Below, piece after piece: positions 1 to 61,111 of a DNA stretch of 61,111 nucleotides. The stretch comes from a virus (taxonomy: Duplodnaviria; Caudoviricetes). Every line of letters begins with the position of its first letter. Within the stretch, counting starts at the first letter, position 1. The notes under the pieces were generated by a model that was given only the letters and a program-made list of their open reading frames with translations, did no database searches and was not told the DNA's origin. The stretch spans positions 1 to 61,111 of the IMG/VR virus record IMGVR_UViG_3300016657_000047; one strand, given 5' to 3'. A program made the translations under genes and the position numbers.

Positions 1-1
1 C

Positions 2-85
2 ATCAATAAACTACGCCAGAACAACCAAGAAGTTCGCCGGAAGTATAATGACGCTAAATTAGCGTATCAGCGCAACTGTACGTAA
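2..85 (+). CDS. 3' end of an upstream gene (partial)
   Basis: Open frame from the window edge (INKLRQNNQEVRRKYNDAKLAYQRNCT*) ending just before the RNase H gene. Confidence 0.4.
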   Translation: MNKLRQNNQEVRRKYNDAKLAYQRNCT

Positions 86-139
86 TGTCTTATTTTACTG
101 CGTGTCATCATGGTTTGAGTATCTACAAGGACTGATGAC

Positions 140-1666
140 ATGACACAACAAAACATTACCCAGGGTTTGGTGCTGTATCCAGATGGTGGTGCAAAACCAA
201 ATCCCGGTCCGGCTGGTTATGGTGTACACGGTTACCTGTATTCGGTTGAAGAACCCAAGAAAGGTCTCGGTCTTGGTAGCATTATTGCAACCCGATCAGG
301 CTATCGTGAGAAGTCGCGTCCTCTGAGCGTAGAGGAAATTGACAAAGGGTTCTCCGATAAGCCAGTGAACATTCTCAAGTACGTGGACCTCTACTCGGCA
401 CATCCAGTAGAAGCTACCAATAACTTGGTAGAGCTGTTGGGTGCTACCCGTGCTTTGGAACTGGCACTGGAAATGGTGGTGTCTGAAGTATTGCTGCTGT
501 GTGATAGCAAATACGTTGTTCGTGGTAGCAATGAATGGCACCACCGCTGGGTCCAGAATGGTTGGAAAACTGTCAACGGTGAAGATGTTGCTAACCGTGT
601 TGAATGGCAGCGTTTCTTGGCCATTAAAGACGAATTGACGGTACGTGGTATTACCGTTAAACTCGAATGGACTCAGGGTCACGTGGAAAGCATCGAGAGT
701 GTTGGTAACAACAAAGCAGATAAGCTTGCCACGGTTGGCCGTATTCGCGCCAAAGAAGCTGTTGCGAAAGGTACGTCGTTCAATGAGTCGACACTGTCCG
801 ATCCTGATGGCTATTGGCGTACTCGCGTAGAGCGCCATCCGCTCATTAGCTTGCGTCGTATGTACTTTACTACCCAGAAGGAAAATCTGCAGGAAGGGGT
901 ATACCTCATTGGTAACCATGGTGCTGATGATCAGACTCTTGGTACCCGCACTGCCGACGGTGCTTACGGTGTAGTAACCCTACGTACTCCAGATGCCACT
1001 CTGGAGCGTATTCGTGAGAACCTTACCTACCCGGAAGGTGCGACCGAACGAGTAGCTGCTCTGCACTTAGATACCCTGTACAATCAGGATTTCTACAGTG
1101 ATTGGTTGTCGCATGACATGTTTGCCATCGACCGTTATATCCCAGGCACTGCTCACACCAGAACTCTCTCGGGGCTGCCGCTTTCGAATGAGTTCGATCC
1201 CCCGATGCTCTCTTGGCGTACAATGGACGCCTTGTCTGAGCTTTACCATGATCTTGCCGCAGTTAGTGCTAGCGGCTTCGCTTCCACATCTGGTTACAAG
1301 GTAAACGAAGTAACGGATACCTTCTACGAGTTGAAGGAAACGAAGAAAAACAAGAAAGGGGAAAGTGTATTCGAAAAGCAACTCAAACCGCAATTTAACG
1401 TAGGTTTCGCATCGCTCAATCTCGAGATTGATTACGATAACGAACAAACGACAAAAGGCAATGGGCGCCGTCCCATCACACTGACGTTGGGCGTTGATAT
1501 GCCTGAACGGAACACCATGAAAAACATCCAGGATCGTAATCCGCGAGTTTACGTGGTAGCAAAGTCGGTAAGTAAGGAAAGTTTCCGTTACTTCACGATT
1601 ATTGCAACAGATTGTGGGGTGGGGATTTACGCTGGCATCTACTCGAATATTCGCATCATCATTTGA
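140..1666 (+). CDS. rnhA: RNase HI with long C-terminal extension (phiKZ-like jumbo phage type)
   Basis: RNase H catalytic motifs YPDGG..PNPGPAGYG, TNNLVEL, CDSKYV, W..NGWKT, V.N..EW, GH...GN..AD.LA; AAGGA RBS upstream. Confidence 0.9.
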   Translation: MTQQNITQGLVLYPDGGAKPNPGPAGYGVHGYLYSVEEPKKGLGLGSIIATRSGYREKSRPLSVEEIDKGFSDKPVNILKYVDLYSAHPVEATNNLVELLGATRALELALEMVVSEVLLLCDSKYVVRGSNEWHHRWVQNGWKTVNGEDVANRVEWQRFLAIKDELTVRGITVKLEWTQGHVESIESVGNNKADKLATVGRIRAKEAVAKGTSFNESTLSDPDGYWRTRVERHPLISLRRMYFTTQKENLQEGVYLIGNHGADDQTLGTRTADGAYGVVTLRTPDATLERIRENLTYPEGATERVAALHLDTLYNQDFYSDWLSHDMFAIDRYIPGTAHTRTLSGLPLSNEFDPPMLSWRTMDALSELYHDLAAVSASGFASTSGYKVNEVTDTFYELKETKKNKKGESVFEKQLKPQFNVGFASLNLEIDYDNEQTTKGNGRRPITLTLGVDMPERNTMKNIQDRNPRVYVVAKSVSKESFRYFTIIATDCGVGIYAGIYSNIRIII

Positions 1667-1750
1667 GTAGACACACTCGGATCCCATTAATCACACATAG
1701 GTGGTCGTCCAATTTTACTCAATTGGACGACTGTTTCTAGGAGTAGAACC

Positions 1751-2170
1751 ATGCCTGAAACCACTCTACCAGGTCGCATGTTCGCCAACGTAGCAAGACG
1801 GTTACCTCAGCGCGTTAAACGTATGATCTTCATTTTTTCACTCTCCACCAAAGTGGCTCCCCGCCAGTCACTGGAAACTGATCATCTGAGTGTCGATACG
1901 TTAAAGTCGATCAATGACCTGATGCACGTTTGTGCCCGACCTGGTGCCATGATGGTGCCTAGCATGTTGTACAGCGTCATTTGGAACGGCCGCGAAGTCC
2001 CTAATCTGACTGAGCTGGCAAGTGAAGATGAGGCTTCCCAGGAATCTTTCATTGCCCGTATCCAACGGCAGGTTCCGTCTTGGCTTCGTTACGACAAAGT
2101 CGAGACAGATATCCGTACACTGGTCAAAAACCACAACTCGGTATTCCACGGTCCTGTCACTAAGGCATAA
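1751..2170 (+). CDS. hypothetical protein
   Basis: 139 aa ORF with AGGAG RBS, followed by a terminator hairpin. Confidence 0.75.
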   Translation: MPETTLPGRMFANVARRLPQRVKRMIFIFSLSTKVAPRQSLETDHLSVDTLKSINDLMHVCARPGAMMVPSMLYSVIWNGREVPNLTELASEDEASQESFIARIQRQVPSWLRYDKVETDIRTLVKNHNSVFHGPVTKA

Positions 2171-2181
2171 GTCCGCCATAC

Positions 2182-2209
2182 GGCTAGGTGAGGGAAACCT
2201 CACCTAGCC
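2182..2209. terminator. bidirectional terminator hairpin
   Basis: GGCTAGGTGAGG-GAAA-CCTCACCTAGCC, a perfect 12 bp stem between convergent genes. Confidence 0.85.
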
Positions 2210-2222
2210 TATATGCCGTCAG

Positions 2223-3461
2223 TTAATAGTTAGTGCCGATTTTCTGATGGAACAATCGATCGTTCAAGAATCGATGAGTCGGATCTTTCGAATCAGACAA
2301 AGCCTGTTCAGTATTGTAATCTAGTGCTGTTTTAAATAAGTAATTAGGGCGAACGGTGCCGCCAGATGAAATTGACCAGCGACCATCCTCATAAGTCGAC
2401 CAGAAGTTCATGGTGCGACCAAACCCGCTAATAACTGGCCAGATAGGTGCAATATCGGACAAATACAAACCAGGCAAGGTGGTGGCAGGTAGTGCTTCAT
2501 ATTCAACGAAGATTTCTTTGTTGTCGAGTAGCACTACAAACGACTGACTTAACTGTAAATACTTGCGAATAGCAGCATCACTGTACAGTTGTTGAGGAGA
2601 CACTACACTAGGGTTAAAGTCCGAAGTATCAAGTTCAAGAGAGGAGAGATCAATGACATCACGCGACTCATAAAAGCGTTCAAGTAGCGGGATGTTTTCA
2701 AACTCGATGCAGAAAGACGTGTCACCAACACGATAGATCACGCGGTGGTCCAAAACGTGCAGATAACCACCAATGACCACCATTAGGGTTTTTTCATTGA
2801 GGTCTTCGCCAAGATTGATATAAGCACGCTTACCCAATTGTTCATCGGCAGTTTGATTATAAATCATGCTATCCGTGATTGGAATAACTTTAAGAGTACC
2901 TAGGTTCTTAAAGCTCGTGATACCAATATGGTTGTCGCGAGCCTGTCGTGCAGTAGCCATACCGTCAATTACCCAAATACCTTGATCATTGGCCTCAGTG
3001 CGATGATAAAAGCCATTGACCGTTACCATGCAAGTTTTGCCAAACAAAGCATAGTCGGTATTAGGACGAGTAAGGAACAACCAATCCTTAGCCCCGAGTG
3101 GTAGTTCGGCATCAGGCGATGTAAGTTCATTAATCGGATTGACTTTATAGCCAGATTTAAAGGCGTCGCCGTACAAAGCATAACGAACATTTAAGTTAGG
3201 AAGTGTAGGGCTGGTAGGTAGACTATTTTCACCCAGTGAAGCTAGGTATTCGTTGAAAGTTTGACTAGAGCCGGCCTGTTCTTTACGCACTGCATCCAGA
3301 TTAAAAGAAACGTTATTTGGTAGAAATGGGTTGCTGAGAATTGCTACGGTCTGACGGAAAGTAGTGTAGATATCAGACATAGGCATATTTCCGATATCGG
3401 CAGATTCCCAGCGTCCGTCAGAATCCACCGTCTTGACAACTGTTGAAACCAAGGTATACAT
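2223..3461 (-). CDS. putative virion structural protein (phiKZ-like)
   Basis: 412 aa with GGAGG RBS; beta-rich, with TVNG..H motifs resembling jumbo-phage virion proteins; divergent from the fibre genes. Confidence 0.6.
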   Translation of the reverse strand: MYTLVSTVVKTVDSDGRWESADIGNMPMSDIYTTFRQTVAILSNPFLPNNVSFNLDAVRKEQAGSSQTFNEYLASLGENSLPTSPTLPNLNVRYALYGDAFKSGYKVNPINELTSPDAELPLGAKDWLFLTRPNTDYALFGKTCMVTVNGFYHRTEANDQGIWVIDGMATARQARDNHIGITSFKNLGTLKVIPITDSMIYNQTADEQLGKRAYINLGEDLNEKTLMVVIGGYLHVLDHRVIYRVGDTSFCIEFENIPLLERFYESRDVIDLSSLELDTSDFNPSVVSPQQLYSDAAIRKYLQLSQSFVVLLDNKEIFVEYEALPATTLPGLYLSDIAPIWPVISGFGRTMNFWSTYEDGRWSISSGGTVRPNYLFKTALDYNTEQALSDSKDPTHRFLNDRLFHQKIGTNY

Positions 3462-3547
3462 GCACTTTACCTCCTAGTGGGGTTCTCAAATACTATAGAC
3501 TTAGCATTAGGTTCTATAGGATATCGGCTTTCACCAGGAGAGTGTGT

Positions 3548-5686
3548 ATGAGTACTATCCCCTCCTATCCATTTGACCCCACTGGTCTTTTGGCTAGTAA
3601 TTTGATCGCTGGCGAACAGCAGATCATCACCGCTAATAACTGGCGCGATTACCATTTCATCGTGCCAAAATATGCCCCCTACTTCATGGACACCATGAAG
3701 ATCATTTATAAAGACACAGTGGGCGTACAAAAGATTCTACAGAAAGGTGTAGACTGGTACGAGTCGCATGAATTTATTTCTGCGAGTCGAGCTTGCGCCA
3801 CTCCGATCTTTGGTTCGATTAGCTTCCTTAATACAAGTCTAGCCGGTGTGGTTACTTTACAGTACCAGACCATTGGCGGTATTTGGGTTCAGGATGAACA
3901 AAAGATTTCTGAAATACTGGCAAACGTACTTCATAACCCACGCGTCACAGCATGGGAAGAAGTAATCGACATGCCCTATGCATTTCCACCAATTGATCAC
4001 GAGTGGAATTTGGTCGACATGGTCGGTATGTCTGAGGTGGTCGAATCTCTTCGTGATATCGAGACTTACATTCGACAGCAAGGACAAGATGGTTTAGTGA
4101 ACCATTTGGCGGATTTTAATAATCCGCACCGAGTGTCTGCTGAACAAGTGGGCTTGGGTTACGTAAGGAACATGCCAACTGCCTCTAAGGCAGAAGCCAT
4201 GGCAGGTACATCCGATAATGTATACCTAACTCCATGGTCGGCCAATCAACTGGTTACTGCATTGTTCGGTAACGGCATGAACACTCATTTGCAGGATTTT
4301 AATAATCCACATCGAGTGACAGCCGAACAAGTCAATGCATACAACAAGCAAGCCATGGATAGTTTGCTAGCTAGTAAACTGAATACCACAGACGCTGCTG
4401 CAGACGCCAGTAAGTTTAACGGTATGTTGCCTGCCGAATATGCAGCATATGTCTTGCAAGGGACAGCAGCAAACTCTATCCTGTTTTCTGGGCGCACATA
4501 TCTGCAGCTGCTGGAAGATGTTCAGGGTGGTGCCAGTGCCAATGCCATGCAGTTTAATGGCATGGATCAAGATGCCTATAAAGCATTTGTATTGGGTTCT
4601 GGTGTAGCGTATGATAGCGCTCGTTTTGGTGGCGTGTTATATAACGACTTTGTTAATAACATTGCAAACTCAACAGTGCTGAATTCCCAGAATCTCAATG
4701 GTCTGTCTCTAGCACAAGTCACAACACAGATTCTTTCGGGTACCGCATCCAATGCTGCAAAGTTTGGTGGTCTGTCTCCGGGCGACTATGCTATTTCGGT
4801 ACTGCAAGGTACTGCCGCGAATGCTGAAACGTTGGCCGGTATGACACCTAGTCAACTAGCTGCTTGGATCATGTCGAGCACTTCCGCAGGCGCTGCGTCC
4901 GACAGCCTGAAGTTTGCGGGTATGGATAAGGACCAATACAAGGAATTTGTATTGGCTACTGGCTCTGCTTACGATAGTAATCGTTTTGGTGGCCTGACTC
5001 CGACTGAATTTATCGACCAAGTTCAGCAAGGTACAAGTGCCAATGCTGATATGTTTGCTGGGATGAATTATAATGACTGGCAAACAAACATTCTAGGCTT
5101 GATTGATGGTAAGGCAGCTAACCAAACTACTCATCTAGGAACGACAGGTGAGTCGATTCGCACAAACTATCGTGCACTGGGTAATCTACATATGCCAAGT
5201 GCCGGCGAACCAGCTTCGGCCTATCCAGATGCATTTTGGTTGGTTTCTGGTGGCGACTCTAATGGTGGTGTTGACTCGACTTTGTTCTTGGTGCGAGTTA
5301 ATGTTCGCGGTACGATCGGTACGCCGATTGTCAATGTTAAGTGTATTCATGGTAATGGATCTGACGCTACATTTGGCTGGAACACGACAACTATTGATGA
5401 CCCGACATCACCCGGCGGTTCGTATGTCCAAGCAACCATTTACATCTCTACAGCGCAAGATATTGGTACCATCACCGTGACGGAGCTGTCACGGAGTCAG
5501 GCATCGACTATTTTCACTGAGGCCAATGTTACTGCAGTGGTACCTACAGGTTTCCAGGTAGTGAATGGACCTTATGCTACTTTGGTTGATTCTAATGACT
5601 TCGCTGTATTGCAGGCAGATGTAGCAAGTGCGTTTGATTCTCTGACTACGGCATTTAATAACCTTCAGACTAGTCTGGGTGTTTAA
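3548..5686 (+). CDS. tail-fibre/baseplate-associated virion protein with NPH and A-x-(N/D)-(A/S)-x-x-F-x-G repeats
   Basis: Start reassigned to ATG 3548 (AGGAG RBS). N-terminal YPFDPTG domain shared with the next gene; two H..DFNNPHRV.AEQV repeats; ten ~23 aa tandem repeats. Confidence 0.75.
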   Translation: MSTIPSYPFDPTGLLASNLIAGEQQIITANNWRDYHFIVPKYAPYFMDTMKIIYKDTVGVQKILQKGVDWYESHEFISASRACATPIFGSISFLNTSLAGVVTLQYQTIGGIWVQDEQKISEILANVLHNPRVTAWEEVIDMPYAFPPIDHEWNLVDMVGMSEVVESLRDIETYIRQQGQDGLVNHLADFNNPHRVSAEQVGLGYVRNMPTASKAEAMAGTSDNVYLTPWSANQLVTALFGNGMNTHLQDFNNPHRVTAEQVNAYNKQAMDSLLASKLNTTDAAADASKFNGMLPAEYAAYVLQGTAANSILFSGRTYLQLLEDVQGGASANAMQFNGMDQDAYKAFVLGSGVAYDSARFGGVLYNDFVNNIANSTVLNSQNLNGLSLAQVTTQILSGTASNAAKFGGLSPGDYAISVLQGTAANAETLAGMTPSQLAAWIMSSTSAGAASDSLKFAGMDKDQYKEFVLATGSAYDSNRFGGLTPTEFIDQVQQGTSANADMFAGMNYNDWQTNILGLIDGKAANQTTHLGTTGESIRTNYRALGNLHMPSAGEPASAYPDAFWLVSGGDSNGGVDSTLFLVRVNVRGTIGTPIVNVKCIHGNGSDATFGWNTTTIDDPTSPGGSYVQATIYISTAQDIGTITVTELSRSQASTIFTEANVTAVVPTGFQVVNGPYATLVDSNDFAVLQADVASAFDSLTTAFNNLQTSLGV
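4396..5098 (+). repeat. ten ~23 aa tandem protein repeats (approximate bounds)
   Basis: AADASKFNG, AANSILFSG, SANAMQFNG, AYDSARFGG, VLNSQNLNG, ASNAAKFGG, AANAETLAG, ASDSLKFAG, AYDSNRFGG, SANADMFAG, each followed by a short helical segment. Confidence 0.8.
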
Positions 5687-5693
5687 TAAATGA

Positions 5694-5713
5694 GGGGTGG
5701 GTAATCCCACCCC
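5694..5713 (+). terminator. stem-loop
   Basis: GGGGTGGG-TAAT-CCCACCCC in the intergenic gap. Confidence 0.6.
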
Positions 5714-5736
5714 CATTACTTTTAAAGGACAAACCG

Positions 5737-6993
5737 ATGGTGCCTCAGGTAATTCGGTATCCGCTCGATCCAACGGGAACCAACCCGAATAACTTTATTC
5801 AGGGCGAACCACATACCTTAGTGAACCGTAAGGTGCGTGCTATTGCACCAACATATGGCGCGTTCTTCACGGAATCACTAAAAATCTACGATAGCAGTAC
5901 AAACCTACCGCTCACTAGCGAACAGTTTGAAGCGGTAGAGATGTATGAACTCCCTACTTACCGGTATGGTAAAGAGATCTGTTCTATTATACTGATCACT
6001 GATAGCAGCGTGAGTAATAACGTTACGCTCGACTATCAATGCCTAGGCGGTGAGTTCGGGTATTCAGTTGAAGCTATTGCTCAGCAGATTGAAAATCTTG
6101 ATCTCGACTCTAGACCAGTAGCGTGGCCGGATATCATTGCTAAGCCGAGAGACTATCCGCCTTCCATGCACTTGCATGATATCGGTGATGTATACGGGTT
6201 TGAATATCTGGTACATGCAATCGACCGTCTGCGTGCTGCTGTGGAATTGGGAGATGCTGCCTCTCACGATGTAATCTATGGCTACATCGATAAAATCGAA
6301 GGTCTATTACAGGCACAGTTGGATAGTCAAGGCAATGCTCTGCTAGCACATGAGAATGACTTTGGCAATCCACATCGAGTGACAGCCGAACAAATTAACG
6401 TTTACGTTAAAGGGGCGGTGGATGCCTTTATCAACCAACTGACGAATAACCTGAATGCACACGCAGCGGATCGTAATAATCCACACCAGGTAACGGCAGG
6501 TCAGTTGAAGGTATATCTCAAGACAGAGACTGATGCGCTACTTAGCAATCTGTTCACTACACTTAACAGCGTCTTAACTGACCATAAGGTCGATTACAAC
6601 AATCCACATCGGACTACAGCAGCGCAAGTGGGTGCGTATACCACGGCACAAATTGACACTAAGTTGTCAGATATCAATGCAAAGTTGACTAACCATACGA
6701 GTGATATTCAAAACCCACATCAAACAACCGCAGTCCAAGTAGGTTTGGGAAATGTGCCTAACCTTAAGATGGCTACAGCTACTGAATTCGCAGATGCTGT
6801 GGAAGCACGTTTTACAAACCCAGCTCAGGTGCAGTCATTGATGGAAACGCACAAAAACAGTGGTGATCACGATGCTCGGTATATTCTTAAAGGTGTGCCT
6901 GGTGTCGAATCTAGCCTTATGGTAAACAACGGTATTGGTTACATGTGGATTAACGGCGCATGGCGTCAGATCTGGCCGGCACAGTGGGCGTAA
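5737..6993 (+). CDS. tail-fibre-associated virion protein, paralog of 3548..5686
   Basis: N-terminal YPLDPTG..N...GE domain; four H..D..NPH..TA.Q repeats; C-terminal W.NGAWRQIW. Confidence 0.75.
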   Translation: MVPQVIRYPLDPTGTNPNNFIQGEPHTLVNRKVRAIAPTYGAFFTESLKIYDSSTNLPLTSEQFEAVEMYELPTYRYGKEICSIILITDSSVSNNVTLDYQCLGGEFGYSVEAIAQQIENLDLDSRPVAWPDIIAKPRDYPPSMHLHDIGDVYGFEYLVHAIDRLRAAVELGDAASHDVIYGYIDKIEGLLQAQLDSQGNALLAHENDFGNPHRVTAEQINVYVKGAVDAFINQLTNNLNAHAADRNNPHQVTAGQLKVYLKTETDALLSNLFTTLNSVLTDHKVDYNNPHRTTAAQVGAYTTAQIDTKLSDINAKLTNHTSDIQNPHQTTAVQVGLGNVPNLKMATATEFADAVEARFTNPAQVQSLMETHKNSGDHDARYILKGVPGVESSLMVNNGIGYMWINGAWRQIWPAQWA

Positions 6994-7000
6994 GAGAATG

Positions 7001-7054
7001 ATTCACTACTCTCGCTGGTGCGACAACCAGTGGGAGTGGTGAATGTTCTTTTTT
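7001..7054 (+). terminator. Rho-independent terminator
   Basis: Long imperfect stem ATTCACTACTCTCGCTGGT / ACCAGTGGGAGTGGTGAAT followed by a T-run. Confidence 0.75.
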
Positions 7055-7121
7055 ACGTTAGGAAATCATTGTATAGAAGTGGGATTTCCGACATCCGGTC
7101 TTGGCATGTTAGGAGTAACAA

Positions 7122-8282
7122 ATGGCTCAAATGTTGACAACAACGAGCGGGATTAGTAACCTTAATGTAGCCGCTATGCAGTCTGTGATTAACAATATCC
7201 GGGCACGATTGGCTACTAGTAAAAATATTCGAGCACAAGACATCCAGGATCTCATGTGGGTTTATAACTCTTGGATCCAACATACACACAGCGTGACGGA
7301 TTTCTACTGGACCGCTTACGGTAATGCGTCGGCATATAGCACCACATCAGTGAATGGGGTCACCAGTACCGTACTGCGCCCTGATCAGTTGACAGGTAAA
7401 AGCTTTAGGATCCTTGCCGACTTCGCTACACCTGACTCCGTCATTATGTGGCAAGTACCACCAGACATGTCGGAATTAAATGCCGTGGTAGTCGGAGGAG
7501 GAGGTGGTGGTGGAGGTAGTACGACCAAACCAAATTGGGATAGCGGCCCCGGCGCCGGTGGCGGTTCTGGTTATATTACCACTGCGACTATCCCGGTTAC
7601 ACCAGGTGAATGGCTCAGTATTGAAGTGGGCGCTGGCGGTACTCAGGGTACACATGGTCTTTATGTGTCTGGCGGTACTGGTGGGCGCGGTGGTACTTCA
7701 CGCATTAAGCGTGGCAATACTGTGCTGGCAGAAGCGCTTGGCGGCTTTGGGGGTGGAGGTGCTCGTTGGTGGGGCGGTGGTTCTAATTGGGGCAGTAGTG
7801 GTATGCCAGCTGCCCCCGGTGGCATTGGGCTTTTTAACGGTCAAAATGGTGGCGCCGGTAACAACGATATTGAACATTCTTATCAGGCCGGTAACGGTGC
7901 TGGTGTTGGTGGTCCTCCGAAGGTTAATATCTCCGGTGGTGATGGTTTAAATGGTTATGTTGGCGCTAAACAAGGTACTTCGCGTTGGCAAGGTTCTTGG
8001 CTACAAAACCAAGGGGGTGGTGGTGGCGGCTGGGCTGGAAACGGCAACGCCATGTTTGGTGGTTTGGGTGGTGGTGGTGGTGGGGGTGGCTTGAGCCGTG
8101 CCGGTGAAGTCGGTGGAAATGGCTATATAGCTTTCATTATCCCTATCCCACCGGTAGCCCAGGCTGATTTCCCTGATTTCATTAGCGGGGCCACTATCAA
8201 TACTGAATTGGTGCGGCGTTTTATTAGCATCATCAATGCGATTAAACAGCACAGCCACTCCATTACCGATACGTGGTATTAA
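7122..8282 (+). CDS. glycine-rich virion/fibre-like protein with two HxH modules
   Basis: Gly-rich domain (VVGGGGGGGG, GAGGGSG, VTPGE.L.I.VGAGG, GG.GYI) flanked by QHTHSVTD and QHSHSITD motifs; AGGAG RBS. Confidence 0.75.
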   Translation: MAQMLTTTSGISNLNVAAMQSVINNIRARLATSKNIRAQDIQDLMWVYNSWIQHTHSVTDFYWTAYGNASAYSTTSVNGVTSTVLRPDQLTGKSFRILADFATPDSVIMWQVPPDMSELNAVVVGGGGGGGGSTTKPNWDSGPGAGGGSGYITTATIPVTPGEWLSIEVGAGGTQGTHGLYVSGGTGGRGGTSRIKRGNTVLAEALGGFGGGGARWWGGGSNWGSSGMPAAPGGIGLFNGQNGGAGNNDIEHSYQAGNGAGVGGPPKVNISGGDGLNGYVGAKQGTSRWQGSWLQNQGGGGGGWAGNGNAMFGGLGGGGGGGGLSRAGEVGGNGYIAFIIPIPPVAQADFPDFISGATINTELVRRFISIINAIKQHSHSITDTWY

Positions 8283-8297
8283 TTTTAAGGTACAAAT

Positions 8298-8519
8298 ATG
8301 CCATCGTCTTCTTTTGAATACGTGTCGACAGTAGCGTCACCGCAACCAGATATCACACCTCCGGTAGCGGGCGCCACAATGTCACAATCCACCATCACTC
8401 AAATGACGGATGTGTTGGAATCCTTGTTGACGCATACCCATGTTTTTTACGACGATTATGGGACTGCATGCAATTGTAACTGCAATTGTAACTGCAACTG
8501 CACTCGCGGATCCCTTTAA
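8298..8519 (+). CDS. 73 aa Cys/Asn-repeat peptide, candidate RiPP-like precursor or modified fibre-tip peptide
   Basis: AAGG RBS; ends HTHVFYDDYGTACNCNCNCNCNCTRGSL (6 Cys, 5 Asn) using mixed synonymous codons; lies upstream of four radical SAM genes. Confidence 0.75.
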   Translation: MPSSSFEYVSTVASPQPDITPPVAGATMSQSTITQMTDVLESLLTHTHVFYDDYGTACNCNCNCNCNCTRGSL

Positions 8520-8566
8520 TCTCATTCTGTGGGTATTTTAACCAAAAAATAAAGGAGATTAGATAG

Positions 8567-8594
8567 CTCCCCACAACCCGAAGGCTGTGGGGAG
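8567..8594. terminator. stem-loop between convergent genes
   Basis: CTCCCCACA...TGTGGGGAG. Confidence 0.65.
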
Positions 8595-8599
8595 TATCG

Positions 8600-9661
8600 C
8601 TACTTAGTTTTCCTTTTCTTTCTATTACGTGCACTTTCTGCCAACTTAGCTCGATAGGCAGGATCAGCATTGCGTGCCCTGATCTTTTCGGTCTGTTGTG
8701 CACGGTAAACAGGGTCAGCCCAGCGGTTCTTGAGTTTACTCCCGATTTTCTTTCCGATATCAGGGTTATCTTCAAGTCGTTTCTTATTTACTTGATTACG
8801 GAATTCTTTGTATTCCGGATCTTTGTATTTCTCCGTGTGAATAGCACTGAGTTTAGCGCGAAGGTCAGGTTGATCGTCGTAACGTTGTTGATTGATCTCA
8901 GTTTGCTTTTGTCTGAACTCAGGATCTTGCCAGTTAGCAGCATGTGTTTCACTAAGCTTGTTATTCAGATCGCAGGACAGATACCGATCTTGGTTAGCCT
9001 TCGTGCGTTTAGCCCGCATCTCCGGATCAGCCCATTGATCGACCATGCGTGCACTGGCGTTCTTGACGTTCTTAGCACGTTTAACCGGATCAGCCCACTC
9101 AGCTTTCTTGCGGTCAGAACGACCCTGTCTTACTTTAGGATCTACATTGACCCTTTTTAAGTGTTCAAGATGTTTTTGAAGAAGGATAGGGTTATTGATG
9201 TACTGGGCTTTAACTGCACCACTGTGCAACTCACGTTGTTCCTCGGACATCGGAATTAAGTTGTTAGTGGCTACTGGAGAGAGATTGCAAATGAAAATGG
9301 ATTGTTTGAAGTAACTGATCAGTTCGTGTTCTACTTGCAGAGCTTCTTCGATTGTAGGATAAATACGGTAGTAGAAATCAATTTCGCTACCACTTTCTTT
9401 GTAGGAAAGTAGAACGTTACGATTCTTATGAGTGCCTCTGATTAGTTCAGATTTATGGCTTACTGCCCTGTTCCTGATAGCGGTTGAAGACCCAATGTAG
9501 AAGGTGCCCAGTTTATAGAAATGAAGAATGTAAACACCAGGTTCGTTGGGAATCAACGATACCATACCTGTATTGAAGAGATTAGTTCTCTGATAACCTA
9601 ACAGATTAACATGATCCAATGCGATGCGATCATGTGGTTCATGGTCGACTGAGTTAGTCAT
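8600..9661 (-). CDS. GIY-YIG homing endonuclease with repetitive helical C-terminal region
   Basis: GVYILH..FYIGSS..R...H...L..GTHKN, E..LI, N motifs; C-terminal (W/Y).DP..R.K repeats. Confidence 0.85.
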   Translation of the reverse strand: MTNSVDHEPHDRIALDHVNLLGYQRTNLFNTGMVSLIPNEPGVYILHFYKLGTFYIGSSTAIRNRAVSHKSELIRGTHKNRNVLLSYKESGSEIDFYYRIYPTIEEALQVEHELISYFKQSIFICNLSPVATNNLIPMSEEQRELHSGAVKAQYINNPILLQKHLEHLKRVNVDPKVRQGRSDRKKAEWADPVKRAKNVKNASARMVDQWADPEMRAKRTKANQDRYLSCDLNNKLSETHAANWQDPEFRQKQTEINQQRYDDQPDLRAKLSAIHTEKYKDPEYKEFRNQVNKKRLEDNPDIGKKIGSKLKNRWADPVYRAQQTEKIRARNADPAYRAKLAESARNRKKRKTK

Positions 9662-9696
9662 TGTGCTTCCTTTCGATCATTAATGTTACCCTCGTT

Positions 9697-9720
9697 CAAA
9701 TATGTAATATGTGTTTGAAA
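9697..9720 (-). promoter_or_regulatory. candidate phage early promoter (motif copy 1)
   Basis: Minus strand TTTCAAACACATATTACATATTTG; resembles the phiKZ early TATATTAC element and three other copies in this window. Confidence 0.5.
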
Positions 9721-9739
9721 AAGAAAGGAACAAAATAGA

Positions 9740-10642
9740 ATGAAAACCATTTTTATTAAAAGTGGCAATTATACCGAAACACCAGGTATTACTGCCGCTG
9801 GTGCTATTAATAGCATCCACGATTTTAATGTTTCTCACATGGCAAACATTAAAACAGATATGGCATTCAGGTTTGATTTGATTAATGGCGAGTATCGTCT
9901 GTATCTATCGCCTCGATTCACTAGCGGTGCAGAAATCTATCGTACCGTGGATGTGGATCTCATGTGCCGTAAAGCAGACCAGTTTGGTTTTGTATATTTT
10001 GGTTCTGTGTCAGATGGTCGAGATGTCTTGGGTGTTCCTGACATTCTGAAGTCACTGAAGATTGTCGGCCTCGATGCCAAAACTGGAGCGTTCTTTAATT
10101 GCGAGACAGGGCGTCCAGCTACTGGTAATACCATCGTACCAGTTCTCTTCTGTGTGAAGATGGCCACTGATACATACGCGTTGATAATGTCGTCATTCGC
10201 GTATGCTGATGCCCATCTAGCAAATAGCCTGGATGATGTATCGGTGATGGTTGGTGACAAAACCGTAGTGTTGGCCAACGAAGGTGACTATATTCGTAGT
10301 CAGTTTGTTGACGTACAGTTTAAAAATGTACGTAAATACATCCGTAATTCGTCCGACACTGGTGGTCATGCGGTTTTTGTGGGGCGTGGGACTAAAGTGG
10401 AAGTTGACGTTTTCCGAAATATGCCATTTGTTGATGAGGCATTCAGGAAGAACTTCCCGCTGACTGTGGATAGTAATTTTGATTACACGGTTAGCGATGG
10501 CCGCATTTCATTTACAGTACCTGAAGAACCAATGTCTGGGTATCTGTCTATCGCGATACAGACTAGCAAACTCTACGACTTGATGGCTAAGAGCGTAGAA
10601 CGTGAGTCTTTGTCTTACGACTTTATAGTGGTTGTTTTATAA
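9740..10642 (+). CDS. hypothetical protein in the radical SAM cluster
   Basis: 300 aa ORF with AAAGGA RBS; no recognised motif. Confidence 0.75.
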   Translation: MKTIFIKSGNYTETPGITAAGAINSIHDFNVSHMANIKTDMAFRFDLINGEYRLYLSPRFTSGAEIYRTVDVDLMCRKADQFGFVYFGSVSDGRDVLGVPDILKSLKIVGLDAKTGAFFNCETGRPATGNTIVPVLFCVKMATDTYALIMSSFAYADAHLANSLDDVSVMVGDKTVVLANEGDYIRSQFVDVQFKNVRKYIRNSSDTGGHAVFVGRGTKVEVDVFRNMPFVDEAFRKNFPLTVDSNFDYTVSDGRISFTVPEEPMSGYLSIAIQTSKLYDLMAKSVERESLSYDFIVVVL

Positions 10643-10650
10643 AATGGGTA

Positions 10651-10690
10651 GCTAGAGACAATAGACGGAACATAGTCTATTGTCTCTAGC
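10651..10690. terminator. perfect 16 bp stem-loop inside the cluster
   Basis: GCTAGAGACAATAGAC-(8 nt)-GTCTATTGTCTCTAGC. Confidence 0.65.
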
Positions 10691-10710
10691 GTCTTTATAA
10701 AGGGAAGAAA

Positions 10711-12327
10711 ATGCAATCACAAACTATTAAATTTCATCAAAAGAAACCGACAGAGCGCATCAAGAAAGTTGCAGAAGTTAAAGACATTCTGTTTTCGGAA
10801 TTGAAAGTACTAAATGTCATTCTGACCAATGCATGTAACCTTTCATGTAGCTATTGTTTCGAACAACATAAAAAAGACTATGGCAAGTTTACTCAGGAAC
10901 AATTGAAGCAGGTTTATGATTTCCTAGTGAGCGCTAACGATCTACCAAACCGTAACTTTCAGTTCTTTGGTGGTGAGCCGCTGGCGCAGAAGGCCAAGAT
11001 CCTGGAGTTCTGTCGCACATACAAAGAAGAGCTGTCGGCGAATAAAGAAAAGGTGCGAGTATCGATTGTTACTAACGCCCTGTTGCTGACGCCTGAGTTT
11101 ATGAAAGAGTATTGCAGTTATGACTTCACCTCTTTGGTGATTTCGCTGGATACTGATAACGCCGAAACTAATCGACGCGAATTGACGAAAGAAAATATCG
11201 ACTACATCTTTGATATGCTCGAGTTGATTCCCGATTACATGATGCGCGAGAATCACCATTGTGCCATTCGTTGTACTATCAATGAAGAAAGTGTACCATA
11301 TCTGCGTGGGTTCATGCATCGTCTTTATGGGTCGGGGGTTCGCAACTTTGTTATTCACCCGCTAATCATGGGTCGTGAACAGGGTGTAGTGGAATGGGTA
11401 ATGCCGGCGTCAGCTGAATACCGCGAAGAGAAGCAAAATAACGCAGCAACTTCATGGGATGAAATGACTGATGAGCTGAAGTCCATGATGTTTCGTTATC
11501 CGGACTTCAAGATTCATTGGGCTGAAGGTGTAGGCGTTAAGGGTGAATCCAACTGCATGGTCGGTTCGGATATGATTGCCATGGATGCCTCTGGTGATTT
11601 CAGTGGCTGCTACTTCTTCACTAACCTGAAGGAGACCGCAGGCCACACCATGTTGGGTAACCTGTTCCGTGACGAAATCTACATCGATCGTTACGTGAAC
11701 TTCCAGAAGAACTATGTAGATGCACTGGAACATGAAGAGTGTCAGTCGTGTCATCTGAAGAACTTCTGCTACCAATGCCCGGCTGGTAACATTTCTACTG
11801 GCGATAAACTGTTCCGTCCTGATGGCATGTGTAAACGTATTGTGCAGCTGTTCATTGATCTGCGTGAACATGCAAATAAACAAGCGATGCATAAGAAGTT
11901 TGCCGACATCAATGCTGCCCTCAAAGTAGAAGGCGAAGTGGTGTTGTCTCGTGCAGTACTACACTTGATGTACAAGCACTGCAACGATGAACGTCTGGAT
12001 ACCGACATGGTAAATAGCCTGACTAATTTGCCACATCATCGGTACCTACTGACGGCATTTAAGGATAACTACGATGGTAAAGTACTTCCGTCTGTAGATG
12101 AATTCTTGAGTTCCTTCAGTGCCTCCAGAAAGACTTCGGCACTTGCATTGTATTCGCACGCCTGCAAAGCTAATGGTGTTCCTATTCCGTTGGATGTTTA
12201 CGAACTGGAAGATTCCAGTCAGGATGCGGCATTCATCACTCTGCTGCATTTGTTGGTCATCAACAATAGCAGCTATCTTAACAAATACGATCCGGCACAT
12301 TCCCGTAGCCAGATCCTCGACCTGTAA
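10711..12327 (+). CDS. radical SAM/SPASM-domain protein 1
   Basis: CNLSCSYC (CxxxCxxC), FFGGEP, TN, ISLD; SPASM-type cysteines CMVG..GC..CQSCHLKNFCYQCP..C; extra C-terminal helical domain. Confidence 0.92.
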   Translation: MQSQTIKFHQKKPTERIKKVAEVKDILFSELKVLNVILTNACNLSCSYCFEQHKKDYGKFTQEQLKQVYDFLVSANDLPNRNFQFFGGEPLAQKAKILEFCRTYKEELSANKEKVRVSIVTNALLLTPEFMKEYCSYDFTSLVISLDTDNAETNRRELTKENIDYIFDMLELIPDYMMRENHHCAIRCTINEESVPYLRGFMHRLYGSGVRNFVIHPLIMGREQGVVEWVMPASAEYREEKQNNAATSWDEMTDELKSMMFRYPDFKIHWAEGVGVKGESNCMVGSDMIAMDASGDFSGCYFFTNLKETAGHTMLGNLFRDEIYIDRYVNFQKNYVDALEHEECQSCHLKNFCYQCPAGNISTGDKLFRPDGMCKRIVQLFIDLREHANKQAMHKKFADINAALKVEGEVVLSRAVLHLMYKHCNDERLDTDMVNSLTNLPHHRYLLTAFKDNYDGKVLPSVDEFLSSFSASRKTSALALYSHACKANGVPIPLDVYELEDSSQDAAFITLLHLLVINNSSYLNKYDPAHSRSQILDL

Positions 12328-12340
12328 GAGAACTTGACCC

Positions 12341-13420
12341 ATGAACTACGATAACATCCAAGACGTATCCATTTACGTTGGTCCTGCTTGCAACTTCAAC
12401 TGCACGTATTGCGACCGCGCTTACGTGAAGAATGTAGGTGTGGATGCTGCTGAATGTGATCCGGCTTTGATCGACTTCGTAGTTGATGTGGTCGAACATT
12501 CTGAAAAACCAATGGTTTCCTTCCATGGCGGGGAGCCATTGGTTTACATTAAAACCATGCGGAAGATTATCTTGGCGATTCTGGAACGTGTCCCGGATTT
12601 CAAAGACAAGGCAATCTTCTTTATTCAGACTAACGGTTCGTTGATTCTACAGCACCGTTCATTCTTCGAAGAATTCAAAGACGTGCTGTATGTAAGCATC
12701 AGCTACGACTTTCATCATCAGGGTTTGAATCGTACCGAGTACGATATTGAAGCGACGTTGACTTTCTTACAAGGTCAAAACATCGACGTGCAATTCCAGT
12801 ACGTAATTCCGACGAATGAAAAGTCGGTGTTTAGTCCTGAGACTTTTAACGCGATCATCAAGCTGTACCGCGAATACAAGATCTCGTGTTTGAACTTGAT
12901 CCTGTTGCGCCACATCCGTCGGGAAGATCGGTTTGAAACGGTGATTGCTGATGAAACACTCTACCTACAGCAGTTCTTTACGGCTTTCTTGCAGTTTGTG
13001 CAGTTGCTATACGTCTCTGGCATTAACCTGTTTATAGATGGCCATACTACCAAGATTGATAAGCAGTACTTTGAGAATCATAAGCAGTTGGTATTGGCTC
13101 CCAATGGCATGATTGTTCCGGAGTACCAGTTTATTGAATACGATGATTACGATTTTGCTATTGGTCGCTGGAAGCCCTACGTGGAAGTCATCCGAGACCA
13201 AATGCCTAAGAAGGCTGCAGACAAGATTCGTAAACCGTGTCATGGCTGCCAAGCACGTGAGCTATGTGGACTACAGTACCACTACGCTATCTTCGATATG
13301 GATCCGCCAACGCCAAATCGGTGTAGAGAATTCTATCTACTAAACAAGATCGCTATCAAACATCTGTATAAGCTCAAAGAGAAACCGACGTTACTTCAGC
13401 ATTTGGGTATTCAACAATGA
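12341..13420 (+). CDS. radical SAM protein 2 with partial SPASM
   Basis: CNFNCTYC, FHGGEP, QTNG, ISYD; C-terminal CHGCQARELC..C. Confidence 0.9.
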   Translation: MNYDNIQDVSIYVGPACNFNCTYCDRAYVKNVGVDAAECDPALIDFVVDVVEHSEKPMVSFHGGEPLVYIKTMRKIILAILERVPDFKDKAIFFIQTNGSLILQHRSFFEEFKDVLYVSISYDFHHQGLNRTEYDIEATLTFLQGQNIDVQFQYVIPTNEKSVFSPETFNAIIKLYREYKISCLNLILLRHIRREDRFETVIADETLYLQQFFTAFLQFVQLLYVSGINLFIDGHTTKIDKQYFENHKQLVLAPNGMIVPEYQFIEYDDYDFAIGRWKPYVEVIRDQMPKKAADKIRKPCHGCQARELCGLQYHYAIFDMDPPTPNRCREFYLLNKIAIKHLYKLKEKPTLLQHLGIQQ

Positions 13421-14562
13421 CTAAAGAAATCGAGATTATCGACCCCAAATACCACTTCGTTATACACGACAGTTTAGAGAACATCAACTTCGATGTGACA
13501 TACTCCGTGTTTAAGAAGTACAACTGTAAGGCTGGTTGCAAGCTTTGTTATATCCGTGATGACTTTCTACCAGATGCAAAGTTTAAGTCGTACATTCCAA
13601 TCAGCCAGTCATTGGAAGAGAAAAGTTACATCGATCGTTTAATGTCGTTCCTATCTCACTTCCATATGGCGGCCACCATTGACGACATGTGGTTCTTAAA
13701 ACACGATCATCCAGAACACTTCCGTTTCTATCAAGCAATGGACAATGTGTTCTGGCTGTCTTCGATGACTGACAATGCTGTGTTCCGCCATCTAGACATC
13801 ATTGAGAACGATATCAAAGTAAAAGGCTTACGGGAAATCTCCATTAGCGAAGAGTTCTTGTACTCGGTGAATATCAACAAGTTACTACATGTACTGTATC
13901 GCATCCAGCGTAAAGCCAAGATCATGAAGGTGAAAATCATCCTTCAGGGTATTGAAGACAGTAATATGTGGCATAGTAACCGCTGTGAAGCTTTGGTGTC
14001 CTGGTGCCGTACAAACGACGTTATGGTCGAGAAGCAGTGTGAGTATGGAAAGGATACGACAAGCTCACCAGAGGTGCTTAAAACGCTGGGAAACACCCGT
14101 TACAGCAGCGATAGAACCTTTACCGAAGAAACTACCTACAGCGAAAACAAAACTGACCTGTATCCGATCCATTCCGAGTCGTTATTTCTGATGCATGATG
14201 ACTTCTATTCGGAATTGAAATCTGCAACCTCGGAAGGTTACAGTACTCCGTTTGCCAATCTGAAGGACTTTGATGATCCAGTAAAGTTCTTGGCTAAAGT
14301 CCTTCAAGGCAAAGTAACAGACTATGCTAGGTATGTGAATTCGATTCAAGATAAAGACAACGTCTACTACCAGTATTTCAAATACGTGGTGGACAACATC
14401 AAGATCAATCCAGATTTTAACTTCATTCCCCATATTGCAATGAAGAACTATACCGACTACTTTAAGAAGATTGTGGAGAGTGGTCGTATGGTAGCTACGC
14501 AATACGGACTACTCGATCCTACGAATAGTGAAGTTATTATCCCACTGTACACAATGAAATAG
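13417..14562 (+). CDS. divergent radical SAM-like protein 3
   Basis: N-terminal CKAGCKLC (CxxxCxxC) but no GGEP and no SPASM; ATGA overlap with the previous gene. Confidence 0.65.
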   Translation: MTKEIEIIDPKYHFVIHDSLENINFDVTYSVFKKYNCKAGCKLCYIRDDFLPDAKFKSYIPISQSLEEKSYIDRLMSFLSHFHMAATIDDMWFLKHDHPEHFRFYQAMDNVFWLSSMTDNAVFRHLDIIENDIKVKGLREISISEEFLYSVNINKLLHVLYRIQRKAKIMKVKIILQGIEDSNMWHSNRCEALVSWCRTNDVMVEKQCEYGKDTTSSPEVLKTLGNTRYSSDRTFTEETTYSENKTDLYPIHSESLFLMHDDFYSELKSATSEGYSTPFANLKDFDDPVKFLAKVLQGKVTDYARYVNSIQDKDNVYYQYFKYVVDNIKINPDFNFIPHIAMKNYTDYFKKIVESGRMVATQYGLLDPTNSEVIIPLYTMK

Positions 14563-14564
14563 CC

Positions 14565-15812
14565 ATGAGCCTAACATCTTTTCGGATTGAAAAAACTGGT
14601 GAAATCTTTCAGTACGACAACAGTCTGAATACGATTCTCAATGCAGCAGGCGCGCCATTGGGTAAAGAATCGTTTTTGTTGCCAGAGCCTCCTAAGTACC
14701 ATAAGTCAGATGCACCACACACAATCAAAGTGATCTTGGGGCACGCATGTAACTATAGTTGTACCTATTGCGTGCAGAAGGACATTGGTAATCCGGCGGA
14801 GCGGCCAAAGAACTTCATGACTGGTGAATTGATCCGCAAGATCAAGAAACGCCTTGACTTGGGGCAGTTGACTCGTGTGGAGCTATGGGGAGGCGAAACG
14901 CTGTTGTATTGGTCCGACATCATTGAGATCATGACAGCATTAGATGACAAGAAGATCAGTTGGTATATCCCAACCAATGGCACCATCTTGAAATTGAAGC
15001 ATGCTGAATTCTTCAAGAAACTTAAGGGTAAGGTTAGCATCGGTATCAGTCACGATGGGCCTGGTCATGTCGCGCTGCGTGGTCCGGAATTCCTGCATCG
15101 TAAAGTAGAAGAACTTCGTGCTTTACAAGATGCCGGTATTCAATTCAGCTTTAATGCAGTGATCACCACTACTAACTACAATCTCTTTAAAATCGATGAG
15201 TATTTCAAATCGTTCCTAATGGAACATAATTTGAAACCAGTACCGATCGTTTACGAAGTAGGGCGTACTTACGAAACTGGTGCCTGCGCTACTGAGTCGC
15301 ATGTAGTTACTGCCGAACAGATTCCAGAATACCGCACGATCCTAAAGCAATACTTACGTCGCCATTACTTTGAGTCTAAGCGTTATTCGCGTTGGAATGA
15401 ATACATGCTGCTGCCTACCAATTTGTACCATTTCGGTAGTGGCGCGATTCCATATGCCAAAACACTCGCCCAGCAAAGTCCAATCCATCATTATTCCAAT
15501 TGTGGTACGGATCACCCTGGTTTGATCACATTGGACATGAATGGTAATTTGCGGACATGCCAGAACTCTAATGACGAATACATCTACGGTAATGTGATCA
15601 ACATTACCCAAGTTAACATGAAGAAGGTAGACTACGTCAAAGACGACTTCTGTAAGGATTGCTCGGTACTTCGACTCTGTAATCGCAGCTGCCCTATTGA
15701 TTTGCCTTTTAACACATTCTTGGCTAATCATCAGATCGAGAATGCACACTACTCTGAAATTCAACTAATGGCTTTCGAAGTATTGTTTGAAAGCCCTGTA
15801 ACTAAAGTGTAA
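14565..15812 (+). CDS. radical SAM/SPASM-domain protein 4
   Basis: CNYSCTYC, LWGGET, PTNG, ISHDG; SPASM cysteines CG..C..CKDCSVLRLCNRSCP. Confidence 0.92.
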   Translation: MSLTSFRIEKTGEIFQYDNSLNTILNAAGAPLGKESFLLPEPPKYHKSDAPHTIKVILGHACNYSCTYCVQKDIGNPAERPKNFMTGELIRKIKKRLDLGQLTRVELWGGETLLYWSDIIEIMTALDDKKISWYIPTNGTILKLKHAEFFKKLKGKVSIGISHDGPGHVALRGPEFLHRKVEELRALQDAGIQFSFNAVITTTNYNLFKIDEYFKSFLMEHNLKPVPIVYEVGRTYETGACATESHVVTAEQIPEYRTILKQYLRRHYFESKRYSRWNEYMLLPTNLYHFGSGAIPYAKTLAQQSPIHHYSNCGTDHPGLITLDMNGNLRTCQNSNDEYIYGNVINITQVNMKKVDYVKDDFCKDCSVLRLCNRSCPIDLPFNTFLANHQIENAHYSEIQLMAFEVLFESPVTKV

Positions 15813-15827
15813 TCGCAAGGAATCATC

Positions 15828-16634
15828 ATGTCTAAATTTCTCGAACCTTTCACTTACCCAGAAACAAAAGCCCAAGTTGCTCTACTGGAAACTAAACTAG
15901 AGCAACTTAAAAACCATCCGGTTTTTAATTACATCAGCAATATTTACGACCTCCAAACCCTAATGCAGTGGCAGGTATTTGCAGTATGGGAATTTATGTC
16001 GATCGTTAAACGTTTGCAGTGTGAATATACTGGTTTACGTTTCCCTTGGGTGCCCCCACGAAATCAACAAACTGCACGATTCTTTAACGAACTCGTACTT
16101 GCATTGGAAAGTTATAAAACAGAAGATGGATCACATCAAAGCCATCTTGAGTTTTACATCGAAGCAATGCGTGATTCTAATACCACAACCAAAGTGATTG
16201 TTGAGTTCATTAATCTACTGCGTTTTGGTCTTCCGCCAGTAGTGGCCGCAGAACGCGCGGGTGCAAATGAAGAAATTAAAACCAGTGTTTCTGCAACTAC
16301 TGAAACAGTGAACTCTTCGTCAAATGAAGTAGTGTTGAGTACTTTCTTATTTGGTTATGTAGCAGCCATACCCACGATGTTTAAAAACATCAAGACTAAA
16401 CTGAAGGTACCTGAAGAGAGTATTCATAAGTACTCACGCTATTTGCAATATTACATTGATCTAGACAGCGATGAGTTCAACGCAGTAGCTATTGAAACGC
16501 TGGTTGCTGAACTTGATGGTGATGTGATTCGTACCGAAGCAGCACTAAAAGCAGCACTCGATGTTATTAATAGATACATTAAGCTGTTTGATGTACTTCA
16601 ATTGTCAATCGAAGTTAATAAACCTCTACAATAA
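15828..16634 (+). CDS. DUF3050-like (heme-oxygenase-like fold) protein with degenerate metal site
   Basis: HP.F, VFAVWEFMS.VKRLQ, WVP, RFFNE.VL..ES, SH.E.Y..AM; ligand positions altered relative to the next gene. Confidence 0.75.
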   Translation: MSKFLEPFTYPETKAQVALLETKLEQLKNHPVFNYISNIYDLQTLMQWQVFAVWEFMSIVKRLQCEYTGLRFPWVPPRNQQTARFFNELVLALESYKTEDGSHQSHLEFYIEAMRDSNTTTKVIVEFINLLRFGLPPVVAAERAGANEEIKTSVSATTETVNSSSNEVVLSTFLFGYVAAIPTMFKNIKTKLKVPEESIHKYSRYLQYYIDLDSDEFNAVAIETLVAELDGDVIRTEAALKAALDVINRYIKLFDVLQLSIEVNKPLQ

Positions 16635-16653
16635 ACGGAGAAAAGAGCGGGAT

Positions 16654-17442
16654 ATGGTTAATTCGCAGTCACTAATTACCAACCACCCAGCATATGGGCG
16701 GTTGAATGAGGTTACTGAAACTCTGAAGACACATCCGATCTTTAGTAGTGTTCGGACTATTGAGCAATTGCGTGCATTTATGGAATGGCATGTATTTGCA
16801 GTATGGGACTTTATGTCCCTAGTTAAGCGTATTCAGAGTCAGTATGCATCTACTCGCATACTGTGGGTACCATCCCGCAATTCTCGTATCACTCGTTTTA
16901 TCAATGAGATAGTGCTGGCCGAAGAATCCGATGTTCTTCCTAACGGCACCTATTGTAGTCATTTTGAATTGTATCTACAAGCTATGAAGGAAATTGGTGC
17001 ATCTACAGAGACTATCGATAAATTCATTAGCCAGATTCAATTCGAAACCCCTGTTTCAGCCGCAACAAAACAAGTAGGTGATATCGATCCAGCTATTTGT
17101 CAGTATGTCGAGCGCACTACTAATTTAGCACTTCGGGCTGCTAATATTGATGTGCTGGGGGAATTTGTCTTTGGGCGGGAGAATGTAATCCCTGGAATGT
17201 TCCGTACATTACTTAAAGAGTTGGATTTTACAAAGGAACAATGCCCTTTGTTTATCCACTACCTTGAGCGGCATATTGAGATTGACGGTGATGACCATGG
17301 TCCGATGGCATTGGGCATGCTAGAAGATGAAGCCATGGGTAGTGAAACGCTGGTCGGACGTGCCATTCAGACGGGCATTGCTGCAATAGAGAGTCGTATC
17401 CTTTTCTGGGATAAGGCGCTTGAGACAATTAAACAGGTATAA
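16654..17442 (+). CDS. DUF3050-like heme-oxygenase-like diiron protein
   Basis: Start reassigned to ATG 16654. FMEWHVFAVWDFMSLVKR, RFINEIVLAEESD, SHFELYL.AM, FGRE..IP.MF, YLERHIEIDGDDHGP. Confidence 0.85.
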   Translation: MVNSQSLITNHPAYGRLNEVTETLKTHPIFSSVRTIEQLRAFMEWHVFAVWDFMSLVKRIQSQYASTRILWVPSRNSRITRFINEIVLAEESDVLPNGTYCSHFELYLQAMKEIGASTETIDKFISQIQFETPVSAATKQVGDIDPAICQYVERTTNLALRAANIDVLGEFVFGRENVIPGMFRTLLKELDFTKEQCPLFIHYLERHIEIDGDDHGPMALGMLEDEAMGSETLVGRAIQTGIAAIESRILFWDKALETIKQV

Positions 17443-17450
17443 CCTCCCCC

Positions 17451-17494
17451 AAAGCTAAGGGCTTCCATTCAATTGGGAGATCCTTAGCTTTATG
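17451..17494 (+). terminator. terminator closing the rSAM/DUF3050 operon
   Basis: AAAGCTAAGG...CCTTAGCTTT followed by ATG. Confidence 0.7.
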
Positions 17495-17698
17495 ACGATA
17501 CCCCTACAAGGCTCACAATCGCTCTATAAGCGTTTATAATTAATACAAAGTATAATTTATTGTATTTAAAACAAGATTGCTTATACGCCGATTATACGGA
17601 TAATAACGGTAATGGCAAAGTGAGCATAACAAGTTAATTCTATGGAAGGGTCGAGCGTTCGGCCCGATTATCGCTCGTCTCTTAACTAGGAACTAAAC

Positions 17699-18205
17699 AT
17701 GCGTGTACTCGACTATGGCATTTTGGATCTGAATCGACCAGATATCGAGATTACTCTTGATTTGCTGTATATTGAAAACCAAGTAAAGCTGTACTCCGCT
17801 AAGACTGAACTTGGCGAACCAATGGCACTGGATACCCGTCCAGATGTTTATTGGGACCAAAACACCTTTGTACCAATTCGTGTAGCCGAATCTGCTGGTC
17901 TGCCACTAGATGGTACTAACGGCCTAGAATACCATCGCATCACGTTTGATGAGGCTGGGGTAAAAGTTATTCCCGTACAAACACAACCGACTACGATTTA
18001 TCAGGTCTTGGATAAGATCAATAAGTCGTATGGGGTGCAATTGACGGAACGGGATATTCTGGATGCACCGATTATCCCTGGTCAGGATCCTAACCTTGTA
18101 GCGAATGCTCGTTCGTGGGTGTGGCAAGGTACAAGTCGTATGCCCCAACGTAACACGATTCTCACCAAACTACATTTGGATTGCTTTAAAGAATACGTGG
18201 CATAA
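17699..18205 (+). CDS. putative virion structural protein
   Basis: L..IN..YG..L...DI...S..W.G pattern seen in jumbo-phage virion proteins; AGGA RBS. Confidence 0.55.
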   Translation: MRVLDYGILDLNRPDIEITLDLLYIENQVKLYSAKTELGEPMALDTRPDVYWDQNTFVPIRVAESAGLPLDGTNGLEYHRITFDEAGVKVIPVQTQPTTIYQVLDKINKSYGVQLTERDILDAPIIPGQDPNLVANARSWVWQGTSRMPQRNTILTKLHLDCFKEYVA

Positions 18206-18208
18206 AGA

Positions 18209-18238
18209 GCTAGAGAGAAGCCGAAGCTTCTCTCTAGC
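18209..18238. terminator. bidirectional terminator
   Basis: GCTAGAGAGAAGC-CGAA-GCTTCTCTCTAGC between convergent genes. Confidence 0.85.
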
Positions 18239-18247
18239 CTTATGACG

Positions 18248-19252
18248 TTACTTAAAGCGAGAAATCAACGAGAACGATTCAGTACCGACTTTCTCGGTAG
18301 CCTCTTCATCTTGCTCAGTTTTCTCTTTTTGCTCTTCAGTAGCTTCTTCCACCACCACACTCACTTCGTCGTCTTGACTGTCGTCAGTGTTTTCGGCGGG
18401 TGTTTCTTCGGTGCTAGCGGTGCTGTTATCATCGGCGGTAACTTCTTCGCTGACATTACTGTCGCTATCTGTTCCGCTGACATCGTTAGCATCAACCGCA
18501 TCAGTAGCGCCATCTGCAACAGCATCATCACCAGAATCAACGTTATCAACATTGTCTCCAGTCGCATTGTCATCAGTTGTCGCATCGCCCTGCGGAGCTT
18601 CGCTAGTTTCCTCAACACTGTTATTTTCGATTTCACCCGAAAGGAACATGTTGGGAGTATTAAAGACGGACGAATACAGCGTGTCCAGTACTGCATTATG
18701 TTTCTCCTGATCCGGCCCTTGCAGATCAACTGGTAGGATGACCTCGGCGAACTGAATCGGGAGTTCCGGCAGTGGGGCTTCAAGATCTTTAACTTCCAGA
18801 TCAATCTTCACCCAGTCATGGTAACTGCCATCAGGTTTCTTGAATACATCGATTTCCCACACCAGATCACTGCCTTGGATGGGAAAACGATAACGGTCTT
18901 TTACCATCCCGCCTTCAGCGAGGAAACGGAACATGGTAAAGTAATCGATGGTACACGGCATGGTAGCTTCCATGCACTCACCAGCCTTACCTTTTACCTT
19001 AGTGGTCAGGTAGTAGGTCGGTTCAGCACCTTCAATTTGCGACATCCGCACACGTACAGAACCAGCACCGGCATTCTGCTCGGTCTTCTGTACTTTAATC
19101 GACCATTGCTCTTGCATCTCTTTCGATGCTGCATGGGTCAGTTGTGCGAAATCTACCAGGCGAGCATAGACGATGTGTTCAGCTTCTTTTTCAGCCTTAC
19201 CGTCCAGACGCTCTTCCATGGCAAATCGCATCTTGTTAAGAAAATCACGCAT
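18248..19252 (-). CDS. CYTH-like (triphosphate tunnel metalloenzyme) domain protein with acidic tail
   Basis: EKEAEH, SVRVR, YYLTTK, E..MP, KDRY, WEIDVF, KIDLE pattern; ~100 aa D/E-rich tail ending GTESF. Confidence 0.6.
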   Translation of the reverse strand: MRDFLNKMRFAMEERLDGKAEKEAEHIVYARLVDFAQLTHAASKEMQEQWSIKVQKTEQNAGAGSVRVRMSQIEGAEPTYYLTTKVKGKAGECMEATMPCTIDYFTMFRFLAEGGMVKDRYRFPIQGSDLVWEIDVFKKPDGSYHDWVKIDLEVKDLEAPLPELPIQFAEVILPVDLQGPDQEKHNAVLDTLYSSVFNTPNMFLSGEIENNSVEETSEAPQGDATTDDNATGDNVDNVDSGDDAVADGATDAVDANDVSGTDSDSNVSEEVTADDNSTASTEETPAENTDDSQDDEVSVVVEEATEEQKEKTEQDEEATEKVGTESFSLISRFK

Positions 19253-19260
19253 GTAACCCC

Positions 19261-19785
19261 CTAATTGGAAATGGATGTGCTAAGTAGCAATTTGACAATC
19301 TCAGAAGATGTATTAAAAATCTCGCCAATTAGCGAGCTATTCTGAGGGATGCCATAGCGCATAATGGAGAAGAATACTCCACCCATTATGATAGCAGCAA
19401 AGAACGAACCAAAGATGGTTATGTACTGGAGCAGCCAAATACGAAACCGACGCTCATCTCGTACCTGCGGAGTTTCATGAGCACCGTGGTTATCTTTACG
19501 GAAGCGCCATGCGTCTAGCGGCATCTTCCCCGTGCGTTCAAAAATGGTGGTAATCAAGATATGCTGATCTTCATCAGACAACATATCAATCGCCGCTTTC
19601 AGATGGCGACCCGTCCATTCATGACTGTATGGCAGCATGTTGGGGCGAGTTTGGGTCATCATGACGTAAGCGTCAATCATTTCATCTAGCGGCGTAGCCT
19701 CAGGCCGGCGATTGCGTAGCACGCGTTCATCGCTGACACTATCAAGGATATCCTTAATCTCTGGCAGCATGTTAGTATTCCGCAT
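19261..19785 (-). CDS. membrane protein downstream of the spanins
   Basis: Hydrophobic segment IWLLQYITIFGSFFAAIIMGGVFFSIM. Confidence 0.65.
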   Translation of the reverse strand: MRNTNMLPEIKDILDSVSDERVLRNRRPEATPLDEMIDAYVMMTQTRPNMLPYSHEWTGRHLKAAIDMLSDEDQHILITTIFERTGKMPLDAWRFRKDNHGAHETPQVRDERRFRIWLLQYITIFGSFFAAIIMGGVFFSIMRYGIPQNSSLIGEIFNTSSEIVKLLLSTSISN

Positions 19786-20041
19786 TTAGTTTACCCATCT
19801 CAATAAGTCTGGCATTACATAGAGATGTCAAGAGCATACTCAAATCGTAAGATTTTTTCCACATCTTTTCTTTCTCTGTCCAAGTAGCCAGCTTATATTC
19901 TTCTATGTCCGGCGGTGGTGCATAATCACACAGCTTGATCAATGCGGCCGGACGTTTTGCAACTTCTACCTTTGTCACTGGTATAGTACCGCAACCAGTC
20001 AATAGAAAGGTAGCTATAAGCACTATAATCAGTTTGTACAT
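19772..20041 (-). CDS. Rz1: o-spanin (Rz1-like outer-membrane lipoprotein)
   Basis: Start reassigned to ATG 20041. Signal peptide MYKLIIVLIATFLLTG-C with lipobox; Pro-rich; two further Cys; overlaps the i-spanin 3' end. Confidence 0.75.
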   Translation of the reverse strand: MYKLIIVLIATFLLTGCGTIPVTKVEVAKRPAALIKLCDYAPPPDIEEYKLATWTEKEKMWKKSYDLSMLLTSLCNARLIEMGKLNAEY

Positions 20042-20505
20042 GGTAGTCCATCCTGTTGTTTGAAATGACAGAAGCGCTCCCAAGAATCAGCAATGCGTAC
20101 ACTACTGATTTCAGCTTCCTCTGCATTTGGTACCGTTGCCGGTAATGAAAGCGTTTCCGCCACCATCCCGTGAGGGCTACTGCTGGTGGTGGGTACTTTG
20201 ATGGTCATTCGATACTTCTTCGAAATGTCCACCTCACGCTTGGATTGGTTTTTATCAAACTGCTGGCTATCGTTAATACGCTTCTCTTCTTGCTTTTGAG
20301 AAGTGGTCACGGCAGACTCATTATCTTTCGCAACCTTAGTCAGCGTCTTTACCGACTTGGTGTTTACTTCATTTGCTACGACGAGCATGGCGTTCTTGCG
20401 TTCAGCATGCCCATAGAACCAAAGGCAGGTAATGGCAATAGCCACCACTATCAATCCTGCGATTAAGTCTTTGTTATTCTTGATAAACAACATCGCTCCA
20501 TTCAT
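20029..20505 (-). CDS. Rz: i-spanin (Rz-like)
   Basis: Single N-terminal TM helix, coiled-coil periplasmic region, C-terminal Cys pair; overlaps the lipoprotein gene. Confidence 0.7.
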   Translation of the reverse strand: MNGAMLFIKNNKDLIAGLIVVAIAITCLWFYGHAERKNAMLVVANEVNTKSVKTLTKVAKDNESAVTTSQKQEEKRINDSQQFDKNQSKREVDISKKYRMTIKVPTTSSSPHGMVAETLSLPATVPNAEEAEISSVRIADSWERFCHFKQQDGLPCTN

Positions 20506-21074
20506 GTTGGATAACTCTTGTAGGACTTGTAACGGGAGTATGCAATCGCAAATGCATCCAGTGCATGCTCCGACAATGTTTGCGGACTACACCCTACAAA
20601 AGGGATACCTTGCAATCGCTGAATGGCTTTGTAGACGTCTTCTTTACCGGCATTGCCTTTAGCGCCAACTGCATTCTTTGCAGTCGGAGGATCCACCAGA
20701 TGCAACGCCATGTATGGATTGTATTCGAACAGTGCTGCACGAATAGCATCCAGGGTTTCAACCAGCGGAGCAAAAGCACTCGGCCGTAAGGGGTTAAAGA
20801 AAGGAGATTCACAGATAACAGCCAACGGTCGCTTTAGCCGTAGAATGTTAAGCAGGTTTTCTCGATGGGCTTGTAGCCGAGCTGCCCGTTCACCGTGGAT
20901 GGAAGCAATTGCTGGAGACATAAAGGGGAGTTTGCTACCGGTGAAGGTAAAGGCTTCGACAGCCAACAACTCTAACGTGATGACATCGAAGTACAATAGA
21001 CAAAGACCCAGGGTCTCAGACCCTGGATCAATGCCTACGATACACGCTGTCCTATTTGGATCCAGCACGACCAT
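20502..21074 (-). CDS. ruvC: RuvC-like Holliday junction resolvase
   Basis: VGIDPGS..LG, VICESPF, P...K.AV...G.A.KE.V, H..DA.AIA motifs. Confidence 0.9.
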   Translation of the reverse strand: MVVLDPNRTACIVGIDPGSETLGLCLLYFDVITLELLAVEAFTFTGSKLPFMSPAIASIHGERAARLQAHRENLLNILRLKRPLAVICESPFFNPLRPSAFAPLVETLDAIRAALFEYNPYMALHLVDPPTAKNAVGAKGNAGKEDVYKAIQRLQGIPFVGCSPQTLSEHALDAFAIAYSRYKSYKSYPT

Positions 21075-21079
21075 GATTA

Positions 21080-21931
21080 TTAACCTTGCTGAAGACTCCA
21101 GATTGGTTCGGTAGCACCAACATCAAGAGCTACTTCAATACCACTGTTAATCATAGCGATCGGATATGCAGTACCGACGAAGTTGCAAACCTGCGCGGCA
21201 ATGACTTCATTGAAATTGAATGTGGTATTACCAGCACCTACCACCGGAACAGCGTGGTCGATAGCGGATACCAGCGCCATTTCAGAAATGATCACGTATG
21301 CTGGGTCACCAAATAGAATGTTACCAACATTGCGCAGTTCTTCAATGTCAGCTTGCGAGAACGAAATCTGGTTTAGCGCAGTCGCTGCAATGTAGTCACC
21401 AGTGGTCACGTTCACGCCGTTATCGGCCAAAGGAGACGGAACAGGGTTCAGAACAGAACTGTCCGGCTTCCATGGGGTGGCAGTGGTATCACCAGCATCG
21501 TTTACGGTCTTGTAAATCAGTTGCGGTGCTACACTGGTCATGTCCAGGCGCTTCAGGTAGTAGCAGATATACGGTACGCCGTTATGGGTTTCTTGGCGAC
21601 GCAGTGCATAGTTACCACGAGTGGTCACATCCAGATCGTTCGTCGGTTCACGCATCACGAACGGAATGTGGTTAAACAGGGCAGCATCAGTCGGCTTGTG
21701 CTGAAGGATTTCCAGCTTCGGCATGTTGTTGGCGCCCATGGTGAAGCTATGACCACCTACACCGATAGCGAAGTAACGCACAGCGGTGTACTGATTGCTA
21801 GGCGGATACACGTTCGCCAGAATACCAAACTTTTCATTCAGTGTGGTGTTCTCATCGAAAGTCAGCGGAGTACGCTGATAGAGTGCAGATTCCAAGCGCG
21901 CACCATAGCAGGTACGAGTTAACTTTTCCAT
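21080..21931 (-). CDS. conserved phiKZ-like virion structural protein
   Basis: 283 aa; NTTLNEKFGI, YF.IG.GGH, H.PFV.R, YYLKR motifs; position next to the portal module. Confidence 0.65.
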   Translation of the reverse strand: MEKLTRTCYGARLESALYQRTPLTFDENTTLNEKFGILANVYPPSNQYTAVRYFAIGVGGHSFTMGANNMPKLEILQHKPTDAALFNHIPFVMREPTNDLDVTTRGNYALRRQETHNGVPYICYYLKRLDMTSVAPQLIYKTVNDAGDTTATPWKPDSSVLNPVPSPLADNGVNVTTGDYIAATALNQISFSQADIEELRNVGNILFGDPAYVIISEMALVSAIDHAVPVVGAGNTTFNFNEVIAAQVCNFVGTAYPIAMINSGIEVALDVGATEPIWSLQQG

Positions 21932-22008
21932 GTTTTTTCCTCTTAATCAGTAATTAAAGGTATATCCTGATCTATCACAGGATTTAACCAATCGGTGATT
22001 TTTTATTG

Positions 22009-24216
22009 CTAGGCCATAACGTTTACCCAAAAGTCCTTGAAGGCAAAACGCTGATCTTGCGACAGTTGTAGGAAGTAATCCATCCCTAGGGCATTGGGTA
22101 ATGCATTCTCATAAGGAATGGGATTCAACGCTACACGAGCATCCAAACCAGTGGGTACCGAGAAGTATTGGGTAAGACGGCCAGACCCTGGATTCAGATT
22201 CGGCTGCATGTCGATATAGTGGTAATCCAACAACGTCAAGTCAACCATTGGCTCGGAAGCGTCTTTGTCCGTATCCAATTTATAGTTAACTTTAATGATG
22301 TCGTTTCGATCAACAATATCCATACCGTGACTGGTCACTTCGTAATGCGAGCTACCAGTAGTAGAGTCATCCCCTACTCGTTGTGCAGCATAGTCCAGTG
22401 AAGTAATCGACGCTGCATTCATAGTCGACATGAACTGAATACTGTAACTCGACAATGCAGTCATGAGTTTCAGTAGCGCTTGTTGCACATCGCGAATCGA
22501 GGTATGGGTATTAACCGACAGGCCTGTCCCTTCGCGCAGCAATTCCAGATACATCAGTTCGTATTGGTCACGGCTTAGCTCGTCAATAAAGATGTTGCGA
22601 TCAGCCAACCAAGTAGCGAATGTTTCATCCGGATTCTCTGGATAGTACACGCGATCAGTAAACAGTACGGCAACGGCATTAGCAAACTGCGCCCGAATTT
22701 CTTGATGCTGCTCTTGCGCAATTATGAACCGTTGTTTGTTTACGGCTGTGTAGATCTCATAAGTCTGCCGATAGAAGGCATCGATAGAGATCACCTTAGA
22801 CATCAACGGCAACATGTTTCGTGCTGCATCCAAATAAGGCCGCAGATAGTTACGCCATTTTGCCGATACCACTTTGAGCATGTCATCTGTAGTAATGAAC
22901 TGATCTCTGATCACTCGTCTAGCCAGCATAGGTTGCCGGTGAGTAAGCGTGATGTTAGCCGCCCGGTAATACAGGTACTGCATGAACACACAGGCTTCAT
23001 TGGCACGCAGGGAATAACGCTCACCCGTCTTCGGGTTAGTACAAGACACCACTGCCTGGTAAACACCAATATTCGATTGATGTAGCCAGTTACTTACCAA
23101 CGTTTCAGACAGTTTGTATGGCGAGCTATCTGCATAATCAACCACGGTCGATTCAATAGCCTTAGTCAGTACCACATTGGATGTGGAATAACTAAAGTCT
23201 TGACGTGCCTTATCCATGTACTCTTGTTCATAGATACGGTTGTCACGTGCCAGTGTCCGTTCCTTCGCATAGAAGTCTTCGATGGGCAGCAGGTCGTAAG
23301 CAGTACTGTTCATCCCCAGGTTCAACGGCTTCTTACGGAACTTCACCGTCGGTACCAAACTATCAGGCATGTCTTGCAACATATGCCGTGCGGTGTATTC
23401 ACCAATAGGCATCAGTCGCGCTGTCATGAGTTTGTCGACCAAAAGATCAAACATCTCTTGACTGCCGGCATTGCGCTGAATGTAACGGATGTTACGATAA
23501 AGGAACAACGACTGCTTTAGGGTCAAGAAATCGAGATAATGATCAAGACCATTATGACTGGCCAAGTACTCACGAACATGGTAGCTATGGGCTTCATTGG
23601 TTTTACATGCCTCTAGACGGAAGTTCAGGATTGCAGGCACTAGCATCAAGTACATAACCGCATGACTAGTGGCAAAATACAAATCATCACTAATCCCGAA
23701 CTGGCGGTTCTCCCAACGCAACTTGTAACTCTTGATCCAAGTTTCCAGTTTGCTAATCAAACTGTATTCGTTAGGTTCTACTAGCTCATTAGGCCAAGCT
23801 AGAATGTCGCCATCTTCTGCTTCAATGGCCGTTTGTTTGTCTACAGGTGAAATGATACCGTAAATCAAACTTTCTTGTTTCGGATACAGCGTCAGCAATT
23901 CACGATAGTTACGCTCACCAAAAGCATAGGCACGTGCCGTTGCTCGATGGATTCGTAGATTTTCCTTGCTAAAAAGTATTGTTTCTAATGTATCCAATGA
24001 AACGATGTACATTTCCTGGTCGGTGAAGTGATACTCACCAGCCAAATTCATGTAGTATTTCCAAGTCTCAGGGGCAAACGGATCAACCGCATCGCTACCA
24101 TATAACTGGACGATCAACTTGTTTTGAAGATCAACGGTGTCTGTCGATTTGATCACCAAGGTCTGTGCAAGCTTGATCACCGAATCTACATAAATCTTGT
24201 AGTAATTGTTACTCAT
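22009..24216 (-). CDS. conserved phiKZ-like virion structural protein, divergent from the portal gene
   Basis: ~735 aa; WKYYMNLAGEYH, AHSYH..EYLASH, FLYRNI.YI..NAG motifs; synteny as in phiKZ-like phages. Confidence 0.65.
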   Translation of the reverse strand: MSNNYYKIYVDSVIKLAQTLVIKSTDTVDLQNKLIVQLYGSDAVDPFAPETWKYYMNLAGEYHFTDQEMYIVSLDTLETILFSKENLRIHRATARAYAFGERNYRELLTLYPKQESLIYGIISPVDKQTAIEAEDGDILAWPNELVEPNEYSLISKLETWIKSYKLRWENRQFGISDDLYFATSHAVMYLMLVPAILNFRLEACKTNEAHSYHVREYLASHNGLDHYLDFLTLKQSLFLYRNIRYIQRNAGSQEMFDLLVDKLMTARLMPIGEYTARHMLQDMPDSLVPTVKFRKKPLNLGMNSTAYDLLPIEDFYAKERTLARDNRIYEQEYMDKARQDFSYSTSNVVLTKAIESTVVDYADSSPYKLSETLVSNWLHQSNIGVYQAVVSCTNPKTGERYSLRANEACVFMQYLYYRAANITLTHRQPMLARRVIRDQFITTDDMLKVVSAKWRNYLRPYLDAARNMLPLMSKVISIDAFYRQTYEIYTAVNKQRFIIAQEQHQEIRAQFANAVAVLFTDRVYYPENPDETFATWLADRNIFIDELSRDQYELMYLELLREGTGLSVNTHTSIRDVQQALLKLMTALSSYSIQFMSTMNAASITSLDYAAQRVGDDSTTGSSHYEVTSHGMDIVDRNDIIKVNYKLDTDKDASEPMVDLTLLDYHYIDMQPNLNPGSGRLTQYFSVPTGLDARVALNPIPYENALPNALGMDYFLQLSQDQRFAFKDFWVNVMA

Positions 24217-24263
24217 CTTAAACACCCGATTTATAGGTGAACGATTAAAGAGGGAAAGCCCGA

Positions 24264-27071
24264 ATGAAAAACAGCAGTTACAATAAGATGCTGGCAGAGA
24301 TTACGAAAGCCGGCATTGGTGCTAAAGTGAACCCCGTCCAATTGGTACGGACAAATCCACACGCTGCCGCATTGTTCAGTAAACTGACCAATGACCCGAC
24401 TAAAATTCCGACTCGCGACGGTACAGGTAAGATTAACCCTGCTGCCATCAACCCTGCTGGCTTTAATACCGTCAGTACGGATGTTGCTCGTAATATGCAT
24501 GAAACTGATATTATCATGCAGATGCATCCGGACTTGGAATTGGCTGCTCAGATTTTGATCAGTTCGGTACTGGCCCCTAAGGACATGACTACGGTTGAAC
24601 TGACGTTCAACGTTGAAAACTCTAACCTGCCTGCAGACCTAGTCTCGACCATGATCGAGAAGGTCCGTACCTACATGCAGGATACCCATAAAATAGAAGA
24701 GGAGCTACCAAAGATCTTGCGTAGCGTCCTGATCGATGCGGGTTCTTATCCTGTCGCGGTGATTCCTGAGAACTCGGTAGATGACCTTATCAACAACCGA
24801 GTGGGCTATGGATTTAAAGGCGGTACCAATGTAGGGGCTGAATCCCGTGGTTTTGGTGGCGGTACCTTTAAACTTAACACCGGTCTATTGGGTCCGCGTG
24901 ATGCGGCTACCCCTGAAGCAGCCAACAGCAATTACTCGGCTGGTTTGGAATCGATGTTCAGTTTCAAATCTCGTCCGGGGATTGGCGACAGTAATGAACA
25001 TAGCGTTACCGTAGGTAAAGGTATCCCCACTGGCATCACTGTGATTGATAACCCAGCAATTTTGCATGTACCGAAACTGGCGGATCAAGCACGTGCTGAT
25101 ATGGTGAAACGCCATAGCCGTGGTTTGGGCATGGAAGACTACGATACGCAGTTTGCCTACATCAAGACACTGCAGGATCGAGTTAACCAGCATACTGTGT
25201 TTAAGAACCAGTCCCCTGACTATGTACCGATTCGTCCAGTATTGACTAAGGACAAGCTGCGTCGTAAGTCGATTGGTGCACCACTGGTAATGCGTCTGCC
25301 TCCTGAATCGACTATCCCGGTCTACGTGCCTGGTTATCCGGAAAAGCATGTAGGCTACTTCGTCATGCTGGATAATGAAGGTAATCCGGTTATGCGTCGT
25401 AAGGATCAGGATCTGTATTACGATCTGGGTCAGCGTCTCCGTGGCTCGAATGATCTGGCATCTCACCTGATCGAACGTGTTAACGAAGGCATGAATGGTT
25501 TTGACATGCGTAACCGTGGTCACATTGACTATGCTGCTCGTGTTTATGCTGGGATGGTAGAAGAAGATTTGATCTCTCGTCTGAAGAACGGTCTTTACGG
25601 TCGTCGCTTTGCCGTGAGTGAGAACACTGAAGTCTATCGCATGATGTTGGCTCGCAGTCTGAAGAATGACCATACGGCATTGCTGTACATTCCGGCTGAT
25701 CTGTTGACTTACTTCGCTATTCGCTTTAATGAGGATGGCACTGGTAAATCACTGATGCAGGATACCCGTATCGTTAACAGCCTGCGTTCCATCGTTACCT
25801 TTGCAAACATTCATGCTGCTGTCCGTAATGCCATTAGCCGTACGAAAGTGTCAGTGACTCTAGATGAAGATGATCAAGATCCACTGAAGACGATCGAACA
25901 GGTTAAGGGCGAGATCATGCGTGCTCGTGCGCAGGGTATGCCCACTGGCACCAGTAACCCGACCGATATCACCAACTGGTTGAATACCTCTGGTTATGAG
26001 TTTGAGTTCTCTGGGAACAAAGGCATCTCTGAAATGAAGATTGATTTCAGTGAGTCTGGTAGTTCCCATGTGGTTCCTGATACGGAACTGGAACAAAAGC
26101 TGCGTGACAAGAGTATCCAGGGTTTGGGTCTGACACCAGAAATGGTGGACGCCGGCTTTAACGCTGAATATGCTGCATCGGTTGTTGCAAACAACTTGCT
26201 GCTTTCTAAGCGTGTAATCCAAATTCAAGATGACTTCCTACCGCACATGAACCATTACGTGCGGAACTACTTGACTAACTCCGAGACTATCAATTTCCGC
26301 CTTAAACAGCTGATCGTAGATAACTTGGATCGTATCGTTAAATCGGTACCTGCTTACAAAGAAATTACTTTTTCCAGTGAGCATGATAAAGAAGAGTTTA
26401 CCGAATACTTGGTAGAATCCTTCATTGAGTCGGTAGTCGCTGTACTACCTCGTCCTAATTCGGCCACGTTGGAAAACCAACTGACGTATCTGGAAGAGTT
26501 TGGTAAAGCGTTGGATGTTTCGCTGGATAACATCATCAACACTGAGTTCCTGACCTCGGATACTGTGGGTGAGATCGAAGCTCAGGTTAGTACCATCAAA
26601 GCAATTGTCAAAGCGCATTACATGCGTCGTGAAATTGCTAAGATTGGTTTGCTGCCAGAGCTGGCAGAACTGACCACGCTAGACGAACAGGGTCGTCCAG
26701 TAGTAAACGTGTACGACGAACTGTCGCAACATGTTAACGCGCTGACGAAATCGATGAGTCACTTCATGAAAGGCATTCGTCCGGTTCGTGATGCCTCCGA
26801 TACTGTTAATGAAGGGAAAGATGAGAATACTGGTAATGGTTTCTCTGATGACTCTTCGAATGACACTGGCGGTAACGGCGGCGATGACGAGTTTGGTTTT
26901 GGTGGTGACATGAACTTCGACATGCCAGAAGATGACACGCCGCCCGCTGACGGCACTGGTGATCAACCAGCTGAAGGTGGTGATGAGGTAGCGACTGAAG
27001 ACAATCCTGATGACCCTATGGATCAGAATGCACCAGCAGCCACTGATGAAGAAGAACCTGATCAGTCTTAA
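24264..27071 (+). CDS. portal protein (phiKZ gp129-like)
   Basis: 935 aa; PDLELAAQILISSVLAPKDM, H.GYFV.LD..GNP, LG.TPEMVD, NLLL.KRV motifs; acidic C-terminal tail; divergent pairing with a ~735 aa virion gene. Confidence 0.7.
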   Translation: MKNSSYNKMLAEITKAGIGAKVNPVQLVRTNPHAAALFSKLTNDPTKIPTRDGTGKINPAAINPAGFNTVSTDVARNMHETDIIMQMHPDLELAAQILISSVLAPKDMTTVELTFNVENSNLPADLVSTMIEKVRTYMQDTHKIEEELPKILRSVLIDAGSYPVAVIPENSVDDLINNRVGYGFKGGTNVGAESRGFGGGTFKLNTGLLGPRDAATPEAANSNYSAGLESMFSFKSRPGIGDSNEHSVTVGKGIPTGITVIDNPAILHVPKLADQARADMVKRHSRGLGMEDYDTQFAYIKTLQDRVNQHTVFKNQSPDYVPIRPVLTKDKLRRKSIGAPLVMRLPPESTIPVYVPGYPEKHVGYFVMLDNEGNPVMRRKDQDLYYDLGQRLRGSNDLASHLIERVNEGMNGFDMRNRGHIDYAARVYAGMVEEDLISRLKNGLYGRRFAVSENTEVYRMMLARSLKNDHTALLYIPADLLTYFAIRFNEDGTGKSLMQDTRIVNSLRSIVTFANIHAAVRNAISRTKVSVTLDEDDQDPLKTIEQVKGEIMRARAQGMPTGTSNPTDITNWLNTSGYEFEFSGNKGISEMKIDFSESGSSHVVPDTELEQKLRDKSIQGLGLTPEMVDAGFNAEYAASVVANNLLLSKRVIQIQDDFLPHMNHYVRNYLTNSETINFRLKQLIVDNLDRIVKSVPAYKEITFSSEHDKEEFTEYLVESFIESVVAVLPRPNSATLENQLTYLEEFGKALDVSLDNIINTEFLTSDTVGEIEAQVSTIKAIVKAHYMRREIAKIGLLPELAELTTLDEQGRPVVNVYDELSQHVNALTKSMSHFMKGIRPVRDASDTVNEGKDENTGNGFSDDSSNDTGGNGGDDEFGFGGDMNFDMPEDDTPPADGTGDQPAEGGDEVATEDNPDDPMDQNAPAATDEEEPDQS

Positions 27072-27111
27072 TTTGGTGTAGTTTAACCAAAAAAAAAGCA
27101 GCAGGCATAGT

Positions 27112-27137
27112 AGCCAGGAGCCCTAGGGCTCCTGGCT
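27112..27137. terminator. bidirectional terminator
   Basis: AGCCAGGAGCCC-TA-GGGCTCCTGGCT, with an A-run upstream and TTATG downstream. Confidence 0.8.
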
Positions 27138-27152
27138 TTATGTCGCTAGGTC

Positions 27153-27635
27153 TTAATTCCAGCTACCGATGTCTTTAAACGCCGGGTCTGGAGTAGTGTC
27201 CGTAGTGAGTTGTTTATCGCTAGTTAGTGTATATTCAATCCTGGGGTACTTTCGGGAATCGAATTCAGTGTAAGCGATTACCTGCGCTTTGGCTTCTTCA
27301 ATCATGTACGGCCGCAACCAGTCCAGGAACCTTACGTATTCGCCGTCATAGGCTTTGGTGCAACCAGAACCCTTCAGGCGATAGTAGTCCCACTCGCGCT
27401 CAAAGGTACCGCCTACCACTGGCAAATATGCGCAGCTATTGGCGAAGACTGACTCCCAACGTTCACACTTGAAGAACGGATGATCAATCGGTGGTGCTTT
27501 CTGCCCCCAATCAAACATAGCCCATTCACGGGTTTGTTCGTCTTTGGTAGTCAGGTAAGTCAGCACCTTGTGTACGTCTGGCGGTATCATTGCTTGCAGC
27601 CGAACGTCAATGGTCAGTCTAGTGTAGTCGCCCAT
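27153..27635 (-). CDS. hypothetical protein
   Basis: Start reassigned to ATG 27635 (GAAGGAG RBS). Confidence 0.75.
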   Translation of the reverse strand: MGDYTRLTIDVRLQAMIPPDVHKVLTYLTTKDEQTREWAMFDWGQKAPPIDHPFFKCERWESVFANSCAYLPVVGGTFEREWDYYRLKGSGCTKAYDGEYVRFLDWLRPYMIEEAKAQVIAYTEFDSRKYPRIEYTLTSDKQLTTDTTPDPAFKDIGSWN

Positions 27636-27697
27636 GATTACTCCTTCGAACAACCAGATCATTAAATTCGCTACGTTTCATTTCTTTATCCCTTCTA

Positions 27698-28036
27698 TTA
27701 AGGCATGCCAATTTTAGATACAACTTCTTGAGAACTAGCACGTAGTTTCTTTAGGAAGTCAAAATCATCCGTGGTTACCGGGTGTACATTACCGTACCGC
27801 ATAGCCACGGCACGAGGATGTACGATCAGAAAAGTAACTGACGGATGTGTAGCGCTTTCCGCCTCTTCGATGGTCTGGTACGTACCATGTATTCCAGAGG
27901 TGGAGAATAGCACAAAGTTCATTTCATTGGCGTCACCATTAGGAAACAGCTCACGCAAAGCATTCATCGACAACTTATCGTCAACCACTTGGTGGATTTC
28001 CAAACGATTGGTCATACGCCAGTATTTTTTATCCAC
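27698..28036 (-). CDS. hypothetical protein
   Basis: 112 aa, GTG start, AGGTGAG RBS. Confidence 0.7.
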   Translation of the reverse strand: MDKKYWRMTNRLEIHQVVDDKLSMNALRELFPNGDANEMNFVLFSTSGIHGTYQTIEEAESATHPSVTFLIVHPRAVAMRYGNVHPVTTDDFDFLKKLRASSQEVVSKIGMP

Positions 28037-28150
28037 GTTATCTCACCTTAATTAAAAAATAAATTACAGCATAAAAAAGAGGGGACCCCGAAGGGCCCCC
28101 TAACTCACTCGGTAGGAGAAACAAGCACCCGAGTGATCCCCCAACGATCG

Positions 28151-28501
28151 TTAATCAGGCTCGACTTCCAGCTCTTCGTCTTCGCCAAAGCCACGGCTCG
28201 GCGGCGGAGCATCGCCCAGTTCCGGTTCATCATCGTCGCCAAAGGACATCACCACGTCCACTTCAGTCATGAAGGGTTCGGGATTCTGTTCTTTAGCCTG
28301 ACGCATGATAGCAGCCAGATTCTCATCAGCCGGATGGCAGGTGATATCTTCCGGTACAGCGATGGTGACATTTTCAAAGCCACATTCGCTCAGGCCGTAG
28401 TTCACAGCAGAAGCTACCAGACCAACCGTGATGGAATCACCACCCGTGATCTCAACGGTAACCCCGTTGTCCTTGTTTTCATCAGTGTTTTGAATGTTCA
28501 T
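28151..28501 (-). CDS. acidic hypothetical protein
   Basis: 116 aa, GAGGA RBS, biased codon usage. Confidence 0.7.
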   Translation of the reverse strand: MNIQNTDENKDNGVTVEITGGDSITVGLVASAVNYGLSECGFENVTIAVPEDITCHPADENLAAIMRQAKEQNPEPFMTEVDVVMSFGDDDEPELGDAPPPSRGFGEDEELEVEPD

Positions 28502-28563
28502 GCTATCCTCATTTCTTGCAGTGGTTAACAGAGCCCACCGAAGTAGGCTCTGGGTGGTTTAGG

Positions 28564-30504
28564 TTACAGCTCGTCGCCCACGACGCGGATCATTTGGCAG
28601 TCATCTACCAACCAACCCGAAGTGATCTCAAAGACCACGCCATCCAAAGTCACTACATAGTGACGATGTGCCAGATCATAGTTCTTCACCATCGGCAAGA
28701 ACACAGTGACCAGCTCATGCAGTACCGGATTGAGTACGCTATCGATACGCACCGAACGGCTGTCCGGGATCTCGATATCCATGGCTGTACTAGTCATGGT
28801 CAGCAACGTTACCGTGCTGTAGCGATCCAGCAATGCCTTCTTCATGTTTTCTGCTGCTTCGTCCACTTCAACAGCATCAGTCAGCGGTACAGAGAACAGA
28901 CGGCTGATGTGGTTGTCTTGGTGTTTCTCCCAAGCATCCAGTACCAGCGGACCGTAATCTTGCAGCAGGATTTCATCGATGTACTCGATGTCTTCCATGA
29001 AGTTGGTGATCTTCAGACCAACACCCAGGTTACCGCTCAGGATCAGATTGATCTCACGGGTCAGGATGGTGTTCAGCTTACGCAGATGCAGGCGCTTGAA
29101 CTCATCGGTCAACTTGTTCAGTTGATCACGCAGCTGGATGAAGTTGGCTTGGAACGGTAGATGGTCCAGCACGATGTTGTTCTGCTGAGCGATGTCATCG
29201 TCCAGATCATCTTCATGCAGGATGATCTGGAAGTTAACCAGTGCACCGTATGCCTGTAGCTCAGGATTCTCTTGGCGTACCGTGGCGCGACGATAGCGCA
29301 GGTAAGTGATGGCTGCCGGCAGACTGGATTCAGCTACGATCAGATCAGCAGCGATGGCGTTGCCTGAAGTAAAGAAACCACGTTCGGGATCTTCTGCATG
29401 TGCAGCGACTTCATCGTTGATGGCGTTCAACAGCTTAACAGTGGAGTCAGCCACGTTTTGGAAGTTTTCTTTCCAAGGTGCCTTTGCCATGTAGGACGGA
29501 TAAGGCACGCCATGAGCATCGTAGTCCATGATTTCCGGTCTTTGGGTGATGATCTGCACAACGTTGTGGTTGTGGTTGCGTTCGTAGTGTTGGGTATGGG
29601 TACGCGGCGAGAAGCCAGTCAGATACGGTTGATCCGGCGTAGCTTTCCACTGCGTGACGTTCAGTTCTTCCTCGTTCATCAAAAACTCCTCGATAGCAAC
29701 GTCTTGTTGATTGGGGGTACTACTTTCTGGTTGACGTTCCCAGCCGGCATTACCTTGTGGTGGAGTTGCCACATGGTCTTGAAAGCTGCTACTTTGGAAC
29801 GTAGGTTGTGGTTGCGCAGGTGCTTGCGGTTGCCAGGTATGTTGCGTACCTTGTTGCTCAGACTCACCTTGGAAGAACCGATTGTGAGCCGGTAGGTCAG
29901 GACGTGGTTGCGTACCAAACATCGGCTGGGCATAACCGACTGGTTGTTGTTGGAACGGCTGCTGATAAACTGGCTGTTGAAAGCCCGCTTGCGGTTGCGC
30001 ATAGGTAGCCTGCTGCTGCATACGTTGCATGGCCATGTTCAAGATGTTCTTACTGTCTTGAACCAGGCTATTCAGCGCGTTACCAGCTTGTACCGCTTGC
30101 ATGTATACTTGCGGCGGTACGAACTGTTGCAGGTCAGGATAGCGTGCTGCAATTGCACCAGCGTACATCGCTACCACTTGCGGTACTACCGAATCAGCCA
30201 GATTACCGGGCATTTGATTCGGGTTACGCACCATATCAGCTTCGATCTTGAGAACGATGGTGTTCAACAACTGATTGAATTCAACGTTGTTAAAGTTGTT
30301 TTCAGACATGATGTTAAACATCAGTACACGCACTGCGTTCATTTGCGCGTTGCGCTGAATCTCCAATGCAATGGCCGCACACAGCTGCGGCAGTACTTGC
30401 GCTACCATCTGACTTGCCTGAATGTTCGGAATGAACGGCGGCTGATTCAGATTGATCGGCATGAATTGACGCGCGAGTTTGGATGGGTCATAGGGCAGTT
30501 GCAT
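28564..30504 (-). CDS. conserved phiKZ-like hypothetical protein with Gln/Pro-rich linker
   Basis: 646 aa, AAGGA RBS, directly downstream of the RNAP subunit gene. Confidence 0.75.
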   Translation of the reverse strand: MQLPYDPSKLARQFMPINLNQPPFIPNIQASQMVAQVLPQLCAAIALEIQRNAQMNAVRVLMFNIMSENNFNNVEFNQLLNTIVLKIEADMVRNPNQMPGNLADSVVPQVVAMYAGAIAARYPDLQQFVPPQVYMQAVQAGNALNSLVQDSKNILNMAMQRMQQQATYAQPQAGFQQPVYQQPFQQQPVGYAQPMFGTQPRPDLPAHNRFFQGESEQQGTQHTWQPQAPAQPQPTFQSSSFQDHVATPPQGNAGWERQPESSTPNQQDVAIEEFLMNEEELNVTQWKATPDQPYLTGFSPRTHTQHYERNHNHNVVQIITQRPEIMDYDAHGVPYPSYMAKAPWKENFQNVADSTVKLLNAINDEVAAHAEDPERGFFTSGNAIAADLIVAESSLPAAITYLRYRRATVRQENPELQAYGALVNFQIILHEDDLDDDIAQQNNIVLDHLPFQANFIQLRDQLNKLTDEFKRLHLRKLNTILTREINLILSGNLGVGLKITNFMEDIEYIDEILLQDYGPLVLDAWEKHQDNHISRLFSVPLTDAVEVDEAAENMKKALLDRYSTVTLLTMTSTAMDIEIPDSRSVRIDSVLNPVLHELVTVFLPMVKNYDLAHRHYVVTLDGVVFEITSGWLVDDCQMIRVVGDEL

Positions 30505-30559
30505 TTTACTTTATTCCTTTTCAATGCACGGGCGGCTGGTTAGACCGCCCTTATTAATC

Positions 30560-32233
30560 TTAGTCAGTTTGTCCAGGTTGACGAGATTGCTTGATCCAGT
30601 CTTGGTAGGTATCGAGCATATCCACGAAGCGAGGATCGCGTAGTACAGCACCGCGATTGTCAGTCTTCACACACGGGTTAACGCGTGCCCAGGCCGACGG
30701 CTCACTCTTAGGCAAGTTGCAGAAGCCACCAATTTCTGCATTAGAAACATGCAGACGTTTAGACGGATCTTGACCACGCGTGTCGCCTTTACGCATTTTG
30801 GTCGACTTACTTTGTGGCACCATGATCGCAGTCAGCTTCAGTGCCTTGTTGCCATTGGGAGACGAGACCGTAGAGATCACACCAGAACCCTTAAGCAAAC
30901 TGTAGATGAAGCCAGTGCGAATCGTGCTGGCCAGATGGTTGTTGATATCCGTTACCGTCAACTCTTTCTTCGACGATGCTGCTTTGATGCGGAAGTAGAA
31001 GTTGTTGATGGCAGAGAGCAGATCGTAGAACACGTAGTACAGTACCGACAGCTCTTTCCCATAGAGACTGCTGATATTGTCACGTGCACCCAAGATCCAA
31101 TCACTGAGGCGATCAATCACGATAGCAAAGAACTCGTAGATGTCGTTCACTTGCATGTTGATATGTCGGAACTTGATCCGCAGCCGTTCATCGACATACT
31201 CATCGAGGGACTCGATGTGTGTCGAGATGTCATCGTGCAGTTCGCCTTGCGGGATATGATCACCCCACAGGATCAACCCCATCAGGATACGCCACAGTCG
31301 CAGACTCTCCAGATACTCCGGTTGGATACGTTGCGAGAAGTGGTCAGCCAGGTAGTAGAAGGAGCCAATCATGCTTTGGATCATGTTAGCCTTTTTGGGG
31401 TCTTCATAATCCACACGCGGAACCAACACAATCAGATCGGTTGGCACGTAGTCGAAGTAACCGTAAGTCTTGGGCTTCGACATAGTTGCCGTACTACATG
31501 CTACCCAGTCATCAGTCGGGTAATCGTCTACGTTGTAATCCGCACGCTTTACTACTTTAGGGCGGGTACCAGCAAAGCGAGTAAAGGTTTCATCAAAGCC
31601 ATACTTACACAGCAAGTAATGAAACATGGTGGTCTTCATGGCGATCTTGGGTTTGTTCTTACTCTTGTCCTTCTTGTGATGGACTTGAGAGTGCGGCTGG
31701 TAGACTGTTTCCAGTCGACCATCTGCATAGAACCGTACGTTCATCCGCTTGAACGTTACCTTCGAACGACTGAACACCACGAAGATGTCATTCAGGCCAA
31801 CTGAGATGACTTGGTCAGCCAGAATCGGAGAGATCAGATAACGCGTACCAGACAGATAGATGATGCCGCCATCACTAATGTCCGGAAGACTCAGATACGT
31901 CTTGATCTCTTCACCTTTGTAAGTGAAGCGATACTTGACCATGTACGTATCAGAGCGAGCGATATCGAATTCTCGCTTGCTTTGCTGTACGCCTTGTTTG
32001 CGCCGGCCACGTCGAGGTTGACGTTTGGAGAGGTTGGCAAACTCTTCTTCAGGTGAGCAGGGCGTACCACCATGATATTCAAGGCCAGGCGGAAAACCTT
32101 TTGCGATGGCACGAAACATCTCATCGACGTAACGCTCCCGCTCACGAGCATGCTTGGTGGCAATGCCGTTGGTGATATCCGGATTCAACTGTGGAGTTGT
32201 TTCTCGGATGAACTGATGCAATTGGGGATCCAT
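30560..32233 (-). CDS. non-virion RNA polymerase beta subunit, N-terminal part (phiKZ gp123-like)
   Basis: 557 aa; LSLP...GG.IYLSG..Y..SP..AD, EIGG..NLPKSEP....VNP; beta-like N-terminal region; synteny with capsid and DnaB genes. Confidence 0.75.
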   Translation of the reverse strand: MDPQLHQFIRETTPQLNPDITNGIATKHARERERYVDEMFRAIAKGFPPGLEYHGGTPCSPEEEFANLSKRQPRRGRRKQGVQQSKREFDIARSDTYMVKYRFTYKGEEIKTYLSLPDISDGGIIYLSGTRYLISPILADQVISVGLNDIFVVFSRSKVTFKRMNVRFYADGRLETVYQPHSQVHHKKDKSKNKPKIAMKTTMFHYLLCKYGFDETFTRFAGTRPKVVKRADYNVDDYPTDDWVACSTATMSKPKTYGYFDYVPTDLIVLVPRVDYEDPKKANMIQSMIGSFYYLADHFSQRIQPEYLESLRLWRILMGLILWGDHIPQGELHDDISTHIESLDEYVDERLRIKFRHINMQVNDIYEFFAIVIDRLSDWILGARDNISSLYGKELSVLYYVFYDLLSAINNFYFRIKAASSKKELTVTDINNHLASTIRTGFIYSLLKGSGVISTVSSPNGNKALKLTAIMVPQSKSTKMRKGDTRGQDPSKRLHVSNAEIGGFCNLPKSEPSAWARVNPCVKTDNRGAVLRDPRFVDMLDTYQDWIKQSRQPGQTD

Positions 32234-32257
32234 TCATTGCTCCTTATCAAGTACTAA

Positions 32258-33085
32258 TCATTTTCCAATTACCCACCCTTTGTACCCAGTTACTATCCGT
32301 CTATGGAAAGTTTTATACTTGATACCGTAGAAGCTAGCAGCAGCTGCATAACTAGGATACGTAACGCCATCGATGGTGATAGGAATGCTGTTGGCAGCTT
32401 TAAAGTTCTCACGATAATTTGGGTCTTGCCAAGTTTTAAGTTTGGCAATTCTTATTTTATCGCGAGCTTCTGAAGTTCTCTTTTTACCAACATGTTTAGC
32501 CCTGTATTCAGGATTTTGCCAGTATTTCTGGGTATTCCTTCTTCTCAGTTCTACACATTCCGGTTTCATAAGAGCCTCACTGACTGCTTTACCGTGATTT
32601 CTCTTATTTTCATCAGAGGCATAATACTGCATTAAACCATTGGTAATTTTCACCCGGTGTTCAGGTGATCTAGAAACACCCTTACCATTTAATCTAGCGT
32701 CTAATGCAGTATTTGTCAGGGTTCCAGTTACGGCCAGCTTATCCAAGAAAAATTGTTCAACATCGTACGCTTCCTCCCTAGTTTTCGTTGATTTGAACTT
32801 TATGGTTAATTTTGGATGAACATCGAAAGCGGCTTGCAATTTTTTGCTTCGATGAGTCCCTTTCATAAGGCTGATTGCATGACCGTGCAGTCTGCGATAT
32901 AGGTTGCAAGTACTACCAACGTACAGTAGCCCCGTGTGGGGATGTTCGATGATGTAGGCCCCAGTGATAGAGTGGTCTTTTCTATTCACTGCTAATCCAA
33001 TAGCATGCAAAATACCTTCCGCAGAATGCCTGCTACCAACAGTCTCTCGTGATGGCACAGAGGGATCTATTAGTTGTTCGTCCAC
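32258..33085 (-). CDS. GIY-YIG homing endonuclease
   Basis: GAYII...LYVGST..L.RR..H...L..GTH, EQ..LD, N; NUMOD3-like RS.EHR.KI repeats; C-terminal I.IDG..Y.S..AA HTH. Confidence 0.85.
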   Translation of the reverse strand: MDEQLIDPSVPSRETVGSRHSAEGILHAIGLAVNRKDHSITGAYIIEHPHTGLLYVGSTCNLYRRLHGHAISLMKGTHRSKKLQAAFDVHPKLTIKFKSTKTREEAYDVEQFFLDKLAVTGTLTNTALDARLNGKGVSRSPEHRVKITNGLMQYYASDENKRNHGKAVSEALMKPECVELRRRNTQKYWQNPEYRAKHVGKKRTSEARDKIRIAKLKTWQDPNYRENFKAANSIPITIDGVTYPSYAAAASFYGIKYKTFHRRIVTGYKGWVIGK

Positions 33086-33188
33086 CTTAAAACCCTCTCT
33101 ATTGCTAAAACGATCTGTCGGCTAGTAAAGACCCTATTCCTAGGATGATTGCTACCTGTATTTTATTATCTGCAGATCGAGACTACTG

Positions 33189-34352
33189 TTACAGGACTGA
33201 CTTAAGCGCTACGAATACAGCGCCTATCCCCAAGATGATTGAGGGGAGATATTTAATTAACTCACCTTCTTCCTTCCGTCTAAGTGAACGATAATCGTAA
33301 CCTTCTTTCTCGTACTCATAGTCCAGCTTACGACGACGCTCTTGGTCGTTGTGCTTAGCATCTGTGTAACTCTTGAAGGTATCGGTCATCATCTTGATTT
33401 CGTTGTGCAGTGCCTCATTGCGCACTTGCTCTCGCTTAATAGTTGCCTTCTCAGTCTCCAGTTCTTGGTTAGCCTTAGCCAAAGCCATCTTCATCTCATC
33501 CAACTGCAATTGAGCTTCAGCTAGCTTTTGCTTTTGGGCTACTTCAAAGCTAGGTCCAGATACGGCCTGTTCGTAGGTTCTGAAGAAACCACACTTCTCC
33601 ATCTCCTGTATGTTGTCAGCATCAATAAAGATTATTCGGGTCTGACGTTCTGATTGAGAACTGGTGACGACGTTCTCTATCGTGATATGTAAGCCATGTT
33701 CACGATGCATGCTCATCTGTGGTTCGATGGCAATAATCTTGTCAGAGAAGCGGGTGAAGAGTGGGCGTTGTCCTTCATCATGCGTGACGTACTCAATAGT
33801 GATATTCCCGGTATTGGTTTTCTCACCACCCCCCATATACGTCTTGATATCCATGTCCCGTCCCTCAACACTGTAGGGATGGACAAGATAGTTATACCGA
33901 TTAGGAATACCCACAGCAATGTCTAAGTCGTGGACATACAGCTTACCTCCAGCATCGACAATCATGTTCTCAGTAACGGCATATTCGATAATGGATCGTT
34001 TCGACCCATAGCCTTCTGCATAGCCGTCTACTAAGTTTTCACGAATGAGCCGAAGAGTGTGGTTCTGATCCGCAGTTACTGAATTCAGCAACTTATGTAC
34101 GTTCTCCACAATCTCCCGCTTAAAGACCATTTCCACTCTGATGATGAACTCACGTGCTAGCTTGATATTGCTAGCCGTCGGAATATCCATCTTCAGACCG
34201 TTCCTTAGTGCTACAGTTACTCTACTGCTAAGGTTGTTAAAGTAGGAGATCTGCATGTGGAAACCACACCGATCTATCCCTCGTTCAAGAGGGTTGTCAA
34301 TGCCCGCTCTCGGATCAACGAATTCGGGACGCAGATAAGTAGAACTTGCCAT
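33189..34352 (-). CDS. conserved hypothetical protein with coiled coil and C-terminal TM helix
   Basis: 387 aa; heptad-rich region and hydrophobic C-terminus. Confidence 0.75.
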   Translation of the reverse strand: MASSTYLRPEFVDPRAGIDNPLERGIDRCGFHMQISYFNNLSSRVTVALRNGLKMDIPTASNIKLAREFIIRVEMVFKREIVENVHKLLNSVTADQNHTLRLIRENLVDGYAEGYGSKRSIIEYAVTENMIVDAGGKLYVHDLDIAVGIPNRYNYLVHPYSVEGRDMDIKTYMGGGEKTNTGNITIEYVTHDEGQRPLFTRFSDKIIAIEPQMSMHREHGLHITIENVVTSSQSERQTRIIFIDADNIQEMEKCGFFRTYEQAVSGPSFEVAQKQKLAEAQLQLDEMKMALAKANQELETEKATIKREQVRNEALHNEIKMMTDTFKSYTDAKHNDQERRRKLDYEYEKEGYDYRSLRRKEEGELIKYLPSIILGIGAVFVALKSVL

Positions 34353-34400
34353 TTTACATTCTTCTCGCTAAGCCTCTACGTAAATATACCAATGGTACTA

Positions 34401-34424
34401 CACTAGGATGATATATGTCTAAAA
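34401..34424 (-). promoter_or_regulatory. candidate phage early promoter (copy 2)
   Basis: Minus strand TTTTAGACATATATCATCCTAGTG, ~50 nt upstream of the start at 34352. Confidence 0.55.
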
Positions 34425-34455
34425 AAAACTACGTTAACGGCATAACGGCATAGAT

Positions 34456-34491
34456 GACAGGAGAAACCCTCCGAAGAGAATTTCTCCTGTC
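34456..34491 (-). terminator. stem-loop downstream of the capsid gene
   Basis: GACAGGAGAAA...TTTCTCCTGTC. Confidence 0.6.
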
Positions 34492-34556
34492 TTGCCCCTA
34501 CGCAACATGTGCAAGGTTCTACGCTAAGATGAATCGCTCCACCCTAGTAGTGCAGC

Positions 34557-36734
34557 TTACGGCTGGGTATCAACGACACCGTTAACCAGCATCGGAACGC
34601 GAGTAGCGACGATGTCTTTGATACCGGTTACGGTGATCGAAGCCATTACCGGCAGGTTCACGATGTGGTTGAAGTCCGGCTGAACGGTCAGTTCAGTGGA
34701 GTTCGCGCCGTTACGCATGGTCGGCAGCTCAGTTACCAGTTCCGGCTTCCACAGGAAGTTACCGAAGTTCAGCGGGCTACCAGCAGCGCTGGCTTCGTCT
34801 TGCTCAGCGAAGGTCATCACGATCTTGCCGATCATGTTTACGTTCGGAGTGGAGACCAGCTTCATCGGGAAGTTTTCGCCGAGGGTGCGGAAGTCACCTT
34901 GCTGCATCAGGTAGCGAGCGATCACCTGGTCAGTACCAACTACCAGTACCGGCGGCAGGCTGTTACCACCATGCAGGCTGTCAGCAGCGGCCTTGTAACC
35001 GGAATCGCGGTACATGCGGTAAGCGATGTCACGCAGTTGGTTCAGCAGCAGCGACTGGATGGCTTCGTAACGCTCTTTGTCGTTGGTGAAGCTGATCTTG
35101 GCAGCAACGTCCAGATCAACATGCTCATAGTACGGAGTTACCATGTAACGAGCGGCGCCGAAAGCGTCGTTGTCCAGAGCGTGGTGGTCAGCGTTGTGGG
35201 TAACGTGAGCGGCCAGGAAGCGTTCGGTTTCCAGCAGCTTGTTAACACCAGCAGCGCAAGCGCGCAGGTTGGTCACGTGAATCAGACCAGCCAGGTCAGC
35301 ATGGGAGTCGATCGAAGTGTTGGTCTGCGGACGAGCAACGGTAACCGGCGAATGACGACGGGAACCGTAAACCATTTTCACTTCGGATACGTCCAGCATC
35401 TGGCCACGCTGACGACGGTTACTGTTGGTACGACGAGCGATCACGTCGTAGCCGAACACGGAACCAGCATTGATCAGGTCAACCAGGGATTGACCAACAC
35501 CTTGGTCCATCGGAACCAGTGCACCGGTCTTGTCCTTGATTTCCAGAACTTGTACCTGGCCACCTTGTACCTGAATGGTACCGTATTCCAGATCCAGTTC
35601 ACCGTAAGCAGTCAGCTTAACGCGAACAGCGTATTCGCTGGTGCCAACAACAGCCAGAGCCACCAGGTCGGAACCGTCAGCGTTCTTGGTCAGCGGGCTG
35701 ATTGCCGGAGCATTGGTATTCATGCTCAGGGTCATGCGACGGTTACGGCCAGTTTGGGCAGCCAGGAATGCGGCGCTGGAAACGGATTCCAGACCAGCAA
35801 ACTTGATTACGTCAACGTCGCCAGCTTGGTTGGTGAACTTCACATACACGTTGGTCAGTTGAACCAGGCTGTCCAGAGCATCGGATTGATCCAGTACACC
35901 AGCGGCCAGCAGCTCGTCGGTAGCGGACAGAGCGATCAGATCAGCTTGGTTGCCTACTTTCAGCGGAGCGGTGGTGATGGTCTGGCCTTCCAGTACGGTC
36001 GGAGCCGGAGCCACCAGAGCCGGATCAACGAAGTGCTTTTCGTTACCCGGACGAACAACCGGAACGATCTTGGTCTGGTCGTTGCGCAGGATCGACGGAT
36101 CGATAGCGGCTTTGATCAGGTTCTTACGGTTGAAGCCTTCTTGCGGGTCGCCGGACAGATGACGAACGATTTCGTCTTGCAGCATGAACAGGCGCACGCT
36201 GATGGTCAGACCGAATTGGTCCGGAGTCAGGGTAACCGGCTTGAAGAAGGCGTCGCAGAACTCGTCTTGACGAGCGGAGTTCATGTTGTACAGTACGGAT
36301 GCAGCGATCAGGCCATCACGAGCGGTGGTGTCGTAAGCTTCCAGACCCTTGCTCAGGATACCAGCGGTGTAACCAGCGGAATCTTCGGACGGAATGATGA
36401 TGGCGCCTTCTTGGGCCAGACGGCTCAGACCTGCTTGACGGTCGGCACCGAAGTGAGCTTTTGGGTTGGCAGCGATAGCGAATGCAGCTTGGCCAGCTTC
36501 CAGCTGAGCCTGGGTGAACTTCATCTTGGTACCAGCGATCATGCCGTTCAGGGAGTGCTCAAAGCCTTCCATTGCGGTGGTCAGTTCGTTCTGGGTGCCT
36601 ACGTCCAGGGATTCCAGACCAGCGTTCAGTACGCGGCCGATGGCTTCGCTGGGCAGATATTGACCAGTAACGCGGCTTTTGATGGAGTCGAACAGGCCGG
36701 TCAGGGAACCCGGTTTGGTTTGCTTCTTAAACAT
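34557..36734 (-). CDS. major capsid protein (phiKZ gp120-like)
   Basis: ~725 aa, start at ATG 36734 (AAAGGA RBS); very strong codon bias; propeptide with GLE/AME/GLE protease motifs; RQDEF..AFF, RTNSNRRQRG, VGTD..IARYL, EL.VQP..HI.NLP. Confidence 0.85.
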   Translation of the reverse strand: MFKKQTKPGSLTGLFDSIKSRVTGQYLPSEAIGRVLNAGLESLDVGTQNELTTAMEGFEHSLNGMIAGTKMKFTQAQLEAGQAAFAIAANPKAHFGADRQAGLSRLAQEGAIIIPSEDSAGYTAGILSKGLEAYDTTARDGLIAASVLYNMNSARQDEFCDAFFKPVTLTPDQFGLTISVRLFMLQDEIVRHLSGDPQEGFNRKNLIKAAIDPSILRNDQTKIVPVVRPGNEKHFVDPALVAPAPTVLEGQTITTAPLKVGNQADLIALSATDELLAAGVLDQSDALDSLVQLTNVYVKFTNQAGDVDVIKFAGLESVSSAAFLAAQTGRNRRMTLSMNTNAPAISPLTKNADGSDLVALAVVGTSEYAVRVKLTAYGELDLEYGTIQVQGGQVQVLEIKDKTGALVPMDQGVGQSLVDLINAGSVFGYDVIARRTNSNRRQRGQMLDVSEVKMVYGSRRHSPVTVARPQTNTSIDSHADLAGLIHVTNLRACAAGVNKLLETERFLAAHVTHNADHHALDNDAFGAARYMVTPYYEHVDLDVAAKISFTNDKERYEAIQSLLLNQLRDIAYRMYRDSGYKAAADSLHGGNSLPPVLVVGTDQVIARYLMQQGDFRTLGENFPMKLVSTPNVNMIGKIVMTFAEQDEASAAGSPLNFGNFLWKPELVTELPTMRNGANSTELTVQPDFNHIVNLPVMASITVTGIKDIVATRVPMLVNGVVDTQP

Positions 36735-36803
36735 GATGCGATTTCCTTTGATCAAAGAAAAGTTACACAGGGGCAGTAAATCGAATTGAGGAGAAAAAGA
36801 TCG

Positions 36804-37439
36804 TTACGCCGCTGAAAGGATTTCCAGGTAGCGTTTGAACCATTCAGTTCTGGAAACTTCGTGAGACGGCACCGTCCTATAGAATGATCGCAAGATTTGC
36901 TCCAGGGCGCGGACCCGAAGTTCCTTACTTTCATTGGGCTTGGCCGAAAAGTAGCCAGGCCGGATGGTCATGATGCAAAGATCAGTGTCCACATCATTAA
37001 TGATGAATGGATCGTCTTCAATCACTTCCGTTGACTGAGCATCGTCACTAAACATACGATTGACGATTGCATTGGACACATCATCCATTTCGGCGAGTTT
37101 AAAAATATTGCCGATGAGGATACGTTGTTGCTCGGTCAATGCACTGGTTTCCCAGTAGCGGCGCAATGCATATTGGTTGGTAAAAGGATTTTTACCAATT
37201 ACCGGCGTCGGGGCCATCGAATCAAGAGGCCCAGGCTGCAGATCGCCCACTATATAATGCGCTTTATCTTGCAACACCAGTAGTTGAGCCAGATCATTAA
37301 TAGCAATAAACTTGCTAATCCGGTTAAAATCGAGAATGTCCTTTGGTTCGAGCTGGCGTGCAACCAGACGTTGACTGATCCATAGCGGAACCAGGATCAC
37401 ATCTTTTTGACGGCAGCCAGGAAACTTATTACTGATCAT
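36804..37439 (-). CDS. hypothetical protein upstream of the capsid gene
   Basis: 211 aa ORF, same strand as the capsid gene. Confidence 0.7.
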   Translation of the reverse strand: MISNKFPGCRQKDVILVPLWISQRLVARQLEPKDILDFNRISKFIAINDLAQLLVLQDKAHYIVGDLQPGPLDSMAPTPVIGKNPFTNQYALRRYWETSALTEQQRILIGNIFKLAEMDDVSNAIVNRMFSDDAQSTEVIEDDPFIINDVDTDLCIMTIRPGYFSAKPNESKELRVRALEQILRSFYRTVPSHEVSRTEWFKRYLEILSAA

Positions 37440-37614
37440 ACTGGTTCCCTAATAATGGCAGTATAAAAAAAGTCTGCGTTGTTACTACTATGAGCAACGG
37501 GCAGAGCGCTCAGATAATTCTTGCGCAACCCGAACAAATTTAGGGCCACGGATGTCATAGATATACTACACATCTTGGGGCGTACTAGGAAAATAGAACG
37601 AAATAAATACGGCC

Positions 37615-38775
37615 ATGAACAACAAACTCTTGCTGATTAAATGCATTACACTGTTGTATAGTGAAAGTCTGATCGAGGATAAGAAGGACAAATCCAAAGA
37701 TCTAGTGCTGCAAGCAGTATCTCTCGTTAAGATGCCGGAACTGAACGTCACCATTAACCCGGAATATGAAACACTGGACGGTCTACGTAAAACAACTATC
37801 GAAATGGCACATGATCCAGTCGATACCATTTACGACCTTCCAACAATGATGCAACGAGTACGCATCGTTTGTGTTGAAGAGCCCTCATTGTTTGAGAGCT
37901 TTAAAGATGTAGTCGTTCATGAGCGTGATCAAATTGCTCTGAAACGGATGTGTGTGAATTTACGTCGCACCATCAATAAGTATTTCCGTGATGAGAAGAT
38001 TCGTGAGATCTTTAGTCGGGCGAACACTAAGCTTAAGTTTGAAGCCGACAAGATTATGGACTATGGTGAGTTCGCACAAGAAGTTATGACGGAGTTGGAA
38101 GGCTTTCATGCGGTAGTGGATGATAAAGATCCGGCCATTGTGGCGGAACTTTGTACTACTAATCGGGACAGCATCGTCAAAGCCTTTGAGAGTGTGAAGG
38201 AGCAGGAATCGGGTGCATCGGTATTTAAGTGTGGTTGGCAAGGTATTAACCGCATGTTGGCACATCAGATTCGTCGTGGTGCAAACATTGTGGTAGGCGC
38301 CCTACAACACAACTACAAGACTGGTTTCACGTTCAACTTCTTTCGCCAACTGGTGATGTACAACAAACCAGTTATGCTGGACCCGACGAAGAAACCGCTG
38401 GCAGTGTGGATTACCTTTGAAGATGAGGTGGAAAACAACCTGCGGATGATGTACGTGTCTATCCGCTGTAACGAAATCAGAGGTCCAATCCCGAAAGATG
38501 AGATGGATAGTAAGACGGCCGAAGAAATGACCGATTACATCATCGAATCTCTCAACAAGAGCAACTACATCGTTAAGATCCTTCAAGTTAACCCAAGCGA
38601 TTGGACTTACAAGAAGATCCACAACAAGATTCAGGAATACGAAGCAGAAGGTTACGAAGTACATCTGCTTGGTGTTGACTACCTGTCTCTGGTACCGACG
38701 ACTGGTTGTTCTGAAGGTCCGGCTGGCCATGCATTGCGTGACCTGTTCCGCCGTATGCGTAACTTCACAAACGCT
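37615..38775 (+). CDS. dnaB: DnaB-like replicative helicase, exon 1
   Basis: GWQGINRML...RRG, atypical Walker A GALQHNYKTG, TFED, Walker B LLGVDYL; reading frame continues in exon 2. Confidence 0.85.
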
Positions 38776-40634
38776 TAATAAATTTTGATCTGCTCAAATT
38801 ACGTCTATGTTGTGACTATCACCCACAATGGCGATGTAATATGTTTAAAAAGATTCCAGGTAATCGAGATTACCTTATAAACCTTAGAAATGAAATCATT
38901 AATTCCTACAGTAAAGTAGTTATTCTTGAACGGCATCCAATGGAAAAGATCTCCATTGAGTTATTTGGAAAAACCTTGAGTGTGCGGAAAGATCATCTCT
39001 CACTCATTTCTTGGTATGAGCTAGGATACATACACAACTTATCGGAACATTTGGACAAGATAATTTTCTGTCCATGCACTAATAAAGTTCTGAAAGTGAA
39101 CTGTAGGTATCTGTTGTCTTTCTCTGAACCGTTGTACTACAGGGAAGGATTTCGTTACATACCTAATTTTTCCAGATACGCCATCAATATTGATGGCGAT
39201 GTACTAGATACGTTCACGAACACTATTGTCACCAAAAGAGAAATTGACTCCGACGGATACGATGTAGTCTACATCTATAATCCAGATAGGGTTGCAAATA
39301 GATGGACTCGTGTGCATCGTCTTTTGGGATTCGCTTGGCTTCCAAATACGAATTTTGAAGAAAAACCCTTCATCAACCACATCGACGGTAATAAGCTCAA
39401 CAACAGTTTAGAGAATTTAGAATGGTGCAATCAAGCTGAAAACACCATACACGCACTAAACATGGGATTGTTGGGCACAAATGTGAAGATGAAGTCCAGA
39501 GATTTCTACACTGGACAAGTGGTTACGTATAACTCCGTAAGCGAAATGGCCGAAAAATTGGCCATGCCTAATGTTTCAGCAGCTAATCTCATCAATAAGC
39601 TGCCGGGATACCTGTTTCAAAAACGGTACGAGATAAAACTTCTCGCTGACGATAGCCCCTGGTTTTATGAAGCTGTAGAGAATGCAGACATCGAGCCAAG
39701 TAAAGCTATTTACACCATAACAGTGACAGATCCAGAAACCGGTGAACTAAAAAGCTACAACAATGTAAAAGCTTTTTACAAAGCCTATGGTTTGTGGTCT
39801 AAGACTGGGACGCTAAATGATGGCGTGGCTGCTTTCAGAGAGAAGTATCCAAACTCTGAAATAAGCTATAAAAGAAATAGCGTGATAGGACCGTACAGGA
39901 TTATCGAAGTTGAAACAAAACGGATTATTCTTTTTGATTCGATAGCGAAAGCTGCTGCGCATATGGGCATATCAAGAACCGAGCTACAGTACGATCTTAG
40001 CCGGAGATTGACGTTCATATACTCGAAAAAGTGGATTGTAGTTCCAGGATTTAATGATTTCATTTTTGAGGACTATAAGGACAAGCCAAAACCCTTTAGT
40101 TCTATTGTAATAACTAAAGATGACGACGGGTCAGAAATGGTAGCGAAGTCTTTGAAGCATGCTTCGAAGATAACCGGAATTGATCCTAGGTCTGTGGCTA
40201 AATATCTAGATACAGGGGTATCTTTTAAAGGATTGAAATTCAGGCCTTTAGAGCAGTAATGCTCTAATGAAATTCTTTGAATTGCTGGAAAGCCCTGAGC
40301 GCTGATTCACCAAAGCGGAGTGCGAAAGCACAGACGTGCCATTAGGCGGGTTTGAAAACGAATCGGATTGGGTAACCGTGAGTCCAAAGGACTCCTTTAG
40401 CAGCCAAGCCCCTAAGTCCTTTGGGATATGGGGAAGGTTCAACGACTATCCCTGAAATGGGAGTAGAGCCAAGTGGTAGGCCGAGTGCCTTTAAATCGAA
40501 GAAGAGAACCCCTACAGATAATGCTGAGGGTGAAGATATAGTCTGTTCCCATGGGAAAGCCATGGGCGGGTGCTAGGAAGCGCACCGACTTGAGAGAGCG
40601 TTCTATTGGGACAACGGCTCAAGTGGACAATAAG
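38776..40634 (+). mobile_element. group I intron carrying an HNH endonuclease gene
   Basis: 5' exon ends in U (GCT|TAA) and the intron ends in G (AATAAG|AGA). Core elements AATTGCTGGAAA (~40280), AGCAGCCAAG (~40399), GTTCAACGACTA (~40437), AAGATATAGTC (~40533); hairpin TTAGAGCA-GTAA-TGCTCTAA. Splicing restores RNFTNA|RKITFITPHQLS. Confidence 0.88.
38841..40259 (+). CDS. intron-encoded HNH homing endonuclease
   Basis: RVHRL...WLPN...INHIDGNKLNNSLENLEWC; duplicated NUMOD4-like N-terminal segments; C-terminal S...AA HTH-type repeats. Confidence 0.9.
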   Translation: MFKKIPGNRDYLINLRNEIINSYSKVVILERHPMEKISIELFGKTLSVRKDHLSLISWYELGYIHNLSEHLDKIIFCPCTNKVLKVNCRYLLSFSEPLYYREGFRYIPNFSRYAINIDGDVLDTFTNTIVTKREIDSDGYDVVYIYNPDRVANRWTRVHRLLGFAWLPNTNFEEKPFINHIDGNKLNNSLENLEWCNQAENTIHALNMGLLGTNVKMKSRDFYTGQVVTYNSVSEMAEKLAMPNVSAANLINKLPGYLFQKRYEIKLLADDSPWFYEAVENADIEPSKAIYTITVTDPETGELKSYNNVKAFYKAYGLWSKTGTLNDGVAAFREKYPNSEISYKRNSVIGPYRIIEVETKRIILFDSIAKAAAHMGISRTELQYDLSRRLTFIYSKKWIVVPGFNDFIFEDYKDKPKPFSSIVITKDDDGSEMVAKSLKHASKITGIDPRSVAKYLDTGVSFKGLKFRPLEQ

Positions 40635-41039
40635 AGAAAGATCACTTTCATCACCCCACATCAGCTGTCGACTGACGCTAAACAGTTGATACGGGATGGT
40701 AAAGAAGCCGGTAACTTCGTAAAAGATATTGCTGGTAAGGGTTACTATGCGGGGTCGAAACAGATTGACCAAGAAGTGGATATTGAAATCTATATTCACA
40801 TCGTCCATTTCAATGGCCGTTCTTATCTGACTGTTCAGCGTGGTAAGCATCGTGGCCTGGTAGGTCAGACCCCGTTTGAAGATCTGTACTGTGTACTGCC
40901 ATTCATGAACGGTACCGAAGGTTACAACTGTGGTGTATTGGATGATGTTGATGGTCCAGATACCTCGGCACGTAAAGTCGGTGCAGTCCTGGGTGCAGAT
41001 GGTACTGCGGAAGATACTTGGTGGGATCAAGCAGCCTAA
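40635..41039 (+). CDS. dnaB: DnaB-like helicase, exon 2
   Basis: ITPHQLS, YY.GSKQIDQEVD, RGKHRG: DnaB H3/H4 motifs and arginine-finger region. Confidence 0.85.
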   Translation, partial: RKITFITPHQLSTDAKQLIRDGKEAGNFVKDIAGKGYYAGSKQIDQEVDIEIYIHIVHFNGRSYLTVQRGKHRGLVGQTPFEDLYCVLPFMNGTEGYNCGVLDDVDGPDTSARKVGAVLGADGTAEDTWWDQAA

Positions 41040-41050
41040 GCTGACATATT

Positions 41051-41074
41051 GGTGGAGGACTTCGGTCCTCCACC
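41051..41074 (+). terminator. terminator hairpin with UUCG loop
   Basis: GGTGGAGGAC-TTCG-GTCCTCCACC. Confidence 0.8.
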
Positions 41075-41105
41075 TTATGATGTGTACCTAACCTGGAAAT
41101 TAACT

Positions 41106-41735
41106 ATGCGCGCAATTCTTCGTCTGGCTCAAGAGAGCCACAATGTACATGGGGTTAAAGAGATCCTGAAGCGTCTGGAGACTTACTGTAAGGATCGTAA
41201 GTTGGATGACGTACTGAAAACTTTCGGTAAACCGCTGGATGGTTCCGGTATCAGTAAAATCGAAGCTGCGGTTGGTCAGAAACTACCGAGTGATTTTGTT
41301 GAACTGCTAAAGATGCACAACGGCTTTGATGTTTCCGTTTCCTGGTCTATCTCTGGTGGCCCTGAGATTATCGGTGATTACAATGTGAACTGCGATCTCC
41401 TAAAAGGTGGTGACTTTGATGATGGTCGTAACGACCAGGTGAAAGCTGCACCTGGTGTCAAGTCGGTATGGTGGAGTGAGAAATGGATTCCATTTGCTTA
41501 CAATGGTGCTGGCGACTGTCTGGTATTTGATATGGATCCAGCATCTGGTGGTACCAAAGGCCAGGTGGTTAGATTTTATCACGATGATGGTGATCGCCGC
41601 TTGCTGGCTAACAACTTTGTCGAGTGGTTCGACAAAGAGGTAGAAGCATTCATCGACTATACTGAAAAACATCTGGAGAAGGAAGGTAAAGCTTCGGAAA
41701 CTCCTCCTGCCAAGAAATCCTGGTGGCCTTGGTAA
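41106..41735 (+). CDS. SMI1/KNR4 (SUKH) family protein
   Basis: Start reassigned to ATG 41106. I.K.E..VG.KLP.DF..LL..HNG, W...WIPFA..G.GD.L..D.DP...G..GQVV...HD....LA..F.EW. Confidence 0.88.
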   Translation: MRAILRLAQESHNVHGVKEILKRLETYCKDRKLDDVLKTFGKPLDGSGISKIEAAVGQKLPSDFVELLKMHNGFDVSVSWSISGGPEIIGDYNVNCDLLKGGDFDDGRNDQVKAAPGVKSVWWSEKWIPFAYNGAGDCLVFDMDPASGGTKGQVVRFYHDDGDRRLLANNFVEWFDKEVEAFIDYTEKHLEKEGKASETPPAKKSWWPW

Positions 41736-41746
41736 TACGTCATATC

Positions 41747-41770
41747 GCCCAGTGGGTTTCCCCACTGGGC
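41747..41770. terminator. bidirectional terminator
   Basis: GCCCAGTGGG-TTTC-CCCACTGGGC between convergent genes. Confidence 0.8.
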
Positions 41771-41784
41771 TTTATGTCGGTTTG

Positions 41785-42699
41785 TTAGTACCAGCGACGA
41801 ACAGAGTGCTCAACTACCCGCAGATAGGCAGCAGCAATACCGTTAGTGGCACCGGCCATCTCACGGAAGTTACTATAGTAACCGTCGATCATGCCATTGT
41901 AGATGTTGATGTACATCGTAGCTTTCGGATGGTCCATCTTATCCATACGGGTCAGGACTTCTTGGATATTGCGAATACCGCTACCGACTTCCTGCTCCAG
42001 TGCAGCTGGGCGACCTGCTTTGCGCTCTAGATACGTGATGTTCTCTTCGGCGATTTGCTTTACCAGCTCGATGATCTTCAGACATTCATCGCGGCTATAG
42101 GCTTCCAGCTTAGCTTCTTTAGGCATGCCCTTTTTGGACACTGCCAAATAGGAATAGGACGCATCGTAAGTTTTTAATTTGAACACGGCATGACGCATAT
42201 TGCCAAGAAACTCTTCATCTTGCTTCATGCCAAACTTAGTCAGGTCCAACATGTTGATGCATGCACCAAGATCGTCAATGGATACTGCCTTACCATGCAA
42301 TTCTTGGTTAGCCAGTTCTGACAAAGTGGACATAAACTTCTTAAACTGTTGGAAGATGATTTTATTGCGCTTATCCAGCAGTTTCAAGACCTCCTTCAGT
42401 GCCGCTTCTTGTTCAGTAACACTGGTCAGCAGTTTGCCATCCAGCACAAACTCTTTAGTGGTGGCACCCAGTGGGATCATTGCCACATCACCCTGTTGAT
42501 CACCTTTAGCCGCTTTGATTTGTTTTTCGACCTTCTCGGCAGTTTCCAGAATGTCAGTGGAGACCGAGTAGTAACGGGCAATGTCAGCTGCCGACGTAGC
42601 GAAGATGTCTTTGACTTTGGCGAACAGACTGGTCAGTGTCCCCTTACCAGAACTGCCCAAACCAAAAGCTTCGACACCGTAATGATTGTTAAAATCCAT
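41785..42699 (-). CDS. putative internal head protein
   Basis: Start at ATG 42699 (GGGTG upstream); N-terminal GVE|AF protease-like motif; helical composition. Confidence 0.55.
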   Translation of the reverse strand: MDFNNHYGVEAFGLGSSGKGTLTSLFAKVKDIFATSAADIARYYSVSTDILETAEKVEKQIKAAKGDQQGDVAMIPLGATTKEFVLDGKLLTSVTEQEAALKEVLKLLDKRNKIIFQQFKKFMSTLSELANQELHGKAVSIDDLGACINMLDLTKFGMKQDEEFLGNMRHAVFKLKTYDASYSYLAVSKKGMPKEAKLEAYSRDECLKIIELVKQIAEENITYLERKAGRPAALEQEVGSGIRNIQEVLTRMDKMDHPKATMYINIYNGMIDGYYSNFREMAGATNGIAAAYLRVVEHSVRRWY

Positions 42700-42794
42700 G
42701 TTTTCACCCAGTTGGTAAGAGATAAATGCAGTACTTTTTCGCACTACATTTCAGATTGTATGATGCATAAAATACCAGTGTGAAAGATAACCCT

Positions 42795-45700
42795 ATGTTC
42801 TCGTATACAAAACGCCTAATCGGTTATATTACCGTGATGGAAAAAGGCGACACCATCACTATTGAAGGCCTACCAGCCGGACGTTTGATGAGTGATATCC
42901 GTCGAGTATGGTCCACTTCTAAAATAGAACAGTATATGTTCAGTAAAGTGACCACTTCTAGTATCAAATTCAATCGTTTCTTTGCCGTAGATTTTGCATT
43001 TGCATTGGAGAGTCTACTGGAAAAAGGCAGTAAGAGTAACCGCCGTGCTGTTCGGCGGATTCTGGAATTACTGTACACGGAAACCTGGCTCCGTGAAACC
43101 AGAGAGAAACATCCTGATATCTTGAATTGGGAGCTACTGGAAACCAAGTATAAGTTTAAACCACTTGAACATCAAGAGCGATTCTTCAAGGGCTATAACG
43201 AGCTGGTCCCTAAGTTCAGGCTGAAGGGGTTCTTACTAGGCGCAGCACCAGGTAGTGGTAAGGCACAACCACTCAATGCCAATATCAAAGTACCTGGTGG
43301 TTGGGCTAAGATGGGTGAGATGGCTGTTGGTACTGAAGTTATCACCCCTAAAGGTACTATCACCAAAGTTACTGGTGTGTACCCACAAGGGGAGCTTGAA
43401 ATTTACCGGTTAACTTTCTCTGATGGCCGCGTAGTGGAAGCTTGTGGTGATCATCTTTGGAAAGTACATCTTCGCAATGAAGAAAAGAAAGGCTACTGGC
43501 ATATTCGGACAACTAAGGAAATCATGGAATCCAGTTCGTTTGCTGATAAACGTGCATATATTCCCTTGATTGATGCTGAAGACAGCCAACCAATTGACTT
43601 ACCCATTGATCCGTATGTGTTTGGTGTGATTTTGGGTGATGGTAATATAAGTGGCAAGAGTGTTGTAATTAGCCATCCAGATGAATTCATTAAAGAGAAA
43701 GTAGCATCCCGTCTCGGGGCTGGGGTTAAAATTGGTAACATTGTTGCCGACGGTACATACAGCATCATTGGTGATAAAGATGTTTGTCAGACTAGAGACA
43801 ATCCAATGGTAGTTGCTTTGACTGGAATGGGTTTGATGGGTACGCATAGCCACACCAAATCCATCCCTAACGAGTATGTGCTGGGTTCACGCCAGCAACG
43901 TCTCGACTTGCTCAATGGTCTACTGGATACTGACGGCTACATCGATACTCAAGGAACTGCTAGTTTCCTGAGCACTAGTCTTGATCTGGCTGAGAAAGTG
44001 CAGTATTTGGTTCGTTCTCTGGGTGGCATTGCGTCTATTTCCCCTAAGACCAAATTCTTCACCTACAAAGGCGAAAAGAAACAAGGTAAACTTGCATACC
44101 AAGTCAACATTCGCCACAAGTACCCTGAAGAACTGTTTACACTCCCCCGTAAAAAGGAAAGGGCTAACAATAACAATCAATACGCAGAGAAACTGAAACT
44201 ACGTATTGAATCGATAGAGTACATTGGTAAGAAGCAAGCCCAGTGTATTTCCGTTGAGGACAGCGAACACTTGTACGTTACTGATCAATTTGTAGTGACG
44301 CACAACACTCATATGGGTCTGATGCTCGCTACCATGTTGGATGCAGATGTGGTGTTCTGTGTGGTTCCTAAGAATTCGATTAACAAGGTATGGGAAGACA
44401 CCATTGCTTCTGCATACAAAGTACCAGAGACGTATTGGCTGTCAAATAGCGACATGCCTATTCAGGTTGGTGTCAAACATTACGTAGTGCATTACGAGGC
44501 GCTGGAAAAGATTGTTGCGTTCGTTCAGGCCAATCGTGGTACTTGGAAAAAGCCAGTCGTGATTCTTGATGAATCCCACAACCTCAATGAACTGACCTCT
44601 CAACGGACTCAATCTTTTATTACGCTGTGTAAGATGCTGGATTGCAAACATGTGCTGTGGGCCTCAGGAACGCCGCTGAAGGCGGCTGGCACTGAAGTAG
44701 CCCCGCTATTGATGACAATCGATGATCTCTTCGACCAAGACGCTATGAATCGCTTTATGGGTGTATTTGGTAAGAACGCATCTCGTGCTTTGGATATTTT
44801 GGCAAACCGGATGGGCTTGATTACCTTTAAGGTTGATAAAGCTATTGTGGTGGGTAACAAAGTAGACGATCAATCTATCAGCATTAAGATTCCAAATGGT
44901 GACGACTACACCCTCGACACTATTCGTGAGCAGATGCGCAAGTTCATCGAAGAACGTCTAGCTTATTACAAGAAACATCGACAACAATATCTGGACATTT
45001 ATAACGAATGTCTAGCTATCTTCGAAAAGAAGATTGGCGATGCGCACACCAAGCAGCAGTTTCAACTGTACCGTAACTACATCAGCACCATCGTAAAGGG
45101 TTACGACCCAGTTACTATGAAAGAGATGGCTTTCTTCTGCAACCAGTTTGAGTTGAAAACCATTATGCCTACTCTCCCACAGCACATGAAGAATGACTTC
45201 AAGGATTGTCGTTCTGTGGTGAAGTACTATGAGCTGAAAGTGCAGGGTGAGGCGCTTGGGCGCATTCTTGGTAAGTTACGTTCACAATGCCACGTTGACA
45301 TGGTGCCGTATTCTAATCTGCCTGACATTGTGGAGACTGCTGAAAAGAAGACTGTAATCTTCACTAGCTATGTAGAAGTAGTAAAGGCAACACAGGAACT
45401 AATGGTCAAAGAGGGCTTCAAGCCTTTGGTGGTTTATGGCGAAACCAATAAGGATCTGGCTAGCATTGTTTCTACTTTTGCTAACGATACCGATGCTAAC
45501 CCGTTGATCGCTACCTATAAGTCTCTATCTACTGCTGTGCCACTAGTGATGGCTAACACTGTAGTGCTGATGAACAGCCCTTTCCGTGATTACGAACGTC
45601 AACAGGCAACTAGTCGGGTAGACCGTTTGGGTCAGGATACTGAAGTGGTGATTCGTACCATCCTACTGGATACGGGCGATAAGCCAAACATCAGTACCCG

Positions 45701-45863
45701 CAGTGATGACATCCTTGACTGGAGTAAGCAACAGGTTGAGATGATCATGGGCATGAAGTCTGTTGATCTGGGGATGGAATGTTTCCGTGACCTAGTGCCT
45801 GATCAAGATGTACAGGCAAAAACAGCTATGCCTACTTGGACAAATTGGACAACCAAATCGTAA
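42795..45863 (+). CDS. SNF2/SF2-type helicase containing an intein
   Basis: PLEHQ Q-motif, AAPGSGK[intein]T Walker A, ILDESH Walker B, ASGTP, VIFTSY, Q..SRVDRLGQ. Confidence 0.9.
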   Translation: MFSYTKRLIGYITVMEKGDTITIEGLPAGRLMSDIRRVWSTSKIEQYMFSKVTTSSIKFNRFFAVDFAFALESLLEKGSKSNRRAVRRILELLYTETWLRETREKHPDILNWELLETKYKFKPLEHQERFFKGYNELVPKFRLKGFLLGAAPGSGKAQPLNANIKVPGGWAKMGEMAVGTEVITPKGTITKVTGVYPQGELEIYRLTFSDGRVVEACGDHLWKVHLRNEEKKGYWHIRTTKEIMESSSFADKRAYIPLIDAEDSQPIDLPIDPYVFGVILGDGNISGKSVVISHPDEFIKEKVASRLGAGVKIGNIVADGTYSIIGDKDVCQTRDNPMVVALTGMGLMGTHSHTKSIPNEYVLGSRQQRLDLLNGLLDTDGYIDTQGTASFLSTSLDLAEKVQYLVRSLGGIASISPKTKFFTYKGEKKQGKLAYQVNIRHKYPEELFTLPRKKERANNNNQYAEKLKLRIESIEYIGKKQAQCISVEDSEHLYVTDQFVVTHNTHMGLMLATMLDADVVFCVVPKNSINKVWEDTIASAYKVPETYWLSNSDMPIQVGVKHYVVHYEALEKIVAFVQANRGTWKKPVVILDESHNLNELTSQRTQSFITLCKMLDCKHVLWASGTPLKAAGTEVAPLLMTIDDLFDQDAMNRFMGVFGKNASRALDILANRMGLITFKVDKAIVVGNKVDDQSISIKIPNGDDYTLDTIREQMRKFIEERLAYYKKHRQQYLDIYNECLAIFEKKIGDAHTKQQFQLYRNYISTIVKGYDPVTMKEMAFFCNQFELKTIMPTLPQHMKNDFKDCRSVVKYYELKVQGEALGRILGKLRSQCHVDMVPYSNLPDIVETAEKKTVIFTSYVEVVKATQELMVKEGFKPLVVYGETNKDLASIVSTFANDTDANPLIATYKSLSTAVPLVMANTVVLMNSPFRDYERQQATSRVDRLGQDTEVVIRTILLDTGDKPNISTRSDDILDWSKQQVEMIMGMKSVDLGMECFRDLVPDQDVQAKTAMPTWTNWTTKS
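43263..44306 (+). mobile_element. class 3 intein with LAGLIDADG endonuclease (348 aa)
   Basis: Starts AQPL (Ala1); block B ACGDHLW; LAGLIDADG motifs FGVILGDG and LNGLLDTDG; block F AQCISV; ends VVTHN|T. Confidence 0.9.
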
Positions 45864-45894
45864 CTCATTGATTTTATTAAGAATAGGATTAGGT

Positions 45895-46638
45895 ATGAGT
45901 GACCGCGAAGACCTGGAACGGTATATTGAAATACTGTCCCCAGCAGTCAGACGGAATGTGGAGATCATCACCCCCAACGATGTAATGGGTGGTTACCTCT
46001 TCCACATTTCTACTAACACTAATATCCGACGCTTTGTTCCGCTAATTGGTTTTCGCCAAGCCAAAAGCGAAGACCGAACTGTGCCTCGGGTATGTACAGC
46101 ACCTACGTTGTTGGGTTGCTTGATTGGTTATGCTGCCGCTGAGAAAGACTTTCGAGAGAAGAAGCCGACTGGCCTAGAAGAAGATGACTTCTATAAAGGC
46201 GGTTTCAAGATCTACGGGTTTGAATTCAAGCACGCCTTGCGACCAAAGAAAGCTTTGGTTTATGACCAAGCCTATTCCGATGAATGTTGGCTAGTTGCGT
46301 ATAACAAAGAAACATCTGAATTCCAACCAATTAACTTTGGTAAAGTATTTTATCGGTCAATTACATCGTATGGTCGTGCTGATAAGACACCTTATAATGT
46401 AGTTGAGATATATGTAGATGTCCAGCATAATGACGGCATTCGTTTCAGTGAAAACCAATTCCTGACCAAAGGGTATTGGAAAATCACTGGACCAGAGCAG
46501 AAACATGTTGCCGGTTGGAAAGACGATAAGTCTTTTACTTTCGAGCAAATTTCTAAATCTGAATATGCTGACCTTAAGAATCTTTCGGCTGGCTTGCTCT
46601 CTTACGAGAATGCCCTGCCTAATTTTACCAAATGGTGA
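45895..46638 (+). CDS. conserved phage protein of unknown function
   Basis: Start at ATG 45895; LFHIS..F.P....ED.TVPRVC.APTL.GCL motif; C-terminal SYE..LP...W. Confidence 0.7.
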   Translation: MSDREDLERYIEILSPAVRRNVEIITPNDVMGGYLFHISTNTNIRRFVPLIGFRQAKSEDRTVPRVCTAPTLLGCLIGYAAAEKDFREKKPTGLEEDDFYKGGFKIYGFEFKHALRPKKALVYDQAYSDECWLVAYNKETSEFQPINFGKVFYRSITSYGRADKTPYNVVEIYVDVQHNDGIRFSENQFLTKGYWKITGPEQKHVAGWKDDKSFTFEQISKSEYADLKNLSAGLLSYENALPNFTKW

Positions 46639-46643
46639 TAAAC

Positions 46644-48020
46644 ATGCGTAACCTACTGAAACTGGCTCTGGAAAACGATCAGGATACCAGTGTACAAGAT
46701 TTCAAAGACTCTTTCAGCAAGATGCTTGATCAGTCTGGCGTTTTGCCTGCCGATTCGCAAGAAGATCAAGTCGCCAAAGAACTGGCTGATGGTATCGATC
46801 AAGCAGCCCGTGAACAAGCCGAGATTGACAACCATATCGGTCAACTGGCAGATATGCGCGATGCGCTGACTAGTGAAGGTCGCCTGGTACTGGAAAGCCT
46901 GGATCTGGATCTGACTAGTCTGATCGGTGGCGCTGCCGCTACTGCTGCAGTATCTTCCGAAGAAGGCGAAGAAACTGGCCGCGTTAACGGTGAAGAAACT
47001 CGCCGTCGACTGGAGTTGGCTACTGAAAGTATCGCCAGCACTATCTCCCAAAAGGTGAAGCAGGCTTGGGATAAACTACTCGAGATGATCAAGAAATTGA
47101 TTGCCTGGGTTAAGAACCGTATTGAATATAACCAGCGTCATTATAAATGGGAGAAATACGCTCGCTGGAACTTCTCGCTTAATGTGCTTGCTCACAAATA
47201 CCTTAGCGAGGTTAAGTTTGAAGACCTGTTTGAAAGCGAAGTGTTGCCAAACTTGAGTGCTGTGGAAAGCATGTGGCTGGATAAAGGCCATATCAGCTCC
47301 CTTAAGAATATCCATGAGATGGAATGGATTAAGGGCAATATGCTCGACGATATGTTGGACATGCATGATAAAGTACTGGCCAAATATGTTGGCAAAGACG
47401 ATATCAAAATGTCTGATGTTTCTAATGAGCTGGATGCTCTGGAAAGCCAGATGAATAAGGCCAAGCTTGAACTTGGCAATAACCGTCTGAAGTCGTTTGG
47501 TAGCTGGCGCGATATTTACGGTGAGAAAGAATTCACCATTAATTCTGATATTTTCAAAATGGGCGGTAAGTCCGTTGATGACTATGTCAATAAGCTTAAG
47601 GCTTCCCACAAAAACATTCATATTTACCTGGAAATGGTGCAGTCGGTAAATATCAATCAATACGTCCAACTGCTCACCAAGTATGAAAAAGACGTTGAAG
47701 AGGCTTCCAAAAAGCCTGACGAGAAGTCTAGCCTGGTTATCCAGTCTGTTCGATCCAAACAAGTGAATTTCTTGATGCAATTCCTTCGCGGCTACGAGAA
47801 GATTCAGCAAGAGCTGTACGGTTTCTTCACCTGCACCAAGAAGATCTGCAACTGGATTATCCATCACTTGGATCTGGAAATCAAGGACATGAAAGCCGAT
47901 ACCGGCCACGAACCTATCCGCGTACGTACGGTGAAGGGTGGTGAAACTAGCACTCTCATTGAGTACTATGAAAAGGTTAAGGTTGAAATGGAAAACTTCC
48001 TGAAAACCATGCCGGCGTAA
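46644..48020 (+). CDS. putative internal head protein
   Basis: Acidic propeptide with ALE, SSE and ATE|S motifs, followed by the amphipathic helix K.K.AW.KL.E.IKKLIAW typical of phiKZ-like head proteins. Confidence 0.7.
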   Translation: MRNLLKLALENDQDTSVQDFKDSFSKMLDQSGVLPADSQEDQVAKELADGIDQAAREQAEIDNHIGQLADMRDALTSEGRLVLESLDLDLTSLIGGAAATAAVSSEEGEETGRVNGEETRRRLELATESIASTISQKVKQAWDKLLEMIKKLIAWVKNRIEYNQRHYKWEKYARWNFSLNVLAHKYLSEVKFEDLFESEVLPNLSAVESMWLDKGHISSLKNIHEMEWIKGNMLDDMLDMHDKVLAKYVGKDDIKMSDVSNELDALESQMNKAKLELGNNRLKSFGSWRDIYGEKEFTINSDIFKMGGKSVDDYVNKLKASHKNIHIYLEMVQSVNINQYVQLLTKYEKDVEEASKKPDEKSSLVIQSVRSKQVNFLMQFLRGYEKIQQELYGFFTCTKKICNWIIHHLDLEIKDMKADTGHEPIRVRTVKGGETSTLIEYYEKVKVEMENFLKTMPA

Positions 48021-48029
48021 ATATTCACT

Positions 48030-49322
48030 ATGGAATCGCAACTGGAACTCATCGATGATAAACTGGATTCTATCGAAGCCAGTCTAGATAAGGAAACTGA
48101 AGTCCTCGCTGCTTTGGAAAGTCTACAAGTGAACATGAAAGCATCTGGCTTTTCCATGGACATGGCTTTTGAAGCAGATCGACTTCTTCCAGATGGTCAG
48201 ATCCTTCGCGCTTATTGCGAGCAATCTTCTGCTGCTGCTCGATATCGTCTTGCTGAAGAAAGCCTTATGGCTGGGATTAAAGACTCCGTGATGAAAATCA
48301 TGGAACATGTCTCAACCATGCTAAAGAAAGCAATCGGTTGGCTGGTAAGTTTACTAGGTAAAAATGGTATCTTTACTGGCAATAAGAAGCAAGTAACAGA
48401 AGTGATGGGTATCTTGGGTGACCGCGCATTACTTGCGGCTGTTGAAGATGGGTTCGATGAGGCCAATAAGGTTCGTGCTGGTATGGAGGATTTTGCCCTA
48501 GGCAGTGCCACCACTACCAAATCCATCTTCGCTTCTTATCAGAGTACTTTGAGTGATCATGAGATCGATTTCATTACCTCTGGTAATCGCTACAAGAACA
48601 TCCGTGATGCCGTAGGTGAGTTCACTCGCGCTCAATTCGCCAAGTTCATTCGTAACTACGAGTTCGATTTGCACGAGTGGAGCCAGGAAGGTCTAGAGCG
48701 ATCGGTTCATGTGGGCAATGACGAAGACGTAGTTAGAGCCTTTGTCGTCAAGCGTACCAATAGCTTGAATGCCCTGCAGGACAATTACATGGATCGTATT
48801 CGTTTGCTGCGAGAAATGGCTGATCAGTACGTACATGATGCGGGTGCGGTGCATCGTGACCGACTGAAGATCTTCCTCAATAAACCCAGTGGTTTGTTCC
48901 CGCATCTGGAACATCTTTGGAAAGAGATTCACTTTGAGCGGATCTCTGATGAAGACCAAGAACTACTGAAGTCGTTGCAGGATATTCAGAAAAAGCACGA
49001 AGCGCTCATTGTGAAATTCAAAGCCAGCTCTGGCCAAGAAGACAAGAAGTGGGCACCACGTGATGAAATGCTGAAACTGATCGCTAAGGCACATCAGAAT
49101 TCGATGACGATTGTAAGTAAACTGGTAAAGGTGGCGGGTTATATCAAACAAGCTGCTAATACTGCGTACTCGGCAACCATGAAATCGTTCAATTACATTG
49201 TGCGTGTACTGAACGAAGTCAGCAAGATGCCGGGTGTGAATCGTGAGCGCGTCCTGAAGAGTCTTGATGTCATCAATGCTCGTAAAGCAAAGATGATTGA
49301 GATCAGTAAGCTGGCTACTTAA
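48030..49322 (+). CDS. putative internal head protein
   Basis: ALE|S, AEE|S and GME|D motifs and a similar amphipathic helix. Confidence 0.7.
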   Translation: MESQLELIDDKLDSIEASLDKETEVLAALESLQVNMKASGFSMDMAFEADRLLPDGQILRAYCEQSSAAARYRLAEESLMAGIKDSVMKIMEHVSTMLKKAIGWLVSLLGKNGIFTGNKKQVTEVMGILGDRALLAAVEDGFDEANKVRAGMEDFALGSATTTKSIFASYQSTLSDHEIDFITSGNRYKNIRDAVGEFTRAQFAKFIRNYEFDLHEWSQEGLERSVHVGNDEDVVRAFVVKRTNSLNALQDNYMDRIRLLREMADQYVHDAGAVHRDRLKIFLNKPSGLFPHLEHLWKEIHFERISDEDQELLKSLQDIQKKHEALIVKFKASSGQEDKKWAPRDEMLKLIAKAHQNSMTIVSKLVKVAGYIKQAANTAYSATMKSFNYIVRVLNEVSKMPGVNRERVLKSLDVINARKAKMIEISKLAT

Positions 49323-49350
49323 GCCAAAAAAAAAGAGTACGGACATAAAG

Positions 49351-49376
49351 GCGAGAGACCCTTCGGGGTCTCTCGC
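49351..49376. terminator. bidirectional terminator
   Basis: GCGAGAGACCC-TTCG-GGGTCTCTCGC at the junction of convergent late and early gene blocks. Confidence 0.85.
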
Positions 49377-49386
49377 TAATATGCCG

Positions 49387-49752
49387 TTATTGCAGATCGA
49401 TGAAGAAGAAGCGATGGCCGTCAATCATACACTGGATGACATAAACCTTGTCGCCTTTAACGTAGTCACGTACTGGCCCCTTCTTACATACGTCGTATGG
49501 CCGAGCTATTACATCAATCAGTTTAGACTGAACAAAAGCTTCTTGGGAACCACAACGCATGGCGTATTTTTGGATAACCAGCAGACTATCGGAGCGCTGA
49601 ATCTGATTGACCAATTTGTGTTCAGATGCACTATGGAGAGCACTCACGAACTCTTCCATCGTTATCTCGCGAATAACTGCTTGCGGCTGACAATCTTCAG
49701 TAGCTTCAGCCAAACAAGTGAGGGCAAAGAAATCATTAACATAAACGGTCAT
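49387..49752 (-). CDS. hypothetical protein
   Basis: AAAGGA RBS; ATGA overlap with the upstream ORF. Confidence 0.7.
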   Translation of the reverse strand: MTVYVNDFFALTCLAEATEDCQPQAVIREITMEEFVSALHSASEHKLVNQIQRSDSLLVIQKYAMRCGSQEAFVQSKLIDVIARPYDVCKKGPVRDYVKGDKVYVIQCMIDGHRFFFIDLQ

Positions 49753-50165
49753 AGTTGTTTCCTTTGAAAAAGTTTACCGGAAAGTAACCGAATAAACCAG
49801 TTGGGTTGTTTTGGCTTGCGGAACTGAGTATCGGTAGCTGGTAGATGAGCACGCAGTTGCAATACCTGTTCCTCATAGTCAGCCTGTGGATGGTCTGCTT
49901 TAAAGACGCGCATAGAGACAAATACTGGTAAACCAAAATACTTGTCATACGTCCAATACACCATGCGGTATAAAGGACCTATAACAGTTTCTGTGCGGAT
50001 GAGCAGGTACTGCGTTTGGAGATCATCAGTGCGATCATGTACTTCAAGTATTTCTACGGTTTGTAATTTGTAAATATCATCAGCAATTTGTACATAACAC
50101 GTCAGCTCCCAATAGCGGCTGGCTGGATTACATACAGCGTGGAGAATATCTGGCAGGTAAACCAT
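49749..50165 (-). CDS. hypothetical protein
   Basis: Tightly packed in the minus-strand array. Confidence 0.7.
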   Translation of the reverse strand: MVYLPDILHAVCNPASRYWELTCYVQIADDIYKLQTVEILEVHDRTDDLQTQYLLIRTETVIGPLYRMVYWTYDKYFGLPVFVSMRVFKADHPQADYEEQVLQLRAHLPATDTQFRKPKQPNWFIRLLSGKLFQRKQL

Positions 50166-50167
50166 AG

Positions 50168-50569
50168 TTACGCACCTTGTACACGCATTTCAAAAGCTAA
50201 CACGCCAGGTATTTCAGCAGCCTTGGCGGATGGAAACAGATAAACAGTATCACCAGCGCGAATACTGTTACCGAAATCGTTAGTGGCGCGCAGGGTGATC
50301 CAGGCTAGATTATAGCTAGGGCATTTAGCCAAGATTGCTTCGGGTACGCCGTGCTTTGCCATTTCTTCACGTTGCGACATCCAGGCTTGTAGCAGTACAT
50401 CCTGGGTAAAGAGTTCGAGATTACTCGATGGGCGTAAGTAAATACGCTTTCTATCACTACTGACGATAAATCGAGATTTGTGGCAGATTACCAGCTCTTT
50501 GATTTTATCTACCATGCCATGGGTAGACATCGATCCAAGTACCCATGTAAACAAATTAGCTACTGACAT
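50168..50569 (-). CDS. hypothetical protein
   Basis: GAAGGAA RBS. Confidence 0.7.
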   Translation of the reverse strand: MSVANLFTWVLGSMSTHGMVDKIKELVICHKSRFIVSSDRKRIYLRPSSNLELFTQDVLLQAWMSQREEMAKHGVPEAILAKCPSYNLAWITLRATNDFGNSIRAGDTVYLFPSAKAAEIPGVLAFEMRVQGA

Positions 50570-50590
50570 ATCTTCATTCCTCTTTATTAA

Positions 50591-50618
50591 AAAGAAGGGG
50601 ACTGTAGCCCCCTTCTTT
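50591..50618 (-). terminator. terminator hairpin
   Basis: AAAGAAGGGG...CCCCTTCTTT. Confidence 0.65.
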
Positions 50619-50630
50619 ATTTACTACTAG

Positions 50631-50993
50631 TTAAACGGCAGCGTCACCATCAAAGCGATAAGTCAAATCAGGCTCGTCGGTATCGAGCTTCACTTCATCG
50701 AGCTTGAGGTCGCTCAGCAGATGATAGCTTTCGATGAACGGGAACATTGCCAACAGAGGTGCCAAGTTGAATTGGCTGAACAGGAAGATGTTGGTGACTT
50801 CACCTGTTTCACGGTTGATGCCACGCAACACAATCTGCGGCAGGTCTTCCAGCTGACGGTAAGTGCCGGGCACATTGTCGCCATTGAGGTTATCCTGAAT
50901 CAGAGTGAAGGTACCTACGGTCAGTTCCAGCTTAGCTACGATTGCATTCATTTGTATTGCTCCTAATTTAGATAGTACTACGGATTGCAGCAT
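50631..50993 (-). CDS. hypothetical protein (start may be the downstream ATG, MNAIV)
   Basis: AGGAG precedes the MQ/MNAIV region. Confidence 0.65.
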   Translation of the reverse strand: MLQSVVLSKLGAIQMNAIVAKLELTVGTFTLIQDNLNGDNVPGTYRQLEDLPQIVLRGINRETGEVTNIFLFSQFNLAPLLAMFPFIESYHLLSDLKLDEVKLDTDEPDLTYRFDGDAAV

Positions 50994-51225
50994 TCCATTC
51001 AGGGAATGCTAATTTATGCTCGGCAGCGTGCTGATCATAATCAGTTTCTGCCATTGCCTTAACTGTGCCAATGTCCAGCTCGTTCCAAGGATTAGGTTCC
51101 TTGTAGTTGTAGCTTTTATTGGCTTTATGAGGCATGAGGTGTTTCTTCAATTTGAAGTATACCTCGACCTCGCCCCCTTTGAAAAGATCAACCAACGAGT
51201 TGACATAGAAGTCTTTATTGTTCAT
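50968..51225 (-). CDS. hypothetical protein
   Basis: AAGGTG RBS, 85 aa. Confidence 0.65.
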   Translation of the reverse strand: MNNKDFYVNSLVDLFKGGEVEVYFKLKKHLMPHKANKSYNYKEPNPWNELDIGTVKAMAETDYDQHAAEHKLAFPEWNAAIRSTI

Positions 51226-51251
51226 GGTTATACACCTTATTGAGAAGACTA

Positions 51252-51482
51252 CTAATTACCTAGAAAACCAGCTTCTGTCAACCCATCGATAACGTACTGT
51301 ATACCTTCTTCGGAAAAGTCTAGGTTGATGTGTCGCATAGGTAAACGACGGCGCCGTAAAATACCAGCTAAGCGGGCGCTTTTATTGCGGAAGCTATAGG
51401 TACCAGGTTTACCACCGGTAACCTTTTGGAGATCATGCATCTGGACAGGATCTTCTTTACTACTAGCAGTTTGCCTACTCAT
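51252..51482 (-). CDS. small basic hypothetical protein
   Basis: Start reassigned to ATG 51482 (AAAGGA RBS). Confidence 0.6.
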   Translation of the reverse strand: MSRQTASSKEDPVQMHDLQKVTGGKPGTYSFRNKSARLAGILRRRRLPMRHINLDFSEEGIQYVIDGLTEAGFLGN

Positions 51483-52341
51483 GGCTATTTCCTTTATTGT
51501 TGATGCGATAGTCTTTATCGACAATACCAATTTCTGCGTTCTTGCGATTACGCATAAATGGTGACCACCAGAATAGACCATTCTTTTTACGTTTGAAATG
51601 CCCACGTACTAGATGTGATCTAACCATAGTGCCAATCTTGGTTATGCGTGAAGAAAACTTTTCAACTTCAATTAGATTGGTGAACTCGCCGCTTTCTCGA
51701 TACAAATCCAAAATATGGTATTCGTAACTTGATTGCATATTTTTGGGTATCGCAGCAGATTCTTTTTTACTAGGTTTGTATTTAACGATGTTGGTGTTCT
51801 TCACATTCAGTAACAGGAGTATTTCACACACAACAACTATCAGTATATTGGCAACTTGTTGTAATTCGGAATCCGTAATGCCAGCCATCGGAACAAATAT
51901 ATTTCCAATAGTAAATGGCAAACCGGCCTCATTTGGTACAAGTTCTATAAACGGCCGTAGGGTATATAAGCGCCCATTAGGTTGAATTACCGTTACGATA
52001 AAACCGTTATTTTGATAAGGTTCTAACAGTAATCCTTGTTTTTCATTCTCGAGAAAAATTGTATCGAACGGAAGACGACAGTATTCAGAATACAAGTTAA
52101 ATCTCTCTACTCTTTTTTCCGGAGACATACTTGTTAAATCTCTGATCATAGTGGACACCGAACTAGTTCTTCTCGTTACAGATGTTGTAATAGCGGTGTC
52201 TAACATTTCTGTCGGGATTATGAACTTTGTTGCTCGCATAATTTTCAAGCGAAGCTCAAAAGCACTTATATCACATACATCCAGCGCTCCGTGATTATCC
52301 AAGAAGTTCAAATCACGTGCAATTTTACCAGATATTAGCAT
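51475..52341 (-). CDS. hypothetical protein with C-terminal HxVRGHFKR motif
   Basis: GAGGA RBS; RLPFD.IFLE and SHLVRGHFKRK...WW..F.R motifs; lower GC than neighbours. Confidence 0.75.
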   Translation of the reverse strand: MLISGKIARDLNFLDNHGALDVCDISAFELRLKIMRATKFIIPTEMLDTAITTSVTRRTSSVSTMIRDLTSMSPEKRVERFNLYSEYCRLPFDTIFLENEKQGLLLEPYQNNGFIVTVIQPNGRLYTLRPFIELVPNEAGLPFTIGNIFVPMAGITDSELQQVANILIVVVCEILLLLNVKNTNIVKYKPSKKESAAIPKNMQSSYEYHILDLYRESGEFTNLIEVEKFSSRITKIGTMVRSHLVRGHFKRKKNGLFWWSPFMRNRKNAEIGIVDKDYRINNKGNSHE

Positions 52342-52358
52342 GATACATTCCTCTTTAT

Positions 52359-52568
52359 TCAGATAACCAGTAGACTAACGAAAGCAACGAGTACGGCAAC
52401 AGTTACCGAGATCATCGCCATATCAAAGTCTTGGGTCTTTTCAATTTCAGCTACCATTTCAGTAGGCAGCGTAGCCGGGATATCACACTTCAGGAAGCGT
52501 ATATAGCTTACCAGAAAGCCAACAGTACCAGCTACCAGAAACACTGTAAGAATGTGCATTGCATCCAT
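52359..52568 (-). CDS. small two-TM membrane protein
   Basis: AAGGAG RBS; two hydrophobic segments. Confidence 0.7.
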   Translation of the reverse strand: MDAMHILTVFLVAGTVGFLVSYIRFLKCDIPATLPTEMVAEIEKTQDFDMAMISVTVAVLVAFVSLLVI

Positions 52569-52625
52569 GATTAAACTCCTTATTCCGCTTTATTGAGGGT
52601 GAGTATATAGGTACTTTACCTATCT

Positions 52626-52649
52626 CACTAGCGTAATATGAGTCTGAAA
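52626..52649 (-). promoter_or_regulatory. candidate phage early promoter (copy 3)
   Basis: Minus strand TTTCAGACTCATATTACGCTAGTG. Confidence 0.55.
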
Positions 52650-52687
52650 TATTCTAGGATACAAAAAATAAAGGTTCTAAACGGATA

Positions 52688-52713
52688 GCTAGCGACCCTT
52701 TCGGATCGCTAGC
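52688..52713 (-). terminator. terminator hairpin
   Basis: GCTAGCGA...TCGCTAGC. Confidence 0.6.
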
Positions 52714-52724
52714 GTATGTCCGTA

Positions 52725-53222
52725 TTATGATAACAACCCAGCCTTACATGCCCAATCAATCGCCTCCACTTTTACCAGAGTAGATTGGTTAGGTAGCCGC
52801 TTCCCTTCTAACAACCACGCCATAGCCAGTTCCACTAGGTAAACCATAGCACTATGGCCTACCTGTGTACCCAAACCATGACATTCAAGGTGAGCAATCT
52901 CTGAGTCAAACTGACCATTTATCACTGACGAATACAGGTCAAACGAACCACCATGTAAATTATTCGCACAGATATAAAGTAGTCGCTTGGTATCAGGTTG
53001 TACTAGCACGATATCCCAACTTAATACAGTTGTAACTTCAATGCCGTCGCCCACCTGAATGACGACTGGAGTATGGTCAAATGCTGACCGATACTGGTTC
53101 CAATTTTGTATGATTTGAATACGTACAGACTGGTTCTTAAATGGCCCTATTCTATTTTGTAGTTGCAGGAAAGTAGAAACAAACTTAGCGGCTAATTCAC
53201 TTGAGTTTACCGAGGTGAACAT
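52725..53222 (-). CDS. hypothetical protein
   Basis: 165 aa ORF in the array. Confidence 0.65.
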   Translation of the reverse strand: MFTSVNSSELAAKFVSTFLQLQNRIGPFKNQSVRIQIIQNWNQYRSAFDHTPVVIQVGDGIEVTTVLSWDIVLVQPDTKRLLYICANNLHGGSFDLYSSVINGQFDSEIAHLECHGLGTQVGHSAMVYLVELAMAWLLEGKRLPNQSTLVKVEAIDWACKAGLLS

Positions 53223-53247
53223 GATGGATAGATTGTTATTAGTGCGG

Positions 53248-53751
53248 TTACGACCAAGCAGTGGCTATACTGCTAAGGCAGAACAACTTGTCAAGTTTAT
53301 GCATCTCTTCCGAGTAGACCTCACCAACTAACGCCAGGTCAGTTGGATAAACAATGTCTTTCTTTTTGGCAGACATCAGCACAAACTTAGTATCGTTGAC
53401 CGTATCAACAGCCAGATAAGTAAGGCTATCTGGAGTGATATTGTTTTTATCAACATCGGTAAACTCAGCAAATACCGCTGTGATTGTTGCCGTACCAGTA
53501 AGCCAAATGCCAGTCGGACAAAGAATGAACATGACGGTCTGGTTGACAGTCAGTGGTTCCTTTACGAAGTTGGCCAGGTAATTCTGTACTGAAGTAACAG
53601 GGCCAGGTTCAACTGCGTCATCGTTCTCCAGTTTTTCTTTCAGGATGAGTTCTACCATTTCATCCACAGAAACTTTGTTGGCTATGGAAAGCGACACGAG
53701 CGCTGCTTGAGTGCAGGCGTCCAATTTCAGTTCAATGGTTTTCTTTTCCAC
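53248..53751 (-). CDS. hypothetical protein with possible N-terminal ribbon-helix-helix
   Basis: KTIELKLD....AL..LS...KVSVDEMVELILKE; AAAGGA RBS. Confidence 0.65.
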   Translation of the reverse strand: MEKKTIELKLDACTQAALVSLSIANKVSVDEMVELILKEKLENDDAVEPGPVTSVQNYLANFVKEPLTVNQTVMFILCPTGIWLTGTATITAVFAEFTDVDKNNITPDSLTYLAVDTVNDTKFVLMSAKKKDIVYPTDLALVGEVYSEEMHKLDKLFCLSSIATAWS

Positions 53752-53764
53752 GTTGTTTTCCTTT

Positions 53765-54652
53765 CTATGCGAAGCCGAGTTGATGGCCGTTCATCGCGTG
53801 CATAATTTCATTATGGCGGTTAATCGAGATGCCATGGATTTTCAAGATCTTCTCGGAGTTCAAAGCACGCAGTTCGCCGATGGTGTGGATACCAGCATTA
53901 CGTAGTGCATTGCAGGTATGGCCGGACAGACCCAATGACAGGATCAGATCAGTATCGTTAATTTGGCTAACTGGTTGTGAACCCATCGATACTGGTGGTT
54001 TGCTATCCCCAATAGCCTCGTCTTCGACAGATACGTGAAAGATCGCAGCAGTCATGGGGTCATAGCCAAACAAACGGCAACCAAAATCGAAGAACTCATT
54101 CGACAATTCTTTACTTAACAGGATTGAGCAGATGCGATTCGGATCGCCAAGGCCGACAGTATTGAGAATATACTGGTTCCCCGCGTAGTTCATCAACTTC
54201 ACGATTTCGTCAAGAACCATATCTTGCTTGGAATGGTGCTCTGGAATGATCAGCACTTTATCCAGTAGCTTATCAAAAGCTTTAGCATTGCTCCCCGCTT
54301 CTTTACTAGAAGTAGTCGAGTACACACAGCCAGACCTGACAGGCAAATTCATCTCACCCATGCCCGGTTTAGGGAACTTAACGGTAATGTCGACATAATT
54401 GTTATTACCGTAAGCGTGACCTACGTAAGGGAATAGATTAAAGTTAGGCGTCTGGCTATTCTGACCAAAGCGTTGATCATGCTGACCATATGGCGGATGG
54501 TTAATCGGTGGCATATACGGCGGTTGTAGCTGAGGGCTAGGGGCGATACCGGCCAGATGGTAAATAGCATTTTCCAGTTGAGCCACTTGCTGCTTGATTG
54601 CAGACAGTGCCATCAGCATGGTTTGTACGGACATTTGGTTAATTTGGTTCAT
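53765..54652 (-). CDS. protein with C-terminal RNA polymerase alpha-CTD-like domain
   Basis: Start reassigned to ATG 54652 (GAGGA RBS). LGLSGHTCNALRNAGIHTIGELRALNSEKILKIHGISINRHNEI aligns with bacterial alpha-CTD [22 protein letters not shown].....LLK.PNLG.KSL.EI. Confidence 0.75.
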   Translation of the reverse strand: MNQINQMSVQTMLMALSAIKQQVAQLENAIYHLAGIAPSPQLQPPYMPPINHPPYGQHDQRFGQNSQTPNFNLFPYVGHAYGNNNYVDITVKFPKPGMGEMNLPVRSGCVYSTTSSKEAGSNAKAFDKLLDKVLIIPEHHSKQDMVLDEIVKLMNYAGNQYILNTVGLGDPNRICSILLSKELSNEFFDFGCRLFGYDPMTAAIFHVSVEDEAIGDSKPPVSMGSQPVSQINDTDLILSLGLSGHTCNALRNAGIHTIGELRALNSEKILKIHGISINRHNEIMHAMNGHQLGFA

Positions 54653-54656
54653 GGTT

Positions 54657-55016
54657 TTATTCCTCTTTAATGGTGAACTGGTAATCAGGCTCATCGTACG
54701 CCATCGGCGCACGCTTGGCTGTTCCGTCGGGGTTATAAATAGTGTAATCGATTTGGAAACGACTAGTCGTGGTAATTGCATCCACTGGATCATTGAAATC
54801 AAAAGACCCATTGAATTCCGGCCAGTAATTTTTCACGTACTGTTCAGTATTATCATCAGGAGCAAATACAACCCAGCTATCACTACAGCATTCAAAGGTT
54901 TCTGGGTCGAGACCATTCCCAGACACCCAAGCTGGATACGGTGTAGGGTATTCAACAGGGCGAGTGTCACCCACGTTCTCTTTAGTGTAGGGTATACTAA
55001 ATCGCACTCGCCGCAT
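54657..55016 (-). CDS. hypothetical protein
   Basis: AAGGAG RBS. Confidence 0.7.
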   Translation of the reverse strand: MRRVRFSIPYTKENVGDTRPVEYPTPYPAWVSGNGLDPETFECCSDSWVVFAPDDNTEQYVKNYWPEFNGSFDFNDPVDAITTTSRFQIDYTIYNPDGTAKRAPMAYDEPDYQFTIKEE

Positions 55017-55018
55017 GA

Positions 55019-55594
55019 TTACTCCTTTACTTCATAAACGTCGACTTCTTCGAAATCGCGCAATTCAATTGAGACATTACTGTACTCTACTTTCACCACA
55101 CTGTCGGCGATCTTGGATACTTCATCAATACCGCTAATGACTGAGCGATACAGATCGGCGTAGAAGATAAAAATGAAATCCAAGTAATGTTTGGAAGTCG
55201 TGTTCTTCTCGTCCAGCTTGTTGAGGTAGTAAATGATCTCATTCAGAAGACCGATATGGTACTTCAGATAAGTGCGATCATAGTGGCTAAATTCAGTAGT
55301 GGAACTAGGTTCCTGACTCACCAACAGATACACGTTTAGCGGGCTGTCTTTAGCACCTTCCGGAGTAACTACTTCCCAAGTTTCGATGGCGCGCTGGATG
55401 GTTTCGTAAAGATGCATAGCCATCAGATTGGCAACAGCATGGCGGCGATGCGATGTCGTCGGGAAGTTTTCCAGTAGTAGTGGAAACTTAATGGCGATGT
55501 TGCAGCCGTGGTTCGGTAAACCAAATACGACATTACCTTTAGGTTGATCTTGGATCACCAGGTGAAAGCTACCTACTTTATTGGCCTTGTTCAT
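55019..55594 (-). CDS. hypothetical protein
   Basis: GAGGA RBS; tightly packed. Confidence 0.7.
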   Translation of the reverse strand: MNKANKVGSFHLVIQDQPKGNVVFGLPNHGCNIAIKFPLLLENFPTTSHRRHAVANLMAMHLYETIQRAIETWEVVTPEGAKDSPLNVYLLVSQEPSSTTEFSHYDRTYLKYHIGLLNEIIYYLNKLDEKNTTSKHYLDFIFIFYADLYRSVISGIDEVSKIADSVVKVEYSNVSIELRDFEEVDVYEVKE

Positions 55595-55596
55595 TT

Positions 55597-56124
55597 CTAT
55601 TTTTCCTCATTGTCATCAGTCAGTCGCTTCAGAAGTGCTGTGGAGCGATTCTTAATTTCTAGAAATTGACTGGGGTAGGGAACTGCATCGTAACGGCTTC
55701 GAGTGAAAGTGTAAGTGACTTCGCTCAGAAAACCACACTTTATTGGGAGTAGACCACCAGGACCGTATGTGTCATCGTGTTTGCGCTCACCAACAATGTG
55801 TCGACCAACACGTATCACGACATCATATTCAAAAGAACGTTCACGAAGCCATTGATACGTTTTCGAGATAACATTGTTTACAAACGCATTGGTATAAACA
55901 ACGTCTGTTCCTTGTTGGGGTGCCATAATGCTAGCGCTATTCCATAAAGCCCGTTCATCAATGATGATGTCGACCTTACCACCAACATTCTTTTTGAGTT
56001 GTTCGATGATGTAATGGCGGTCAGCGATGGGGTCAACCAAGTGTTCACCAGACAACACTAAGCAACGTTTGGCATGATCGCTATTTGGGCGATAGTTCAT
56101 GGGGGCTTCAAAAATAACTAACAT
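55597..56124 (-). CDS. hypothetical protein
   Basis: AAAGGA RBS. Confidence 0.7.
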   Translation of the reverse strand: MLVIFEAPMNYRPNSDHAKRCLVLSGEHLVDPIADRHYIIEQLKKNVGGKVDIIIDERALWNSASIMAPQQGTDVVYTNAFVNNVISKTYQWLRERSFEYDVVIRVGRHIVGERKHDDTYGPGGLLPIKCGFLSEVTYTFTRSRYDAVPYPSQFLEIKNRSTALLKRLTDDNEEK

Positions 56125-56140
56125 GAATATTCCTTTTTAT

Positions 56141-56590
56141 TTAAGCAACAGTGATGAAATAGCTATTATTGCTATCCCAAACCTGAGTAGATGAGGGGGT
56201 TACTTTACTCGGTTCCTTCTCTTTGAGTTCATCTACCCCTTCGTCATCTGTGTATTTCAACCCGTTGATAGTTTCCAGCATGGCTAGTAGTTCAACCTTC
56301 ATGGCGTCAATATCGAAGCGGGTGTCCGCCGAAAGTACAGTCTCAGTATAGCCAGGTACCGTGTTGTACTCAATCATACTAGCCAGCACATCCGACAGGT
56401 TGAACTCGAAGACCAGTTCTGGCGGCTTCCCGAGTTGGTTTTCCTGATAGCGGAGATGAGACTTGATCATCTTTGCTACCCGATCAAGGTTGTCTTCATC
56501 GAGATCCGAAGAGAACGGCAGCGAGGTGCGAACAGGTGAGCTGGCATCGTAAACCAAGCGACGTTCACGAATAGTGGTAGAGGTGCCCAT
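56141..56590 (-). CDS. hypothetical protein
   Basis: 149 aa, acidic. Confidence 0.7.
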   Translation of the reverse strand: MGTSTTIRERRLVYDASSPVRTSLPFSSDLDEDNLDRVAKMIKSHLRYQENQLGKPPELVFEFNLSDVLASMIEYNTVPGYTETVLSADTRFDIDAMKVELLAMLETINGLKYTDDEGVDELKEKEPSKVTPSSTQVWDSNNSYFITVA

Positions 56591-56629
56591 TTACCATATT
56601 TCCTTTATTTAAAATGGTTACTTTTCTAT

Positions 56630-57116
56630 TTAGAAATTAACCCGGTAGTCTTTTTCAACTATCCCAGTTTCAGAACGACGACTACGGACAAAGGTGTTCC
56701 ACCAGTAAAGCTTACCGTTCTTACGTTTGAAGTGGCCACGCACCACATGTTGCCGTTTAGTGGTGGGTGGTTGTCTTTCCGTATAGTTGGCCACATCAAC
56801 CATACTAGTGAACTCTGCATCTTCGTTCTCAAAGTAGATATCGAGGATGTGGTACAGGTAGCTATGACGCAAGTTAATCGGTACGGATTTCAATTCCTTC
56901 TCAGGCAGCAATCTTCTCGAGTTCTGCGAAAGTCTCATCACTACTCTCGCTTTCGGGGATACGACCCAGTACCAATTGACGGAAACGTTTATCGACCACA
57001 AACTTAGTGGCACGCATTACCATCAACTTCAGATCCATCTTGCCATACTTGGAGCCAGTGAAGTCCGCCTTACGGAACGGATCAGGCAAAATAGCCAGGC
57101 TTCTACTTAGCAGCAT
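56630..57116 (-). pseudogene. internally deleted, frameshifted paralog of 51475..52341
   Basis: 5' fragment shares L..MRATKF and 3' fragment shares Y.YHILD.Y and HxVRGHFKRK..G...WW..F.R..E.GIV.KDYR.N with the intact copy. The two parts are in different frames; total 487 nt vs 867 nt. Confidence 0.75.
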
Positions 57117-57126
57117 GATGTTCCTT

Positions 57127-57687
57127 TCAGCTACGACTAGCGGTCAATTTCAACAGACGCAGAGTAGCGATCTGATCCAGTTTGACAGCGGTATATTCTG
57201 CATACTCGCTGTTTTGGCAATTGGAATGAATATAACGCATCAACTCCATTAGTGCCGCGAAGGCATCTTCCTTTAGACATGGCAGCAGAGACGAGCGCAG
57301 CTCGGCTACATACGCCATATCCAAGATGAGTTTGGTTACTGTTACAATCTGCTTTTTCAGTTCGATGTAACCGCCTTCTTCGTAGTCATTGGTGAGGTGA
57401 CCAATGACAATCATGGTCAGCTGCTTGTTAACTTCCTCACTAAGAGGATTATCCGCGTAATCAGTCAACGACAGCAGCGCCGAGAAGTAAATCATGTCCT
57501 CGATGTGGTTACGTTCGAATTCCGGATAAGCCGCAGTTACTCCGGTAATACCGCGCTGTACTTCGCTTGCAAAGTACTGCATCAGCTCTGCTTCGGTCAT
57601 TGTACGCTTACTGATATCGACAAACACACTTTGCCAAAAGCGAACAGCTCGCGGTAACAGGATACTAACGTTGATCAGAAATTCCAT
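57127..57687 (-). CDS. hypothetical protein
   Basis: AAAGGA RBS; helical. Confidence 0.7.
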   Translation of the reverse strand: MEFLINVSILLPRAVRFWQSVFVDISKRTMTEAELMQYFASEVQRGITGVTAAYPEFERNHIEDMIYFSALLSLTDYADNPLSEEVNKQLTMIVIGHLTNDYEEGGYIELKKQIVTVTKLILDMAYVAELRSSLLPCLKEDAFAALMELMRYIHSNCQNSEYAEYTAVKLDQIATLRLLKLTASRS

Positions 57688-57706
57688 GGTTATTTCCTTT
57701 ATTGAA

Positions 57707-57728
57707 AAAGAGACCCGAAGGTCTCTTT
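57707..57728 (-). terminator. terminator hairpin
   Basis: AAAGAGACC-CGAA-GGTCTCTTT (UUCG loop and U-tail on the minus strand). Confidence 0.75.
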
Positions 57729-57730
57729 AT

Positions 57731-58135
57731 TTAGATGGCTGGATAGTTGCTCAGTACTTCTTGCAGATTTTGGAGATGCTTCTCAGCATCGGCACGATCG
57801 AGTACGAGGTAGTACTTCTGACCAGAGGTGTGTTCGATGTAGTGGTCTGTCAATTCCACTTCCAAGCTTTCGCCGCTTTCACGAATAGCTTCCAGACCTT
57901 TTACGGTGGTTTCCGGAGTCATGTTTTCGTAAGACAACGGTAAGTAGTTAAATGGCATCTGGAGTGCCGCAATACCACCAGGTTCATTCACCCAGTCAAA
58001 GGTCGTCTCATCTTGTCGCATGTAGGAAGACTGCTTGCACATCAGCGGGCCTTGGCTGCCGTTTTTAAGGTCGATCTGCATGAACAGAACATCTTCACGT
58101 ATTGCCCACAGTTCGTCGTGTGTATAGATACGCAT
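57731..58135 (-). CDS. hypothetical protein
   Basis: Start reassigned to ATG 58135 (AAAGGA RBS). Confidence 0.7.
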   Translation of the reverse strand: MRIYTHDELWAIREDVLFMQIDLKNGSQGPLMCKQSSYMRQDETTFDWVNEPGGIAALQMPFNYLPLSYENMTPETTVKGLEAIRESGESLEVELTDHYIEHTSGQKYYLVLDRADAEKHLQNLQEVLSNYPAI

Positions 58136-58148
58136 TTCTAATCCTTTC

Positions 58149-58712
58149 TTAACGTAGACTGATTTCGAGACGTTTTGCCGTCCGCAGCGAGTTGATCTGG
58201 TTGAGTTGAACGGCTGCTTCCTTCGAATCACTACCGGAGTAGTTCAGTTCTACGAAGTAGTTGACCAACAGCAGACCTTGCCATTTCTCGGTATTGTAGA
58301 TCAGCCGGTTCGGTACTTTCAACTCATCCCAGTAAACGAATGACATCACCACCAGCAGATCTGCATATAGGTGCTCAACAAACTCATGCAGCGTCAGTTT
58401 ATTGCCAGAATGACGACCTTCCAGTTCAACTTGTTCCAGTACCAAGTTAGTCAGCTCTTCGGCCGCCAGTCCAGAAAGTTTAGTTTCACGTTGCAACGCA
58501 TCGATCACAGCAAAACCGCAAAGCTGGCTGCATTCGGCTTTGGTGTATTCACTATAACACTTCGCGCTACGTTCGATGGCACTCTCTACCATGACAGGCA
58601 GTTTAACCTTCAATGCTTCTACGCCACCAGCAACGATGGTGTCGTAAATCGTCGATGCCCAGTAGTGAGAAGCATCAGCGATGTTACCCAGTTCTTTTGC
58701 AATGATATCCAT
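58149..58712 (-). CDS. hypothetical protein
   Basis: GAGGA RBS. Confidence 0.7.
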   Translation of the reverse strand: MDIIAKELGNIADASHYWASTIYDTIVAGGVEALKVKLPVMVESAIERSAKCYSEYTKAECSQLCGFAVIDALQRETKLSGLAAEELTNLVLEQVELEGRHSGNKLTLHEFVEHLYADLLVVMSFVYWDELKVPNRLIYNTEKWQGLLLVNYFVELNYSGSDSKEAAVQLNQINSLRTAKRLEISLR

Positions 58713-58777
58713 GGTAATTCCTCTCTATTTGAAATGAGGAGGGAACACCCCTCCTCTGTATTGCCGGTTAATTTAAA

Positions 58778-59470
58778 TCAAAGAACAGCCAACGCCGCCA
58801 TCTGCTGATTCAGCCAAGCGTACTGGGTAGTGATGTTGGTGATCTTAAAGTAGTTCGTCTGAATACCCATTTCCGGGGTAATCTCGCCGGGATAATTAGG
58901 AACACCGCAGTCCATGTATTTCATCATCACAAGGTCGCGGCGCCGACCAGTATGGTTTTCGAAAGTCAGGTACTCTTCTGGATTGTTGATGTTAACTGCA
59001 CAGTGAGTTACAGTGCCATTACGCTTGATAGCGCCCAAATACTTACCAATCACCTTTTCCCGAACAGCCGGGTTAATGTGGAACAGCTCAACATAGTCGC
59101 CAGGTTCCGGAGTACGTTTACGTACAGGGAATTCAGGAGTACTTACTTCGTTCAGTTCATTGAAAAAGTGATCAAATATCTCGGCTTCACTCGACCACAT
59201 TACCGGATCAAATTCGTATTCAACGATGTTATTGAATACAGCGTTACCGGCACTATCGAGGAAATACAAACCTGCGGTATACAACAATCCCACGCGATCG
59301 TGGGTACTGTAACGATGCGGTTTGAGTAGGTACATATAGCTGTCATGCTTGGTTGGATTTTTATTATCCCGCAGCTTTTTCATCAACACTACTTGACCAC
59401 TGGGGACGGCGTCTGTAATGTTATCGCCGGTAGTGTGTTTCGGAAATACATTGACTTTAGTGGATTCCAT
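58778..59470 (-). CDS. hypothetical protein
   Basis: GAAGGA RBS; 230 aa. Confidence 0.7.
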   Translation of the reverse strand: MESTKVNVFPKHTTGDNITDAVPSGQVVLMKKLRDNKNPTKHDSYMYLLKPHRYSTHDRVGLLYTAGLYFLDSAGNAVFNNIVEYEFDPVMWSSEAEIFDHFFNELNEVSTPEFPVRKRTPEPGDYVELFHINPAVREKVIGKYLGAIKRNGTVTHCAVNINNPEEYLTFENHTGRRRDLVMMKYMDCGVPNYPGEITPEMGIQTNYFKITNITTQYAWLNQQMAALAVL

Positions 59471-59628
59471 GATGATTCCTTCTTATTTAAATTTAGCTAT
59501 AGTTGAGAAAGCACGTCGGTTTTACAAATACTTACTGAGATACGGTTGGTCCGGCATAAAAACGGGATTAGGTAAATCCACTCCTATGTGATATGTACAG
59601 GCTGTATTTAATTGCCTTTCATACACCT

Positions 59629-59652
59629 CACTTGGATGATATATGCTTCAAA
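59629..59652 (-). promoter_or_regulatory. candidate phage early promoter (copy 4)
   Basis: Minus strand TTTGAAGCATATATCATCCAAGTG, heading the small-ORF array. Confidence 0.55.
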
Positions 59653-59670
59653 AAAGATAGGAACGACATA

Positions 59671-59696
59671 AAAGCCCTCCGAGACTGGAGGGCTTT
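59671..59696 (-). terminator. terminator hairpin
   Basis: AAAGCCCTCC-GAGACT-GGAGGGCTTT. Confidence 0.75.
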
Positions 59697-59704
59697 ATAT
59701 GACA

Positions 59705-60226
59705 TTAGACTGTTGCATTAGCCATCAGTAGTTCAAGCACATGTAGACGGAATTCAGCTTGCATACGGCGACGTGGCAGCATACCACGCTCAAGATGAAT
59801 CTTGGTATCCTGATAGACACGGTCCATCGATACCATTTCAAACTCTAGCGCATCACCGGCACTACCGTACAATGGAGTAGGCTTGAATCGAAGCGGGACA
59901 CAAGTAACTGCATAGAACTGTTCTTCTACACAGCCTAGGCTAAGTAACCAGCGGTCGGTACTGTTGACATCACCACTCCATACCCAGTCGTGGTCCAAAG
60001 TCACAATGTTGTAATCTTTGGATTCCCAGCCAGCCTCTTCTTCCAATTCACGCTTACCCGCTGCTGCGATGTTCTCGCCATTATCAACACCACCACCCGG
60101 TAGTTCAGGATAACGATTGTAATCACAGGAAGCTAGAATCAAACCATTACGAATAGCAAAGGTTTCTACACGGTGCCGTCTCCGCTTACCATCGTGCATG
60201 GTGCGCAATTCATTGGCGGTACTCAT
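59705..60226 (-). CDS. Nudix hydrolase
   Basis: Nudix box GGVDNGENIAAAGKRELEEEAG (GX5EX7REUXEEXG). Confidence 0.88.
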   Translation of the reverse strand: MSTANELRTMHDGKRRRHRVETFAIRNGLILASCDYNRYPELPGGGVDNGENIAAAGKRELEEEAGWESKDYNIVTLDHDWVWSGDVNSTDRWLLSLGCVEEQFYAVTCVPLRFKPTPLYGSAGDALEFEMVSMDRVYQDTKIHLERGMLPRRRMQAEFRLHVLELLMANATV

Positions 60227-60236
60227 TAAGTTTCCT

Positions 60237-60857
60237 TTACTTGTTCTTAGGTGGTTTCGGAATAGTCTTTACACGAGTGCTGCCCTTTACTGGTTTTTCC
60301 ACTACTTCTGGTACTGGATCAGTAATAGGTGGCTCTTCTTCTACCACTGTCGTTACTACGGGTTCGACCGGTGCTTTAGCAATAGGGGCGGCTGCCACTA
60401 CGGGCGCTACTGGTACCGCATGGGGTGCTACTGGAATCGGTGGAGAAGTTGGCGTACCCGGTGTGGAAATAGGAGTAGTTGGTTCAGTCGGAACGACTGG
60501 CGCCTTAGGTTCTTGGTTACCTTTGATCAGTACAGCAGCAGACTGACCAAGATGGGCTAACAGTAAACCACCTATTTGCGTCACAAACGCGTTACCATCC
60601 CATTTTCCCTGCATACCGTTGTAGATGTTCATGCAGATGATAATAAACGCTGTAACGAGGATTATGGGGTAACCAATAACCCTTGCTGGATCATACGTTT
60701 CGCCATCAGGACCCGTCAGGCAATCGTGTACAATCTTTGGCAAATAGGCACGATGTTGCCAAACAAACAATGTAGCTGCAATCAGCATCAGCATACAAAC
60801 GATGTACATGGTCTTCAAGATTAACTGTACATCTAAATCCGGAATTACGAATTCCAT
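60237..60857 (-). CDS. membrane protein with Pro/Val-rich C-terminal tail
   Basis: AAGGAGG RBS; 2-3 hydrophobic segments; low-complexity tail. Confidence 0.7.
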   Translation of the reverse strand: MEFVIPDLDVQLILKTMYIVCMLMLIAATLFVWQHRAYLPKIVHDCLTGPDGETYDPARVIGYPIILVTAFIIICMNIYNGMQGKWDGNAFVTQIGGLLLAHLGQSAAVLIKGNQEPKAPVVPTEPTTPISTPGTPTSPPIPVAPHAVPVAPVVAAAPIAKAPVEPVVTTVVEEEPPITDPVPEVVEKPVKGSTRVKTIPKPPKNK

Positions 60858-60905
60858 ATATACCTCCTTTCATTATACATACAATAAGGAAGTTATACGG
60901 CCATA

Positions 60906-60931
60906 AGAGACTAGCACAAAGGCTAGTCTCT
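60906..60931 (-). terminator. terminator hairpin
   Basis: AGAGACTAGC...GCTAGTCTCT. Confidence 0.65.
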
Positions 60932-60936
60932 ATAGG

Positions 60937-61110
60937 TTATTTATCATGCAGCAAATTACCTTCAGCGTCATATTTGCGACCTTCACAGTCATCGCTGATA
61001 AGGCCATTAGTTAACCAGCCATGATAGAAGCCACCAATATTAATCGATGGCGTCACAGTAAGGTTGGGTACCTCACCAGACACACCCCAGCCACCATAGC
61101 GTCGAGTACC
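60937..61110 (-). CDS. partial ORF (3' end), possibly DUF6527-like
   Basis: Translates as GTRRYGGWGVSGEVPNLTVTPSINIGGFYHGWLTNG...; not in the supplied ORF track because its start lies outside the window. Confidence 0.55.
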   Translation of the reverse strand, partial: GTRRYGGWGVSGEVPNLTVTPSINIGGFYHGWLTNGLISDDCEGRKYDAEGNLLHDK

Positions 61111-61111
61111 T

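Follow-up and report, generated by a model that had tools for sequence, protein, structure and literature searches.

A gene cassette of a phiKZ-related jumbo phage combines a 73-residue Cys-repeat peptide with four radical-SAM-type proteins, and we somewhat favour the reading that its Cys tail belongs to the tip of the tail fibre, is matured by the radical-SAM enzymes and, in this phage, has been detached as a subunit of its own. Three lines of evidence are laid out: the co-occurrence of peptide and enzymes, a predicted docking of the peptide with its neighbour GlyHTH, and the presence of the same repeat at the end of tail-fibre-like proteins of other phages.

Gene content and layout of the cassette

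The window, meaning the whole 61-kb stretch analysed, is a piece of a phiKZ-related phage whose nearest relatives are the Ralstonia phages RP12 and RP31. A preliminary description had listed a Gly-rich protein, the Cys-repeat peptide, a 300-residue protein, four CxxxCxxC proteins and two DUF3050-like paralogues, and an ORF check of the window found every one of them in place (Table 1). The block had also been called co-oriented, which is true of the cassette genes and not of the 353-residue GIY-YIG gene at 8600-9661. Of the two terminators thought to bound it, the one at 7001 was called by the terminator scan, whereas that at 17451 was not called and proved to be a 10-bp repeat (17451-17460 and 17482-17491) with a 21-nt loop and without a T run. 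Nor did the scan call the hairpin at 8567.

Table 1. Features of the tail-fibre region and the cassette in the window.
Feature	Position	Strand	Evidence
Tail-fibre-like virion structural protein, 747-residue ORF	3443..5686	+	phrog_2163 'virion structural protein', E 1.8e-72
Second tail-fibre-like virion structural protein, 418 residues	5737..6993	+	phrog_2163, E 8.6e-95; tail-fibre PHROGs
Terminator-like hairpin 5' of the cassette	7001..7044	+	19-bp stem followed by T run; terminator scan
GlyHTH, 386 residues	7122..8282	+	Pfam Gly_rich_2, E 6.3e-13
Cys-repeat peptide, 73 residues	8298..8519	+	Six alternating Cys; homologue family
Hairpin separating the convergent genes for peptide and endonuclease	8567..8594	none	9-bp G+C-rich stem, read from the sequence
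GIY-YIG homing endonuclease, 353 residues	8600..9661	-	Pfam GIY-YIG, E 1.4e-07; phrog_314 homing endonuclease
p300, 300 residues	9740..10642	+	phrog_32604
Hairpin between p300 and rS1	10651..10690	+	16-bp stem; terminator scan
rS1, radical-SAM with full seven-Cys SPASM domain and C-terminal extension of about 150 residues	10711..12327	+	Pfam Radical_SAM, E 2.3e-18
rS2, radical-SAM with one four-Cys auxiliary-cluster motif	12341..13420	+	Pfam Radical_SAM, E 6.2e-11
p381, divergent radical-SAM-fold protein, 381 residues	13417..14562	+	CxxxCxxC; phrog_36229
rS3, radical-SAM/SPASM with six auxiliary Cys	14565..15812	+	Pfam Radical_SAM, E 5.9e-12
D1, degenerate DUF3050 paralogue	15828..16634	+	Pfam DUF3050, E 1.4e-51; PDB 9vwb, E 1.2e-47
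D2, HamA-like DUF3050	16651..17442 (ORF open from 16561)	+	Pfam DUF3050, E 6.7e-78; PDB 9vwb, E 2.9e-72
Weak candidate terminator, an inverted repeat downstream of the last gene	17451..17491	+	Seen in the sequence

The product of the first gene in Table 1, which probably begins at an internal Met, also matches several 'tail fiber protein' PHROGs. In RP12 the homologues of the two upstream genes (ORF072 and ORF073, respectively) are annotated as virion structural proteins and are the only ones so named; ORF074 (GlyHTH) and ORF075 (p300) are labelled 'hypothetical'. For RP31, 32 virion proteins have been reported. No homing endonuclease is annotated at the matching place of the RP12 record, and the 21 related loci that were clustered together with the window contain no gene of the endonuclease family; the GIY-YIG endonuclease is an insertion in the cassette and stands outside the proposed peptide-modification system. 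For D2 the most likely start is at 16651 (Met31), preceded by a purine-rich stretch, rather than at 16561.

The Cys-repeat peptide and its co-occurrence with the enzymes

The peptide, ending in ...ACNCNCNCNCNCTRGSL, starts with a variable segment, continues with one helix-HTH-xxx-D module (H46, H48, D52) and closes with the tail C(NC)5-TRGSL. Its homologues form 65 clusters, and 12 positions are invariant in the family alignment (L40, L43, H46, H48, D52, C62, C64, N65, C66, C68, R70 and G71). Family members have 3 to 6 Cys, and Gln, Asp, Glu or Ala may replace the Asn between them, but C-x-C-x-R-G always closes the tail, which ends in x-Arg-Gly-x-hydrophobic. Residues between Cys are N/Q/D/E in 264 of 295 cases across the family; known enzymes that form Cys thioethers use residues of these types as acceptors.

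In loci found through the peptide, rS1 followed it without exception (21/21), and the order peptide-(p300)-rS1-rS2-p381-rS3 was complete in 18 of the 21, that is, wherever the contig reaches. Among 41 loci found through p381 alone, the peptide was present in 35 and the other six end before its position, giving 35 of 35 testable loci. Enzyme clusters that routinely lack a Cys-rich peptide, named in the preliminary description as evidence against a modification pathway, were thus not encountered, and its proposal that the phage carries a pathway of several enzymes which act on the peptide is supported by the sequence comparisons. In the window, as in RP12 and in divergent loci, the neighbours of the cassette are tail-fibre or virion genes. 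A search of 185,579 species genomes gave a single match, in a metagenome-assembled genome; the matching contig is 25.7 kb long, and the 12.6 kb of it that was examined carries the cassette. This speaks for a cassette restricted to phages.

Radical-SAM enzymes and p300

The cysteine classes proposed earlier (two SPASM, one partial, one divergent) hold in the alignments of relatives. In rS1, 3+7 Cys are invariant in 30/30 sequences (full SPASM), and rS3 has 3+6 in 37/37. rS2 is partial, with 3+4, two of its three cluster Cys being kept in 35/36 sequences and the rest in 36/36, and the divergent p381 has only the CxxxCxxC (C37, C41, C44; invariant in 16/16). Pfam, which had been suggested as a check, found Radical_SAM in three enzymes and DUF3050 in two proteins; it found no family for p381 and no RRE.

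The closest enzyme families are without exception radical-SAM/SPASM enzymes that modify Cys of peptides or proteins. By sequence, rS1 is most similar to the ranthipeptide/SCIFF maturases (PapB, NF047865; SCIFF, TIGR03974; PDB 5wgg), with PapB first in NCBIfam (122 bits) and 5wgg at E 5.3e-18. Shared with them are a radical-SAM core with a seven-Cys SPASM domain and a short Cys-rich substrate encoded next to the enzyme; known enzymes of this type use Asp/Glu/Asn-type acceptors beside Cys, as are present in the peptide family. The cassette differs in that rS1 scores far under the cut-offs (122 against 340; 80 against 425), its match to 5wgg begins after the first ~95 residues of that structure, which form its RRE, and Pfam detected no such domain here. 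It further differs in having three to four enzymes per peptide, in being phage-encoded within tail-fibre gene blocks, in the want of a leader protease or exporter, and in that the N-terminal part of the peptide is a module common to the neighbouring protein.

The best full-length NCBIfam match of rS3 is the anaerobic sulfatase maturase (TIGR03942; 59.9 bits, cut-off 349), an enzyme acting on Cys in a short Arg-containing motif; in the cassette the candidate motif is C-x-C-x-R-G and not C-x-P/A-x-R, and no sulfatase gene is nearby. For p381, the ten top structural matches are all radical-SAM enzymes (Z 8.3-10.4), PqqE among them (Z 9.1); its family comprises 125 clusters in 1.84 billion representatives and is a marker of the cassette. 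Since every enzyme scores far under all curated NCBIfam cut-offs, the reaction type is not readable from homology. No RRE, protease/peptidase or exporter/transporter domain was found by Pfam in the window genes, so 'RiPP-like' suits the enzymology better than the product.

The conserved p300 appears to be non-enzymatic; its model (pLDDT 80) is rich in beta structure and has an Ig/filamin-like domain at the C-terminus, and its structural matches are only generic beta-sandwiches, with Z up to 6.8. No Pfam family was found for it. Other loci have a gene of ~300 residues in the same position, and p300 is homologous to it (hhalign 99.5%).

DUF3050 proteins

The only characterised DUF3050 protein, HamA, is reported to be a mono-iron, 2-oxoglutarate-binding enzyme and not diiron (PMC12522199), contrary to the earlier assignment of D1 and D2 as diiron proteins. 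D2 retains all six of the residues essential for 2-oxoglutarate binding in HamA, some of which are also iron ligands (H40, E84, H96, R167, H199 and R240; PMC12522199), and D1, a degenerate copy, has lost five of the six. The substrate of HamA in the fragin pathway is protein-bound, namely an amino acid attached to its carrier protein (PMC12522199). In contrast to HamA, D2 has no NRPS and N-oxygenase partner in the window, its partners being radical-SAM enzymes and a ribosomal peptide. DUF3050 genes occur in 24 of the 41 loci found through p381 and are missing from 17; they are an accessory part of the cassette.

GlyHTH as predicted docking partner of the peptide

The helix-HxH-xxx-D module of the peptide is found twice in GlyHTH (H54, H56, D60 and H377, H379, D383), around an inserted Gly-rich domain which most of the relatives, of ~130 residues, do not have. 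These six residues and G67 are invariant in 17/17 aligned sequences. Of the 21 peptide-derived loci, 20 have a gene of the GlyHTH family, and for the 21st (L008) a weak candidate lies on the same contig (L038).

Using alignments built for this analysis, the predicted complex of GlyHTH and the peptide scored 0.70, the best of three controls 0.00; the 0.70 mark is met by 58/80 solved complexes against 2/110 mismatched pairs. Between runs, 56% or more of the contacts agree; the pLDDT of the partners is modest (57-64). The predicted interface joins residues 3-56 and 361-379 of GlyHTH with residues 11-53 of the peptide and leaves the Cys tail (54-73) outside. GlyHTH is thus predicted to be the docking partner of the peptide and not a bystander.

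HxH metal sites are known from trimeric phage fibres, namely T4 gp37 and gp12. In fibre-type proteins, too, the HxH follows a helix, and the docking model would bring three such motifs together. The modules here would come from two chains (2+1) instead of a homotrimer, and the possible likeness is one of motif. Variants of GlyHTH bear extra domains, among them a Hint-like domain that shares 45% identity (E 1e-42) with the one in the fibre protein gp028 of Achromobacter phage JWF.

Cys-tailed fibre proteins of other phages

A pattern scan of IMG/VR for CNCNCNC gave at least 80 matches; among the 80 loci listed, near-duplicates included, the motif lay in an ORF of 100 residues or more in 38, and near the C-terminus in 31 of these. 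A radical-SAM homologue was encoded on the same strand in 25 of the 38, in 24 downstream, against only 2 of the remaining 42 listed loci, both with members of the 73-residue peptide's family. We judge by eye, without clustering, that the listed contexts hold at least ten different types of tail-bearing protein. Seven of ten representatives match 'tail fiber protein' PHROGs and three have no PHROG match. In JWF gp028 a Cys-Asn/Asp repeat directly precedes the Hint-like domain and a radical-SAM gene follows two genes downstream; the side tail fibre of Ralstonia phage RSP15 ends in ...CQCGN, with a radical-SAM gene three genes later.

The enzyme type common to the cassette and these simpler systems is rS3, homologues of which adjoin Cys-tailed fibre genes, and some of them likewise have the anaerobic sulfatase maturase as best full-length match. 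The ~270-residue family intervening in the simple systems has no detectable relation to p300. Because the repeat is the C-terminal end of tail-fibre proteins of other phages, followed there by one rS3-like enzyme, the tail of the peptide may be read as a fibre-tip element. The earlier suggestion of a virion appendage or receptor-binding tip gains independent support from these Cys-Asn repeats.

Discussion

We infer that the cassette of phiKZ-related jumbo phages makes and matures a small Cys-repeat subunit of a tail-fibre-associated complex, virion location, metal binding, substrate relation and chemistry included. The peptide module would join the two GlyHTH modules in a three-module bundle, gathering the HxH motifs presumably around a metal ion and leaving the Cys tail free. 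All three SPASM/twitch radical-SAM enzymes, and the divergent fourth protein of that fold, would act on this tail. The chemistry is probably thioether cross-linking, the thiols most likely forming ranthionine-type links to adjacent carboxamide/carboxylate side chains and the tail becoming a rigid, thiol-free knot. A HamA-like DUF3050 protein, where present, may contribute an O2-dependent oxidation, and the Ig-like p300 may be a scaffold or adaptor. In this lineage, the fibre-tip tail would have turned into a separate subunit. Against this reading it must be said that the top match of rS3 forms formylglycine and not thioethers, and that the single Cys tail of one heterodimer does not account for four enzymes here, where one suffices in simpler systems.

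The SPASM radical-SAM enzyme QhpD puts Cys thioether cross-links into the small Cys-rich QhpC, which remains part of a larger assembly and is not a secreted peptide. Cys thioether cross-links are likewise reported for CrpA with CrpC, the native function of CrpA being left open (PMC13692751). By analogy, these two pairs would be the closest functional counterparts of the proposed system, although both are cellular, without the HxH docking module and without a strictly alternating Cys-x repeat, and similarity to QhpD (TIGR03906) is weak (71 bits, cut-off 453).

A free RiPP, its N-terminal module serving as leader and its modified core being released at lysis as a toxin, signal or exclusion factor, is the leading alternative, and an unlikely one. 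A short peptide with a conserved Cys-rich C-terminus adjoining SPASM enzymes would fit it. The docking prediction is equally compatible with GlyHTH as a leader-binding chaperone replacing the RRE; Pfam found none in the enzymes, and a separate leader-binding protein could substitute. On the other hand, the conserved genes include neither a peptidase nor an exporter, and the module is common to GlyHTH, whose variants bear fibre-type domains. The cassette sits within tail-fibre gene blocks, and elsewhere the repeat ends large tail-fibre-like proteins in which no leader/core cleavage is apparent.

Slightly less likely still is that the Cys tail binds a metal or an iron-sulfur cluster within a fibre protein, as a further use of the HxH principle, and that the enzymes, instead of cross-linking, insert or build the cluster or turn Cys into formylglycine or another reactive group. 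Alternation would place all thiols on one strand face, like the adjacent HxH, and both the sulfatase-maturase match of rS3 and a loose resemblance of the C-x-C-x-R-G end to the sulfatase motif C-x-P/A-x-R point this way. That match is far below its cut-off, however, and the third motif position holds Cys and not Pro/Ala. Moreover, metal binding leaves the N/Q/D/E bias between Cys unexplained, and the best matches of rS1 are thioether-forming maturases.

We give very little weight to a diffusible peptide-derived cofactor or small molecule of PQQ or mycofactocin type, used in infection. Several radical-SAM/SPASM enzymes and a heme-oxygenase-fold protein next to a short peptide, with PqqE among the p381 matches, recall such pathways; but DUF3050 is absent from 17 of 41 loci, no peptidase or PqqB/D-like genes were found by Pfam, a variable Cys number is odd for a defined cofactor, and the cassette has a fibre context. 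Phages do carry nucleotide-modifying radical-SAM enzymes and the weak matches include Viperin-like and MoaA-like models, yet it is just as improbable that the enzymes act on nucleotides, tRNA or host metabolites beside an unrelated small structural protein, given the strict co-occurrence in all 35 testable loci, the independent recurrence of the pairing in unrelated phages, and best full-length matches to SPASM-bearing peptide maturases.

Eight radical-SAM genes within the structural/tail-fibre cluster of Aeromonas phage 332-Vera (PQ474292) have been called highly unusual, and the paper gives no substrate or function for them (PMC12390700). No printed description of fibre maturation by a Cys tail and a radical-SAM enzyme was found. 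Recurring on the fibres of many unrelated phages, the Cys tail with its enzyme would represent an undescribed way of finishing host-binding organs.

Gene content and setting of the cassette

The block between positions 7122 and 17442 had been described as a co-oriented set of genes for a Gly-rich protein, a Cys-repeat peptide, radical-SAM proteins and two DUF3050 copies, bounded by terminators. All of the listed ORFs were found in the window. The block is not wholly co-oriented, as the minus-strand gene of a GIY-YIG homing endonuclease sits inside it; the 21 related loci that cluster with the window lack any member of the endonuclease family. Only the upstream boundary stood as described, the terminator at 7001–7044 (+) being called by the scan and the one proposed at 17451 consisting of an inverted repeat of 10 bp that lacks a T run. 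A perfect hairpin with a 16-bp stem was also noticed at 10651–10690, between p300 and rS1, and could reduce read-through into the enzyme genes relative to those of the peptide, GlyHTH and p300.

Features of the cassette and of the genetic element inserted in it, with positions in the window
Feature	Position	Strand	Remarks
GlyHTH, 386 aa	7122–8282		Gly_rich_2 domain
Cys-repeat peptide, 73 aa	8298–8519		ends ACNCNCNCNCNCTRGSL
Hairpin	8567–8594		shared by peptide and endonuclease genes
GIY-YIG homing endonuclease	8600–9661	−	between peptide gene and p300, convergent with peptide gene
p300, 300 aa	9740–10642		without Pfam family
rS1	10711–12327		Pfam Radical_SAM
rS2	12341–13420		Pfam Radical_SAM
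p381	13417–14562		without Pfam family; CxxxCxxC motif
rS3	14565–15812		Pfam Radical_SAM
D1	15828–16634		DUF3050
D2	16561–17442		DUF3050; true start probably 16651, more likely than 16561

Genes of fibre type surround the cassette. Two phrog_2163/tail-fibre proteins are encoded upstream and a virion-protein family downstream in the window, and in other loci the neighbours are, among others, RCC1-repeat tail proteins and fibres equipped with a Peptidase_S74 chaperone. The completeness of the IMG/VR record (61,111 bases) was estimated at 21%, which puts the genome near 290 kb. The closest named relatives of the window are the Ralstonia jumbo phages RP12 and RP31, described as phiKZ-related (PMC5468394), with identities of 53.7% for p381, 62% for rS1 and 66.7% for rS3. 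A megablast search of named phages with the cassette block gave zero matches. DNA of the window was detected in four freshwater or drinking-water metagenome runs from two studies, with no RNA run among those listed.

Conservation of the cassette and of the peptide family

The gene order from ORF072 to ORF080 of RP12 is the order of the window cassette. Between ORF074 and ORF075, neither of which is named as a virion protein in the record, RP12 harbours a 65-aa homologue of the peptide (L004 8141–8338), in a stretch that all three GenBank/RefSeq entries for RP12 and RP31 leave unannotated. Among named phages, tblastn matched the peptide to these two phages only, with partial cover. In a collection of 5.8 billion proteins the peptide family comprised 65 homologous clusters, and positions L40, L43, H46, H48, D52, C62, C64, N65, C66, C68, R70 and G71 were invariant.

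In all 21 IMG/VR loci found through the peptide, rS1 came after the peptide gene. The order peptide, usually a gene of about 300 aa, rS1, rS2, p381, rS3 was complete in 18 of the 21, these being all the contigs that reach far enough. A gene of the GlyHTH family was present in 20 of the 21 loci, and for the remaining one, L008, a weak candidate was seen elsewhere on its contig; in most loci this small protein with two HxH motifs precedes the peptide.

The cassette was also approached from the side of the enzymes. A single p381 sequence as query recovered no related loci, and a profile built from an alignment led to 41 loci, of which 35 carried an ORF of the peptide family. The preliminary description had held that its reading would fall if homologous enzyme clusters routinely lacked a Cys-rich peptide. 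They do not, because 35 of the 41 loci found through the enzyme hold the peptide and the contigs of the other six (L032, L042, L050, L058, L064 and L065) end before its expected position. In L043 (10844–11053) the peptide gene is located after rS3 and not before rS1, and the usual spacer residue is missing from the encoded tail, which ends C-x-C-R-G.

The p381 family is small, with 125 clusters at 50% identity in a set of 1.84 billion representatives. Across 185,579 species genomes there was a single hit of the peptide, on a contig of 25.7 kb from a metagenome-assembled genome, and the fetched 12.6 kb of this contig carries the cassette. The cassette is essentially restricted to phages.

The C-terminal tail was compared in 75 distinct sequences from related proteins and loci. 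Of these, 74 show a (C-x)n-C run, which comprises 3 to 6 Cys and in 58 cases five, and the residues between the Cys were N (208), Q (33), A (25), E (12), D (11) and T (6), so that carboxamide and carboxylate residues make up 89% of these positions. The run continues with [T/S/G/Q]-R-G in 69 of the 74 tails, and the tail end of the family reads C-x-C-x-R-G. A search for longer, fused forms of the peptide returned one protein, of 135 aa. Two HxH-type modules and a Cys-Asn tail were seen in a single chain in P0018, P0019 and P0030 (122 aa) and in P0063–P0065 (109–111 aa). The 122-aa forms sit on contigs of 246–253 kb that are catalogued as Ewingella, Yersinia ruckeri or Salmonella and are probably genomes of jumbo phages sequenced alongside the isolates.

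GlyHTH and the predicted docking of the peptide

Matches of GlyHTH were limited to a Gly-rich domain family and to PHROGs of unknown function. Its relation to the peptide lies in the module G..I......M..VL..L..HTH...D, which occurs once in the peptide and twice in GlyHTH, where H54, H56, D60, H377, H379 and D383 were invariant in 17 of 17 sequences; the profile of the peptide family matches GlyHTH weakly. When the complex of the two proteins was predicted, from alignments built for this analysis, it scored 0.70, compared to 0.00 for the best of three controls. In a benchmark, the mark of 0.70 was reached for 58 of the 80 solved complexes and for 2 of the 110 mismatched pairs. The runs agreed in at least 56% of the contacts, with a pLDDT of at least 57 for the partner. 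The predicted interface joins GlyHTH residues 3–56 and 361–379 to peptide residues 11–53, that is both GlyHTH modules and the module of the peptide, and leaves the Cys tail of the peptide (residues 54–73) outside. HxH motifs are known from T4 gp37 and gp12, in which they bind metal at the axis of the trimeric fibre; the complex predicted here differs in that two chains would supply the three motifs.

Additional domains occur in some GlyHTH proteins; that of L020 is Hint-like. In L019 and L022 only, GlyHTH and the adjacent Peptidase_S74 tail-fibre protein begin alike (I-T-R-x-T-S-G-like), and this common N-terminal motif may be a shared site of attachment to the virion.

The radical-SAM enzymes

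The assignment of rS1, rS2 and rS3 to the radical-SAM proteins holds, with Pfam Radical_SAM (PF04055) scores of 67.4, 43.2 and 46.5 bits, respectively, above the cut-off of 29.5, and with the CxxxCxxC motif kept in relatives. All three Cys of the motif were present in 30 of 30 relatives of rS1 and 37 of 37 of rS3; in the rS2 family one Cys was kept in 36 of 36 and the other two in 35 of 36. Auxiliary Cys numbered seven in rS1 (30/30), six in rS3 (37/37) and four in rS2 (36/36). The SPASM (PF13186) score of rS1 was 15.9 bits, under the cut-off of 21.5, and its set of seven C-terminal Cys was invariant in 30 of 30 sequences.

The best curated match of rS1 was the PapB ranthipeptide maturase NF047865 (122.1 bits, cut-off 340), and the SCIFF and QhpD maturases ranked next. 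Identity with the PapB family was rejected for rS1 as well as for rS2 (54 bits) and rS3 (44 bits), all below this cut-off, and so was a SCIFF maturase (TIGR03974) identity for rS1, at 79.9 bits against a cut-off of 425. The best solved relative of rS1 was PDB 5wgg (E 5.3e-18), aligned only from residue 95 of that chain. For rS3, the best curated match was the anaerobic sulfatase maturase TIGR03942 with 59.9 bits (cut-off 349.45). The substrate motif of sulfatase maturases is C/S-x-P/A-x-R, and this identity was dismissed on the score and on the tail C-x-C-x-R-G, which differs from the sulfatase motif. Homology does not allow the reaction to be deduced, because no cassette enzyme reaches the cut-off of such a family.

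The fourth protein, p381, has a CxxxCxxC motif that was invariant in 16 of 16 sequences. It had no match in Pfam, and its profile found nothing below E 0.05 among PDB sequences. Its structural model had a pLDDT of 83, and the ten best structural matches were all radical-SAM enzymes (Z 8.3–10.4 over 234–262 residues, rmsd 4.7–6.1), among them ChlB (Z 10.4), SuiB (10.1), MoaA (9.9), SkfB (9.8), anSME (9.5), PqqE (9.1), TigE (8.5) and 5wgg (8.3); Foldseek alone gave weak matches. A conserved Asp-Asp (D89 in at least 90%, D90 invariant) occupies the place where GGE is expected, a placement judged by eye without a structural alignment. Two members of the family, P0079 (746 aa) and P0122 (644 aa), are fused to some 325–380 N-terminal residues and are possibly fusions of rS2 and p381.

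A PQQ-type cofactor pathway was considered and rejected, as no PqqB, PqqC (PF03070) or PqqD family was found and the likeness of p381 to PqqE (Z 9.1) is at the level of the fold only; DUF3050, missing from 17 of the 41 loci, belongs to another family. The search for a PqqD/RRE family in the 10 proteins (Pfam, E ≤ 0.1) found none, a search that divergent RREs can escape. Neither a leader peptidase nor an exporter was present among the conserved cassette genes; a phage could use lysis and host proteases.

A further radical enzyme of the same fibre blocks is a B12-binding radical-SAM protein of about 620–680 aa (Pfam B12-binding and Radical_SAM), which adjoins the cassette in L011, L016 and L022 (for example L022 13471–15330, minus strand).

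p300 and the DUF3050 proteins

The p300 protein is homologous to the gene of about 300 aa in other loci (hhalign 99.5%, E 1.6e-22). Its model is beta-rich with a pLDDT of 80, and the structural comparisons gave generic Ig/filamin matches confined to residues 184–300 (VIA-align, Z up to 6.8), weak tandem beta-sandwich matches (Foldseek, TM about 0.2) and Ig/PKD-like rows with TM under 0.4 (protein atlas). No function follows from these matches, and p300 is taken to be non-enzymatic.

Both D1 and D2 belong to the Pfam family DUF3050, as had been suggested. D2 scored 262 bits (cut-off 22.2) and matched PDB 9vwb with E 2.9e-72. This structure is the fragin-pathway enzyme HamA, which is reported to be mono-iron, to bind 2-oxoglutarate, to have the heme-oxygenase fold and to act as an oxygenase on carrier-domain-tethered valine (PMC12522199). 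The label of diiron proteins was consequently not supported, because HamA, the one characterised DUF3050 member, was reported to be mono-iron. Six HamA residues are described as essential for 2OG binding, some of them also being iron ligands (PMC12522199); D2 keeps all six, as do all 21 distinct DUF3050 homologues in related loci. D1 (175.8 bits) has Q, L, H, Y, Y and Y at these positions and keeps one of the six, and with five key residues changed it was rejected as a HamA-like enzyme. Judged by its residues, D1 looks like a degenerate duplicate specific to the window, either a pseudo-enzyme or a protein with a new function. DUF3050 is an accessory of the cassette, present in 24 of the 41 loci found through p381.

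Cys tails on the tail fibres of other phages

The peptide and p300 matched none of the tail-fibre families in Pfam and PHROG. With rS3 as query, enzymes resembling it were detected in tail modules of Achromobacter phage JWF and Ralstonia phage RSP15, two unrelated named phages. The JWF fibre protein gp028 (L068 3829–5280), annotated by its depositors as similar to T4 gp36 and Hint, contains ...NCNCDCNCNCSC immediately ahead of a Hint-like domain, and the radical-SAM gene gp030 follows two genes after it. The side tail fibre ORF048 of RSP15 ends ...NTNCQCGN, with the radical-SAM gene ORF045 after two genes.

The Hint-like domain of JWF is 45% identical (E 1e-42) to that of the L020 GlyHTH, and this domain ends the GlyHTH protein of L020/L021. 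We noticed that the Cys-Asn/Asp repeat of gp028 stops exactly at the first Cys of the Hint-like (intein-type) domain; going by this junction, self-cleavage would expose the repeat as a new C-terminus of the fibre.

The occurrence of such tails was surveyed by scanning IMG/VR for DNA able to encode CNCNCNC, which gave at least 120 stretches in at least 80 loci. In 38 of the 80 listed loci the motif was part of an ORF of at least 100 aa, and in 31 of these 38 it was located within 31 residues of the C-terminus. A radical-SAM homologue on the same strand was found in 25 of the 38, 24 times downstream and once upstream, and several of the 13 loci without one end close to the gene. Among the remaining 42 listed loci, two had a radical-SAM homologue and both represent the peptide family of the window. 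This pairing, 25 of 38 listed loci against 2 of 42, gives comparative support to a general modification of fibre tips. The tail-bearing proteins comprised at least 10 types, judged by eye from sequence contexts and unclustered. Seven of 10 representatives matched a 'tail fiber protein' PHROG and three matched nothing, and Pfam added only a collagen repeat in one.

These simple systems, a Cys-tailed fibre gene with an rS3-like radical-SAM gene, have enzymes far under every curated cut-off. A gene of about 270 aa is common between the fibre and enzyme genes; it represents a separate family that includes RSP15 ORF047 (98.8%), and no relation to p300 was detectable, at hhalign probabilities of 0.1–0.6%. 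JWF gp029 belongs to neither family.

A model for the modification of fibre tips

The known settings of radical-SAM/SPASM maturases are bacterial peptide natural products and a few cellular proteins, and no literature linking these maturases to virion or tail-fibre proteins was found. Full-text searches, which covered few of the subscription journals, turned up no account of the cassette, the peptide or Cys-tailed fibres accompanied by radical-SAM enzymes, and the words Ralstonia, RP12, radical SAM, jumbo and sactipeptide do not occur in a preprint survey of phage biosynthetic clusters. Three radical-SAM genes and a MgoB-like gene are listed among 'other genes' of RP12/RP31 (PMC5468394), and the passages of that paper on these genes neither link them together nor mention a peptide. 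In Aeromonas phage 332-Vera, eight radical-SAM genes inside the structural cluster were called highly unusual (PMC12390700).

The observation of the block is confirmed and its interpretation as a peptide modification pathway is supported, with the corrections made here. A C-terminal Cys-x repeat together with a SPASM radical-SAM enzyme is most likely a recurrent pairing of phage tail-fibre modules. The arrangement may be depicted as follows: In the phiKZ-related lineage the tail would be carried by a separate subunit of 65–75 aa, which would plug into GlyHTH by way of the shared HxH module. GlyHTH would take add-on domains of fibre type, in the window the Gly-rich domain. The subunit would be processed by rS3, the type common to the simple systems, and by rS1, rS2 and p381, and a HamA-like oxygenase would join in about 60% of the cassettes.

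If fibre tips are modified in this manner, thioether cross-links from Cys to Asn/Gln/Asp/Glu come close to an even chance as the chemistry, a preference based on the nearest relatives of rS1, on the carboxamide and carboxylate residues between the Cys and on the precedents of QhpC and CrpA. QhpC is a protein into which thioether links are installed. For CrpA, such links in a protein have been reported (PMC13692751). Formylglycine or another Cys-directed radical chemistry may take the place of the thioethers. Whether by thioether cross-linking or by another chemical arming of the C-terminal Cys-x repeat, many phage lineages might rely on a dedicated SPASM enzyme to complete their tail fibres at the distal end, and phiKZ-related jumbo phages on a split subunit of 65–75 aa on an HxH carrier, four radical-SAM-type proteins and a HamA-like oxygenase; this full proposal is put forward tentatively, its chances being somewhat below even.

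The enzymology is of a known kind in a new biological place. The 65-aa homologue in RP12 and RP31 flags a small peptide gene missed by annotation. If the model is true, the strictly alternating repeat of Cys with Asn/Gln/Asp/Glu would be a new class of substrate for RiPP enzymology, and the helix-HxH-D module common to substrate and carrier a new recognition device. The modification would be a so far undescribed post-translational modification of virion proteins and would explain the presence of radical-SAM genes in the structural clusters of giant phages. The receptor-binding organs of phages would gain a new kind of chemistry, and the stability of the fibre or the recognition of the host would depend on iron-sulfur radical enzymes made in the infected cell.

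Follow-up and report, generated by a model that had tools for sequence, protein, structure and literature searches.

A phage cysteine-ladder peptide encoded beside a radical-SAM cassette among tail-fibre genes: a likely enzyme-stapled product

A conserved Cys ladder adjoins radical-SAM genes in phages. A short gene in a tailed-phage genome encodes a strongly conserved giant-phage peptide that most likely is stapled by enzymes, a type so far undescribed in viruses, because its ladder of alternating Cys residues always adjoins a set of radical-SAM genes among tail-fibre genes. The DNA analyzed, referred to here as the window, is the complete 61,111-nucleotide stretch of the viral record IMGVR_UViG_3300016657_000047. 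Radical-SAM-stapled Cys peptides occur in bacteria and archaea. The core described here, an alternating C-(N/Q/D/E) ladder separated from an HxH module by a constant number of residues, is unreported, and the system is distinctive in its three or four radical-SAM proteins and in its placement inside tail-fibre gene modules.

The ladder peptide and its family

The peptide gene (P0001; 8298-8519, plus strand) starts with ATG and encodes 73 amino acids (MPSSSFEYVSTVASPQPDITPPVAGATMSQSTITQMTDVLESLLTHTHVFYDDYGTACNCNCNCNCNCTRGSL). The sequence AAGG lies 8-11 nt 5' of the ATG, and 15 nt separate this codon from the stop of the companion gene upstream. The C-terminal end of the protein reads HTHVFYDDYGTA-CNCNCNCNCNC-TRGSL, where the ladder C58-N-C-N-C-N-C-N-C-N-C68 (8469-8501, plus strand) contains six Cys and five Asn and begins 9 residues past H48. 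Its position and its codons, with both TGC and TGT and both AAT and AAC in use, are exactly those given in a first-pass annotation of this DNA, which had also proposed that selection on the protein explains the repeat better than a pure microsatellite. Comparison among relatives agrees with that proposal. Mean pS was 0.88, which is saturated, versus a pN of 0.24 (36 codons, 18 loci), and homologues draw on either Cys codon (43 TGT and 30 TGC). Since the protein is kept while synonymous sites are saturated, P0001 is, as judged from substitution patterns, a genuine gene with selection acting on the protein. The ladder DNA consists of a 12-nt unit, TGCAATTGTAAC, in 2.4 copies as called by Tandem Repeats Finder. 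The degenerate pattern TGYAAYTGYAAYTGY has four overlapping matches at the ladder and none elsewhere in the window, where 0 are expected (100 shuffles). Neither chance nor a microsatellite accounts for the ladder.

Sixty-five homologues of P0001 were identified by word search. A profile search gave 79 matches to the peptide family, 62 of them ladder-bearing, and 170 unique peptides share an HxH motif separated by exactly 9 residues from a (C-x)n-C ladder with 3-6 Cys. The family has three parts: an N-terminus that varies, an amphipathic stretch closed by HxH-x3-D-x-Y, and the ladder followed by xRGxx. In P0001 the second part is a helix-like stretch with the HxH module (I33-Y54; 8394-8459, plus strand), as seen in the family alignment and its column statistics, in which the invariant HxH comes after a heptad-like hydrophobic stretch. 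H46, H48, D52, L40, and L43 are invariant in this alignment, and the run F50, Y51, D52, D53, Y54 is nearly invariant. The gap of 9 residues between HxH and ladder is found in 61 of the 62 ladder-bearing profile matches. The conserved tail TRGSL (8502-8516, plus strand) contains R70 and G71, both invariant in the alignment, and the RG is present in 48 of the 62 ladder-bearing matches. Six Cys and two His fall within 23 residues of P0001.

The N-terminal region had been described in the first-pass annotation as leader-like. The first ~25 residues are variable and of low complexity, and in that respect resemble a leader, but the region instead holds the conserved HxH module, which is common to the neighboring protein and stands at a fixed 9 residues from the ladder. 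The N-terminal part is, on these sequence comparisons, no ordinary leader. Natural variants include chains with two and three HxH modules, and one variant of 256 amino acids continues past its ladder with a poly-Pro linker and ~190 more residues. P0001 matched no Pfam or PHROGs family at 0.01 or better, with no Pfam match to metallothionein or phage-fibre-repeat families, and no NCBIfam family at an E value of 0.1 or better, including SCIFF and other named Cys-rich radical-SAM targets.

The residues between the Cys of the ladder are restricted. The x positions are N, Q, D, or E in 187 of 216 cases among the profile-search matches. In 132 distinct sequences, this holds for 99% at the first x and 98% at the second. 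The last x lacks a Cys at the third residue downstream, and here the share of N/Q/D/E is only 68%, with Ala making up 24%. Near-fixation of the first two positions and relaxation at the last, where a Cys at +3 is missing, fit an NxxC register. The core had earlier been read as overlapping NxxC motifs, and four of these are indeed present in the window (N59-C62, N61-C64, N63-C66, and N65-C68). The part of this reading that does not hold for the family is Asn as the invariant partner, because whole clades carry E, Q, or D. In addition, Ala occurs at some x, and Gly, Ser, or Thr is found three residues before the first Cys, which leaves some Cys with no obvious acceptor.

The radical-SAM cassette and its tail-fibre setting

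The cassette comprises the companion, the peptide, a protein of ~300 residues (U), two SPASM and one twitch-like radical-SAM enzymes, a CX3CX2C protein, and often DUF3050. Protein U (9740-10642, plus strand; phrog_32604, 3.2e-67) always adjoins the peptide and has no assigned function. Only N24 and Y146 are invariant in its alignment of 16 sequences, and searches of Pfam, NCBIfam, and the PDB gave no match and the ESM Atlas nothing usable.

Enzyme A (10711-12327, plus strand) matches Pfam Radical_SAM (2.3e-18) and SPASM (0.016, residues 282-348) and has a 7-Cys SPASM domain; its conserved Cys are C42/46/49 together with C282, C300, C344, C347, C353, C356, and C374. Its four best NCBIfam matches are PapB (2.8e-35), the SCIFF maturase, a ScfB-related orphan maturase, and the QhpD type (7.2e-20), and its best PDB match is CteB (5wgg, 5.3e-18). 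The enzyme A sequences of the window and of phage RP12 lack an N-terminal segment of ~45 residues that is present in other members. Enzyme B (12341-13420, plus strand; Radical_SAM, 6.2e-11) conserves C17/21/24 and four C-terminal, twitch-like Cys (C300, C303, C309, and C328), and its best NCBIfam match is also PapB (1.4e-14). Enzyme C (14565-15812, plus strand; Radical_SAM, 5.9e-12) conserves C62/66/69 with C313, C332, C363, C366, C372, and C376, including a SPASM CX2CX5CX3C motif. It is best matched by the anaerobic sulfatase maturase (2.3e-16), and DynA and other cross-linkers also match. Cys were counted as conserved when 90% or more of the 16 sequences kept them, and by this measure a radical-SAM core and a C-terminal SPASM or twitch Cys set are predicted in all three enzymes. 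The earlier suggestion of a thioether-forming radical-SAM enzyme is consistent with these neighbors, which are of the SPASM type and have thioether formers as their best family matches. PapB, the SCIFF maturase/CteB, ScfB-related, and QhpD-type enzymes are described as Cys-thioether formers (PMC9389541, PMC13692751). Enzymes A and B resemble the PapB family (NF047865) in sequence but are not members, scoring 122.1 and 54 bits against a cut-off of 340 bits. All enzyme matches lie under the family cut-offs, so function is not transferable from them.

Protein D (13417-14562, plus strand; phrog_36229, 1.8e-136), encoded between enzymes B and C, belongs to an unknown family with an invariant CX3CX2C motif (C37, C41, and C44). 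It is possibly a fourth, very divergent radical-SAM-like protein, to which this motif alone points: only the motif aligns with enzyme B in hhalign (E 0.012, probability 3.6%), and a profile search gave no PDB relative. Two tandem DUF3050 (haem-oxygenase-like) genes follow enzyme C (15828-17442, plus strand; 15828-16634 and 16561-17442; Pfam DUF3050, 1.4e-51 and 6.7e-78), and all 5 of the type-B loci tested have a DUF3050 gene as the last of the cassette. Neither PqqD nor any other family of recognition elements was found at E values up to 10 in enzymes A, B, and C or proteins D and U, though a cryptic element may lie in U or in the N-terminal segment of ~45 residues of other enzyme A members. 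Leader peptidase or protease, exporter, and immunity families were likewise not found among the cassette proteins (Pfam, PHROGs, and NCBIfam), nor was an NxxcB-named family among the best 25 NCBIfam matches of each enzyme.

In this window, a GIY-YIG homing-endonuclease-like gene (8600-9661, minus strand; Pfam GIY-YIG, 1.4e-7; phrog_314, homing endonuclease) and a hairpin stand between the peptide and the enzyme genes. The hairpin, between P0001 and the convergent endonuclease gene (8562-8598, no strand assigned), is predicted to be stable (RNA fold -30.8 kcal/mol, z -3.5) and was not called by a simple terminator scan. The endonuclease gene is missing at the same place in the other seven type-A loci listed, in which the longest next ORF overlaps the peptide stop or starts at most ~16 nt past it. 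By this comparison, the endonuclease is an insertion between the peptide and the remainder of the operon and lies outside the system.

Peptide and enzymes are linked in whichever direction the loci are approached. All 9 loci found first through peptide similarity have enzyme genes downstream, all 21 found through protein D have the peptide, and enzyme A is present in 40 of 43 peptide-anchored metagenome loci, the remaining 3 having only 187-994 nt of downstream DNA. The linkage in 21/21 and 40/43 loci rules out that the radical-SAM genes are unrelated neighbors. Wherever a locus extends 6 kb or more downstream, the gene order is A-B-D-C, and the cassette genes abut or overlap. The short, substrate-like gene is co-located and co-inherited with the enzymes; in a tree of 44 distinct enzyme A sequences, the two are kept together over branch lengths of more than one change per site, with a single switch from N-type to Q/E-type ladders. 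The first-pass annotation had proposed looking for loss of the repeat in relatives that keep the enzymes; the ladder is present in 21 of 21 such loci, so this test does not count against its reading.

The protein D-anchored loci were recovered by an alignment-based scan of viral contigs, in which a scan with the single protein D sequence gave no match. Positions 7000-12400 had no megablast match among cultured phages, of which only RP12 and RP31 hold the peptide, protein D, and full-length enzyme A (enzyme A in 3 of 12 records). Plasmids gave no match to a 122-residue form of the peptide, and genomes of about 185,000 prokaryote species gave no relative in scans for protein D or the peptide, each of which rests on one short pattern. 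Relatives came from freshwater and drinking-water metagenome DNA runs, with no RNA run listed. As sampled by these searches, the family is phage-restricted: phage and metagenome sequence yielded the peptide, and the two prokaryote pattern scans did not. The peptide gene lacks annotation in the RP12 and RP31 records and is therefore easily missed, and their genome paper only lists "radical SAM / MoaA / MgoB" genes (PMC5468394). A literature search on radical-SAM RiPP-type systems in phages and jumbo phages returned nothing on the ladder peptide or the cassette, and the term "radical SAM" is absent from a comparative overview of jumbo phages (PMC7824862).

Two tail-fibre- or virion-structural-like genes lie upstream of the cassette. 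The first (3443-5686, plus strand) matches phrog_2163 (virion structural protein, 1.8e-72) and phrog_13857 (tail protein, 8.8e-68); its listed TTG start overlaps a divergent gene (2223-3461), which makes a true start deeper inside the ORF probable. The second (5737-6993, plus strand) matches phrog_2163 (8.6e-95) and phrog_8147 (tail fiber protein, 1.2e-30). The companion protein follows (7122-8282, plus strand) and has two HxH modules flanking a glycine-rich domain (Pfam Gly_rich_2, 6.3e-13; phrog_31780, 1.6e-20 over residues 1-80). A module scan placed YNSWIQHTHSVTDFY at residue 48 and INAIKQHSHSITDTW at residue 371, with H, H, and D invariant in both modules of the family alignment. The companion has no Cys ladder and is as conserved in the operon as the peptide, whose HxH module aligns with the second companion module in a profile-profile comparison (E 1.2e-4, probability 55%). 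The companion profile had no significant match in the PDB (best E 0.5). In the ESM Atlas it matched only viral clusters lacking a Pfam family and one weak lead (0.78), a cluster with PF27846, a Cxxx-repeat radical-SAM target, in 25% of its members. Tail-fibre-like genes adjoin the cassette in both gene orders, and from this gene neighborhood alone an association of the peptide with the fibre may be suggested, more speculatively.

Proposed maturation and alternative readings

We see an even chance that the radical-SAM enzymes staple the ladder into thioethers in the NxxC register and that the product keeps its HxH module, as a small protein associated with the tail fibre. P0001 would be the dedicated substrate of the adjoining cassette. 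The auxiliary Fe-S clusters of enzyme A, perhaps with those of B, would hold a Cys thiol while a side-chain hydrogen is abstracted from the Asn, Gln, Asp, or Glu three residues upstream, and a thioether of the ranthionine type would form between the Cys sulfur and that side-chain carbon. Repetition along the ladder would produce overlapping small rings in the overlapping NxxC register, and enzyme C, protein D, and DUF3050 may be involved in further, unspecified steps. We infer all of this ladder chemistry from family resemblance. To our knowledge, the rings made by known thioether-forming radical-SAM enzymes are larger or do not overlap, and a ladder of overlapping rings on alternate residues has no precedent. 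More speculatively, the HxH module would remain uncut, and the stapled product would work with the companion in the tail-fibre apparatus. A full virion-maturation pathway, in which the stapled HxH-module ladder protein and the companion form a metal-clamped, thioether-stapled tail-fibre element, is a possible but tentative extension.

The alternative that survives best is a classical RiPP, matured in the same way, from which the HxH leader would be cleaved to give a free core of ~15-20 residues with an antibacterial, signalling, or host-takeover role, the stapled core being released at lysis or acting inside the cell. We regard this, in all its forms, as unlikely. The layout is the textbook one, with SPASM radical-SAM genes immediately preceded by a short ORF, a variable N-terminus, a conserved motif beside the core, a conserved C-terminal tail, and RiPP maturases as the nearest enzyme families. 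Cleavage is, however, at odds with the features that suggest a product kept whole: the spacing from HxH to ladder is fixed at 9 in 61 of 62 matches, the would-be leader module is shared with the ladder-less companion, where it occurs twice, and is found up to three times in single chains, the 256-residue form runs on past its ladder into a domain of ~190 residues, and the cassette has no detected protease, exporter, or immunity family. The location among tail-fibre-like genes in both gene orders also argues against a free core and suggests a fibre-linked product.

A radical-SAM substrate with other chemistry is improbable. The products here would be sactionine links, formylglycine made by enzyme C, cross-links on the aromatic residues of the invariant F/Y-D-D-Y segment, or a combination of them, side-chain thioethers being few or absent. 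The presence of three or four different radical-SAM proteins, all enzyme matches being under the family cut-offs, is compatible with such products, as are the resemblance of enzyme C to the anaerobic sulfatase maturase (2.3e-16), with DynA and cross-linkers also matched, and the near-invariance of F50 to Y54. What this reading leaves aside is the position-dependent preference for N/Q/D/E, which is predicted by side-chain acceptors and needless for C-alpha links or formylglycine, and the top four matches of enzyme A, namely the ranthionine former PapB, SCIFF, the ScfB-related maturase, and the QhpD type.

CxC is the classic thiolate-cluster motif, and HxH sites of phage fibres bind metal on the fibre axis. 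With its 23-residue cluster of six Cys and two His, and with a ladder-less companion equally conserved in the operon, P0001 might be an unmodified metal- or Fe-S-binding small protein: metallothionein-like, a metal-stabilized piece of the fibre, or an Fe-S or sulfur donor to the radical-SAM enzymes, whose true substrate would lie elsewhere, in the companion, a fibre protein, or a small molecule. Taken together, these variants, which include the metal or Fe-S binding raised in the first-pass annotation, have a low probability but are serious competitors. They leave unexplained the strict N/Q/D/E between Cys, relaxed only at the last x; the peptide has no Pfam match, to metallothioneins or otherwise, and it is found only with these enzymes and in neither prokaryote pattern scan. 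Finally, the reading of P0001 as no gene, with a hexa- or dodecanucleotide microsatellite by chance in an open frame, is refuted, for although the ladder DNA is a short tandem repeat and differs in length among relatives (3-6 Cys), the protein is conserved despite saturated synonymous change, 170 unique relatives share a fixed register, and the operon position of the gene is conserved.

If the ladder is cross-linked as proposed in the stapled reading, its thioether topology would be new, and as a compact scaffold it would be of interest for peptide engineering. As a part of the virion, it would represent new phage morphogenesis, in which anaerobic-type Fe-S radical chemistry hardens a structural protein. 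The virion-maturation pathway, if true, would provide the first viral structural protein known to be matured by radical-SAM enzymes, along with a new ring topology of overlapping rings on alternate residues. A function would also follow for the "radical SAM / MoaA / MgoB" genes of RP12 and RP31 (PMC5468394).

Comparison with known systems

NxxcB of streptococci joins a Cys thiol to the beta-carbon of the Asn three residues upstream and tolerates Ala, Gln, and Asp in place of this acceptor (PMC9389541). That residue set is nearly the set at x in the phage ladder, and the conservation gradient of the ladder fits the same register. NxxcB is described there as making a single beta-thioether link (PMC9389541), whereas the phage ladder has 3-6 overlapping motifs. 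The setting is a streptococcal host in one case and a phage in the other, and the phage cassette has three or four radical-SAM proteins and DUF3050, with no leader-processing genes found.

The ranthipeptide and SCIFF systems (PapA/PapB and CteA/CteB) are similar in having Cys-rich C-terminal cores that a SPASM enzyme cross-links, with Asp, Glu, or Thr supplying the side-chain carbons. Within NCBIfam, enzymes A and B both match PapB best, and among solved structures A is closest to CteB (5wgg), but the phage enzymes are far under the PapB cut-off (122 versus 340 bits). The alignment of enzyme A begins at CteB residue 95, and hence the N-terminal domain of CteB, which we take to be its recognition element, has no counterpart. 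The Cys spacing of PapA is CX3D, in contrast to CxC in the phage ladder, and the setting of the ladder is phage-only.

The HxH metal sites of the T4 gp37 and gp12 fibres and the CxC clusters of metallothioneins are resembling motifs. The likeness lies in the invariant HxH, the alternating Cys, and the location among fibre genes; the difference is that no Pfam fibre-repeat or metallothionein family matches and the companion has no PDB match.

The closest analogue for a product that stays whole is provided by QhpC/QhpD and CrpA/CrpC, which place thioether cross-links in proteins instead of natural-product peptides, and in which a SPASM enzyme staples Cys to Asp or Glu in a small subunit that is retained in a larger assembly; QhpD links Cys to both Asp and Glu (PMC13692751). 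The substrates there are parts of cellular enzymes or archaeal Cys-rich proteins, and a recognition element is used. The phage case differs in combining an alternating ladder with a tail-fibre gene module.

The peptide gene and its family

The Cys-ladder peptide is encoded in a whole IMG/VR virus record of 61,111 bases (completeness estimate 21%), whose genes for a major head protein, a polymerase and virion structural proteins are those of a giant tailed phage. Its ORF (8298-8519, plus strand) opens with an ATG 15 nt past the stop of the upstream gene, specifies 73 residues and ends in ...LESLLTHTHVFYDDYGTA-CNCNCNCNCNC-TRGSL. The first-pass annotation had placed a ladder of mixed TGC/TGT and AAT/AAC codons at 8469-8501, and both position and codon mix were as described. 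The ladder DNA consists of 2.4 copies of a 12-nt unit, and it is the sole site in the window of a degenerate C-N-C-N-C pattern (expected 0, 100 shuffles).

The tBLASTn check proposed at that stage found a homologous 65-aa ORF in each of the Ralstonia jumbo phages RP12 and RP31, ending in ...LDSLLSHTHVFYDNYGS-NCNCNCAC-TRGSL, with a stop overlapping the start of the gene that follows; neither record annotates it. Searching 5.8 billion proteins by words, a method biased toward CNCNC cores, returned 65 relatives, and 79 matches at E <=0.001, 50 of them at <=1e-10, were obtained when a profile was run against 1.84 billion cluster representatives. At least three alternating Cys were present in 62 of the 79, and the 17 ladder-free matches were short fragments, variants lacking the ladder or companion-like proteins. 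Including loci fetched later, 170 unique peptides carry H-x-H, nine residues and a ladder (132 distinct HxH-to-end sequences). Near-duplicates from related samples are among the relatives in all these counts. Mean pS was 0.88, which is saturated, versus a mean pN of 0.24 (36 alignable codons, 18 loci), and both Cys codons are in use. By this codon comparison the peptide ORF is a gene under protein-level selection, and a spurious ORF is refuted.

Family members begin with a variable, low-complexity N-terminus bearing a weak E-(N/D)-x-S-T motif, followed by heptad-like hydrophobic positions (33, 36/37, 40, 43/44), an invariant H-x-H, the stretch (I/V/T)-(F/Y)-(Y/T)-D-(D)-Y-x-(T/S)-(A/V/N) and the ladder, after which x-R-G-x-hydrophobic and a stop usually follow. 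Nine residues separate HxH from the first Cys in 61 of 62 ladder-bearing matches. Ladders contain three (14 cases), four (16), five (20) or six (12) Cys, and the 216 residues between them (x) are N 109, Q 54, D 15, A 14, E 9, T 5, R 5 and others 5. Because x varies among N, Q, D and E (187/216), what stays constant is not Asn but the alternation of Cys with an amide or acid residue.

Linkage to a radical-SAM enzyme cassette

Downstream of the peptide lie, in order, a protein of ~300 aa (U), for which no family was found outside phages, enzyme A (538 aa), enzyme B (359 aa), protein D (381 aa), enzyme C (415 aa) and two DUF3050 proteins. A, B, D and C had identical order in all nine loci first found by peptide similarity. 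The first-pass annotation had staked its reading on relatives that keep the enzymes also keeping the repeat, and this was borne out in a peptide-independent scan of IMG/VR with a protein D profile, where the ladder peptide was present in 21/21 loci (seven on contigs already known from the peptide scan, one being RP12, and several forming near-identical pairs). A peptide-anchored metagenome scan, some of whose contigs appear from their equal lengths to be the same viruses as in IMG/VR, gave 44 loci, 43 with the whole peptide ORF; enzyme A adjoins it in 40 of these, the downstream sequence in the other three being just 187, 994 and 675 nt long, and A-B-D-C was seen in every metagenome locus with at least 6 kb downstream. 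Across these comparisons, a conserved small protein is shown to be always encoded with SPASM radical-SAM enzymes.

N-rich ladders occur in the order companion-peptide-U-A-B-D-C (type A), and E/Q-rich ladders in the order companion-(one gene)-U-peptide-A-B-D-C-DUF3050 (type B), the companion being a second HxH protein. The enzyme A tree (44 distinct sequences) has a single ladder-type switch (support 87/75). With branches of more than one change per site, this phylogenetic pattern shows long co-inheritance of peptide and enzyme A, not independent co-evolution. One IMG/VR phage (L018, contig shared with L007) has, between D and C, a fifth radical-SAM gene that is an enzyme A paralogue (8420-9694) and an unmatched 242-aa ORF.

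In the window, a GIY-YIG homing-endonuclease-like gene (8600-9661, minus strand) splits the peptide from U as a window-specific insertion; the other seven type-A loci compared have no gene there. A strong hairpin (8562-8598, -30.8 kcal/mol) lies between the convergent stops of the peptide and GIY-YIG genes. With an HNH-endonuclease-like gene (38841-40259, plus strand; phrog_59, 7.2e-36), the record has at least two homing-endonuclease-like genes. A 1027-aa protein (42780-45863, plus strand) matches phrog_62 DNA helicase, phrog_510 DNA primase and terminase-large-subunit PHROGs.

Conserved Cys were taken as those present in at least 90% of 16 sequences. Enzyme A combines CX3CX2C with seven C-terminal Cys in SPASM spacing (C282, C300, C344-x2-C347-x5-C353-x2-C356, C374), and its best NCBIfam matches are PapB (2.8e-35; 122 bits, cut-off 340), SCIFF maturase (1.7e-22), ScfB-related (5.3e-21) and QhpD type (7.2e-20). 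Enzyme B has CX3CX2C and four C-terminal Cys (PapB, 1.4e-14), and enzyme C has CX3CX2C, C313, C332 and CX2CX5CX3C (anaerobic sulfatase maturase, 2.3e-16). All family scores are far below curated cut-offs, and therefore A, B and C resemble those families rather than belonging to them. The closest solved structure to A is CteB (5wgg, 5.3e-18; residues 30-359 of A against 95-418). A PqqD-like recognition element was not detected in A, B, C, D or U at E up to 10. A ~45-residue N-terminal segment (...H-K-A-S-V...D-G...I-I-T-P-K-G-L...), which could be a small substrate-binding element, is found in the other 14 aligned members and is lacking in enzyme A of the window (10711-12327) and RP12. Protein D is tentatively radical-SAM-like, its CX3CX2C being invariant and similarity to radical-SAM enzymes beyond that motif not being detectable.

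The tandem DUF3050 genes (15828-16634 and 16561-17442, plus strand) are listed as ORFs overlapping by 74 nt. A single copy is present in RP12 and in the type-B loci, and several type-A loci have none adjoining the cassette. DUF3050 is a haem-oxygenase-like Pfam family that MgoB, from the mangotoxin operon, also matches (PMC3298696).

In both gene orders, tail-fibre-like genes lie next to the cassette. Fibre-like neighbours in the window match phrog_2163, phrog_13857 and phrog_8147. In the other order a tail-fibre protein (phrog_19602) is encoded upstream, and a fibre-assembly protein (phrog_3304) and virion structural protein downstream. This neighbourhood suggests a fibre-associated role for the cassette product. 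The first fibre-like ORF (3443-5686, plus strand) has a listed TTG start that overlaps the divergent gene 2223-3461 (minus strand) by 19 nt; its true start is probably further in, since PHROG matches begin near residue 36.

The HxH module and the fate of the product

Within the window the HxH module is confined to the peptide and the companion gene just upstream (7122-8282, plus strand), in which two modules flank a glycine-rich domain. Peptide residues 18-52 align to the second companion module (E 1.2e-4, probability 55%). Companion relatives in other loci are ~125 aa with two modules, each with invariant H, H and D. Two companions instead extend C-terminally past the second module, without the Gly-rich insertion of the window (L012 2670-4025, 452 aa; L010 2366-3247, 294 aa).

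Natural variants place two or three modules ahead of the ladder. Two-module ladder proteins of 122 aa (P0021, P0022 and P0033) are annotated as hypothetical in assemblies of Ewingella americana, Yersinia ruckeri and Salmonella enterica; the size of their contigs (246-253 kb) suggests giant-phage genomes within bacterial assemblies, and the form had no match in a plasmid collection. Fused forms include a ladder with a poly-Pro linker and a ~190-aa domain (P0097, 256 aa), three HxH modules with a ladder (P0082, 230 aa), and a Gly-rich companion that continues into a peptide-like module and ends at ...DNY (P0127, 390 aa), which may be cut at the contig end. A cleaved, free RiPP would make the module a leader; we consider this unlikely. 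Because of the multi-module and extended variants, the fixed nine-residue spacing and the lack of any detected protease or exporter family in the cassette, our reading leans towards a product that stays whole.

Proposed ladder chemistry and known systems

By analogy with established enzymology, a SPASM-type enzyme would anchor a Cys thiol at an auxiliary cluster and couple it to a carbon radical of another residue. NxxcB joins Cys to the beta-carbon of an Asn located three positions upstream, where Ala, Gln and Asp are also tolerated, and PapB and CteB form beta- and gamma-thioethers (PMC9389541). Within a small protein subunit, QhpD installs three links (one Cys-Glu, two Cys-Asp), and CrpC staples an archaeal Cys-rich protein (PMC13692751).

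The first-pass annotation had proposed thioether rings on overlapping NxxC motifs. Its register fits the conservation gradient among the 132 sequences, in which N/Q/D/E make up 99% of the first x, 98% of the second, 88% of the third and 68% of the last (Ala 24%); Asn is not constant, and the acceptor had to be widened to N/Q/D/E. In the NxxC register the last x lacks a Cys at +3, and no other position is relaxed. Were the register reversed, it is the first x that would be free, yet that position is 99% conserved. Since the x set (N/Q/D/E) is that of the known thioether acceptors and only the last x is relaxed, we favour overlapping thioethers from acceptor(i) to Cys(i+3) along the ladder. Other radical chemistry on the same substrate, such as C-alpha links or formylglycine, would not require the position-dependent preference at x; we give it little credence. 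An unmodified metal- or Fe-S-binding peptide would agree with the regular Cys spacing and sits poorly with the constant company of the enzymes, and is held to be just as improbable.

Members of the ladder family came from phage and metagenome sequence, and neither pattern scan of a prokaryote genome collection (~185,000 species) found one. RP12 and RP31 are the only cultured phages with it, and the paper on their genomes gives just the names of the enzymes (PMC5468394). Our literature searches found no description of the Cys-ladder family. The family would belong with the radical-SAM-matured Cys-rich peptides and proteins, possibly in a new role for such a protein, and differs from those known in its core motif, its module and its host class.
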